A DNA stretch of 57,274 nucleotides, the filler included, from Sphacelaria rigidula (taxonomy: Eukaryota), in the NCBI GenBank assembly GCA_964200075.2. It is 5 parts of 5 records of this genome, joined end to end, with 100 filler letters (N's around TTAATTAATTAA, not from the genome) between each part and the next. Parts side by side here need not be neighbours in the genome. Positions count along the whole stretch, not along the records: positions 22,952 to 34,326 come from CAXNAA020005002.1; 4 more parts are not named here. One strand, written 5' to 3'. Shown here piece by piece: positions 1 through 57,274 of the stretch. The notes below the pieces were generated by a model. It was given only the letters and a program-made list of their open reading frames with translations. It ran no database searches and was not told where the DNA came from. A program made the position numbers and the translations under genes. Numbering within the stretch: the first letter of the stretch is position 1; every line of letters starts with the position of its first letter.

Positions 1-279
1 TTATACGGCCTGTGCTGCACGTTCTGCTCTCTGCATGCTTAGCAGCCGATCGACCAAAAAGCTGATTTTGGAGGATGACACATACGCGCTTACTCGCAGT
101 GCTGTAAGACTACGTAATCGGATGCTTGAGACACATACAATAGCTCAAATAAAGCACCGTGCTCTTGTGCACACGCAGAAAAAACAGAACGGAAAACGGT
201 TAATATTTCGCGGAGATATGAACGATTAAAAAAACTTGTATCTTAATTGGCTCTGTATCTTAGTTGGTACATTTCCCTC

Positions 280-570
280 TATCAAATCAGTTCAAGATTA
301 AATAATACGCGCTAGCATGACTCGCCGTCCCCAAAATTCGCGAAAAAGAAAATAATTAAGTCGAGCCGTAGTAATGTTTCGTGTTAGACCTGCACGACTA
401 AAATAACATTCAGACATGAATGCGTATCAAATCAGTTCAAGATCAAATATTACGCGCTAACTTGACTCGCCGTGTCATAAATCCGGAGAAAAGAGACGAA
501 ATTATATGGCGAGCTGGAAAAAATAACCGTGCCATACCTACACGACTAACAACAATATCGGGACAGATCC
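280..570. repeat. Degenerate tandem duplication, ~145-bp period
   Basis: TATCAAATCAGTTCAAGAT...ACGCGCTA...TGACTCGCCGT occurs at 280 and 425; ACCTrCACGACTAA recurs in both units. Confidence 0.8.
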
Positions 571-1517
571 CACGATCGAATACAGATTGGTGGTGAAGAG
601 AGACTTGGTCTTTGAATCAAGCTCTTATCATCATAATGGGAACTTGCTGAGAAGGATTACCGTAAGAGCTCTTTCTACTCCGAGCAAAATGCTCCGAGAA
701 AATAAAAAGCATATCTTTACCACCTCTGTATCCGATATCAACCCCTCCCTGGTTACCTAGTACATCACGCGGCCACCATAGCTCCACTCCTCTGCAAGTT
801 ATGAGCGGACTAATTTGGTACAGACCGTCGGATACGGTAATCTGTGTAGATCGTTCAGCTAATCACTGAACGAAACTCGCACGAAATTTCAAGGGAAACA
901 AATCATTTTCTCATATTTTCTTTGCACAAGCCTGTAGGAGAACTTCGATAAATGTATTGGTCAGTGTTTCTCAACACCCAGAATAGAGGATATGACGCGT
1001 TCAACTCCAGGCTACTATAAACGTATCTCAGAAGCACATACAAATGAGACTCCCAAAAAGTTATCATTCTCCCGAATGCCCGCCACGAGCCTGCAAAGAT
1101 GGCCTCGCGGCGCATCAAATGGGGGGGGTGATGTGGAGATCGCCATTTGGGCATGCGCGGAGAGATATCCTTTTGTGACGTGTAACCTAATGAACGGCTG
1201 TTACAGGGGTAAGTTCGCTAGAACCCCGAAACTTCCATATCTGTACAGCCGGATCTGGGACCCCAAGGTAACAGGGATCTTCCCAGCGAACTGCTGGCTA
1301 TCCCTGGGGCATCACTCTTGACCTAGACTCTTAGACTTCGTCATCAGGCTAACTCGTTCGCGCTCGTCGAGCTTCCCCGAGTGATCCACTTTGCCTCAGC
1401 CCCACGACTTTCGGTCAATCCTTGACGACATATCCCGAGGAAAATCATCGGTCACCTTCGACGGTTTCTACCGTTACCGGGAGTCTCACGACTTCCACAA
1501 TACTGTATATTTCATCA

Positions 1518-1772
1518 GAGCAATGCTATGGTAGGGGTGCACTTTTGCGCAAGATCGTGTCTGGTTCAGGGACTTCAAACGGTTTTACATGCAGAAGAAT
1601 ATGGATCGGGGCATCCGTGTTTGCAAATGCACTGGGGATATCCCTAGCACATTGGAATAGTAATCATGGCACACTCTCACGTATTTCAGAAGTCGTGTTT
1701 TGGATTAGATAAAGGGCTCCTAACAATTCTATCCTCAGAAAATATTTGTCCAACCCTAATGTAGCATAACTC
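1518..1772. mobile_element. ~255-bp MITE, family M2 (GAGCAATGCTATGGTAGGGGTGCAC TIR), copy 1
   Basis: Colinear with 36665-36920 over its full length; the right TIR is degenerate here. Confidence 0.8.
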
Positions 1773-2077
1773 ATTATTTATTTATATTTTACTAAAACCT
1801 GAAAACTGTTATTGCCCTTCAATCATGAATATATATTTGGGTCCATGTGTACCTTTTTTCATTGTGCACCATTGATCGTCCATACCAATTTTTAAAGTCC
1901 AACTCTATAATCGTTGAATTGCGAATAAGCCTTTTATCAACCAGGCTGGTAGAAATTCGGAACCACGAACCGGCTCAGGTTTGGTACTTGTGAAATGAAA
2001 TTCTGCGAGGGACTTCCCTAGACCATTATAAACTACATATGTATGGCAGGTTGATTTTTATTTGATTTTTCACTTGT

Positions 2078-2377
2078 GACAACGTTTTTGTGAGATTGAG
2101 AGTAGCGCGCTGATTGAGAGTGGTTTTCATCACTCGCTTTACCTTCTCCGATTTTTCATTCCGTGTGTACCTTTCTTCCCTCCCATCACTTGCGTGAGCT
2201 CACAGTTACACGTCGACATCCTACTCAGGGATGTTGAGGGCCTCAGTGGGAAGCTACTACAGAAAGCATATTGGGTCTCGTCGAGGGGCATTTCGGAACT
2301 GAAACGATTGATTCACTAATTGACCGCTTTTCACTCTCAATCGTATCCTCTACTCTCAATTTCACGCAAACACTGTT
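2078..2377. mobile_element. 300-bp MITE, family M1, copy 1 (4-bp TSD TTGT)
   Basis: TIRs GACAACGTTTTTGTGAGATTGAGAGTAG / CTACTCTCAATTTCACGCAAACACTGTT; TTGT on both flanks; three other copies in the window. Confidence 0.9.
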
Positions 2378-4998
2378 TTGTATAGGACATTTTCGTATAG
2401 TGAACATCATATTTTCACGAGAACGCCCGTACGCCCATACCTCTCAAAAAGAAAATGAGACAAATTGAAGGCTCGTTCGTTTCGTTATCATGCATTTTCG
2501 ATTTTTTGTGATGAGTTTCATATCAAAACTCTAAAGATTGAGCTGAAAACCTGAGATGATTACCGAGAGCACTGTCCATTTTTCCTTTAAACTCCCCTAA
2601 AAAAACGAAAAAAATGCATGAACAAGAAAAATTGAAGGAAAAGAGCTGTTGTTTCTTATTTTTTATGCGCCATTGTAGCGATTTTCCTCACGAAATTTCA
2701 AAGCTCGACTCTTGAAAACTGGGACTTGATATTCAGATTTAGTGAATGTAGTACCTCAGCTCGTAATGTTTTGTTTTTATTATGAAACCCTATGTGCACC
2801 ATGTCTCGAGATAGATGACAAATTGGGGTATCGATTGTCTCCACGTGCTCCAGGGAATGCTCACACCAAAAATCGTCACCATCTGCCGTATACGTCCTTC
2901 GGGGCGTCATATAAACTCAAGTATGGACGCTATCCCCGTATGATATAGGAAGATATTGAACATGGGCTTCAACTAAGGAGAGAAAGAAATAGTCCAGATT
3001 TTTGATCAGATGGCCACCCTCCTCTTGATCAGATGATTCATACGATATGTGGATGACGGCCCAAGTCGTTTCTATCGATGAAATATTGCTTCGAGAGCCT
3101 ACATCCGCGTCCAGCCCGACCCAGCTTGTACGCTGCAGAGGCCGGCTATGTCTACATTTACTATTTGGTTGTGATTTTTCTCCTGACCATAGCACTTTTC
3201 CACCTCTAGCTCTTCTCCTTCTCTTTCTCTTCTCTTTCCTCGCTGTTAGTTTTTCCTATGTTCTAGTGTTTGTCTTCGTTTTATTTGTCAATTTACCCCG
3301 TTTGTTGGTTGCTGTTTTGCGTATATATTACGTCGTTTTCACTCTTTTTCATTGTTACCGCGCGTTTCCTTTTTGGGGAATACCTTCGGTATATCCATGC
3401 AAGTTCGGTCGGTTTCATGCCGAACAGGACACTACGAGACCGCACGACTCGTGATTTGAAAGCAACAGATCAAACGGATACGAATGACTGCGCCTCCTAC
3501 GCCCACATGTTCTCCCCCTGTTTCAGTCTCTGTAGTCCGCAACCACTCGTCACTCAAGTATGTGCTGCTCTGAGCCCTTTCATTCTTTGTGTGGATCTCG
3601 GGCCGTTTCCTGGCGCTGAGGGCATTGTGTCTACTCACTTGAGAAATGTACGACTCGCAAGCCAGTATTAATATTGGAATCAGATCTGTCTATTGAGAAG
3701 CATAATAACCACTGAGCTAACTCAATCAGCGCTGCAGTGTCCACCTCCTCATGAAATAATTGCAGCGTCCCTTTTTTGCGACAGATGCAGTACGTGGTGG
3801 TCATCTCCGTCTTACCCGGTTCCTATTCGGGTCTCCTTTTTCAAATCCTTCCATATTTATCTGGTCAGACGGTGGCGGTTTCACTGCAGTCCGTCAAGCC
3901 CCCCGCCCACTACGTGCACGAGCAGCGCAAAACCAGCAAGGGGCTGAAAGTGCGCCCAATGATGGCCCCTTCGGCGGGTCAAGACCACGAAGAAGCAATA
4001 ATCGTGGTGATCGTTTTTGAACCCATGAACTCGCCATCGTCAAACCCGCGCAGCGTTGCGTGTGAACTTTTAACAGCCTCTGTCACGCTCGCTCTGGGGT
4101 CTATTTTTGTTGCCCTCAAATTCCGTCCGCGTAAACTAGGAGCATATGCATGTTGGTGCAGGAACAAACCCCGAAGTAACATCCGCGGGGTCTCCGTTGT
4201 ACTCCCAAGTTCCGCACATACACATAAATTGAACGAAATGTGGGTAACACAGCTTCAAATCGAGATTTTCATCATGCGCTGGACCTGTCTCGACACGGCC
4301 GCTCACTTGGGTGTTTCGTGCGTGTAGAACAGTGAGAGCGCAATGCGGCAAGGCATTGCGACGTTATTATCGTCTGCAGTATCCACCGGTGTAGCACGTC
4401 GAGCGTTCGTGCGCATTCAAACTAAAAGGGCGAACAGCATCAGAAACTAAACCAGCGATTTTATTATATTAATCACAGACAGTGTCCCCTTTGTCATCCA
4501 AAGGTGCTCACACTCGCGAGAACAAAACAGGACATGAGAATCAACATGCTAAAATATTTTATTATCTAACGGAATCTCTTCGAGTACTTTAACCAACTTT
4601 CGCACTCTCACTTAGTTTTCCATAAAAACAGAACACGGCGAAACCGCCACCTATTAATATTCACACGGGGCTGTTTGCTACTCCGATGCTCGACAACTCC
4701 CCGTCTTTTTTCGTCAATACAATGAGCCCTTTTCCAGAGGAATCGGCATAGCGACAAAAAAATGTGCTCCCGTACCCCGCACGCAACCCTATCCCTCTCC
4801 GTCCCTCTCCTAGATTCACCACTGTCCAAAACTGCATCCATTTTCCAGAAGATTTTTGACGAGGTACACAACAGACAACATGGCACTGATGGCGGTATCC
4901 GGGACTCCTTTTCTTCAGCCCAGTTGACCCCGGTAACCAAGCCTAAGCACGCTACGATAATAGTTAAGCAACTCCCCTTAAAACACTTGGAGGTATAA

Positions 4999-5315
4999 AA
5001 CAATGCTTCGTGAGATTGAGAGTCGAGCTTTGGTTGAGAGTGAGTCTTTTTTCATTCGCTCTAACTTGACCCAGTTTTCATTTCATGTGTGCTTTTCTTT
5101 GCCTGTAACCGCCGTGTGCTCACATCTACACGTTCATATCCGACTCAGGGATATCAAAGGCTTCAGCGGCAAGCTACTGTAGGGAAAAAAATGTATCAAG
5201 CCTCATATTAAACCCGGAGCTGCATGTCGGAACTGAAATCATTTGATTCATTATTCGACCGTTTATTCTCACTCCCAATCGTATCGTAGGCCCTCAATCT
5301 CACGAAAACATTGTC
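4999..5315. mobile_element. MITE family M1, copy 2
   Basis: Colinear with 2078-2377; ends AACAATGCTTCGTGAGATTGAG / CTCAATCTCACGAAAACATTGTC. Confidence 0.85.
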
Positions 5316-5999
5316 GTATATGCGTTTCGTTTTAAGGCACCCTTATAATCCGAGAAATCCGAGAAATTTAGTGACCGCCGAATGCATCGCGAATCGCATG
5401 CAAGATTGTTTCCGATATCCTACAAGGCAAACCTTCCTATCTGTCGTCGCCTCTCTGCCTCTCTCTGCCTCTCTGTGCAGAACGTCACCGCATGACCAGA
5501 GCACGGTACTACGAGGCCGCCCCTCGTTCTTCCGTTTGTCTTGTCCATCGGTTTACATTTGCCCATAACTAGTGTTGCCTTGAGAAAAGCAGAAGAAGCT
5601 TTCAAGCAAAACCCATACAGCTATAAACGCGCAATACATTCACACATCAATATTGCATATATACATTAATCTGCCCGAAACATTGGAAGGAAAATGACAG
5701 CCAGAAAATCCGAGATAACATGGCAAGAAAAAGGACGACAACACTGATTGATCTCATTGACTTCATTGGTTGATTCACTGATTGATTGTCGCCCTTTCAC
5801 CTATCCCCAAGCAGGGATCCAATTGTGGTCGTATTACGGTAGACTTACCCGAGACAATAAAACCAAACTTAAACACTCAATGAAGAAAATGAAGGGGAAA
5901 AAAGCGGAGAAGGTACAAAAGGCCAACAACAAAGTAGACCGAGGAAAAAGATTGGATCAATGCAAACACACAGGTGGCACAGCATACGCCGGCATCTAT

Positions 6000-6267
6000 T
6001 TATCCGCGTTCCCTCCTCTCCAGCTGGTCCCTCAACATCACAGGCAGCGCTTCCAGCCCCTCGAGAAACTCATCCACGGTATCGTACTCTCCAGCCATTT
6101 GCTCGATGACTGCCGGGGTTACCCTTCCGTGGTCGCGACTGCGATCGAAAAGTCGCCGCTGCGCCACCCCGATGTCTTCGTCGAAAATCGCAGCAAGTCG
6201 CACCTGCTGCTCACTGGTGAGGTCGGTCTGGAAAAAGTGTCGAGTCATCTCCAGTGCGGCCGGGTAT
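6000..6267 (-). CDS. BCS1-like AAA+ ATPase, terminal exon
   Basis: Acceptor CCCAAACAG| with phase 2 matching exon 8989-9128 (CA|A = Gln); reads YPAALEMTRHFF...VTPAVIEQMAGEY...ERRERG-TAA, resembling an AAA lid (TPA motif). Confidence 0.85.
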
Positions 6268-6279
6268 CTGTTTGGGCAC

Positions 6280-6388
6280 GGGGGGGGCGATGTACTCATT
6301 TGGTGTGTTCCTCAGGTATTTAGACACTGACCACGCATCTCTTCCGAGACGGAGCACCGTTCCTACTTCTAGTAGAGACACCTCCAGC
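6280..6388 (-). mobile_element. Oligo(C)-tailed retroposon fragment (type A 3' end)
   Basis: Minus strand GCTCCGTCTCGGAAGAGATGCGTGGTCA...ATGAGTACATCG-C8 matches 23208-23281 and 57213-57274; possible TSD GTTTGGGCAC/GTTTGGGCGC. Confidence 0.65.
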
Positions 6389-6500
6389 GTTTGGGCGCTC
6401 ATTACATTTTTCTCCATACATGACACAAAACGTTTCACATATTTTGTCCCCTTCCTGTGTCTTCGTCTGTGACCACCATATATCTCCTACTATAGCGCGT

Positions 6501-6650
6501 GGGGGCGTATCCATGACCTTACATGCCATAGTCATATGACCATTGACCTCGCATCCCTATTAAGCTGGGACGGAGCACACCGGGTTTTCGTCGCATCAGG
6601 CTCGTAATCAATCACTAAGCGCGAAGCGCCGTGATGTGTTCGGCGAGTCG
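6501..6650 (-). mobile_element. Oligo(C)-tailed retroposon fragment (type B 3' end); may extend further
   Basis: Reverse complement of 8140-8288; ends ...GGTCATATGACTATGGCATGTAAGGTCATGGATACGCCCCC. Confidence 0.7.
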
Positions 6651-8139
6651 CACGAGGGGTGAGCCGCATCCTGCTAAGATTGCTCGCCCAGAAGTCTAGT
6701 GATTATCTTGCGTTTGGATTACAGCCTCCGATGAGTCGCTTCGTTTCCTGGTATCGCCAATTCCAGAGATAGTCGCGGCTTGCACGCTGCCTCTAGGTGT
6801 CTCACTATTCAAATACTACGTAGTATGAGCATCTCCTTCGCGCGGAGTTGAGGTTCTCCCACCCAGCACAACGTGATCTAGCGCGACCACCATCACGGTT
6901 ACCGCAAACAAAACGCAAGTGCGCGAACAAAATCGGTAACCCAGTTGCTTAGCTTACGCAGCGAGTAACGTGTTACACAGCGTCATTCCCGAACGGTTCC
7001 AACCTCATAGGGGGGCCGTCCCTACAAAGCCGACACGGGGCACGCCGGGTTTTCGTTGGACAAGGTTGTTATTCTAGCGGGAGGCATACCTTCGCGGGGG
7101 GAAAGAAATTCGCCGATCAATACAAATTGCAGTATACATGTATCGTGATGGTGTACTCTTTGGATCCGGAAGAAAGTTTTCCGATTTTTGAAAATCATGA
7201 CTGATGCCATTGGGGAACGGAAGGGAATCGACCGCCAATGTTCAGCCGTGCGTGCGGCAAGCTTACTTGCACACAGAAGGACAGGAGTCAACCACGGGAA
7301 CGGGCTTCGAGCCTGTTTCGGGGGGACTGATTACATCACACAACACTCAAAATCAAAATCCATGACCATAATAAAACCGTGCTAGGTGAGAAACCTACTT
7401 GCACAGTCAGCCGCTTGCATAGCACCACATCGCAAGGTAGAACTTGCAGCTCATCACAAATAGCCAACTATCAAAGGTGAGTATGAATGTCAAAGCCGTT
7501 GGACGTCAGACCTATTTTCGGAACAAAAAGAAAATGAAAAAATCCGATGCTACGACTGATGAGCCCTGTCTTTCTGCGCGCACCACTTTTCACTGACAGC
7601 ATCCACCATCAATTCCGCGGTGCCCAACGAACTCCTGGATTGTTTTCCGGTGTGTAATTAAACGAGTTGTGTGTGTCACACTTAGCAGGTGGTCCACCCA
7701 AGCTCCGCATCTGTCATGTGCCGCCGACGAGATTGACTTAAAACGCGATACAGTACTCCGGAGTAGTGCATTGTCGTCTAAAAATGAGCTACGAACACGC
7801 CAATGCGTGAAGGTATGTGACTTGACCATTATGTTCGAAAAGTATAATGCTTCAGCGGTAAATAAACATACAAAGCTATTCGTACTTTGGTGGTTAAAAA
7901 CATTCTGTTTTGTTTTGTTTTCCCAGGACGGGGAAACAAAAACAACAGGAACAGTTTAGAGGACCTGTAGTACAACAACTGGGCGGCGCTGCTGCTGGTG
8001 TGAAATACAAAAAAAATATCATCTTGACTTAAGAGAAAGCTGAACCTGTATGACTTATTCACATTTCTCTCTTGTTATGCAAGACAATCAGTACCTTCCG
8101 GGCCGAACAATCTCAGCAGGGTACAGCTCACCCTTCATT

Positions 8140-8288
8140 CGACTCGACGAGCACATCACGGCGCTTCGCGCTTGGTGATTGGCTACGAGTCTGATCCGGC
8201 GAAAACCCGGCGTGCTCCATCCCAGCTTTGTAGGGATACGAGGTCTATGGTCATATGACTATGGCATGCAAGCTCATGGGTACACCTC
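8140..8288 (+). mobile_element. Oligo(C)-tailed retroposon fragment (type B)
   Basis: ~150-bp inverted copy of 6501-6650; shares the ATGACTATGGCATGC tail with 23291-23338. Confidence 0.7.
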
Positions 8289-8988
8289 TAGCGCCCACGT
8301 GTGTTCATATTTCGGATCGATATCACGTGTTCACTCGAATAGCGGGCTGGTTGGTCATCGGCGGGGTCTCCGGGGATGATGATAACTCCCAGGTGAATCA
8401 AACCTTGCGCGATTTCACTGGCCGTGCGTAAACGCCGCAGGCGTTTTCTCCTTCCGTAATGACGTTATGTTCGCTGAGGTAGATTGGTGGGGAAACAGCA
8501 CGACATGGTCGGCTGAAAAAAACGCCGAAGAAAATGAAGAAAACAACAAAAAAAAAATTCAAAGAGTACGACTAACAAAACTGTGATGGAAAAACGAAAG
8601 AGAGCTCCATGAAGTGGTGCCTTGCTCAAAAGCCGTAAATTTGTGGAAAACAACGAATAAAGGTTGAAAAAAAGAATCGCAGTGCGTACAGAAGAGAATC
8701 CGACGGTCGACAAACCAAAAAAAGCACGCGCTCATGTTAGAGTAATACACAGTGAGCACGGAAAGCGGATGATAAAACTGTGAATGTAATATTTTATCTT
8801 GTTTCTCTTGAGACCACGGCTGGACCCCTGGGAGGTCAGGTAAAGTGCGACAATCAATCAATCAAATGACCAATCAAATCAACCGAATCAATCAATATAT
8901 ATGCTCCAACATAAAAATCAGGAGAAAAAACACAAAATAATAAAACAAGAAATCAAAAGGGGGAAACAAAACACACACACACACTCAC

Positions 8989-9128
8989 TGCATGTATCCC
9001 AACCGGATTCGCTTATCGATCCGGCCGGGTCGAATGAGGGCGGGATCCAGCGTTTCGACGTGATTGGTGGTCATCACCACGATCCGCCCGGGGGTGTCGA
9101 CGACTCCATCTAGAACATTCAAGAGGCC
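8989..9128 (-). CDS. BCS1-like AAA+ ATPase exon (sensor-1 / second region of homology)
   Basis: TTTTCCAG| ... |GTGAGT boundaries; translates [46 protein letters not shown], the BCS1-family GLLNxLDG..TTNH..[12 protein letters not shown] signature. Confidence 0.95.
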
Positions 9129-10398
9129 CTGGAAAACGACATACATGTATTGCAACATACGGCAAAACAGGACAGATCAGCATCCTCTGTTTAGATGGGA
9201 GTATTCACGGGCCTACGTCTGTGGATACACTCATGTCGCTTAGTCTCCCCAGGCCTAGTTAAGCAGATGTCGCTACTGTTAGTCACTCACAAACGAGGAG
9301 ATCGTCAAGTCTATACTCGTAGCACACCTCATTAGACGTGTTCGAAATGTCCGTGGGTCACTTCTATCTCTGCGTCGATACCATATATCCCCAGCGGGAA
9401 AACAAAACACAAGGGTGTCATTACTCCATGCGCTGGAGGTCCCTGGCCCACGGTCGGCTGGTCGAGGCAGGGGGATGATTATTTTCGTCCATATCTAATG
9501 GAATGGTGACTAACAAATGCACTCAGTGATCATCCGTGAACAGTCCATAAGGAATACATAACCTCGCATCCCCCCCTCCGCCGCCCCCCTTCAATTTTAT
9601 TCCATTATACTTGTGCATTTCACCACTGAAATATAAACAATCAACCAAAGATAAAATATATAGCCTCCCCCCACACCTTCCGCCCGTCACCTCTACTTTT
9701 GTATCCGCTCGAAATCCTAACGCTCGAGGAACATGAATGTATACTTCCTCTGTCCCATAAGTGAAATCCCTTATGATCACACGGACCCTTGACCGTGTCT
9801 AATGCGATAGGCGATATTTTGTTTTTAATCTTCAGGGTTCTTTAAGCTGAATCGCGTCATTATTTTTCCTCTTTGCGCCGCAGCCAGCGTGCGCGAATGG
9901 CCGATAAACGATCAGTCGGCCCAAAAATGGTCATATGTCGCCCCTTTTGCATATCACAGGGAAGAACTCTGGCAACCCGAAAAACGGGGGAAAACGCTGA
10001 AAAAAAACTTCAACTGGCTCCTTTTCTCCGGCTCATCGCTGGCATACGATAGCTACGCCTAGTCCGAAACCACGCGTTTACATTGTAGCCTTCAATTACT
10101 TCAAAACAAGCCAAATTCATCGAAATTCTGTCGACAATGTACAGATTGGCGAAATTTGGTCGAAATTTGGCCATGTTTGCCCTACTAATTCTTAGTAACT
10201 TCGTCTCAGATTATTTACTTTTTTCCTAGCGAGCATCAGCACATCAACAGCTTGTCAAAAAACGCAACGATAGTATCGTGGACAACTCCGTTGACGATAT
10301 ATACGATCTGCCCCCCAAAACGGACTCTACTCACGAGGAAGTATGAGGAAGTATGTACACATGTATATATATATATATATATACATATGAGCACTTAC

Positions 10399-11130
10399 CG
10401 CGAGGTCAAGCTTGTCATATTTACTGGCATACTTCTTCTTGCGCCTCCGCCTCTGCCCCCCACCGCCCGCTTCCCCGTTTGCCTCGTTCTCAAGTCCACT
10501 CTCGTCTTCCTCACTGGACGAAGAAGCTGTATCCGACTCCTCTTCTTCTGACCGCGACTCGTAGCTCGAATACCGTCGTTCATCGACTTCGTTGTCTTTC
10601 CGAGCCGTCGCCGGTTCCGCCGCCCGCTTCTCGCCGTTGTTCCCCTTCGACAGTTTCTCCGTATCAGACGAATTTTTAGCCGTCCCAGCGTCACCACCGG
10701 TCGAAACCAATTCCGCTGCTTGCTTGTCGTTGTTGTTGTTCCCTTTCGGTACTGACGACATCGAAATTTCCGTTTCCGACGGTTTCGCGTCTTGACCAGC
10801 CTCGTCGGCCGTGCCTGGTTCTACCGCTCGTTGCCGCTCTTCGTGGTTGCTGTTGCTGCCCGTCTCCATCTCTCCTCCGGGTAGTGAGGGCACCTGGACG
10901 AAGGACTCTAAGGTACATACGCTTGTAGGTGTAGATCTGGAACTGCTGCAAGCATCACCGGGGCTGTCGTTCTTGTCATCGCCTCCCTCACCGGGCGCTG
11001 TATGATTGATCGGAGCGCTCGTTGTCACGGTTGGTGTGCTCGTTCTTGTAGGCGGTGATGCCACGGTTGGTGCGTCCGTCATTGCCGCCGGTGTTGATGC
11101 AGGTGACGCAACTTCTGTGGAAAGGACGAC
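10399..11130 (-). CDS. BCS1-like AAA+ ATPase exon: 244-aa low-complexity insert following the Walker B region
   Basis: CGACAG| ... |GTAAGT, 732 bp, phase 0-0; starts VVLS and ends KYDKLDLA, splicing in frame to give [14 protein letters not shown]. Walker A/B exons are not on this contig. Confidence 0.85.
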
Positions 11131-11324
11131 CTGTCGGGGTGGGCAGCAGTTTGGAGGGTCGATTGTAGTGCTAATGAGTAAGGATGTCGAGGTATGGGGG
11201 AAGAGGGGAGGGGGGCAAGGGTACCTATGTTTCCTACCGTAACCGCTAGCCACAGTCCACATTACCGTGAGCTCCGTTTGCGGTGAAAGGACGAACCAAA
11301 CAAAATGAGACACGTTTGTGGCAG

Positions 11325-11376
11325 AGGGGGGGGGCGTACTCATGATCATGCATGCCATAGTCATCAGACCATTGAC
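11325..11376 (-). mobile_element. Oligo(C)-tailed retroposon 3' end (type B), cut by contig end
   Basis: G-run followed by CGTACTCATGATCATGCATGCCATAGTCAT, the reverse complement of the tail at 23291-23338. Confidence 0.75.
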
Positions 11377-11476
11377 NNNNNNNNNNNNNNNNNNNNNNNN
11401 NNNNNNNNNNNNNNNNNNNNTTAATTAATTAANNNNNNNNNNNNNNNNNNNNNNNNNNNNNNNNNNNNNNNNNNNN
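11377..11476. other. Artificial 100-bp contig spacer
   Basis: N44-TTAATTAATTAA-N44 (stop codons in all six frames). Confidence 0.99.
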
Positions 11477-11752
11477 TGGGATTTTTTCTCACACAATGCC
11501 AAACAGCGGAGAGCGACTATGTCGTGGGTACACAAAATTCGACTTCATGGTCGACGAGGGAAAGGGACTGCTGGACCCCTAGCGCGATAAAAAATAAAGA
11601 CGACCACCGCAGACAAAAGGTGAAGATCTAAAACAATTAAAAGAGAGAAAAAATCTCCGTTGGCCTTCCTCCTGTGTGACCCCGGCTGGTGCGCCCACAT
11701 ATAGCGGGAGGTGTAGACCGGCATCCAGAATAGATGGGACGACAACACACAA
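11477..11752 (+). mobile_element. tRNA-derived SINE body (head lost at contig start)
   Basis: TGGGATTTTTT...GTCGACGAGGGAAAGGGACTGCTG...GTGACCCCGGCTGGTGCGCCCACATATA...; homologous to 16499-16778, 24556-24807 and 55945-56182. Confidence 0.8.
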
Positions 11753-11929
11753 AACACTACAAGTAGGCCTTACCCGAACCCACAACATAATAAATACAAA
11801 ACCTATACCCCACTTTCCATTACGCATCATTTTTCCATATCTCGAGACAACGCGCGCGCGCATGTACATAGCTATAATGGAAACGTCCTCCACCGAAAAC
11901 CCAACAGGTCGGCTTCCTTACAGTATTAC

Positions 11930-12314
11930 CTTGCCGCTGATCTCCTTCAAAATCTGGAGGAAATCCTGCGTCTTATTCCAGGTTCCGATGGATGGCCGAC
12001 CGTCCGCACCTCCGCTCTCATCGCTTTCATCACCCTCAAACAATCCCTTGCCGCCGCGGCCATCGCCACCGCCGCCACGGCCATCGCCACCGCCGCCGCG
12101 GCCACCGCCACCGCCGCCGCCACCGCCACCGCCACCTCCGACACCCTTCATGCCCCGCCGCCAAGCACCCCTGCCTTTGCCACCCGCGCCATGCTTGGGC
12201 GGGGGCATAGCATCTCCGGAGCCCGCTCCTTTTTTGGTGGGGGTTTTGCCGCTGCCGGTCTTGAAGCCTCCTCCTCTCCGAAGATCCCTCTCCCAACTAA
12301 ACACGGCGGATACC
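11930..12314 (-). CDS. Exon of PB1-like/low-complexity gene (Gly-rich); gene runs off the contig
   Basis: ACCCCCAG| ... AAG|GTAATA; phase 2 matches the preceding exon; reads RVSAVFSWERDLRR...TQDFLQILKEISGK. Confidence 0.75.
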
Positions 12315-12632
12315 CTGGGGGTGCGTGCGGGGGAGGAGAGAGAAGAGCAGGTGCGTCAGGTCTTGAGCCTGCATTCTTACTCTTGATTTGCTCCAGCTAG
12401 CGTTGTTATTTACACTGTCGTACACCATCGCCACCGCTAACCGCAGAGGTACAAAGCATAGCCCTGCCATGCCGTACTTCGACGAGCAACGTTCACACGC
12501 ATCACAAACCACCTCCAACGGAGGCATATCCCACACACACATACATTCTAAGCAATATGTTAACTCATCATCTGCATAGTATCTACCGCGCTGACTCAGG
12601 ATCCCATACTGAATTCCCTCATCAAGACTCAC

Positions 12633-14452
12633 CTTGGGGTTTTGATCTCGGAGTCCTCTCCAACAACACCGTCGTCCGCTTTGGAGACAGGGCTGGGCTT
12701 GGGCCTACCACCAGCAGCCTTAGGCCTGGGACTCCTCACGCGCGGTTGAGAGTCAGCGCCGCCCTTTCCTGCTGCTTCCGCACGCTTCGGCGTAGTAGCA
12801 GATACTGGCGTGGCCGCCCCACCCCGCGGAGGTGCGGGCGCACCCGGCCTGGCGGGAAGATTTGGCTTCCTGTGTTTCTCACCCGCCGCCACCACCCCTG
12901 GCCTCGCAGGAAGTTTTGGTTTTGTTTTTAGCGGGGTGCATGAGGAGGGTGACGATGATGATGATGACGACGACGACGCAGCCTTTTGAGGCAGCTTAGA
13001 TGCAGCCGCTGCCGCCCCCATCACTCCAGTCGCCTTTTTTGGGTGCTTCGACCCACCCCCTGACGGCTTCGTATCACTTGTTGTTGATGTGGTGGGGGTG
13101 GTCGCGGTGGTTGGTTTTCGCATGGGCCGCGGCGATGTTGGCCGCGGCGAACCATGAGACGATTTCACCGCTGGGGGGGAGGGCAGCGGCCGCGACGAAC
13201 TGTCACTGCTCGATGCAGGAGGAGGTGCGGGTTTCTCATTCTCAGTGTTCAGCAAGGAGTTTTGGCCGATTGGCTGCGGCTGCGGCTGCTGTGGTACCTC
13301 TTTACGTGAAGGCAGCAGGGGGTTCTGGCCGCGTGGTCGCGATTGCGGCTGCTGTAACACTTCTTTACGCGCAGGCACCAAGGGGTTTGGACGGCGTGCT
13401 TGCGGCTGCGACTGCTGTGGGACCTCTTTGCGTGCAGACGCATCACGTCCAGCATCGGGAGCACCGCTACCACCACTACTGACCCCCGTCAATGAGCGTC
13501 GACTGCTCCCCTTGCCCCTTCCTGCGCCCCTAGCAGCGGCACTTCCACCTCTACCTCTTTTGTTCCTGGTGGTATCATCATCACCACGTCCTTGTCCTCG
13601 TCCTCTCCCTGCATCCCGTACGGACAAGTGTTTCCGTCTCGAGCTGCCACTGCTGTTCGTGCTCCCGCTGAAGATGCTGCTGTCGTCCACGCTATCTTGG
13701 GGCGTAATTGTACCGCTACCACCCCCCTCATCATCGCCACCACCGTCGTCTCGGCCTGCCGCACCGCTATCCGCGTTGTCAAGATCGGCCTCCAAGCTCT
13801 TTCGCTCCAAACTTTTCCTGCGGAACAGCTTGGATCTTCGGCCGGGGCCAGGGGTCGCCACCAACGGTTCTTCGGCGCACACACCGCCAGGAGCAAAGGC
13901 TGGGCCATCTTCGGCGGCGGTAGAGATGGCGGAGGTATTGTCTTGCCTCACTTGATCTGCCACCGACGATGCCGTCGGCGTGATCGAACCGCCGCGGTTC
14001 GCCGAACATAGATCCCACGACGACTCCCATCCAGAGTCCGCCGATCTTCGACTAGAGCCGCGTTCGCCGCCGCCAACGCCGTTACATTTTCCGCGTTCGC
14101 CGCTTACTTCATCACCGGGACTTCCTTCGCCGCCCCGGCGGCGGCAGATTGGTGAACGTGACGACGGCGGGGAGACTTTCGAGGTGGATCCGGAACTGGA
14201 CCCTGTGATTCTCCCGTTCCTTTTCACGTCGCCAGGGGAAGAGACTTTGGTGGGTGAGAAGTTCTCGCTGTCTTTTTTGTCAAAGTTGTTCTTGTTACTG
14301 TCTTCTGACGTTGGGGTTGCTCGGAGGATGGATGGTGTGCTACCGTTCGACAATCGGCGGTCGTTTTCGTCATTGAAGATCTCGTCACTGTCACTGTCGC
14401 TGTTGCTGTTGCTGTCGTCATCGCCGCTGCCGCCGCCGCCACCGCCGCCCGC
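12633..14452 (-). CDS. 1820-bp exon encoding ~606 aa of S/P/G/R-rich, probably disordered sequence
   Basis: Open frame with ATGTCCAG| acceptor and AAG|GTGAGT donor; GC-rich; contains a 3x21-aa repeat and PxLPARP motifs. Confidence 0.8.
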
Positions 14453-16498
14453 CTGGACATGAGAATATATCGGTATGGTTGAATGACAAAACAGATGGAT
14501 AACGGAGATGCGCCTGATACGAACGAATCAGTAATAATATAGAATACAAGAAGTGTAGAGTGTGCCTAGATGGCTGCTACTGGTGGGCGGGTACTATGAT
14601 CAGCTACTGAGGCGACGTACAATGGTTGAAAAAACCACGTGCGATCAACGTGCATGATGTGTGAGTTACGATGCGGCAGGACGTGAAAATAACAAAATAA
14701 CCTCGTGTTAGGAAGAAACACACCACACACTGCCCAACTTTTCAAAGATAGAATAATCTGACAACTAAGGTGACAACGAGACTTTGAGAGGCTCGATTGA
14801 CCGGCCTGAACAACAGTACACAACCGTCAACTAGCTTGCACCATTACACACGACTCAGGGGCGGTGACGCTTGAGGGTCATGTTCGTGTATTGCTGCTTC
14901 CAGTGCATCCAATCAAATTTAAGTTCACCGTGCGAGAGCAGGAGCTACATGTCCAACTCGTTGATGGGGCTTGTTCACCTTGAGGGCGGGAAGTGGGGTA
15001 ATATCTATCATCAACGGCCGTTTGATGGAAGCCAGCGGACTACGGAAGTGCCTCTTCGTACCTCGACATGGGAGTGCAAAGCGGGAATGAGACGGGTTGA
15101 TCTCTTGAGACAGCGGGTATCCCCTCAGGGGGGAATTCGGAGAGGGGTTAAAGGGAGAACAACCCCGTTTACACAGGATAAGGAGTAGGTACGATAATAG
15201 TGGAATGCACTATGATCCAAGTCACAGGCTCCTGGGGAAGGGGTGACGCCCCCCTCCCCCCCCCGAGCACAGAGCATTTGAACCCTCTCTGGATCTCAAA
15301 AGGGACAGCGAAATGACGAAATGACAGTACGACTGTACTGTACTACAATCAGCACAACATCACAGTTTTGTTCGGTACACGATGAGGTACAGATTACACA
15401 GCCAAGGGTGACGAGGAAGCCCAACCTCGATTTTATCGTACACAACGACGGCCATGCTTTTTAAAGCTGTGCCATCGGAAACACTGACAGCTTCCGGGAA
15501 AGGAGGTGTTCCAGTAGTTCGGGGCCTTGTGGATATACATTTTTTCATCTATACATGGAGTGAGATTTCGGTTCTCATCTCCTTGGGTGATAATCCTTTA
15601 TGCTCCGTCCCCTGAGTTACGCTGCACGAAAAGCACATGGGGTACATGTTGCTACTCCTTCAGTACAGTACGACGTTTGCAAAATGATTCCAACATATCC
15701 ATACAATACACGTACTTTTGTTTCCTGCTCATCGCGAGAAATATCAGGAGTGTTGTAAGATACGAAGGAATACGTGTTTGGCCGAAAGGTGTGCAGCAGC
15801 CTTTTCCCGATGTATCTATCCCAGTTGCGCGTGCTGACCTCGTTGTAGATGCATGTCACAAACACAGCTGGCGCAGTCACCGATGCTGTTTTGACTGTCC
15901 TGAGACAGCAATACTGTTACCCGCGGCTCTTGAACGGGTAGTTACGACGTGCGATCTATGCGTGATAACGGCCTTTTGTATGGAGGCGTCGTCGCTATAC
16001 AAAAAACAACTATTCCGATCTCCGCTTCAAAGCCTACCTGTTGTTTAGCGTGCGACCATGGTCCGGGGTGTTATGTTCTCTCTGGAATTTTACCGCAACT
16101 CTGATAACCGTACCGTTCTGAGGAAAACTGAAAAAAAAACATCCTGTCGTCGATAGTTAAGTGCAAAAAGCGTAATTGCCACGCCTTGGCTTGTGTAGTA
16201 TATCGTTTCAGCAATTACCGCGCCCTTTAATGTTCAATAACTATCGAACATACTATTTTTTTCCTCCTCGAAATAGTACCGACACCCTGTACTTGTTGAT
16301 CGATTCATGTCCGAACCACAGACTCTAATCCGTTTTCCTCGTCATTTCTGGTTCAAGTCTAGGGCGAAGTCACCAGTGAATATGGACTACAGTGCAGCTA
16401 GCGGCGCGGTGGGGATTTGCCGTCGCAAACGCCATATTGTATCGCGTGTACTTTTGAGAATAGATCCTCCGAGGATTCGCGCAAAAAATGCTCAACGA

Positions 16499-16778
16499 GT
16501 GTTGCCATCCCATCTATCCTGGACAGCAGCCTACACCTTTCGATATACTCGGGGACATCAGCCGGGGTCGCACAGGACGAAGGCCACGTCAGCAGTTTGA
16601 TTTTTTTCAGTTCGTTTAACTTCTTGACCTTCCTTCTGCGGTGCTTGCCTTATTTTTCATCACCAGAGGGTTCACGATCCCTTTCCCTCGTTGATCCTGA
16701 CGTCGACTTTTGTGTACCCACGGCACAGTCGCTGTCCACAGTTGTGCATGGTGCGATAAAAAAATCCCAGATCGTGTG
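16499..16778 (-). mobile_element. tRNA-derived SINE body
   Basis: Reverse-complement match to 11477-11752, stopping at CACACGATCTGGGATTTTT next to where the head would be. Confidence 0.8.
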
Positions 16779-17047
16779 GGCATGACCATGAGGCCGTGTC
16801 TCATCAACTTTTCATCGACTTGAACGAGTTCGTGTAGCGGAATCGATTCAGTTCGCTTTGCCGTGTTGGGGTCCAAGCGGATTTTCGCGCTTCGGATCTA
16901 AAAAGCTGAGCGGGATTCGCGAAGTAGTATTAGTTTACATGTATCTATATAGACAGTACAGACAGTATAGTAGTGCTGCCTGTAATGTCTGCATCTTGTG
17001 TGTGTTTCGTACAGCATGAGGGCGCGATGTGGAAAAGAAGCGGGCAC

Positions 17048-17128
17048 CGTGGCCGTGAGATAGCTAATCTTCCTGCACTCTAGAGCATCGTAGTTGGCCT
17101 CCATCTCTGCTTTGTTCATCCTTTGTTC
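17048..17128 (-). CDS. Candidate small exon of the PB1-like gene
   Basis: CCAG|EQRMNKAEMEANYDALECRKISYLTAT|GTGCCC; 81 bp; weak donor. Confidence 0.4.
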
Positions 17129-17794
17129 CTGGTAGTTTCTTTTTTTTTTTTGTCTGTTTTTGTTTCGTCTGTGCTTCCTCCCCCCCGCCGTCGGAACGAG
17201 CCTGGCTCTTTCTTCTTGTCTATTGTTTTCCTTTTTTTAGGTTCTACTATTTTTTTTCTTCTTTTTTTCTTTAATTTTTTTCATGATTCTCCTTCTTGTT
17301 TCTGATCACGAGCTGGAGTGTTGCAGTCAGCTACGTAATGCGCGATCATCATCTTTTTTTGTTGTTCGTGCTTGTGTTTGTCGTTATTTTTGTTGTTGTT
17401 AGCGCTGCCCCCTTTTTTTCCTTCCTGAGGCCGTTGCTTCTGTCGTTTCCTATTCCTTTCTTATTTATTTTTTATTATTCTGTTTTATTTTTTGTTGCTC
17501 CTGACCACGGGCTGGATTGTTGCAATCAGCTAGTGTGAGATAATCAGTCAATCGATCACTCTTTGCACACAGGAGGATATGAAAAATATGCGAACCATGT
17601 GCAGTTTTGCACTGCCTCTGCTGTCCATGAGCGTGTACGCAACTTTGTAGCCCACCCCAACACGCAAGTCTGTCTGTGGAAATCAACACAAAATCAAATG
17701 CCCAAGTTTTCGTCAACAAAAAAAATGAAAGTGTCATGCCAAGAGGGTGGTGGTGTCGTTTCCCTATCACTGAAGGGTTGAGTTGGTACTATAC

Positions 17795-17856
17795 CTGCGA
17801 ATGAACCATCTGGGCTTTGCATAGTTCTGTGAAAGGGTGCCAAATAGCATGGATGT
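17795..17856 (-). CDS. Candidate small exon of the PB1-like gene
   Basis: TCTTGCAG| ... CAG|GTATAG; 62 bp; reading frame ambiguous. Confidence 0.4.
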
Positions 17857-18096
17857 CTGCAAGATGGGAGTCATGTGCCCCTTTGTTCGTTTCCGACGCT
17901 TGTTTTCATCCGAAAAAAAGCTAAGCTTCTCTGTTTTTCACCCTGCCCGTCGCGCGCATATAATTGTAAAATGGACTTGAAGTCATCTGAAAACGTAACT
18001 GCCGTGGAGGTATCAGATACGACCTAATTACTAATTACGACCATTTCGATTCGACCGCGTGTTTTTGAGTCCCTTTTTTTTTACAAGACACGGCCT

Positions 18097-18164
18097 GATT
18101 CGAACCCATGACCCAACTTTCAGAAGGTTTCGAGATTACCAGCTGAGCCACCGGGGCGACCGGC
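18097..18164 (-). mobile_element. Isolated tRNA-like SINE head (Pol III A/B boxes)
   Basis: Minus strand GCCCCGGTGGCTCAGCTGG (A box) ... GGTTCGAATC (B box); same head as 24720-24807; no acceptor stem, so not a tRNA. Confidence 0.75.
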
Positions 18165-18384
18165 CCTCAGTATGGTCGGTATATTGTAGTCCAGGACGGT
18201 GAGTTCATGAAGCGCTATTAATATTCAATACTGCATTCACGAGCACGGTGTGCCGCACAGCGAAGCAGCGAACGGTAGAGCCACGGCGCCCCTGTCACAG
18301 GTGAACCGTTCAGGGGCCCAGCCGTGCTGTTATCCGCTGTTCATGATGGAGCCCGTAGCCGTATATGCAGTGCCGTGTGCGTAC

Positions 18385-18498
18385 CTGAAGATAACCGCCT
18401 GAAATTCGATGCAAACGAAGATGAGCTGCTACTTCATCGTATGTGCAGTAGAGTACAAATTGAACAGCACTTCCAACAGATACCACTCTGTATAGACC
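18385..18498 (-). CDS. Candidate exon of the PB1-like gene with a frame conflict
   Basis: TTCTTCAG| ... CAG|GTACGC; in the incoming phase it reads RVYTEWYLLEVLFNLYSTAHTMK-TAG. Confidence 0.4.
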
Positions 18499-18583
18499 CT
18501 GAAGAACAGGATACGCGACAACTACATGCTATAAATTTACATCCCTTTCCGTGTGTCCGCTGTGGGTGTCTTGTCACTCATAC

Positions 18584-18858
18584 CTGTATCTATCCCAGCT
18601 CTGTTCAAGTATCCGTCTCTTTCTCACCTCCACCACGGCCAACAGGCAGACCTTCGTCATGGGCAGGAACAGCTCACGGTTGAACGTGCTTTCGTCGAGT
18701 GATACCAACGGTTGTGTCTTCGGCGAATCGCGATAGCTCAGCTTCTTCAGAGGGACCAACGGGTCTCCTGGGGAAGACTGGAGGGAAAACTGTAGGGTAG
18801 CCATCAAGCCTGGCAGATCCGTGTCGTAATTGACCAGTGTTATCTTCCGGCACACCTC
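18584..18858 (-). CDS. Exon 3 of the PB1/ubiquitin-like-domain gene
   Basis: AAGCAG| ... CAG|GTATGA; reads EVCRKITLVNYDTDLPGLMATLQFSL...KKLSYRDSPKTQPLVSLDESTFNRELF; in phase with exon 2. Confidence 0.75.
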
Positions 18859-19424
18859 CTGCTTGACGGTCACGAGAAAGCATGCAACGTGGGACAGCAC
18901 AACTGTCGACTCAGTCAAGAGACGGATCATTTGTATGACACGTACTACTGTGCTGTACCCTACCGTACACTACCGCGGCGTGGACCGCAGAAGGCGCGTA
19001 GAAGTTGACCTGCGGACGCGGGCGTCGGAATGTTGCGGTTCGCCCTCTGTTCATGTGTAACTTGAAACCGTATAACCGTATGTTTCGTACTCCGTACGAG
19101 TACCTGTTTGTAGAGCAGTTTGGCACGTATTTCTAGTAGAACAGCTCTACGGGTAATACGATAGTGCTACCATGATGCTGCTTCTTCTGTACGGTTCACC
19201 AGATATAGATTATCCGGTATCCCGATAATAGGGGGGGCCTACCGTGTTGCCCATGACATGCGTGCTGGCGGACCACAGAGAAGAGGATATAACAGCATAA
19301 TAATATTCTCTCCTGGGAGGCGGTATTTCTAGAGAGCAAACAATGCGCCAAAACTTGAAGCCTAGACCAACCGCACTAGAATACCGTACACCACCAACTG
19401 AGATATAGGATAACGAAAACCCAC

Positions 19425-19527
19425 CTTGCCATCCGAGCGCTTGACAATCAGCTTGGTTTTTCGGTTGTACCCTGTCAGGGAGCCGCGAGTGCTGCTAGAC
19501 GCTGTCGAGCCTGAGCCGCCGCGCCGT
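19425..19527 (-). CDS. Exon 2 of the PB1-like gene
   Basis: ACACAG| ... AAG|GTGGGT; phase 2 in, 0 out; reads RRGGSGSTASSS...TKLIVKRSDGK. Confidence 0.7.
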
Positions 19528-20283
19528 CTGTGTCCCGGAAACATACCAAAATTTGTCTAGAGCTTCAAACGGTGCCGTGCGGTGTCTAAAGTAGCGCGTT
19601 TATCCTCACGCGGTGTATACTGTATGATATCTATAACGAGGAGGTACAGCAGCTTGAGACAACTACTACGTGGCCCCGGTACTCGCTACGTTAGATACTC
19701 CCTCTACTACGGGACCTACTGTAGCTTACTATCGATATTGAGATTGTGCTCTCTGTCCTGTCTCTTGACCAAGATAAATGATCAACGGGCCGTAAGGCAT
19801 GACTATTATTCGATTGAATTAAGTGTCAATATGTGGGGGTTTACCGGGAGCGAAAAAACACTGCTACTGTATTGTCAATCTACTAAGCTCTCTATTCATC
19901 GCTACTGCCATGCGGACAGCTTTTACTCGCGCACGATTCGTACGTAGTGTTTAATCGTCTTCGTAAAATATAAGGTATGCGTATTTGTTCTTCGCGGGGC
20001 ACTCACAATGACCGCGGGCTCATCAGATTTTAGTCTGATGTGATGGCGAGCGAATAAATCTCCATTTCCCATAAGTTTCGCACACTCCTGAAAAACACTT
20101 CCTGCCTTCTTTTGTGAATGCCACAAAAGACACCTCAAATAGCATTGCGTAATATCATTGTACTGTTAGCGTACACGGGTAGACTCGACGGAGCTAGGTA
20201 GAATCCCTCCTGTTCTGTTGTATTTTACGGGGCGCTACTGCTATAGGACCAAGGGCTGGAGAAAAAAGCGGGTGAACTGATAC

Positions 20284-20429
20284 TTTGCGCGGACAGAGCC
20301 GATGGCAACCTCAAGCACTTCTCTCTTGAGCAACGGTGCAGCTGCTTCAGCGGCAGTGATAGACGAAGAAAGCAATGCCCTGCTAGAGGAGGAGCCCATG
20401 CCGTCGCATGGAACTGGTATCGGGCTCAT
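20284..20429 (-). CDS. Probable first coding exon of the PB1-like gene
   Basis: GCAAAC-ATG start; reads MSPIPVPCDG...IGSVRAK; AA|GTATCA donor in phase 2 matches exon 2. Confidence 0.65.
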
Positions 20430-21567
20430 GTTTGCGTCGTCGAAGCTCCTCGCAAGGGCAAGCCGTAATCGAAGGTGCGAAATGCATTTATGCGTACGAG
20501 TTGTGAGAAGGAAAAATATTTCATCTCGTGGGACTGCGAAGATTTTCTTTCCGGTGGTATCAGAATGGCGACACGAAGTATGATGATGAAGGTTTGACTC
20601 GAAGACCAGATATAAGACATGCTTCTTTCCTTTATCACTGACAGGGGGCGCGGGAGGAGTGGAGCAGGTGACAGATTATCGACACCAGAGGCTTTATGTG
20701 CTGCATGTTTTTTTTTGTTCTCCAGGCGTGCATGCCAGCACAATGGTTGCTTACCGACGGTTGCTTGCCGAAGGTCTCACGTTCTCGTTCGCCATTGCAA
20801 CAACTCCAGTTGTACTAACAAAACTTACAGAACATTGGCATTGACCTGTGACAGCATGTACTTGTAGACAGCACTACTGTAATAGTGCCGCCAGTTTCTA
20901 CGGCCCATCCAACCGCACTCCAGCAGGTTATTGCATTCGTACCGTGGCGCCTCTTCCAGCAAAACACAGCGAGAGTGCCAGCAGCGTGATTATCGTTACA
21001 CTGCATGTCCCACGTATACGTACCCAGCGAGGACAAGAGAAGGACAGGGTGGAGCTTGTAAGCTCGCAAGTTTTTTCAGCCGTCCAGTCGGTTTTTTGTG
21101 CAGTGAAACTTATTTTTGATTGATTATTTGATAGATCGACACACTACCCGTAGAGAGGTGTTGTAAGTTTCTCCTCGACACGAATCGAATGTACGTCGCA
21201 TCCCGTGATGTTTCGGGTCCTGTTCGGGATTGCCGCCGAACAGCTCCGCTATTAATACGGTACGTTTGATGTAGTTGTGAAATCAAATCTAGCGCGAACT
21301 GATGGCAGCACAGCACGTACATGCAGATTTACTGCAACCGCCGCGATGCCGCAAGAGCAGTAGCAGTTGATGAGGGATTTTTATTTTCCCGGTAACCCTA
21401 CAGCTAGGGTATACGGAACACACAACGATACTCAGCACCCCTTTTTGACAGAATCCTTCTCCTACGGGGCGTCCTTGACGTGGACTTGGGCCCTTCTTTA
21501 GTGGAGTTGTCTATATAATCCATGTTTCATATCCCGCACAGACATCGAAACGGTTTTTAATGTGAGG

Positions 21568-21596
21568 ACAACAACAACAACAACAACAACAACAAC
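21568..21596. repeat. (ACA)n microsatellite
   Basis: About ten perfect ACA units. Confidence 0.95.
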
Positions 21597-22519
21597 GTAC
21601 TTAGATAAGGTGCGAAGCAGAACCTGCCTTCGAGCTTTCTATTATAGTTTAAATCATACATTCTGGAATGTTCTCTCCATCTTCGACCTGAAGTAAAAAA
21701 GACTTGAGCTGCCATCAGGTCGAATGGCCACCGGAGCTGGATCAGGCACAGCAGGGAGCTTTCCGCCTCGTCACTTTTTTGTTTATCCGTGCCATAAGGC
21801 CAGGTTCTAGGTTTACCCTGTAGCAATAGTGGAGTACGAACAGGAAAGGGTTTCAAAACTTTCCGTCTTAGGGCGGAACAACTTTACAACTGGTGACTCA
21901 TTTCGGTGATGCTCGCCTAACCATCTGCTCTCAATCCGAGCGCACTGCTTTCCCATCCAACTACGAGTAAGGTTATGTGTGAATGGTAGTTGGTATGTAT
22001 CGTGGGTGTCCTGCACGCGATGCTGCATGCCCGGACGTGTCAGATTTCGCACAACCGCACAGTACAACAAGTACAGACAGTTTCGCGCGAAAAAAAATAT
22101 ATATATATATATATATTTCGGAACAGAAAATGATCTCCTTTCATCCCCTCGCGCCCTGCTGCAACGCTCAACCCCAGCTCTGGACGCATGAACTTGTTGA
22201 TTGTGGTCTACGGGAGATATTAGCGAAGTTTCAGCACATAGTAGAGACGACAGCGCGCGCACGACCGTGCCTCCTGACCTGAGCATGTCTACAACAGTCG
22301 ATACCGAAGTGGCTTTTCAACAGATTGTCATCATCCAGAGGCGGCGCCAAAAATCTATGTTGTTTTCTAGCATCGCAGCCTCCCAGGTTGTCATGATGCA
22401 GGAGGGAGTGCGCTACCATGTCCACATATGCATTCACTCATGGTGCACAGAATCTCGGCCACGAGATGGCCGTTTCTAGGGCATACAGACGTTATTTCCC
22501 ATAATCGGATTTCGCTCAA

Positions 22520-22611
22520 CCCTTAGACCGCGAGGTGTGTTGAATCGGCATCAATTTCAAGTGAAAAAAAAGTATACATGGTCCAGAGAGATTAATCTCG
22601 CGGTCTAAGGG
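22520..22611. mobile_element. 92-bp piggyBac-type MITE
   Basis: Perfect 15-bp TIR CCCTTAGACCGCGAG / CTCGCGGTCTAAGGG; flanks TCAA and TTAA. Confidence 0.8.
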
Positions 22612-22851
22612 TTAACCCTTTTGGGACTGGGCCTCCAGAACGACCAACGAGGCTGGTTAGGAATGACGTGTCCTGCGTATACATGAAACAGTGGCTTCAT
22701 GTTCCTAAAAATCAACAAATGTATGTAACGGCAGGCTTGGAGGAAGGCCGAAAGTTTCATCCAACCTCTTTTTAGGTACAAACTGTCTGTACTATAATTC
22801 GGGTGTCGTGCGCATCAGGCAATGTACAGATGTATCAAGCAGTATCAGTCG

Positions 22852-22951
22852 NNNNNNNNNNNNNNNNNNNNNNNNNNNNNNNNNNNNNNNNNNNNTTAAT
22901 TAATTAANNNNNNNNNNNNNNNNNNNNNNNNNNNNNNNNNNNNNNNNNNNN
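22852..22951. other. Artificial 100-bp contig spacer
   Basis: N44-TTAATTAATTAA-N44. Confidence 0.99.
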
Positions 22952-23207
22952 TGGTGGGGGGGGGGGGGGTGGGGGGGGGGGGTGGGTGGGGGGGTCCGAT
23001 TCTACTAAAAAATGTGCTGATAGACGCGTCAAACGATCTCAAACACTCGCGGTGCGCTTATATTTGGGTACAAGCGGTGTAAAGCAGTAGGAATGAGCGT
23101 TATTTATTGGGAGCCAGCGCTTTCGAACAGCTGTTGCCTGCTTTCAACGCGATTAACGTGGAATTTCGTGGAAAAAACGGCCAAAAATACCCCCCCCCCC
23201 CTATCGT

Positions 23208-23338
23208 TTTGCTCCGTCTCGAAAGGGATGCGTGGTCAATGGTCAAACGACTAAGGCAAGCAACAGATGAGTACGCCCCCCTATCGTAGCGAGGTCAACG
23301 GTCTTATGACTATGGCATGCATGATCATGAGTACACCC
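23208..23338 (+). mobile_element. Two stacked 5'-truncated oligo(C)-tailed retroposon ends (type A 23208-23281, type B 23291-23338)
   Basis: Layout C12-TATCGT-[A]-C6-TATCGTAGC-[B]-C3-TATCGTAGC. Confidence 0.8.
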
Positions 23339-23464
23339 TATCGTAGCTTGACTCGAGGACAGATATCTTAGCAAAAAGAAAACAGTGGTTGTATTCGTAT
23401 GTCTGGAGTGGTATACTCCAAGACTGAGACATTTCCACGGCTATCTTCGCCAGCAATACTCCTA

Positions 23465-24237
23465 CACACGCGACCATTCGGCTACCCCCATAAGAAAGAA
23501 CCCTCTATCGCGATTTTCATCCTCTTGAGGATAAAATACTATACCCTCCAGATGATATTTTTGTTTTGTTGAGATGTCACAGATACCACTGAGCTAAACA
23601 GTCAGCGCTGATTGTTTAGCTCAGTGGTATCTGTGGCATCTCAACAAGAACTAATCTCGGAGCCCTTCAGGCTGTGAAGGCATCGGACCCACTTTCACCC
23701 CAGGGTTGCCATCCCTGTAATCAAGGCAAGCTTATCCGTGCTTCTTCTGATCGAGTGACGTACTCCCTGTCTGCTCGCGTTCCGGGAGGCTTACACCCCG
23801 AGTACCCCGAAAAGAAAGAATCGGCCTGATGGCTCAATAGCCTGAAGGGCCTAGGGGTTAGCTTTTGTGTAGATGTCACAGATACCACAGAGCTAGACAG
23901 TCTGACTGTTTAACTCTGTGGTATATGTGACATCTTAACATTTTCTTCCCCAGGTGCGGTCATAAACGAATCGTCTGGAGGGCATCTGATGCTCAAGTGA
24001 CTTCTGAGGTCTGAATCCCTCGAGAGTACAAAAAAGGTGGTGCTCTGCAGGGCCGCGCATCCTCCAAATTCCTCCGGGGGGATGCGCGACCCTCCAGAGG
24101 CAAAACAACCCTCTGGAGGCGTTTGATCCCGCCCCTCTGGAGGACCGCGCACCCTCTGGAGGCGTTTCACTCTTCTGAAGGCTCGAAAAGTTGACCGAAA
24201 CAGAGTATTTCGGGGGCTAGCCGAATGGCCGCGTGTG
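23465..24237. mobile_element. TA-flanked MITE (Tc1/mariner-like), family M3, with a nested foldback element
   Basis: TA|CACACGCGACCATTCGGCTACCCCC ... GGGGGCTAGCCGAATGGCCGCGTGTG|TA; same TIR as 31886-32238; internal CCTCyrGAGG palindromes. Confidence 0.8.
23566..23940. repeat. Foldback element with palindromic termini
   Basis: 82-bp near-perfect palindrome at 23566-23647, related 65-bp palindrome at 23871-23935, and inner inverted arms GCCCTTCAGGCT / AGCCTGAAGGGC. Confidence 0.8.
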
Positions 24238-24555
24238 TATTAGCTGATGAGAGCTCAGACCTTCGGGTCGAGTCGCTCTTCACCGCGAACACTTCGATGC
24301 CGACTGGGCTCGCTGAGGAAGCCGGATATTGGGCATACGGAGTGAACCCATTCACTATTTTTAACCAACAGGAACGCGTTTCGGGTGTAAAGCCCGCAAA
24401 ACCTGCACCAATACGAACACGTCTCGAATGCAACACATTTCCCAGCTGCCGTCTTGATGAAATTTTACGTTAGTCGAGGGTAGTGGGAGAGAACGCCCCG
24501 GACCCTGGTCCCCGCCCTTGAGCGCCAAGGACCGAAAGAATATGTATATGCGTAT

Positions 24556-24807
24556 TGTTGCGTGCTGTCATCCCACCCTCTTCCTGCGGCACTTGCCTCG
24601 TTTTTTATCGCGAGAAGGGTTTATGTAGGGGCCCCTCTCCCTCGTCGCCTGTAAAGTAGTACTTCATGTACTCATCAAATAGTCACTCTCCACTGTAGGG
24701 CATGACGAGGGAAAAAATCCCAGATCGTGTGACTTCACCGAGATCGGGACCCTCGTGCCAAACGTCAGAAGGTTTCGAGGTTATCAACTGAGCCAAGAAA
24801 GCGACCG
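24556..24807 (-). mobile_element. tRNA-derived SINE with head and internally deleted body
   Basis: Links the head (TGGCTCAGTTGATAACCTCGAAACCTTCTGACG) to the CACACGATCTGGGATTTTT body. Confidence 0.75.
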
Positions 24808-26284
24808 CCTCCAACATAGATTGCTTTTCTTAATCTCAAAATGACCCTTTGCATGTGGACGAGTTTAACGATTGGCAACTCCTTACGGTGGCTGTCTGTC
24901 GTGAGAAAATGTAGCCCATGGTGGTGGTCGTTCGATTATGATGCATTGTTGCACCACAACGATGATTTCGTCATCTACAATAGTATGACATAGCTATACC
25001 TCAAGCTCGAGGTTCCCCATATATTTGACAATAGTGTAGTGTAAAGTAGACCGGGAGCCTCGAGTTTGAGATACGATGAGTAAAATTGCTTGGTTGCATC
25101 CATTCAGAGGGAACCAGGACGAGGAATGATGCTTATTCCTGCCGTACCGTGCAAATTGTATGCACAGTACTCAGTTGATGTAGCTGATCAGCACAATCAT
25201 GATGAGTGCAATACGTGAGACCTCGAAGGCAGAATATCTGTCGAGACCATTGAAATCAGTGCATCAAGCCAGTACCAGCAATACCAAGCAACATCAGTAC
25301 ATATTTGCCTCCCCCCTCTCTAAGATCAAGTGACCTGCCTCAGCTGTCATATTCTGATAGCAGGTTGCTTGATCAACGTGTGCTCGGTTCAAATAACTTT
25401 CGTCAGAGGCATCCTACGAAATGGGTAGGAGGGTGGGGATTTTGGGACGTATCTTCCGCGAAATGACACTTCATATCGCCGTTCAAACCAGCAACGTATG
25501 TTTGAACGCGCTTGTTAGCAATGAGACACAGCCATTCATACTGCTTGACACCGTTTTCACCCGAATACAAAAGGACCGCGAGTGTGTCAGGTCGTCTTGC
25601 ATAACTACCGTCCCCTGGTTTCGTGGAAACAAGCATCCCCCCCCCTGTTATCGTAGGATCACTCCTCAGCTTGTTTGACATCAAGTCACGTGTTTCGCCC
25701 CTAATCCGTTCCAGTAGCTTGCCTCACCCGCTTCAAGTTCAAACAACTTGCCTCATCTACCAAGTATCAACTGCAAGAACGTCAAGTGGCCTGCCTCATC
25801 CAGTATGGTATCGATTGAATTGGTTCACATGTACTCAGAGTAAGCAACCCGCCCCCTCTCTTGGATCAAGTAAGTCGTTTTCTACAGGAGTTAGCGTGGC
25901 ACTACTAGCTCTATAGACGACTGAGTAGCCCCCCTCCCCTCCCCCCCTGGAGCGCCGAAAATGAAAAAAATGACGAGAGAGTCCGGGGTGTTCTTTATAC
26001 TACCCTTGGCTAGTACGGGTGAGGGGCTACACAATACATGGTGTGTTGTCATTGGGGTTGGTAATCGCGAGCAAAAAAGAGGTGCTCTGCTAAAAAACCG
26101 TCGGGTTAACTGGCATTGACGATCCACAGGTGATCTTGTGCGAAGAAGAGGTCTAGTGCTAAATCACACGAATTCAGGGTGTTTTGTTTTTGCAGCCGGT
26201 TTTCGGTGCTGGAAGTGGCCAACTTTCGATATAGACATCTCCTTCGTTTGATCTCGTATTCCCGATTCTTTGAACCATTTCTTG

Positions 26285-26405
26285 CGTGTGTATTTATTAT
26301 CCCATCCATTCTGGACGCCATTCTACACCTTTCGGTATATGTGAGCGCACTACCGGAGGTCACGCAGGAGGAAGGTCAACTTACGAGGAGTCTTTTGTTA
26401 TTTTC
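26285..26405 (-). mobile_element. SINE 3' fragment
   Basis: ATCCCATCCATTCTGGACGCC...ACACCTTTCGGTATATGTGAGCGCAC...GGTCACGCAGGAGGAAGGTCAAC matches the SINE body. Confidence 0.7.
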
Positions 26406-27754
26406 ATCACCTAGGCCCCCAAAATTCGGTTTTCGGAATCCAAATTTGTATACCGTGTAGTAGTTATTAACAGCTACCGGTAGGTGAAGGAGCACAACCA
26501 CATTTAGAAGAATTGATGCGGATACGAAGATTTCAATTTTCTGGTTCATCTTCCTCCATGATGAGCTCCATCCTCAAGTTTTCTATCTGCTGTTCATCGA
26601 CGCGTTCGGGTGATTTGGGAAGCGGGTTCGCAGTCCGAGGTCGAATGAAACTCGAATGTACTCCCGCGAGACGTTACGCCTCACCACACCATTGTCTTTG
26701 ACATATTTACTTGGATTCAGCTCGGGACACAGTGTCAAATCTATACCCCGTTCTCAACCTACACCTGCCTGATCATCTCTTGCTGTATTGCCCTGTCAAG
26801 AGTATTCAGTGTTTTCCTGCGCAAGAGGTGTGGTGGGCCCAGCCTAAAGTGCCTGCGAATGGCCACATCTAGTCATACTACTGTGATGGAGTTCGGACCA
26901 GCCCTGCCCTGCTGCTGCAGCCACAGCAAAATCTCAATGACGCTCCTCTACATAAAATACCATCGGACCGAGTACGTTTTGCTTCGCTCCGCGGTAAAGT
27001 ACACTATCGCGGTCCTTGCCATGGTGTTACGAAGTACGGGTATAGACAGCGAAGTTGTATATATTGGTATCTACATTTTGTTTTTTGGTGTTCCAAGCAC
27101 TAGCGGAGGGCAGGCTCAAGATGGAGATCCTACAGGACTACGTGCCCTTCAATGAAATCTCGCTCGCGACGTACGTCTCCTCTGAATCCTAAGAAAACTC
27201 TTGAGCAAGAAAGCCACATTTTTTTATATAAAAGGGTAAACCGAATACTAGACCAACCCCGCCCCCGTCAACCTCCTTCATCCTCCCTGAATTTCACGAT
27301 AAACGCATGTATTTTCGACTAAATGTAGTCCAAGTTGTACTGATGAAATGAAGTGATGGGAACGCTCACTGCAATCGCATATCAATGATTAAGGCGTCAA
27401 CCGCTGCTCCCTCGCGTGGCAGCGCAGAACGTCTTATTCAAGCTTCTTGGAGTACTACCATCCGGAATTGGAGTCAGATTGCTTTCATGTTTGCCTGCAT
27501 CTCGGTGGTTATTATCTCCCTCTAGCGACGTCACATTGATACCAAGTAGTGACCTTAGGCTACCAACAGGTAGCTTATTCTCCCGAAACATCTAACTAGA
27601 CTGAGCTTTCGTAGGTACGCAGAAGATTCTCAGTGCAACTTGTGTGCCAACCTATGCGCATATCCTGCTGTGTTTCAGGCCCTTTCTGCCCCGTGGTCGG
27701 CGTGTCAACATTCAACAGCCGGTTGACGGGATGCCACCTAATCAGCGACACCTT

Positions 27755-30094
27755 ATGATGAGACGGAAGGGCTGGATCGCCACACTTGTTCTGCTCGGGA
27801 TATTCTGCACTGGCGTAGCTTCCGCTCCTTGCAGCAGCAGCGATGCCTCGCATATCTGGGACGTTAAGGATACAGCATCAGCCACAGCCCTGGCTGTCGC
27901 AGTAAACTGCTCTGGTGGGGTGTTCAATGTCAAATGGACAGGAAATGTCGTCGTAGAGCGCGAAATCCATGTAGCGAGTGGAACTTCCCTCAGTGTAGCT
28001 GGAAGTAATTTGGCAGCCGGGATGGAGGGGAGTGGAAATAATCGACTTTTCAACATCGAAAACGCGTCCTTGAATGTGAGCAACATGACCATCAGCAACG
28101 GCCATGCGGCCTTTGGCGGGGCTATCGTTTGTCAGCGCTCAAGCATGTCATTCGACCGGACCTCTTTCATCGATAACGTCGCCGTGGAGGGAAACGGTGG
28201 AGCTCTCCATGTCGCCGACAACTCGGTCGTTTCGTGGAGCGGTCTAACAGCGTTCGTCGGCAATAACGCGTCTGATGGTGGCGGTGGGGCTTTCATTAGT
28301 GACAGCTCCAGCGTCTCATGGCGAGGAAATTCGTCGTTCTCCAACAACACTGCTCACCAGGGAGGTGCTCTCTATGTAGAAAACAACTCCAGTGTCTCCT
28401 GGGAAGCGGAGACATCGTTTGATGGGAACGCTGCAAACTTTACAGGAGGCGCCTTGAATGTGTACAATGGATCAACAGTATCGTGGGGAGCGGTAACGTC
28501 ATTCTCCCGCAACAGCGGACAGTGGGGCGGAGGCGTGCATGTCGAAAACAACTCCAAGGTATCCTGGGAAGCGGAGACTCTGTTCTCAGGCAATCACGCA
28601 ATATTCGATGGCGGTGGGGCTGGATTGGACGTCTACGACGGTTCGAGCGCATCGTGGAGGGCGTTGACTACGTTTATTGACAATAGTGCTCCAATGAACG
28701 GCGGCGCGATACAAGTCAACGCCGCCTCGGTATCGTGGGAAGCAAAGACTGATTTCGTTAGAAATTCTGCAAACAAAAGCCACGGAGGTGCTGTGTTCCT
28801 TTACGAGGGCGCTAGTGCATCTTGGACACGGGAAACGAACTTTTGGAACAACAGCGCGGTGTCCGGGGGTGCCCTCGCTTGTATCCGTTCTAATGCATCG
28901 TGGGAAGGGAATACGTCGTTCTCGGACAATAGCGCTGATGATGGTGGGGGTGCTGTGTCCGCTAGCGAGAGTTCTCGTGCATCTTGGGAGGCACAGACGT
29001 TGTTCATCCGCAACTCTGCAAATAAGTTTGGGGGTGCTTTGAATATCTACAATAAATCCGCTATATCGTGGGAAGGGAATACGTCGTTCTTGGACAATAG
29101 CGCTACTTATGGGGGTGCTGTGATCACTAGCGAGAGTTCTCGTGCATCTTGGGGGGCAGAAACGTCGTTTATCGGCAATTCTGCAACAAATGGTTCTGGA
29201 GGTGCTTTGAATATCTACAGGAACTCCACCGTATCGTGGGAAGGGAAGACGTCCTTCTTCAATAACAACAGCTCTGAAGGAGGGGGAGCAATTTACGCAA
29301 TGAACCGCTCCTATGTGTCTTGGGGAGCAGAAACAGAGTTCGCAAACAACTCAGCAAATGAAGCGGGCGGCGCCGTGCTTGTTGAGTACGGCTCCAGCGT
29401 AACCTGGGGAGCAACCACGTCCTTTTGCAACAATACTGCAGGTAAATCGGGCGGCGCTGTTTCGCTGTCGTCGTCAAACAGGAACAGTGAGAATATCATG
29501 TCGTCCATCATCATCGACGACTCCACGACCTTCGTCGGGAATAGTTGTAACGCTAGTGGAGGGGCATTGGCACTTGTCGGCGTGATAAACACAAGTTTCG
29601 GGGAAAACCCCATGACGTTCGATCGTAATTCTGCGGACTTTGGTGGAGGGGCAGTGTTTGTTGCAGGCTTAGGGACTGGGCCACAGTTCATCGGTGCTAC
29701 GTTCACTTCGAACTCTGCGATTATAGGCGGAGCGGTGTCCGTTACAGGTAGCGGAACGGCAGTTACGAACTATGAATTCGTGGCTCCAACCACCTTCGAC
29801 CAGTGCCGCTTTTCCCATAATACTGCCGAGTTAGCAGGCGGTGCGGTGGACAGCGGAGCAGGTCAAGACAAGTTCACCAATACATTTTTTCTCGGCAACT
29901 TTGCACAAGCTGGAGGAGCTTTGAGTCTCGCCGGTACGGCATCCATATCCAACTGTTCATTCGTAGAGAATATGTCGGCCGAAGACGAAGGACCAGCAAT
30001 CTCTAACGTGGGGTCGATCAGTATCACCAACAAGACTTCCTTCGACAGCAATGCCTTCGACTGTGAGCGTGGGACTTTCCTCAACTATAGCACG
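27755..30094 (+). CDS. Secreted polymorphic-membrane-protein-like (GGA/FxxN beta-helix repeat) adhesin-like protein, first large exon
   Basis: 822-codon ORF; signal-peptide-like MMRRKGWIATLVLLGIFCTGVASA; ~15 units of GGAxxxxxxSxxSWxxxTxFxxNxA; ACG|GTGAGG donor at 30094. No downstream exon recognised; alternative ATG at 27731. Confidence 0.9.
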
Positions 30095-31885
30095 GTGAGG
30101 ATTAACATTTGATCGCAAACATCTACAATGGATTATACCGTGTTCTGAGTACATTGGCAACATGTAGTCTTCAGAGCTTTTCGATACATTGGTCAAAATT
30201 AATATGCTGCATAATAATATACTATCCCTACTGTTGCCATCGTAAGCTGAATATGCATATGTTATTGTCCATTTTTTCATGATTTGTACATGGTGTCCGA
30301 ATACAACGATTGAGGAAAAAAGACGGTATGGCTGTTGCCCACCGCGGCGGCATCACACTCCCAACTGGGGATCAGACCACTAAAATGAATAGTCTTCTCA
30401 GCACCGACGGGTTATCTGCCAGAAAACTATAGATCCGAAAGAGCAATTCCGATTATTCCGCTGTTCATTCCTGCATTTTTCGTGGCAAAATATGACGTTG
30501 CGATAGTGCGAAGCTGACCGTCAGCGACCAGTGCTGAGCTCAATCATGGAAAGTGACAGCTGAGATGCCGTACGAAATACGGCAACGTTACGTCGTACTA
30601 ATACCATAGGTCGAGAGCTGTGAAGTGAACCAGTTGATGCCGTCGGCTAAACTGGGAGTGGAATCGAAGTGGAACTGGCGACGAGGGCGCCAGTTATCCA
30701 GTTTATTCGAGTTTTGCCGTTACCGGCTATATTTGTACCATTTATAGTGTGTATCATATAGCGACGATGCCCACATCAACATACATAACTTAACCGTCCA
30801 TACAGTAGTATAAACATTATACAAATGTTTAGGCTTTACCTGTTAAGCTAGTGAAGTCATTTTTTTATGCTAGTAATCTCACCAAAAAGTATGCTCGTAA
30901 AGTGACATTCATGCTTGCATATATGCTTGCATTTTCAAATCAAGTATGCTCGATTTATGCCCGCAAAAAGGATTTTATGCTCGATTATGCTCGTAATATC
31001 CACTAAGGATACTATTTTCGACCGGATGCAGACCCACCGATCACTAGTAGTTATTAGTATTATTATGTTCGTCACCTTTTTCGCTCGATCTCTCGAACCC
31101 GTGGTCACAGAGTAGAAGGAGCATAGCACCCATACCCATAAATCAAGCAGCCCGTAGAGGAAGGCAAACTAAACATCTACACGAAAAAAAGGGCATACTA
31201 CTGTGTATGCATGTTATATATATATATACGAAGTACTACCTATACCTGCATTAGTACGATTGAATGCCGTATTTTCCGGTTGTCGTACACGATGCACCGT
31301 TGAATATCATCGCGCACTCTCTGTCTACATCTTGTGCTTGCCGCCGCCTAACTGCCGTATAGATAAGACATATGACAGGCAACTTGCTGATTCGGATATC
31401 CATCACAATCTGGCACAATGAGTGTACGTTGTACGCAGCTCGTCACCACACTCGAAATGACAGGTCACGAAACCACATGATGTCTTCACCCGCCGCCTGT
31501 TCCATGTCAAGGAACTCGTGTCCAAGGACAACAAACGAAAAGCTGACATTCGATTGATGAATGATTATTAGATAGATTGTCTTTCATGAACCGATGTCGG
31601 TTTTAATCCAGCGGAAGTCGCAAGATGGGTACAGCCCAGGAAGCAAGGGGCAAAAAAGAAGACACACAAAGGGGTGGAAATTGGGGAACTGCTGGAGTAG
31701 ACAAGAAGAGGTCAGTGGCCAGAGAAAGTACAAAGCCAAAACACGCAAGAGAAAAAAATGGGAAGGCAAGATATGCTGCTGTGCTGCGTGCTGTACGCTG
31801 TACGCCGTGCGCTGTGTACTACCGACTACAGGCTGAAGAGCACGTTGTACGTGTTTATGTTTTGTGTCGTGTGCTTTCATGAAAA

Positions 31886-32238
31886 CACACGCGACGATTT
31901 GGCTACCCCCAAAATTCCTCTAGGTCGGTCAACTTTTCGAGCCTCCAGAGGAATTAAACGCCTCCGGAGGGGTGCGCAGCCCTCCAGAGGAACGTTTTTG
32001 GTTACCTGCAAAGGAATTATAACGTCTCCAGAGGCTTGTTTTGCCTCTGTAGGGCCGCGCATCTCTCCGAAAGGATTGTGCTACCCCCAAATTCCTCCGG
32101 GGGGGTGCGCGGCACTTCAGGTCGGTAGAGTGTGGCTTCCTCCAGAGGGGTTAAAGGCCTCCGGAGGCTTGTTCGGCTTCTGGGGGGCCGCGCATCCCTC
32201 CGGGGGCATTTTGGGTGGTAGCCAAATGGCCGCGTGTG
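31886..32238. mobile_element. MITE family M3, short copy
   Basis: TIR CACACGCGACGATTTGGCTACCCCCAAAA / TTTTGGGTGGTAGCCAAATGGCCGCGTGTG; repeated CCTCCrGAGG motifs. Confidence 0.8.
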
Positions 32239-33235
32239 AACGTTTATCAGACCTGCGATCGATCAGATTGGCAGTTTGAATGACTGGTTCTAGAGCGTAC
32301 ACGTATTCCAGGCCCGCGGTCGATGCTAGCAGAGTTTTTCGCCCAAAATATCAGAGCAGGCTAGCATTTAGATCCTTTTCCCACCCCTACGGTGAAAACG
32401 TATGCTGGATTATGCTCCTAATGTGGGAATTATGCTCGATTATGCTATTTGCTGAAACGCTATGATATTTATCCTACTTGCTCAAACACCATGCTATTTA
32501 TGCCATCAAGGTGGAATTATGCCAGAAATTATGCGACCACAAAAAGTAAAAGCCTGAAAAATATTTCAACTTCGCACCCTATCACAGTCCTGGTTTCTCG
32601 TCCTCGGGCCATAGCGTGTAGGTCAACGGCTGGTCGATCGAATGAGGAAAAATGAAAAAGGAAAACAATATTGACCGAGATCCGGTGGCACGCTTGATGC
32701 GCACCTGCCAAACGCCAAACCTCAGTTACCTACCATTACCAATTGCGTGGTGAAAAGCGATGTGGACATGATGTGACACACCACGCCTCGAAGTGATGGG
32801 GGCGGACTTATGCCAAGGTTTGTCGCTTCAATCCACATCCAAAAAACAGTAACAAACGGTGACACCACAATATACAAAACACACCATGGCTTGCGATTCA
32901 ACTTGATGCGTGTTTTCGTTGCGGAGATGAGAATTTTGCGCCTTTTCCCCACTTGCTGCCAGCCCTTGGCTTATTTTTTCCCACACTCCACTCGTGGATA
33001 ATCTCTGCCGCTCCATACTGCAGATGAGTGATGCTGCGATATCCTACCGCGGGGATACTAGTTCTCACCGTGCCGTACTGTAGCGACAATCGAGTAGGAA
33101 TAGAAAGATGTGGTGCATGCGTTGTGGAGAATGGTGAATGTTACGAATCTAGATTATACAGTCTACGAGCTTCCCCTCCGGGAGGTTGGTATGGGCTTCC
33201 CGGGGGTGGCGCAAGTCGATGATATATTTTGTCAA

Positions 33236-34326
33236 GGTTTCCACGATCTTGAAGTGGCTTTTGTGGATCGCGATCTACACCCCGCGGAAAAGGGCCAGTT
33301 TGAGCGACTTTCGGTGGCCAGAACACGCGCCACAGGTATCAGATGACGCCCAAACCTGAACGGTAATAATGTACCGCTGAGCCTTCTCAGTGCGCTACAA
33401 AAGAAAGCGTGGGAAAAAATGCCTTGCCGCCAGAGAAAACTCGGCAAAAGTGGTGAGAAATGTGAAATGATACATGTACATGGTATACATTGCGCGTAAA
33501 AGCACTGACAGCGCTTGCACGACCTCGCCTCCCGAAGTAAGCACCTCTACAGGCGATACCAAGATACGTACCGCGTATAATAACATCATCCAGAGTGTGC
33601 CCAATACGGATCGATGCTTGTTTGCCGGGGCGGGAGCCACCCAGCAGGTCATCATGTGGAAGTGGCGATGGCATTGCCCAAAATCCGTATTCGCTCCGTG
33701 CGTTTGGCGTGCCACGTAAAAATGTGCCGCCGATCCGGGAATATGCTGTCTGTGTTATGGTCTACCTCTGTGCCAAGTTTCAGGCTGATTCGTTCAGACA
33801 CGGCCGAGAAATCCACAAGCAAAGTAACCCTTGACTTGTACCGAAAATACAGTATTATTAAGCCGTCGAAAGACACATGAGGTGCGTACTTGAATGATTC
33901 TTCCTGTCACCCCTGTCACGAGGACAAACCTGTTATCCCTGTCACAAAGACATCCCACAGTGGGGACGTTTGCCCACTTGTGTGCCTTTTTGAACTCATC
34001 AACGGCTCATTTCACGGTCTTGTGTTTGCTGCTGACTAAGAGCAAGAAGGCAATGTTCAATTGTTGTCAACTGCATTGCTCTCATGCTCTTGTGACATTG
34101 GCGGCATACCCGGTGTGCTCGTGCTCCAAAATGGACCAAAACCCGATAAAGAAACACGGGGGGGAAATACCCCGCCAACAATCATCCTACTGCTCGAAGT
34201 TTTTCATGAACTTGGGAAGGCTTCTGTGGTTCGGGATCGACACCCCGCGAAAAAGAGCCAGTGTGGGCGACTTTCGATAGCCACAACACGCGCCACAGGT
34301 TTCAGATGCCACCCAAACCTGGAAGG
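33236..34326. repeat. Two diverged direct copies (~125 bp) at 33236-33363 and 34199-34326
   Basis: Shared ACACCCCGCG.AAA.G.GCCAGT.TG.GCGACTTTCG.T.GCCA.AACACGCGCCACAGGT.TCAGATG...CCCAAACCTG. Confidence 0.8.
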
Positions 34327-34426
34327 NNNNNNNNNNNNNNNNNNNNNNNNNNNNNNNNNNNNNNNNNNNNTTAATTAATTAANNNNNNNNNNNNNNNNNN
34401 NNNNNNNNNNNNNNNNNNNNNNNNNN
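34327..34426. other. Artificial 100-bp contig spacer
   Basis: N44-TTAATTAATTAA-N44. Confidence 0.99.
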
Positions 34427-34470
34427 CCCATGGAGTCGCCCACGCAAGCCCCCGAGCCCCCCGCAGGCAC

Positions 34471-34573
34471 GGGGGGGGGGGGGGGGGGGCGGGGGGGCGC
34501 GGGGGACGGGGGGGTTCTGGAACAGCATAGATCATAGAACTCGTATGTGTTGAAGATCAATACACAATCCGAG
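34471..34573. repeat. G-run-anchored repeat, near-identical to 45706-45800
   Basis: Gn-ACGGGGGGTTCTGGAACAGCATAGATCATAGAACTCGTATGTGTTGAAGATCAATACAmAATCCGAGG in both places. Confidence 0.9.
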
Positions 34574-35970
34574 GACTGCATGGTCTCCACCCCGGCTGTC
34601 GAAACACCAGAGGTCGCGCGCAGCTGTGTAGTCAACCAAAACAACAAATGCGCTGTAAGGAAATGCGAGGCACCGACCAAGCACCTACAAGTCCGAAGCA
34701 ACAGCAACACATATTTGCTCATCGCTAAGGCTGTGTGCAATCAACAAGGAGCCGAGCCGACGAGTGTGCGCTACAACAGAAAAAATAAGTGCTGCACTCG
34801 ACTGTTTGTATGTTGGATCAAGCACAATATATATATAGAGAGAGATATATGTACCGAAAACAAAACTTGGGTGACCCCCAAAATCAGACAACAGACAGAG
34901 TCAACCGCAGCAGCAGTACAGCAGCTGTAACACGCAAAACAAAAGGAAAGCTTTCGCTGGAGGCCTCAATTGTCAAATGATAAGATGGATTGTCACCGCA
35001 GCTGTCTGGCGCGGGGTGGTGATGACGGATGTCCAAAGGATCAATGACTTTTCAATTGAATGCTTGCTACAGTTGGTTGTATGCTCAGCTGGCGGAGCAA
35101 TAAAACAGATGTGTACAATAGAGAAAGTGAGCAGAACAAGAGGTATATAGTATACCCGAGGGAGACTCACGTATAGTCTCCTTGATCCTGAGGCTCAGTC
35201 ACCACAGAAGGGCGTAGCTGAAGTCTATCAGACGTTGGCGAAGTCTCAATTAGTCCTCTGCTTTACCGCTGGGGCCTTGGGGCGATGAGAGAGTGCTACG
35301 AAAGGGCGACTCCGTGAGGGAAACTCATCTTCCTCAATCCCAAAACACATTTTCATTCAAGTCATAACTCAACTTAGATCCGCTAGGCTCGATCTTCAAA
35401 CCAGCTTACGATCATATCTACCCATAAATCCACGTCAAGCAACATGATAGCGACCAATTACGTACGTAATCCAACAGCTGGCTTGTGGGGCATCGAAAAG
35501 CCGCTGAAATATTCGCCACAGATACATAATTCTAGTACCCGCCGGTCTGCATCCAAGAACGGTAGTTTACTCTGCATCTCCCCATCACATTATATATGCC
35601 TCTCATGGTTGAAGCACTCGCAGACCATGACAAGAGACGAGAGTGCTTCATCCATACCTTGTCCCGCACCACAGAAAGTGTAGACCAACACAAAAAACAA
35701 GGCAAAAGAAAAAAAAACGAACCGATACAGTACAGTGTCCTCGAATTCCGTGAGTATCTCAGGAGGAATCATGGGTGCCCAATGAAAAAAAACATAAAAA
35801 ATCAAACCGATATACCCTAAAATGCGGTGGCCTCAAAAAGCCGTGTGCATTTCCGGTATAGTCACAGGAAATCAGAAGCCCATCCTTGAAACGATCATCA
35901 TACCCTGCAATAATTATATCATGAAAATAGTTTTCTCTTTTCCGGATGTCCGATTTGTTTGAGTTCATTG

Positions 35971-36270
35971 AACAACGTTTTCGTGAGATTGAGGGTAGAG
36001 CGCTGATTGAGAGTGGCTTTGGTAATTCGCTTCAACCTAGCCAATTTCTCATCCCATGTGTGCTTTTTTTTGCCTCCATCACTAGCGTGTACTCACAGCT
36101 ACACGCCAATATCCTACTCAGCGATATCAAGGGCCTCAGTGACAAGCTACTACGGAAAGCACATCGGGTCTTGTGGAGAGGCATTTCAGAACTGAAACGA
36201 CTAATTCACTAATTGACCGCGTTTCACTCTCAATCATATCCTCCACTCTCAATCTCACGAAAACCTTGTT
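35971..36270. mobile_element. 300-bp MITE family M1, copy 3 (4-bp TSD ATTG)
   Basis: ATTG|AACAACGTTTTCGTGAGATTGAG ... CTCAATCTCACGAAAACCTTGTT|ATTG. Confidence 0.92.
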
Positions 36271-36664
36271 ATTGGTAGAAAAACAAGCAAGCCCGCCAAG
36301 GCATGAAATCACTCCGGTAACCAATTTCATGCTAATCACTCGTCCCAGTCAATCAGCAAAAGCCAACAACGTACAGCCGATTTCGTCGCGAAAAAGGTGG
36401 TTTCTCGCGAAAACCATACGTTGAAAAAAAAAAAAAAATGCATGATACGGACAAATCAACCCGATTGACGTGAGGTAATTGTCGGTGCATGTTTGTGAGA
36501 GCAACGTCTTGCTAGGGACGTCTGGGTGATTATCCACTCGCATAGCCGTTTTTTTTCTTCACACGGCGGTACACGAAAACAACCGGCCGGTTTGTGAGGC
36601 GGTTATCCATACACGTCAAAAGAAACGTGACGGAGTCAACACACAACCATCGGGACTACTACGT

Positions 36665-36920
36665 GAGCAATGCTATGGTAGGAGTGCACTTTTTGCGCAA
36701 GATCTTGTCTGGTTCAGGGGCTCATAACGATTCTAGATTCACGAGAATATGGGTCAGGGCATCCCCGTTTGCAAGTTTATTCGGAATATCCTTAGCACAT
36801 TGGGACAGTAACCCTGGCGTACTCTCACACTTTTCATAACTCGTGTTTTGAGTGAGATAACGGACTAATAACAATCGTAACCTCAGAAAATGTTGGTGCA
36901 CCCCTACCGTAGCATTGGTC
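36665..36920. mobile_element. MITE family M2, copy 2
   Basis: GAGCAATGCTATGGTAGGAGTGCAC ... GTGCACCCCTACCGTAGCATTGGTC inverted termini. Confidence 0.85.
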
Positions 36921-38541
36921 ATGTTGTTCCGATACGGATCACCCAACACATTTCTGAACCACGACAAATACACGGGACAGGGAGGACCAACGCAGTCCAC
37001 CGCTCAGGATATTTGTCCGTTCGGACTAAAACGAGGCTGACTCTAACACAAACTGAGGGAAAAACCACAGCCGGTCGGACCGTCACGTTACTTCGTCCAA
37101 TAACCCCTAATAAGAACAAAACACCGCCGACCGATTTCATGGGTGGGTAACCGTACGCAAAAAACGGGTGTAAGTACTGAAAAGACAATAGCGAATGTTG
37201 GACTCTGAGCCTGTAGGCTGTACCAATGGTCGAATATCGACACGGCGGAACGGTCTGTTCCGGAAGAACAATCTATCCTTCCATGATACGCAATGGTCCT
37301 GCATGAGAAGACGTTTGCCACCAAACATTCCACTACTGCAAGGACGATTTCTCAACATCGTTACGTACGACGCGGCCAGTGGTGACCTCGTTGTAACTTA
37401 CCAATCACCAAAAAAAGATAAACCATCCGTTGCGTCAATCACACGTGACCCTTCATATAAACAAGATCGGTCGCGTATGTGAAGGAATCGCGGAAAAAGT
37501 AGGCGAGGTGTTCGAAACTCGAGGGTCAGAAACGTTGGAACACTCATGGCGTTTCCCGCCTGACGCAAAAACCAAAACCAAAATAAATACAAAACAGGGT
37601 TACGCTTGGTAACAGCGAAAACAAAATACCAGAAACATGAAGCAGAAAAATAACACGTGGCGACCATCCTTGTAAACGGGAGCGGTGACAGTGTGTATGA
37701 AGCAAGTAGTAGGTTCGAAACACTTCGGACCCCGCTTTGGTTACTATCGCCCATGGTAACACAAACCCCAACGTGGAACGCACACAAAAAAGGAGACACG
37801 TGACGACCGATCCCGAAGAGGCAGGCGGTATTCGCGTACGGAGCGATTGAACAAGAGAGCAAATTTCCAGACGTGGGGTCAGGTGTGTATAGCGCTCGCT
37901 CCAAGAACTCTTGACCACAAACAACAACAAAAAACAGTATAGTAAACAGAACAAGACAAAAGGTGCGTACAACGAAGAAAAACAACTCGTGGTAGCTGTT
38001 CCAGAATATGGAATGGTCGCGACTACACGGCGCGGTGGAAGAACCTGCAAGTGTTCTAGACTCGGGGTCAGGAAGGTTCGTGGAACGGTCGTCACGTGAC
38101 ACTTCGCCGTATGAACCCAGAAAAAAAAGGAGCATATATCTACATTAAACACAGAAATAAAAACCAGGCGAAAAAAAAGAAAATAAGAAGAAGGAGAAAA
38201 CAACACGATACAGAACCAAGAACAAAACAGAAAGACAGGGTCCAAGCCAGAACCAAAAATATCCAAGATGCGATACAGAAGACGAAATACCAGAAGTACA
38301 ACCACTACAAGTACCGGGCTAAGCAGTACGGAAAAAAGATGAAAGGGGGGGGGGGGGGGGGAACACATGGTTTTTCAACGACGCTACGGCGCAAGACAAG
38401 CGACTCGAACATGGTACACTAAGCAAGGTTAATGGGGAAGCAGACTCGGATGCGGCATCATGAGTCTTCTGCATTCCAAGCGGTGTCCGTGTTGCGTAGA
38501 ACGGCTGTGTCGAGATCGCCTTGGTCGTGTCGCTGGAGGAA

Positions 38542-39207
38542 TCAGGATCCCCGGCGGGCGGTCGGCACCTCGGTGTAGTAGGCATCATCCAAGCGAATCT
38601 TGAGGGGGCTCGGATCATCGAGGAAGCGGATAAAGTAGGAGTTGTCAGATGCAGGGTCGACCAAATGGATCTTACCCAGCCACCACAGTAAATCCAAAGC
38701 TTTGCACCAAAAATACGCCCCCTTCGGCAAACGTCGTCCGTGAAAAGCCTGAATGTATTGTGAACGCGAGAGGAGGCTATATCCTGTTACGACAAATCGC
38801 GCCGAGTGCTCTCGTGCCAGTTCCCGAGCGGCAGCTCCCTTGCGCATCGACCTATATCTCTTCTTCAATGGGCGGTGTTGGACGGCATCTCCTACCCAGT
38901 ACAGCAATATTTTCCGACGAAAGTGGCGTAAGTCGACCTCACGCTCCCATGTAACACGTATGATACCCTTCCAATGGGTTTGATACATAACAGTCATCTT
39001 ACCTCCCCGATCTCGAACCATTTGATGGCTCGAGATGCGATCTACCACCACTCGCTCAACAGGGCCGTTGGCATCTTCAACTGTCATGTGATACGGGGGG
39101 GCTTCGGTCGCATAGTCGGTCAACACGTACTGGCTGAGACCCATTGGCAATTGCTTGGGCATGTCGGATGCATCATGCGGGGGCAGACACGGTTTACACC
39201 TTAGCAT
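38542..39207 (-). pseudogene. Integrase C-terminal chromodomain plus Tudor-like segment
   Basis: Chromodomain VDRISSHQMVRDRGGKMTVMYQTHWKGIIRVTWEREVDL, then LPKGAYFWCKALDLLWWLGKIHLVDPASDNSYFIRFLDDP. Confidence 0.8.
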
Positions 39208-39452
39208 CGATACTCGGTTTTTGGGTTTGATGCCAGGTTCATCATTGGGAAATACAAATACGAAATTTTCTCGCCTACCGGACTATTGTCGGGTGCGGCG
39301 TCACAGGGCCCTACCGCCAAGATATTCCAGGGTCCAGTCCAATTAAAGGATAGTTTCGACTTTAACACCTTATCCAACGACGATTCATTGGAGCTAGCCC
39401 CCTGAGTTACGGTCTTCACATCATCGTACACCCATGCCCATTGATCTACCTT

Positions 39453-40758
39453 TCACACCGGACGGATGTTGACCGCATAATCTAACACAGTGTTTGCCCT
39501 GGCCACTTTCGCTGCGTTCACCTGGATCTGCTCGCGTACCACCTCATACACTAGACGAAGACGATTATTGACAGAAATATGGTACTCCGCGATATCCCTA
39601 TCCAAACTATGATGGCCCCCATAAGGTTTCCGTTCGAACACCGTCAGTGACAATCTGGGTATACGACCAATATGAACTTCATTGGGGGCCAATCCCGTTG
39701 CGGCATTGCCTGAGTTGTTGTAGTTCATCTGAATAAGGGGCGAATGCAAGTGCCAGTCGGTTTGTCGTTCGTTGGTTACCGTTGCAAGTATTTGAGCCAT
39801 CGTATGGTTCACTCGCTCGGTCCCACCGTTTGTGGACGGGTGGTATGAGCTTGTAAAAATACGATGGGCACCCAGGAGGTTACGGATCGCAGCAGCACGT
39901 TTGCCGGCGAAATACGGGCCGATATCGGACAACAATCGTTCGGGCATGCGGCATGCGGAATGTACGCGTATACAAGAATGTTGGTGGTACCGTCCGCGTT
40001 GTAGCTACTGGCAGCGACGGCGTGCATCACCGCATGTCGACTAAATCTATCTGTGAACAACAAAATATACTCATGACCACTATCTGTCAGGGGCAAAGGG
40101 CCAAAATAGTCCCCCGAAACTATTATTTATATTTGTCGCACTTTGAACCCCTCCTCTTCCTCGGGACGGGTCCGTGGTCTACTTCACCAGGCACGCTTGG
40201 GAGTGGCGTGGAAACAATCGGCCAACGAACTGTTTGGCGTGAAGTGTTTCGTGCCTGATAGAAAAGACAACGCCTCACCTACCAATGTACACATTGGTCC
40301 ATACACATCCACCAATAAAAACTCTCAAGCATATGGGAGGTCCGAGCAACTCCCAGATGTGTCGATGCTTGCGGATGACACTCATGGAGAACCCATGGGC
40401 GCAGCAGCATCGGCACATAAATTCCTGTGGGGTCATCACCTACTAACAAGCAGGCATATTTAGTGGTAGATTTACCCACACGAAGGGGCGCTGTGGGCCG
40501 GCGAACTAAGAGGACGACATCATCATCCGTAAAAAGCATACCTTTCCGCGATAGTTCAGTAACTTCATCCTGTGTGGGGGCTTTGTGGTTCCCAACGGGC
40601 AAGAGGAATTCGGTTGCTGGAAAAGGAGACGTGTAGCCTTTGGATAGATAATGTATAGTCGCTCTACAAGCAGGTTCAGCTTGTTGTTTCCTGGCCCAAT
40701 CAGCATGGGAGAGAAGGGTCAAACGTTCCTCAAATACACTATCCGACGGGTTGTCCAA
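39453..40758 (-). pseudogene. Gypsy integrase remnants (Zn-binding region and rve core)
   Basis: LHECHPQASTHLGVARTSHMLESFYWW; PLTDSGHEYILLFTDRFSRH; PERLLSDIGPYF...TSSYHPSTNGGTERVNHTM. Confidence 0.92.
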
Positions 40759-41419
40759 AATTAAGGGGTTCGTGTCACGGCTGTGTTGATTGAATCAGGG
40801 ATATTTGAATCATGGACGGGGGATCAGTTAGTGTACTTTCAAGCGGAACATTGTCCGCGATTCCTACGTCGACAAGTGCATCAGGTGATGAGGCATCAGT
40901 GGGGACACCATTACCGGGGAAGGGGCAAAGCCGAGGCTTCGACTTTGGGAGGAAGGGGTGCTGTGGATGGGGTCGATCTTTTGGGGGTCTTGCGCCGCGG
41001 TGGGTAAGGGGGGCGCAAGGTAAGTATCGCGCACCGGGATGGGAAGGTTTGGACCAAAGACCGCCAGGGTGACGACCGTGTCGGCGGCCCGCCGTCCCCG
41101 GGTTCTAATCGAGAGGATATCTCGAACTTGAACCGGGAGAACGAAGTCAGTACAAGACGACTCTACATCTGCAGCACAAACCATACGATGACCAGTTGCA
41201 CGGAAATGATTATACTCGCTCGGGTTTGTACTAGCTCCACTCCAAACTGAACTCAACGATTGTGGTGGCATACTGCCTAGTATAGAAGCGTAAGCTGTAG
41301 TCGTTAGCCCATCGATGACAACTTCCGAGTTGTTGTTCAGTGAGAGTGGTGTGTAGATTCCGCTATGACCGCTTCTGCTAATGAAATATACAATATCTTC
41401 GGTGAGATCCGTAATACGT

Positions 41420-42295
41420 CCCAAGGCAGAACTGTCGCGGTTTTCCAAAAACTAATGATCTGCATAAATCACGCACGGAATGTCATACAAGTACTGACGG
41501 AGACGTCTCACTCCCCAAACAATCGCGCCGGCCTCTTGCTCCATGACCGACTAGTTTTGTTCGTTTGGGTAGGTGGTTCGACTCCAATATACAATGGGGC
41601 GAATATTAGCATCTGGTTCTTCCTTCTCCAAGGTGACACATTTAGAGGAATCCGTGTGAAGTCGGAACGGACGTGAACCATTTTCAGCGGCCGGTCAGTC
41701 TGGGAAACCCAAGATTGGTGGTCGCGAAAGTGTGTCAAGCAGTTTACGTACTGCTTTTTCCATTCCCGACGTAAACACGAATGTCATTCCTTGTTTTCTT
41801 CAGAAGAGAGGTGAGAGGTTTCAAGATTTGGGCTAGGTTCGGCAAATACTGTCGGTGGTAGCTCAAACCGTCGAGCAAGGAGCGCAGACGAGACGTATCC
41901 CGTGGCATGGGCACATCTGCAAGTGCGGCAACCTTGTTGAGGTTTGGACTACGACCATCAGGAGTGATACAGTGGCCCGGGAATTCGATGCTAGTCGCTC
42001 CAACGCTGGGTTTGGACGGGGCAAGTTTCAAGTTGTGCTGTTCGAAGAGAGCGAATAAAAACGTCAAGTGCTCGGCATTTTCGGAAGTGTGCTACCGTGT
42101 ATTACCGCATCGTCGGGGTACACATGGCACTTGGAGAATCGATCACTCACAAAAAACATCACACGTTCAAACGCCCCGGGGGCACCAGCGGCACCTTGTG
42201 GTGTTACCAGCCATTCGTAAGCCCGACGGTGTACAACACGCCGCCCGTTCTTTAGATTACGGGTTCATCACAAGTTGGTGGTAAGCTGACGCACT
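41420..42295 (-). pseudogene. Gypsy reverse transcriptase and RNase H remnants
   Basis: SAYHQL; CCTPSGL/YEWLVTPQGAAGAPGAFERVM; VYPDDAVIH (mutated YxDD); HNLKLAPSK..EFPGH; RPFRLHTD..RPIVYWSR..EQEAGAIVWGVRRLRQYLY. Confidence 0.92.
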
Positions 42296-45200
42296 ATTTT
42301 CGTTGTGAAGGGAGACATCATCCATGATTGCGGTTCCGCTGAATAGATCCGATCCAATTGCTGGCAAGAAATCTGTGAACAAACCTTGCTTGTGATTGTG
42401 AGCGGTTGCGCTGAAATAAACACGCTGATAATCCTCCGAAGCAAGATTTCTGTCCGAAGGTGGGTTGGGGCACGGAGCATCGTTTGAAATATTGGTGAAT
42501 CTGCTGAGTGTTGATTTTCGTATACTTGTATGGATGGACGATGCCTGGAAAGGGCAGTTGTCGTGGCTTGCCGCGACAACTGTTGCGTTTGGTTGAGATA
42601 CCTTGGTTGGCCGCAACAAGTAGCGAAGGGTGAGTTTGCCAAGCTGGCGAGATTAAAGCATCTAGTACGGGCAAACGAGGGGACGTTTCGGCAAAGGGTG
42701 AAGGCGATTTCGCTGCACTTGAGTCAATTTGCTACCCGTCTTAGTCGGGGACAACATTGGTAGAATAGGGAATGAGCGGTCAAGCGTGGACGGCTCGTCG
42801 GTCACTACGCTATGTTTTCCTCGTGATGAAGACTCAGACGCGGGGGTTTTCATGACAAGGAGGCGAACACCCAATTAGCAGTGAGGTATCTGACCCAAGA
42901 GACGACAACGCTTTTTTAGTGATGGGTTCTAACATAGTATGTGAGGAGTCGGCAGGGAGCGGTGTTGATCGCTTCGAAATCTGGGAAACACCGGCCTGGT
43001 CGACAGTATCGTCTTCATCTAGTCACACCCACACCCGTTCACGACTTCGGTGGACAGGTGCAACTGCGTCATCAGGGATATCTACAGGGTCATCCGGAGG
43101 AGCCCGCCGAGGGTGACGCGTATAGCGCACCAAAGGTTCGGCTGCTCCGGGGGCTATTGGGAATTGGTCAAGGACAGTCTGCCCTCGGTCACGCTCGTGG
43201 CGCTTCACCGACGCTGTGCTTGGGGTTCCTTCCCAACCCGCTGAGCGACGGAAAGCCAGGGTTCGACACGGTTGCGCTCAGTGCTCGAAAAAATACGCTC
43301 ACCAAATAAAAGGGGACCGGGCACCGACGTCATTTCGTTCGTGGGTGTAACAGAGGTCGGCTTGGCACCTAAGCATGTTTGGGGGCTGGTGTGTAGCCTT
43401 GATTTTATTGTCCCACGATGAACGGTCGCAGGGGTAAAAGCTACCGCGACAGAAGATGTACCTGCTTCGAAGGCAAGAGGTATTACACTACATGACTGCC
43501 GATCCCGCGAGGAGAAAGAATTCAACTGGCTATGACTAATACCACTTGGAGGTAAAACTAGGTAATCAGCTCAAGAATTAAAACACTGGGGTTGGTCTCT
43601 GCGCAATTGGGAGTCATGCAACGATGCACGGGATTCTGCTGCCATGGAACCCATCATGACAGGCTGATCGAGCCCAGTGTACCCGCACCACAAACCTGAA
43701 CCTGTGCCGTACGACATTGATTCAGTTCTTTGATGTGTGTCCACTGGCCGAGCGAAAGAAAAGGGGGGGCACTTCCAGTCGTTGGTTCCCCTACTGTGAG
43801 TCTGTGGCAGACACTGAGGAATGAACGCGAAGTAAGTGTATTCGAAACGGGCAGAGGACGACGGCCTAATTTTGAGGCAGTGGTGCACTCTGAATCGTTC
43901 CACTGTAAGCTTATTTGAAAACGCGGGGTTTGGTAATTTCCAAAACATCGTCCAGTGGCGCGTGTAGCAGTGGAGGGACAGAAATAAATCTGGTGGGGCT
44001 CAACCGTGTGCAGTCTTACGATTGACCCTGTGGATACGGGTGAGGAGCGCCAGAATGAGATATGGGTAGGCTTGGGCCGAAAGTCTTTGCGTCCGAGCCT
44101 AAAAATACTACTGACTGCACTGTGGTTCGAGATTGCTGTGATCACTATCGTGGTTACAAAATCAGATCGGGGGTGGTTGTTTGAACCGCGCGAGTCGCGA
44201 TGTTGAGGGCGACGGTTTTAACGCATAAGCCCGTATTGTGAGGATTTGGTAACAAAACATCTGAGCACACCGAATGCGTTTGTGAAAAGCTCCTCACAGG
44301 TGCGCATCAAGTATATGGGTACGCAATCGGCTGCGGTATAACCAGTATCGTCATTAAGCCAAATGTCACAACATTGAGAGGTATCCTTACAGGGGATCTA
44401 GTCAGTTTGAAGGAGGGGGTCGACGTAACGGTTCCACATCGATGTTTTCGATAAGGTCCGTGAAGGTGCTGATTTGATGTGCTGATCGCCAAATTTATGG
44501 TGCAAAAAGCCAAGGAGAGTACGACTGGTGATCACGACGGTGGTTGGTACCGTCGCTGAAGACATGACCTAACCCTCTCTGACTTATTCCATATATGATC
44601 CATATCAGCCAGCGAGACGGGACAGTGGAACCCACCCGTGCTGCTGGAATTTGAATCAAGAAGGCAAGAAAGTAATTAAACATCATGATTCCGGTGTGCT
44701 CGTAGTTCGAATGTCAGAGGTTGGCTGAAGTAGATGGTTTATACCCGGCATGCAGCTTAGTGCACACCGCACATTTACCCGGCCTGTCACCTAATTAATG
44801 AGGTGTTGGGGCGAGGTGAACGCAAAAAATGAAGAAAAGATCGCAAGAACCTCAGAAAAAAATGGTTGTACAACACAATCTCAATAGTGGTGCCTGGGAT
44901 AAAGTGACCGCTTCATGCAGTGCTGTACAGAGATACCGAATATTCAATCATGCCGCCATGGAAAACAAATCTGTACTCACAAGGCACAGCGAACATCCAC
45001 ATTAACCCGCCGAGTCCTGTACGAGCGCTTGGGAAGGCTTGGTAACTTGAGAAACAGTAGCTAGCGGGATTCGCAGCTGAACGTTGGCAAAATCCCGACA
45101 ATCTGATGTACTGTGCAGCTGGCAGGATCGTGAGGTCCGCTGCTATTAGCTGAGGTGGAAGTTGGGTAACATGCAGTACAGGCGGACAAGCGAAATACAC

Positions 45201-45705
45201 CGGCGACCCAAAACAATGCCGTATCTATAGTACAGTACAGACAACAAAGCACATACAGTATGACTTAGAACAGTGCGGTATTGTATCGACACACGATATG
45301 ATATCGGACAGTAAGGTCACGTGTACTGTGGAATGACAAAAATGGGGGGTAATACAGCACAGACAGTACGCAGTTGTGGCGGTTTACTACGCTGTATAGT
45401 GCAATCGAGTAGATACACACCGTCCATGGCCGCTGTTGTAGGCGAACAGTGCCGCAAGTTTCAGTGCCTACACTAATATCGTGAAGATTGTGGACAACTC
45501 GGGACAGTAGAGACTGCGTGCTAGAAGCTGCAGCATGTCGTACAATGTCTTACCAACGGTAGTTGTCCCGCTTGTGAAGAAACAATCGCAAGCGGTGCAG
45601 TGCGCACAGCGGGAGAAGAGAATGGGACGGCAAGGCGGGGGGCGGGTCTACTACAGATAACCCATAGATCTCGGTATGTTGAACACCGCGGCTATCCAAA
45701 ATAAA

Positions 45706-45800
45706 GGGGGGGGGGGGGGGGGGCGGGGGGGACGGGGGGGTTCTGGAACAGCATAGATCATAGAACTCGTATGTGTTGAAGATCAATACAAAATCCGAGG
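45706..45800. repeat. G-run-anchored repeat, second copy, cut by contig end
   Basis: One mismatch to 34471-34573 outside the G-runs. Confidence 0.9.
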
Positions 45801-45900
45801 NNNNNNNNNNNNNNNNNNNNNNNNNNNNNNNNNNNNNNNNNNNNTTAATTAATTAANNNNNNNNNNNNNNNNNNNNNNNNNNNNNNNNNNNNNNNNNNNN
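45801..45900. other. Artificial 100-bp contig spacer
   Basis: N44-TTAATTAATTAA-N44. Confidence 0.99.
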
Positions 45901-46068
45901 CTCTAGCTATCGTTCAAGCCATCGCACGGAGCAAACGGACCCGTAACGGATGAGATACATGCATGATGCATGGTGCCATGCCACAAGAGTGCTCACTCTG
46001 CCATAAGCATGTATCTCATCCGTTACGGGTCCGTTTGCTCCGTGCGATGGCTTGAACGATAGCTAGAG
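45901..46068. repeat. Perfect inverted repeat: 62-bp arms, 44-nt loop
   Basis: 45901-45962 is the exact reverse complement of 46007-46068. Confidence 0.95.
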
Positions 46069-47487
46069 AATGTGTGAGTGTTTCCCATGTGTTGCTGTGT
46101 CCATGCGGGGCTTGTGGAACGGATGCTGAACGTTGATGGATGTAACAGACTACGTCAACGTTGAGGTAAATAGCAAGACCCTATTTTTTTCAAGTGGCAC
46201 GGCATGCCGACTTACATGAACAGGTAGATCTTGACCGTTCGTGTGGGAAATAGTCCCGTAGAACCCCTGGCCAAAGTCATGTGTCCGGCCAAAGTCATAT
46301 GTGAGTACGTTTTGTTCCGCTTGGTAGAGCGATACGTTCTATACGACGCGAGTAAGTGGTGCACGCTGGTCACCACAAATGCTGCGATATACGCCAAAAG
46401 CATACTACCCGACTTTCCTTAGCAGTGTTGATACACATTAATGCAAGGGTCGGACAGATAATGATTCGTCTGGAAATCACTTGGTTTTAGGATAAATGAT
46501 TCGACTCGTACGAATCAATCCCTAGGTTTTGTTTTCAGCGTTGCAACCCAGGTACACGCAGCCTAGGCACGTGGAATGGCGCAAAAGTTGCGTGGATACC
46601 CCTTGGACCAGCGGTCAACTTTTTTCTCCCTTCTGGGCAGTCAGGCCGGAGAAATCGTGGATTTGGTGATTCGTAGTCCTGATGATTCGTCCTAACCATG
46701 CATTCATGGCAGTGCTGCTGCCGAACCTCCTGCGTGTTGCGATGTTGCACCGCGAATGTTGCCGACGGCACTCTGTGGCGCATTACTCTCCCACTGTACA
46801 TAGCATTCACTCTTTCTACCTCAGCTCGGTGTTCTTGGACCCGTTGACCGCCAGGGTTGGCAACCCTGACGATCCACGGGTCTCATTTTTGGAGCGAAAA
46901 CAGTGCCGATTCAACATATGACCTACCCTGGAGGTGAAAGAGAGGTGTTCTGTACAGCTGTATTCAAAACACAAGAAGGCAATGGCAAAGCGTACACGAA
47001 GTGCAAAAAGGTCCTGTACATGTTGTTTTGTGCGCTTTGACGGTTGGGTCGTCGTCGCTGTGATGGTCAAATGAAAACATGACCTCCAGGTGTACGTTAT
47101 TGAGCGATACTGGGGAACATGACACATCCTTCCACCAGTCAAGAAGTACAAACAGACGATGACTGGACTAAGGCCGTGTCTTATCGAAACGAAAAAAAGA
47201 GCGGGATAAGGAACAAACAAGCGTCCGAACGCAGCATCCTGATTAGTCGCCGTAACCATAGACCTACCCGGCAATCAATCAACATGTTGCTTTTGAACGC
47301 CTGTTCCTCTTCCCGCTTCTTTTCTCGGTTCTGATGAGACACGGCCGAACTCCCCTCATGGCTGTTGCTCGACGTGGAAAATTCCTGGAAAGTGGAAACA
47401 CGCATGGTTGATCCCGGAAGAGTTCTCTGACGATTGCACAGTGTGGAGAGCCCTGCCCCCTCCCTCCTCTTCCTTTCCCCCCCCCCC

Positions 47488-47535
47488 ATAGGAAAAATGG
47501 CATGCATGATCATGAGTACACCCCCATAGGAAAAA
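47488..47535 (+). mobile_element. Minimal oligo(C)-tailed retroposon insertion with TSD
   Basis: C11-ATAGGAAAAA-[TGGCATGCATGATCATGAGTACA-C5]-ATAGGAAAAA. Confidence 0.8.
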
Positions 47536-49670
47536 CATGGGAATCCCTCTTATCTCAGTCGTTGATACTGTTCCGAAGCGATGCTTGAGGTCAACGGATA
47601 AACCCTTCGGCTACGAAGAGTCTGAGATCTTCACTATAGGAGCAACCGTGCACGAAAGTCAATTGACAAAATTGGGGCATTGGCATACATGTACTCAAAC
47701 GAGGAGGGTTTGACCCAATTCGTAGCCCCAATGTTGACAACATTTTGAAATAACGCTAGAGCTATTATAGCGTGAACACCAACCCTAACCCAAACAAAGG
47801 CGTACCGAGAACCCTCGGGCAAGGGAGGTTCAGACGGTGCCCTAGGCAAAGTGTGCCTTGGCAGGGTGGCGCCGATTTCAACAAAAGCGCGTTCTGGGAA
47901 CGTTACGTAGGAGCACTTAGGACTGTCAACCCCACCAAAATATTCAAATATTATTCACACTAAAATCGATTATGTTTCAACCATGATTCCGGGGACACAA
48001 ACTGGTGTAAACTCTACAGGACTCAAACGTAATACAGAAGTACTTCGCGGTCAAGCGGTTGTCAAAAAGTTCAGTTAACTCGGACGTTGCACTGCAAGCA
48101 GAGATAACGTGGCCAAGCTTCAACCCAAACATTGCTTCCAGAGTTCTCTCTGCACCCCACCAGGCCCGAACTGGAGGGACAAAATGCTTCGAAGACGGGA
48201 ACAATTCGCTGTGCTGACATTTATTGTGCAGTGCTGTACCTTCCTAGTCTGCTGTGTGGTGTTCTTGTTCTTTACTCTATAGAAACGCGATCGCATGTGC
48301 TAGTACCAGGAACCGTTCCGCGCTGACCTCGAGTAAGAAGAAACAGACAAGATATTAAATGCTCTATTGAACATCAGCGAAGGCGGTAATTCACAATAAC
48401 ATCGGCATATATCGCAAGAGTATCGGCAAGCGCAACAGCGAGCAGACCGCCGGAGGCAGGAAAAGTGGGGTATATTCACTTCATATTTCATCAAAATTGG
48501 CCCAAACTGTGTAGTATCCCCTTTCCCAACCTATCGTTCAAACGATGGGTTCGATTTTGCGGTGCTCTGTGCAACATAGAGGACGTTGCATCGACATATA
48601 CTGTATAATAGTACATACAGTGATGTGCAGTACACAGTACAGTACAGTAGAGGACAGTCAAAAGTACAAAAGTGGTATCGTCGTTTTCAAACAAGCTGAA
48701 ACAGAACAATTGTTTTTCGGATACATTGCTCGGTCCCAGAGGTGAAGAGCACAAATACGCCTGCCTCAGGCATACAATAAGTGGATGCGGTACTCTAACG
48801 ATACGCTGTGTCGTTTTAAAACTTGAATTAAACGGCCCGAGCTCACAGAGCAAAGCGTCACATGCCGATAATGCGACCAACGTGAAGGGGGTGCTATTCA
48901 ACAAAAAACCCTAGAACAAATTTTTGGGTGTGATGTTCCTCGGACATGCATTGTGATATCATGTGATGGAGTGCTCTTCTCGCTCGCACATGTGCGGAGA
49001 GTACGGAAACAACAGGACTTTCTTGAAGATCAGTAGATCATTTCCGGAATCGATATATTTTTTCGCACATACCTATGTAGCTCCTTCCTGAAGAGCAGCG
49101 CAGCAAGGACACAGCTTTTCCCAAACGGCCGATCAGCGATAGAGCAGCAGCCCAGCAGGCGATCCAGAGAAGATGGGTACCAATTAGTTTGGACCCCCCC
49201 CCAGCTGCAATTTTGCGCATACCACCTTTATTCCGTAGCGCTCTCTGTCTCAGACTTGAGGTGCATACTACTAGCGCAGAAGAACGGCAACACCCACCGA
49301 TGAACTTTGGTCGAAACAACCACACCGACACCAACAGCAGCATCACGACAGCAAAGGCGATAACGACGACTCCTTCCCCTAGTATCTACCCTATTACAAC
49401 CACGGCTCCCGCGGGCTTAAATCGCTGCTTCAGCTGGTCCCACACCTTTCGAAATAGTCGGCCTTGAGTTCAAGCTTGGTCGTTTGCTGCCTGGTCGACG
49501 ACGAACTTGAAAACGAATCGTTGAGTGGGTTGGTTGTATACATACTCGTACGGTCAAGGGGCGGGGAGGTGCGGAGTCTGAGGGTTGCTTGTCACTGGAG
49601 AGAGTGATATCAGGAACAACAGGACAAAGCTGCAAAAGGCTGCTGAAGGGAGATCGGAAGAAAGAGCACC

Positions 49671-49773
49671 ATGAAGTATCTCGATGATCCGAGACTTGCA
49701 TACTGGAGCAATTTCCTGGAGAGTGTGGAATTGGGGGACAGACTGCTGTCAGTTCGTACCGATGCGTTCTCAT
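49671..49773 (+). CDS. MAF1: Maf1 (RNA polymerase III repressor), first coding exon
   Basis: GCACC-ATG; MKYLDDPRLAYWSNFLESVELGDRLLSVRTDAFS-T|GTAAGT resembles the Maf1 N-terminus (MKxL....GD..I.GR.E.YSCK). Next exon not found in the window. Confidence 0.75.
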
Positions 49774-51279
49774 GTAAGTGACAGAGATACGGTTGATATT
49801 TCAATTGTAAATAGTATAGGGTTGAGGAACTTCATGTACGTTCTGAACGAGGGGTACAGTTCAGCCGATGGTGATTCAAACGAAAGGGAGCTGAAGAAGA
49901 CGATGTACGGCCTATTAGCAAGAGGTTGGCGTAAGGGTTGCAGGTGGCGGTGATCTCCTTAAGATTAGATTCGGTGGTGGTACGCTGTGAGCATGCGCAG
50001 AACTTTGTTGGCGTGAACTTTTTTGTCGGTTGTAGCGCACAGCTGAAACCGGGCCTTCTCTCCCAAAGACCAGCAGAAAGCGGGTAATTTTCGCTTTTAT
50101 CTTACGAGTACAGTCGAACCGAGGAACATGACACTACGATACTCAAATACTACTGTACACTACACTGCACTGACTGTCGTTGTTCTACAATACCGCACTA
50201 CCATAGCGTCGCATCTCTTCCTCCGTGGATGCCGCTACGATGGTTGCTTGTTTTAAGGCGTCGTGGGTGGGGCGGGCGTTAGATGGTTATTGCGGTAACT
50301 ACAAGCGCCAATACTAGCCGACACTAGTCTAGAAACACACAAGGGTTGGCTCTCCCAATATAAGTTTTCGAGGTACTATTGTTTATGGGCGCGTCCGACG
50401 GAGTATTCTGCGAACGAAGTAGACCCATAGGATCATCACAATACACATGATCTGCACAGCGTAGACAGTCAAGTAATATACAGATGTGTGCACGATACCT
50501 GCATCGTGCTCGAGAACACCCCAGCATGACGGACCTGGTTTGTCGCCCTCATTTGCACAGTGTACTGCTCAGCGCGTAAGACTACAAAGCACTTTTATGC
50601 ACCGTGCCCCGAGTGCTGGCTTTATGCTCGCCGCAAAACACATACGAGTATATACATGGTTGAAACAATCTGAAACAGACTTATTGATGGTAGAACCTGG
50701 CGTGATGCGGCAAGTGCAGCATGTGAACTTCTGTCTATCGTCATTCTTACTCATAGCGGGCCGGCCTGTTCTCGTGCGCAGTACAAGGATTCACGGCCCA
50801 CTCGACAAAATGCGTCACTGCAGTACCACTGCTACCACTATGCTGTGCTGCATTGTCTCGACTGGGCGCGCTCTCTGATTTGCAACTATTTATATGATGT
50901 AACGTGTTAACGGGTAACGGTTTACCATCTACGAGACCACAAAATGTCGACACTGGATATTCGACATGGTATTAACCGTTTTGGAAGTCTCCCCTTTTGT
51001 CCCCGGGCCAAACGCCTCATGAGAAGCCCTGACAAAGAGGAAAATATGGAAGCAGAAAAGGCCGACGGCAACCATTTTATGATGGAAGACCGAAGAAAAA
51101 TCAAGTAGCGCTCGCGGCGGGTGCAGGAAAAATGTCCTCCCTGGAGTGGTCGGGTGAGGTTTGTCCAATCATACCCCGCAACGGATGAAGTGTGTCCAAT
51201 TGTATCTATCAACAATAATTAGCAAAAACACTATGAATCATCCCATTAAAAAAACAGCAGTGAGTTCTGTTAAGATACG

Positions 51280-51333
51280 GGTTGACTGCTGAGCTAGTAA
51301 GCCAGCGCTTGCCAACTAGCTCAGCAGTCAACC
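51280..51333. repeat. Hairpin with 19-bp perfect stem
   Basis: GGTTGACTGCTGAGCTAGT ... ACTAGCTCAGCAGTCAACC. Confidence 0.85.
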
Positions 51334-52225
51334 GGTAGACGACGAACGTCGCCTCGGAACAATTGTACAGGCTGACAGTCTCGAGACATCGGGGGGGCTC
51401 GGGGGCGGGAGGTGGTTTTCGAGAGGGGGCGGTGTTTCTCCGCGAAGAATCGGAGAAGCTCACGGAGTCAACCATGTGTGTTTAGAAGTTTCTCGCGGAC
51501 AATTATGTGCCGTGCACGAGGCCCGAGTGGCGCGGGATGACCGTTCTGACAAATCACGGTCGTCATAATGAACACTTTTGTTCCGCTAGAGGTAGACAGC
51601 TGGTGGACACATTTGCCGTCTACCCTCAAATGTCATTTTGATCATGCCAAATCAACCATAGATTATATACTAAAAAAACAGGTGTTTGAGCATCTTCGGT
51701 ACACTGTCCGTCTCTTTAGTACTGCCTGAGGGTCCTCCTAGCTCCACACCTCCATCTGGTATTAAACGGAATGGTGCACCACGCGAGCGGCGGCCACGAG
51801 TATCGTACGCACGTAGATGTAGACAAGTACTTCGAAGGGGAGGCGACCGCCATCGCCGAGCAGTTGCTCTACGGTAGTCAGGGGCGTTCGCGGCGGTAGT
51901 CATGGTGCGATATCCAAACGCACGCTGCGTACACTCGGCACGTTCAACACTGCAAGATCCAGCACGCTGCAAACCGCATATGCAGCGGCGGCAAGATATA
52001 CTACAGACTGCACAGCAAAAACATGAGGCGTAATAGTCAGGTGGTCGACAACCACACCACCGTCTGTGTTATAGTATGACTCTCACAACTACGTGCCTCT
52101 TATGCACTCCCGGTCCCTTCCGCCGTGGAGTAGGCGTTTTGAGTTGTGACAAAGGAATGATTCTGAACCCAAAAAGTGGAGTGTCTACCTCAGTCTACCA
52201 GTGGGGGGGGGTCGCCGTCTAAGGG
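51332..52225 (-). mobile_element. piggyBac-type non-autonomous element, inverted relative of 53563-54309
   Basis: TCAA|CCGGTAGAC...CGCCTCGGAACA...CAGGCTGACAGTC at left and GGGGGTCGCCGTCTAAGGG|TTAA at right; both ends match 53563-54309 reversed. Confidence 0.75.
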
Positions 52226-52732
52226 TTAACAAAAGCTAAAGCTAGGTTCTCGGGTTCGAACCCCTGTGCAAGTGAAAGCATTCTTCGATGTCGCGAGACT
52301 GCGGTCGAAAGAAAAAGGAAAAAAAAACAAAGAACTTCACTTCCACGTTGAGCACTGGGTGCGGTCAAAGCCCACCGGTAAGACGAAACAGCGCTGGTTA
52401 CAGGGACAGCAACCATGGGGCGAGAGTACTCGGGGTGATGCGACGGACCCACCGACCTTAGCTATGAGCTACGACCGAAAGTTGTCAAGGCCTTCGGCGA
52501 TATTTTGTCGGCTTTTCAGAGAACGGGCAGCCGTGAATGCTCCTTCATGTGCACTCTGGGAGTGTACGTGAAGCCGATAGATGTTGACGATCCCATCCAC
52601 ACGTGCTACTACGATTGTTCATGTAGTCCTTCTCTATCAACCCCGTGAAGCCGTTCAGAGTTTTCGTGAACTGTCATCTTCTGTATTTCGCCACTGTTGT
52701 AGTGACGTAGGTCCCACCACAGGGGTGATGTT

Positions 52733-53278
52733 ATACCAAGTTCGTGTTTTGGAGGGTACGATTTTCTGTACACCCGGGGTACTTTGCCGGGTATTTACCG
52801 TACCCGACAGTTCTGTCAACTCTGTAAGACCTTCATACCCGTACCCGATAGTTATATGAGTTCTGCAGGCCTCCCGTACCGTTACCGGGGAGCACGGGTA
52901 TGCTCTTGATAAGATACCCGGTTGCGGGTACGGTTTTCTGTGCAACCTCCATACCCTACCCGACAGTTTTTGTGAGTTCTGTAAGCCTCCCATACCCTTA
53001 CCCGACAGTTCTGTGAGTTCTGTACAAAAACTTCACCCTAACCCGAGGGGCGGGTATGCCCTAAAAGAGTTACCCGATTGCCTGTACCGGTTTTCTGTAA
53101 GCCTCCCGTACCGTACCCGGCAAGTTCTGTGACTTCTGTCAGGCGTTCATACCGGTACCCGACAGTTCGGTAAACTCTGTAAGACTTTCATACCGGTACC
53201 CGACGGTTCTGTAAGTTATGTAAGGAATCTCATACCCTACAGAACGTGCCCGTAGCTTACAGAACACAACCTTGGCAT
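52733..53278. mobile_element. MITE-like element filled with ~39-bp tandem repeats
   Basis: Many copies of CATACCsGTACCCGACAGTTCTGTrAGTTCTGTAAG; degenerate inverted ends TACCAAGTTCGTGTTTTG / CAGAACACAACCTTGGCA. Confidence 0.75.
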
Positions 53279-53562
53279 GTTGTTGCGTCTGAGCTGTAAA
53301 CCATCAACCATATCTTGCTCAAAAATCGTCAATTGCAAAATGATCAATTTTCCATTGGGAGTCCCACAAGGGTTAATATCAAGGGTGTGTCTTCATCTTT
53401 TACACATCATATTTCGATCGAAAACGAGCGATGGGAATGAAGAATTCCGATCTGATAGGTCGTCATTTCAACATTAATGATGGTGTGGACGTGAAGCACG
53501 ACCTACAAGATCGGACTTTCATTTTCCACCGTATTTTTTCGATCGGAGAATACTCCGCTTAA

Positions 53563-54309
53563 CCCTTGGACAGCGACCCCCCCCGCGGGTGGACTGAGCT
53601 GAACCATGCCACATTTGGGGTTCAGAGCAGCTCTTTTCTCGCAACACAAAACCCCTTTTTTCATGAATATGTGTAGATTTGGCAACTATATGGAAGATAG
53701 TCCCCGAGAACCCCTGACCAGTCGTAACCGTGCAGTGAACTGCGTGCAGAGTCAGTATGTATCTGTGCCGTGTACGTCTTCGCTGGATACAACTGCAAGA
53801 GACAGTTAGTTAGCGTGCCATCTCTCCCCACTGAACACAGTCTACTACATGCTGCTCATGTCTCTGCTCCGTGTTCCACAACAATACTGCAGACGGTGCG
53901 AAACTGTGCTGGCAATACATGAGGGGCAAGGCAGGCGGCATAGACCACGAGCACAGTGAAAAAGAAGCACGTTGCTTGTGTCCATGCAATCTATGGTTGA
54001 ATTGCCATGACCAAAATGAGAAATACAGGTAGACAGCGAAGTAGTCCATGTGTAGTCCACCTGTAGGGGAACAAAACGACCATTTTGACAGCCGTGATCG
54101 GTCAGAATGGTCATTCCGCGCCTCTCAGGCCTCGATCCTAGCTTAGAATCTTCCGCGAGAAACTTTCAAACACATACAGTTGAATTTGTTAGCTTTCCGG
54201 CTGCTCTGCGGACAGACGCCCCCTTCCCTCCCGCCCCCAGGAAACCCCCGAATGTCTCCGGACTGTCAGCCTGCGAAACTGTTCCGAGGCGAAGCTCGCT
54301 GTCTAGGGG
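53563..54309 (+). mobile_element. piggyBac-type non-autonomous element
   Basis: TTAA|CCCTTGGACAGCGA ... TCGCTGTCTAGGGG|TTAA. Confidence 0.85.
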
Positions 54310-54624
54310 TTAAACACAGACCCGTTTCTAAACGAAGAAATTTACGAATATAGAAGCTCACGTTCTGCCGGATTTTCCCTGCTGATACAGGACTGTACTT
54401 TTCATCAACATCCGAAATTCGACACCCGGGCGGGGTACCGAAAAAGGCGAAAATTGCCGAAAACGGTGCTTTCCGCCGGCCGTTCGTTCCGTCATTTTTC
54501 TGATTTTTTTTTGCCGTCGGAAAACAAGAAGGGTACTGCAGTGTGTTTTGAGCCAATTGCTTCGCCACAATGTACTTGAAAAAAATATATATTTTGTCAT
54601 CTGATGTGTGCTGAACGCCAATCT

Positions 54625-54780
54625 ACACCGTTCGGCACATCTGGGCGCATCAGACGGGGTCACGGAAGGGAAGCAACACAGGAGTTTTTAACATCATTTT
54701 GTTGTATCAATAGTACTTTACCCCCCTTCCTTCTCCAGTGTCTTGCCTTGCTTTTTATCGCAAGAAGGGCTTGTACAGTA
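54625..54780 (-). mobile_element. Old SINE body fragment
   Basis: ACACCGTTCGG...GGGCGCATCAGACGGGGTCAC...CAACACAGGAG...CTTGCCTTGCTTTTTATCGC matches the SINE body. Confidence 0.6.
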
Positions 54781-54948
54781 ATTTTTTATACCACGGTTCA
54801 AGTGATGAGGCAGAGAAACTCTTGTGTAACCTCTTCCTTGCTTCGGATCTGTCGTCGGTAAGGCACACAAACTACTATCCAAGGTGTGGTTTGCGTTGCT
54901 TTTCCTCGTGAAATTAGACGAGGATGGATACACAGAAAATGTACGTCA

Positions 54949-55245
54949 AACCACATTTTTGTGACATTAAGAGTAGAGCGCTGATTGAGAGTGGCTTTGG
55001 TCATTCGCTCTAACTCAGCCAATGTTTCATTCCGTGTGTTCGTCTCTTTGCCTCTATAACTGGCGTGTGCTTACAGTTACACGTCGATATCCTCCTCAGG
55101 GATGCCAAGGGCTTCCGTGGCAAGCTCCTACAGAGAACATATCGGGCCTCGTTAAGGGGCATTTCGGAACTGAAACTATTCATTCACTAATGTACCGCTT
55201 GTCGCTCTCAATCGTATCCTCTACTCTCAATCTCACGAAAATGTT
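54949..55245. mobile_element. MITE family M1, copy 4
   Basis: Colinear with 35971-36270; flanks GTCA/ATCA. Confidence 0.85.
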
Positions 55246-55944
55246 ATCAGTAGATCATGCATCACAATGCAGTACAGTACTGCTACGAAAGCGCACCATT
55301 GTTCGAGCACGGGCAAATGATTGTTTCGCGCGGCCGAAATCGTGGAAGAATCTTATTTGCTCCAACCTTACACTTGGCTACCCAAAAAATCCGGTTGAAA
55401 CGGGCGCACGATTTCGAAAACTGTCCATGAGCTCAAGACGGAACGGGTACTCGGACGTACGTCTGCTTCTCCCAAATATGTCGTTCAAATTGGCCAAAAT
55501 GTGATCAATCTGGTTCAAGTCTCTGGTCCAAAGAACGAAAATGTGTTGCCATAAACAATTCGCCCCCAGCCTTCGCGGACAGCTGCCTCCGACGCCATCC
55601 GTAACCATCGGCGGCACGCCGCCCACTCTGGCTGCGCCAGATTTTTACCTTATTGCGTGCCAGACCTCATTGGAACAAAATCACGAGCTGATCACTGGCC
55701 GTAACCCTGGCGCTGTAGCTGAGCAGCGCCTTTCTGCTCGCGTGTGCTACTCCCGATGTCAAGATGTGCAGTGCAGTACAGTATGTACCATGTAGTCCGT
55801 GGTCTCCAACTCTTTGCTCGGGTTCATTCAATTTACGTGGCCAGAACAATCGGAAGTGCAATTTGCAACAAGTTTTGTTTGGTAGACCTTGGATGTATTA
55901 CCGAATACACGATTTACGTAATTAAAAACCGCCCATACTAACCT

Positions 55945-56182
55945 TCGACGTAACGGTCGACGAGGGAAAGGGACTGCTGAACCCCGCTCGCGATAAAAAA
56001 TAAAAAGCAAGCACCGCAGAAGGAAGGTGGGGTACTAAAAACAAAGAAGAAAAAGCTCCTGTGTTGACCTTCCCCCCTGTGTGACCCCGGCTGGTGCGCC
56101 CACATATACCGAAAGGTGAAGATCGGCGTCCAGAATAGAAGAGACGATAACACACATACACACACACGACACACACACACTA
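55945..56182 (+). mobile_element. SINE body with CA-rich tail
   Basis: Matches 11535-11752; ends in ACACACATACACACACGACACACACACAC. Confidence 0.8.
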
Positions 56183-57212
56183 ACCTGGAGGTAGCCGTAG
56201 TCATCTTTAACCCAAAGTTGAGACCACTGCCTTTTCGACACGTGCTGCCGGCCGCTGCGCCTAAAATTGAAGTCTGTATGATCAAAGTAGCTGCTCTCGA
56301 CACATTTTGAAATGGTTCGTTCGCCCGGGGATCCACCTGACGAGTTTCGGCGCCCAAGCGCACCTTGTATCTATGCTTATTTAGTTCGTCATCACTCGCT
56401 TGAGGATATATATCTCGAAGTGTTTTTCCGTATGGGCGAGCGAACCCCCTACAGTGGTACCGAGTTAGGGCGAAGGACACGATGCACACGATGTTCAAAC
56501 GCTTTCAAGGTGTCGTCGCACTATCTGTGTGTCGCGATGAAAGTCGTTTTCCTGTGGGCGTTTTCTCGCATGGTAGTGGCAGCGGTCGCGCTATTTGGGG
56601 GTAGTACGTACGGCAGATAGCGTAACACAGCAGAATCAGTTGCACACAGCCCGATTTTAGGCAAGCAGCACATACATACGGCACGGCACGATACATTTTA
56701 CTACGCTACACCAGGGCCGCGTCATGCGTAGCATGACATGGGTCATGCGGGGCAGACGGGGCAAACGGGTGTTTGGTAGGTACGGTGGAGTAAACGATAT
56801 AGAAACAACGGGAGGACGAGTTTTGTTAATGTAAGAGTGGAATGTTTTGACCGCTGACGGCTACAATCTGTCCGATTCCTTCTCGATCATTGGCGCCAGG
56901 AGAACAGTATGCCGCCGGAGATATCGGCACAGACAAGTAGAAATGAAAGAAGAGGGGGAACCGGAATTTTCACGAAATAATCAGTTTTTAGAGCCAGAAA
57001 AATGAACTGAATCGGCGGTTTTGTCGCCCAATATCCAATATCTGTTGTAATACCACGACCTATTCTGAAAACCCGACCTGGAGGTTGCTGCACCTATGGA
57101 GGGAAACTAAAGATGATCGTAAGTGAAGTAGTGGTGGGAAATCCTCACCGCCAGTTGGCCACAAGGTATGCCTCTGGCAGCCTCTCGTCTAAATGACCCA
57201 AAGGCTCATGGA

Positions 57213-57274
57213 GGGGGGGGAAGGCGTACTCATTTGTTGCTTGCCTTAGTCGTTTGACCATTGATCACGCATCC
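57213..57274 (-). mobile_element. Oligo(C)-tailed retroposon 3' end (type A), cut by window end
   Basis: G-run + GCGTACTCATTTGTTGCTTGCCTTAGTCGTTTGACCATTGATCACGCATCC, the reverse complement of 23226-23276. Confidence 0.8.

Follow-up and report, generated by a model that had tools for sequence, protein, structure and literature searches.

Positions 23190-23347 of the window, the stretch of 57,274 bases of Sphacelaria rigidula DNA that was analysed here, hold two short, related sequences, each of which ends in a run of cytosines and is flanked by direct repeats. Both lie at the same C run. The question raised by this locus is what kind of element leaves such ends, and how two of them came to be stacked at a single site.

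The window and its general content

The window consists of five pieces of about 11.4 kb each (1-11376, 11477-22851, 22952-34326, 34427-45800 and 45901-57274), which are joined by linkers of the form N44-TTAATTAATTAA-N44. Its GC content is about 48%. The largest ORF (27605-30109) encodes a Chlam_PMP-repeat protein, whose best named relatives are brown-algal: one from Sphacelaria rigidula (60% identity, with 48% of the query covered) and others from Hapterophycus, Ectocarpus and Laminaria (35-41% identity); none of the hits was the protein itself. Other Pfam matches in the window were to the integrase zinc domain of an LTR element and, below threshold, to a PH domain (RHG20_PH, 20.7 bits against a cutoff of 27.7).

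Two stacked insertions and a third clean one

The first-pass annotation had described the locus as a C12 run and TATCGT, followed by an end of type A, a repeat, an end of type B and a second repeat. This layout is present as described, the 74 bp given for the A end and the 48 bp given for the B end being made up of a body and its C tail:

23190..23207, plus strand: target, consisting of a C12 run (23190-23201) and TATCGT (23202-23207); upstream copy of the direct repeat (TSD) of the type A insertion
23208..23281, plus strand: type A, a 5'-truncated LINE 3' end; 68 bp (23208-23275) ending in GTACG, with a C6 tail (23276-23281)
23282..23290, plus strand: TATCGTAGC; the first 6 nt are the downstream TSD of A, all 9 nt are the upstream TSD of B
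23291..23338, plus strand: type B, a 5'-truncated partner end; 45 bp (23291-23335) ending in GTACA, with a C3 tail (23336-23338)
23339..23347, plus strand: TATCGTAGC; downstream TSD copy of type B

The target at 23190..23207 also forms the right end of a further repeat, R, which spans about 23000-23210. In the profile search described below, the A end matched with an nhmmer E-value of 1.2e-19 and the B end with 1.1e-13; the latter is 93% identical to the copy at 11376-11332. Since the target sequence occurs here three times (as TATCGT, TATCGTAGC and TATCGTAGC), the stack records two separate insertions, each with its own TSD. Their order may have been either of two: B first into the C12 run and then A at the preserved C12, or A first and then B at the C6 tail of A.

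One further insertion in the window is equally clean:

47477..47535, plus strand: third clean insertion, consisting of C11, ATAGGAAAAA, a 23-bp type B end (47498-47520; nhmmer E=1.2e-5), C5 and ATAGGAAAAA

In the three clean cases the TSDs begin within the C run and reach 6, 9 and 10 nt past the Cs, and the upstream runs (C12 and C11) are longer than the tail runs (C6, C3 and C5). When we searched the whole window for more TSDs anchored on C runs, only these three known cases stood out, the remaining matches being 6-8-mers behind CCC or tandem repeats within genes. Direct repeats that start at the C run had been proposed for these ends in general; they are found at three of nine copies and at two sites (23190 and 47477), the other six copies being ambiguous or cut.

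Related copies in the window

The exact motif ATGAGTACRCCC occurs four times in the window and in none of 100 shuffles, and the 14 occurrences with up to two mismatches are not significant against a shuffle mean of 7.2. A profile HMM built from the copies yielded nine matches in the window, with E-values from 7e-80 to 1.2e-5 and no other match at E<=10; copy coordinates were then refined by blastn and by reading of the sequence. All eight related ends that had been listed before were recovered in this way, together with a fragment at 7074-7019 on the minus strand. Besides the three copies given above, the matches are the following:

6280..6497, minus strand: type A LINE 3' end, 210 bp (6497-6288) plus C8 (6287-6280)
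6501..6711, minus strand: full-length type B, body 6711-6506 with a C5 tail (6505-6501); same 5' end as the copy at 8079
7010..7074, minus strand: aberrant type B fragment, profile positions 117-172 and then C6 (7015-7010), without the last ~55 nt; E=5e-7
8079..8286, plus strand: full-length type B, 206-bp body (8079-8284) plus CC
11326..11376, minus strand: type B end with a C9 tail (11334-11326); 5' side cut by the end of piece 1
57213..57274, minus strand: type A end with the tail CC-TT-C8; 5' side cut by the end of the window

The bodies are 23, 45, 68, 206, 206 and 210 bp long, to which come one aberrant copy and the two that are cut by piece ends (11376-11326 and 57274-57213), with 5' junctions beyond their pieces. 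At least two Cs follow the 3' end, directly or almost directly, in all nine window copies and in the contig L002 (see next section); in the copy with its tail at 6287-6280, three extra bases (TCG) precede the C run. On inspection, neither of the two full-length B copies nor the aberrant fragment at 7010..7074 had a convincing TSD.

Type A is the end of an autonomous LINE

Pfam detected no reverse-transcriptase (RT) or endonuclease domain among 120 ORFs of the window. The window contributes only LINE 3' ends of at most 210 bp, and both domains were assessed on L002 instead, a public contig of 5,259 bp that comes from another source than the window and is labelled as part of an uncultured-bacterium MAG. 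We obtained it by scanning a prokaryote genome collection with a degenerate pattern covering both subtypes; an exact 21-nt stretch of type B had no match in this collection. The same scan led to a second contig, L001, which has two short anchors only, inside ordinary bacterial sequence, and which we treated as a chance match.

On the minus strand of L002, a type A end stands directly behind an ORF of 1382 amino acids. This ORF comprises an Exo_endo_phos domain at 193-415 (E=8e-11; Exo_endo_phos_2 with E=1e-7), an RVT_1 domain at 763-1012 (E=7e-32) and a C-terminal Cys/His motif, and in a PDB search its RT matched structures of L1 ORF2p (E~2e-21) and of the R2 RT. Neither these matches nor an Atlas search singled out a clade for it. 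An RT-encoding master element with this 3' end, which the reading as retroposons had presupposed, thus exists in the form of a single APE plus RVT_1 ORF. Its stop codon is the TGA inside ATGAGTAC, at the very end of the element, and the conserved type A end is therefore coding sequence. A single G and C13 follow ATGAGTAC; the LINE ends in ...AAATGAGTACG plus C13, with an ORF that reaches within 8 nt of the element end and a "3' UTR" of about 5 nt plus the C run.

The window copies align to this 3' end with 97.2% identity over 72 bp (23210-23281), 93.5% over 62 bp (57274-57213) and 79.9% over 219 bp (6497-6280, for which tblastn gave 61% over 57 amino acids). Among 5,585 candidates scored against the L002 protein, 215 proteins had E-values of at most 0.001. 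One relative in ENA data is 89% identical, and named relatives from Ectocarpus are 55% and 48% identical; in view of these relatives, the contig is most likely algal DNA despite its bacterial MAG label. For the L002 copy itself, both the 5' end and the TSD are ambiguous, with GTTGGGG and GTTGG as candidates, neither of which lies behind a long C run.

Judged by sequence, type A stems from an autonomous APE-type LINE, of which the copies in the window are truncated at the 5' side. On L002, one ORF carries an AP-like endonuclease and, behind it, the RT, and the copies show a fixed 3' end, variable 5' truncation and no terminal repeats, with TSDs of variable length seen in three of the nine. The LINE most likely belongs to the RTE-X group, an assignment that draws on shared features and on the Ectocarpus annotation and host group; the features in question, a single EN-RT ORF, a (C)n 3' end and a C-rich TSD, agree with the rows for RTE-X elements in the table of Ectocarpus families discussed below.

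Type B is a short partner with the tail of the LINE

The two full-length copies of type B (8079-8286 and 6711-6504) are 84.7% identical. Their likeness to the L002 LINE is confined to the last ~50-58 bp, at 78-84% identity, and the L002 LINE protein found no match in type B by tblastn. A tRNA scan found no genes, and Rfam nothing at gathering scores in the whole window; in E-value mode over 6200-8400, Rfam produced four matches at chance level (E 2-8), none of them on the elements. As no tRNA or Rfam match covers the head of type B, we speak of a SINE-like partner and not of a SINE: a head from tRNA, 7SL, 5S or snRNA with a pol III promoter, by which SINEs are strictly defined, was not found in type B. 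The shared tail of "stringent" SINE/LINE pairs, on the other hand, is there, as the 3' end of B is homologous to that of the LINE. A 3' hairpin common to A and B is weak, with 8 predicted pairs, one compensatory change and -3.3 kcal/mol, in a region that in type A is also coding. These comparisons of sequence mark type B as a non-autonomous, SINE-like partner of 206 bp with the tail of the LINE.

A second autonomous LINE family could also be imagined, with type B as its 3' end and with two 206-bp copies that happened to be truncated alike, but we regard this as decidedly improbable. Such a family would account for a head without tRNA or Rfam match (Rfam to E<=10 over 6200-8400), and it would suit the strong 5' truncation of three of the five alignable B copies, truncation of this kind being more typical of LINEs. 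However, both long copies have exactly the same first base, their upstream flanks are unrelated and do not align, and B has no protein similarity to the ORF of the LINE. Short partners with heads given as unknown, of 188 and 607 bp, are moreover listed for Ectocarpus (PMC12477816, in its table of families).

C runs as targets and an empty site

Runs of C or G of at least 8 nt number 16 in the 56.9 kb of the window, where 200 first-order Markov simulations gave 1.0 on average and 4 at most, and are thus over-represented about 15-fold; seven of the 16 are at least 11 nt long. Three of the 16 are element tails (6280, 11326 and 57213) and two are occupied targets. About 16 of ~114,000 strand positions follow a C/G run of at least 8, and by our own arithmetic from the run counts it is very unlikely that two independent clean sites would both fall on runs of at least 11 by chance.

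For the stack at 23190, a paralogue of repeat R offers a comparison with a site that carries no retroposon:

25400..25660, minus strand: paralogue of repeat R without retroposon, inverted and uninterrupted; "empty-site" comparator

The end of this paralogue that is homologous to the filled site shows an interrupted C-rich stretch and then TTTCGTAGGAT, and its other end reads C9-TGT-TATCGTAGGAT from 25637 onward. The TCGTAGG-type end is TTTCGTAGG in the paralogue and TATCGTAGC at the filled site. Since the paralogue is uninterrupted, the C-rich run already bordered on the TCGTAGG-type end before the retroposons were inserted, and the idea that the target was C-rich before insertion is borne out at this one site.

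With respect to target specificity, all three clean insertions follow C11-C12, one composite insertion lies between T and CCAAAC, and five copies are unscorable. The composite is the unit of B and A at 6280-6717, the target of which has no C run upstream, and a long C run is therefore not an absolute requirement.

A second stack at 6280-6717

Read on the minus strand, the composite unit consists of the B body (6711-6506), C5, ACG, A (6497-6288), C8 and GTGC, so that A starts 3 nt after the C5 tail of B. The repeat CCAAAC flanks the unit as a whole (6717-6712 and 6275-6270), with only CC in the upstream flank. This single flanking repeat, and the fact that A has no TSD of its own, suggest that the unit is a chimera made in one step by a template switch from LINE RNA to the 3' end of B RNA, a reading that was reached post hoc and at one locus. 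Template switching has a precedent in the U6/L1 chimeras. If the reading is true, the C5 at the junction came from B RNA, the target having only CC; this would speak for a C tail that is RNA-borne and for a long run that is preferred but not required.

Insertion mechanism and alternative explanations

The ends in the window are very probably 5'-truncated, C-tailed copies of an RTE-X-like LINE and of its SINE-like partner, which were inserted by target-primed reverse transcription (TPRT) at C/G runs. The footprint of TPRT, which had been recognized from the start, holds up in the fixed 3' end, the variable 5' ends and the variable TSDs (6, 9 and 10 nt beyond the Cs). We infer a course of insertion that includes an order of nicks, an endonuclease preference, a C run on the RNA, the trans-mobilisation of B and, from the junctions, G:C priming on an oligo(C) RNA tail. 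The bottom strand would be nicked in the G run or at its edge (the C run on the strand of the element), and the freed oligo(G) 3'-OH would anneal to the oligo(C) in which the RNA ends and prime the cDNA. The top strand would then be cut 6-10 nt beyond the run. This course would yield a TSD that opens with Cs, would often leave the copy truncated at its 5' end, and would spare the run upstream while adding a new, shorter one at the tail, so that the site could be hit again and copies could stack. Type B would presumably be mobilised in trans by the protein of the LINE.

Other explanations account for parts of these observations. The ends could belong to a DNA transposon or MITE, the direct repeats being TSDs of fixed length, and the 23190 target does lie inside repeat R, whose inverted ends carry G/C runs. 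When this alternative was tested, however, none of the nine copies turned out to be paired with an inverted partner, the length of the TSDs was found to vary, and one end proved to be fixed and the other variable; as the sequence is also the 3' end of an RT-coding ORF, the reading is refuted, and we give it practically no chance. A less radical alternative keeps the retroposon but denies it an oligo(C) of its own: the element would end at GTACR, all later Cs would be target or TSD, and an endonuclease that prefers the edges of G/C runs would make RNA priming unnecessary. This fits the observation that in none of the three clean cases do the Cs of the tail (6, 3 and 5) outnumber those of the upstream run (12, 6-12 and 11), and "(C)n termini/TSD" is the wording of the Ectocarpus table for RTEX-2 (PMC12477816). 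The points on the other side are each ambiguous. They comprise the C5 between B and A and the C8 plus GTGC before CCAAAC in the composite unit, where the upstream flank has only CC; the C13 of L002, whose candidate upstream TSDs are not behind a long run; and the annotation of an Ectocarpus consensus as "(C)n 3'" (PMC12477816). On balance we consider an element without its own Cs to be unlikely.

The stacks themselves might each stem from a single event, in which the RT switched from LINE RNA to the 3' end of the partner RNA, instead of from repeated hits on a recreated target. The composite unit speaks for this, with its one CCAAAC repeat around all of 6280-6717 and an A copy without TSD; by our own post hoc estimate, the chance of a 6-mer recurring at that position is about 0.002. 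At 23190-23347, in contrast, the three copies of the target require two insertions with TSDs of their own, so that template switching cannot explain this stack. As an account of the stacks in general we therefore find a single event rather doubtful, and prefer repeated TPRT at a C run that is kept or newly added. It is a further step from there to a LINE lineage with a mononucleotide run as its specific target, which would mirror L1 with G:C pairing, select G runs, carry a template-encoded oligo(C) and spread its own targets; we entertain this as a real possibility, but lean against it.

Comparison with known systems

Human L1 and Alu have a poly(A) tail, a T-rich nick site and TSDs that start with As. 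The elements described here resemble them in the combination of an APE-type LINE with a non-autonomous partner, in a homopolymer tail complementary to the nicked strand, in 5' truncation and in variable TSDs, but differ in that the tail is C and not A and that the ORF of the brown-algal LINE runs almost to its 3' end. As polyadenylation cannot make Cs, the C tail must be either template-encoded or derived from the target. The partners differ as well, since B has ~50-58 bp of LINE 3' sequence whereas Alu has only poly(A) in common with L1. LINEs of the RTE class typically have a very short 3' UTR, and the LINE described here shares with them both this feature and the single APE plus RT ORF. RTE and RTEX are grouped together as the RTE superfamily (PMC11203168, in the part drawn on here). 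The (C)n end of our LINE contrasts with the RTE families of Ectocarpus, which are single EN-RT ORFs ending in (CAA)n, and CRE ends there in (CA)n (PMC12477816). In its shared tail, the A/B pair resembles "stringent" LINE/SINE recognition (PMC3747384, in the part drawn on here).

According to the available parts of the 2025 paper on the Ectocarpus mobilome, RTE-X is the most abundant LINE group of that genome, with 7 families, 16,418 copies and 3.41% of the sequence, and the non-autonomous RTEX-N1, of ~600 bp and more than 6000 copies, has its 3' end in common with the autonomous elements (PMC12477816). The accompanying table (PMC12477816, MOESM3) describes RTEX-1_Ec32 as "single EN-RT ORF; (C)n 3'" (5867 and 5511 bp in two subfamilies) and RTEX-2_Ec32 as a single EN-RT ORF with "(C)n termini/TSD" (5582 bp). 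For RTEX-N1_Ec32 (607 and 604 bp in two subfamilies) it notes "5' head unknown ... can be present in tandem" and 83% identity of the 3' 60 bp to RTEX-1/2, and for RTEX-N2_Ec32 (188 bp) "could be SINE"; the TSDs of all four are given as C-rich. The novelty that had been hoped for is thereby lost, since the annotation of Ectocarpus already records LINEs that end in (C)n, have C-rich TSDs and are accompanied by partners in tandem (PMC12477816). Going by these descriptions, the elements of the window are like RTEX-1/2 and RTEX-N1/N2 in their brown-algal host, single EN-RT ORF, (C)n 3' end, C-rich TSD and tandem arrangement. Type B is also like the partners N1 and N2, with heads listed as unknown, in the tail shared with the LINE, which in Ectocarpus covers the 3' 60-100 bp at ~83-87% identity (PMC12477816). 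The elements differ in that they come from another species and form a family that has diverged, with 55% identity to the best named protein from Ectocarpus, and in that the partner has 206 bp and those of Ectocarpus 188 and 607 bp. The main text of PMC12477816, in the parts available, contains no discussion of C-run targeting or priming.

APE-type LINEs that are specific for microsatellites include Waldo (ACAY), Mino (AC), Kibi (TC), Koshi (TTC) and Dong (TAA), as listed in a 2013 review (PMC3812793). With these the elements described here have in common that they insert into simple repeats and carry a 3' tail matching the target repeat; the targets of the former, however, are di- to tetranucleotide repeats, whereas here the target is a mononucleotide run of C/G and the preference is not absolute. 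The available part of the review names no LINE that targets a C/G homopolymer (PMC3812793). A small number of literature searches, which the spelling "poly(C)" may escape, found no paper on a mechanism of C-tail priming or on run feedback, and the available parts of further literature yielded no description of the tail of RTE-X or RTEX elements.

Implications for brown-algal genomes

The S. rigidula elements are a second brown-algal example of LINEs that have a C homopolymer where L1 has poly(A), now with detail at the level of junctions. New here are the three clean TSDs, the paralogous empty site, the ORF that runs into the terminal motif and the possible template-switch chimera. As the C tail is not made by polyadenylation, these LINEs provide a natural test of the parts played by base-pairing between tail and target and by poly(A)-binding factors in starting TPRT. 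For annotation, they account for short repeats flanked by oligo(C) and for tandem stacks in brown-algal assemblies. As an insertion leaves the target run in place, many of the C/G runs in brown-algal genomes may also be seeded by these elements, which, if true, would help to explain the excess of such runs in the window.

Homopolymer runs and the target of the stacked retroposons

Runs of C or G of at least 8 nt are far more frequent in the whole window than expected, with 16 observed against about 1.0 (maximum 4 in 200 simulations), and A or T runs of the same minimum length number 20 against about 3.5. The window is made up of five equal pieces of about 11,375 bp each, joined by linkers of the form N44-TTAATTAATTAA-N44, across which features cannot be traced and at which two retroposon copies are cut.

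Features of the window
11377-11476, 22852-22951, 34327-34426 and 45801-45900: linkers
22952-23210 and 25400-25660: repeat family R, about 250 bp
34480-34574 and 45706-45800: direct repeats at both ends of piece 4 (34427-45800), 96.8% identity
40282-40794, minus strand: integrase zinc-binding domain
7010-7074, minus strand: type B fragment
2079-2377, 5007-5314, 35972-36270 and 54949-55254: repeat family of about 300 bp, four copies, 72-82% identity
11477-11751, 16499-16778, 24572-24731, 26280-26403 and 55944-56169: second dispersed family, five partial copies, 69-83% identity
23566-23647: near-perfect palindrome, 82 bp, 95% self-complementarity
23871-23935: near-perfect palindrome, 65 bp, 89% self-complementarity
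27605-30112, plus strand: intron-free ORF of 835 aa, Chlam_PMP-repeat protein

The stacked retroposons, a type A and a type B 3′ end that are both oligo(C)-tailed, used the C run of the first R copy as their target. This copy begins with G14-T-G12-TGGGT-G7 at the edge of its piece. Repeat R is MITE-like, and its inverted ends follow the pattern ATCCTACGAWA-(G run) ... (C run)-TWTCGTAGGAT. Several C runs also lie in other repeats, such as the runs at 52203 and 53577, which belong to two copies of a single family.

The direct repeats of piece 4 open with runs of G19 and G18, and neither run carries a retroposon. Piece 4 is probably a degenerate LTR retrotransposon of more than 11 kb, with long G runs at the starts of its LTRs.

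An aberrant type B copy and the 5′ side of the LINE

In the type B fragment, the ...GTAGGGACGG segment is followed directly by C6, so that the family's final ~55 nt are missing. The fragment could have arisen by internal deletion or by initiation at an internal site, or it could represent an older subfamily.

On the public contig L002, which carries the LINE ORF, the region upstream of this ORF (contig coordinates 4360-5259) carries tandem-like units of about 60 bp, rich in A and C. We treat this region as the 5′ side of the LINE. L002 looks eukaryotic despite its bacterial MAG label.

Other repeats and a protein-coding ORF

The ~300-bp family is MITE-like, with inverted termini about 45 bp long. 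A short way downstream of the stacked retroposons lie the two palindromes, which are mutually related and may be foldback or MITE-like elements.

The Chlam_PMP-repeat protein is a member of a large brown-algal family, with 417 relatives passing E≤0.001 out of 7,999 scored candidates.
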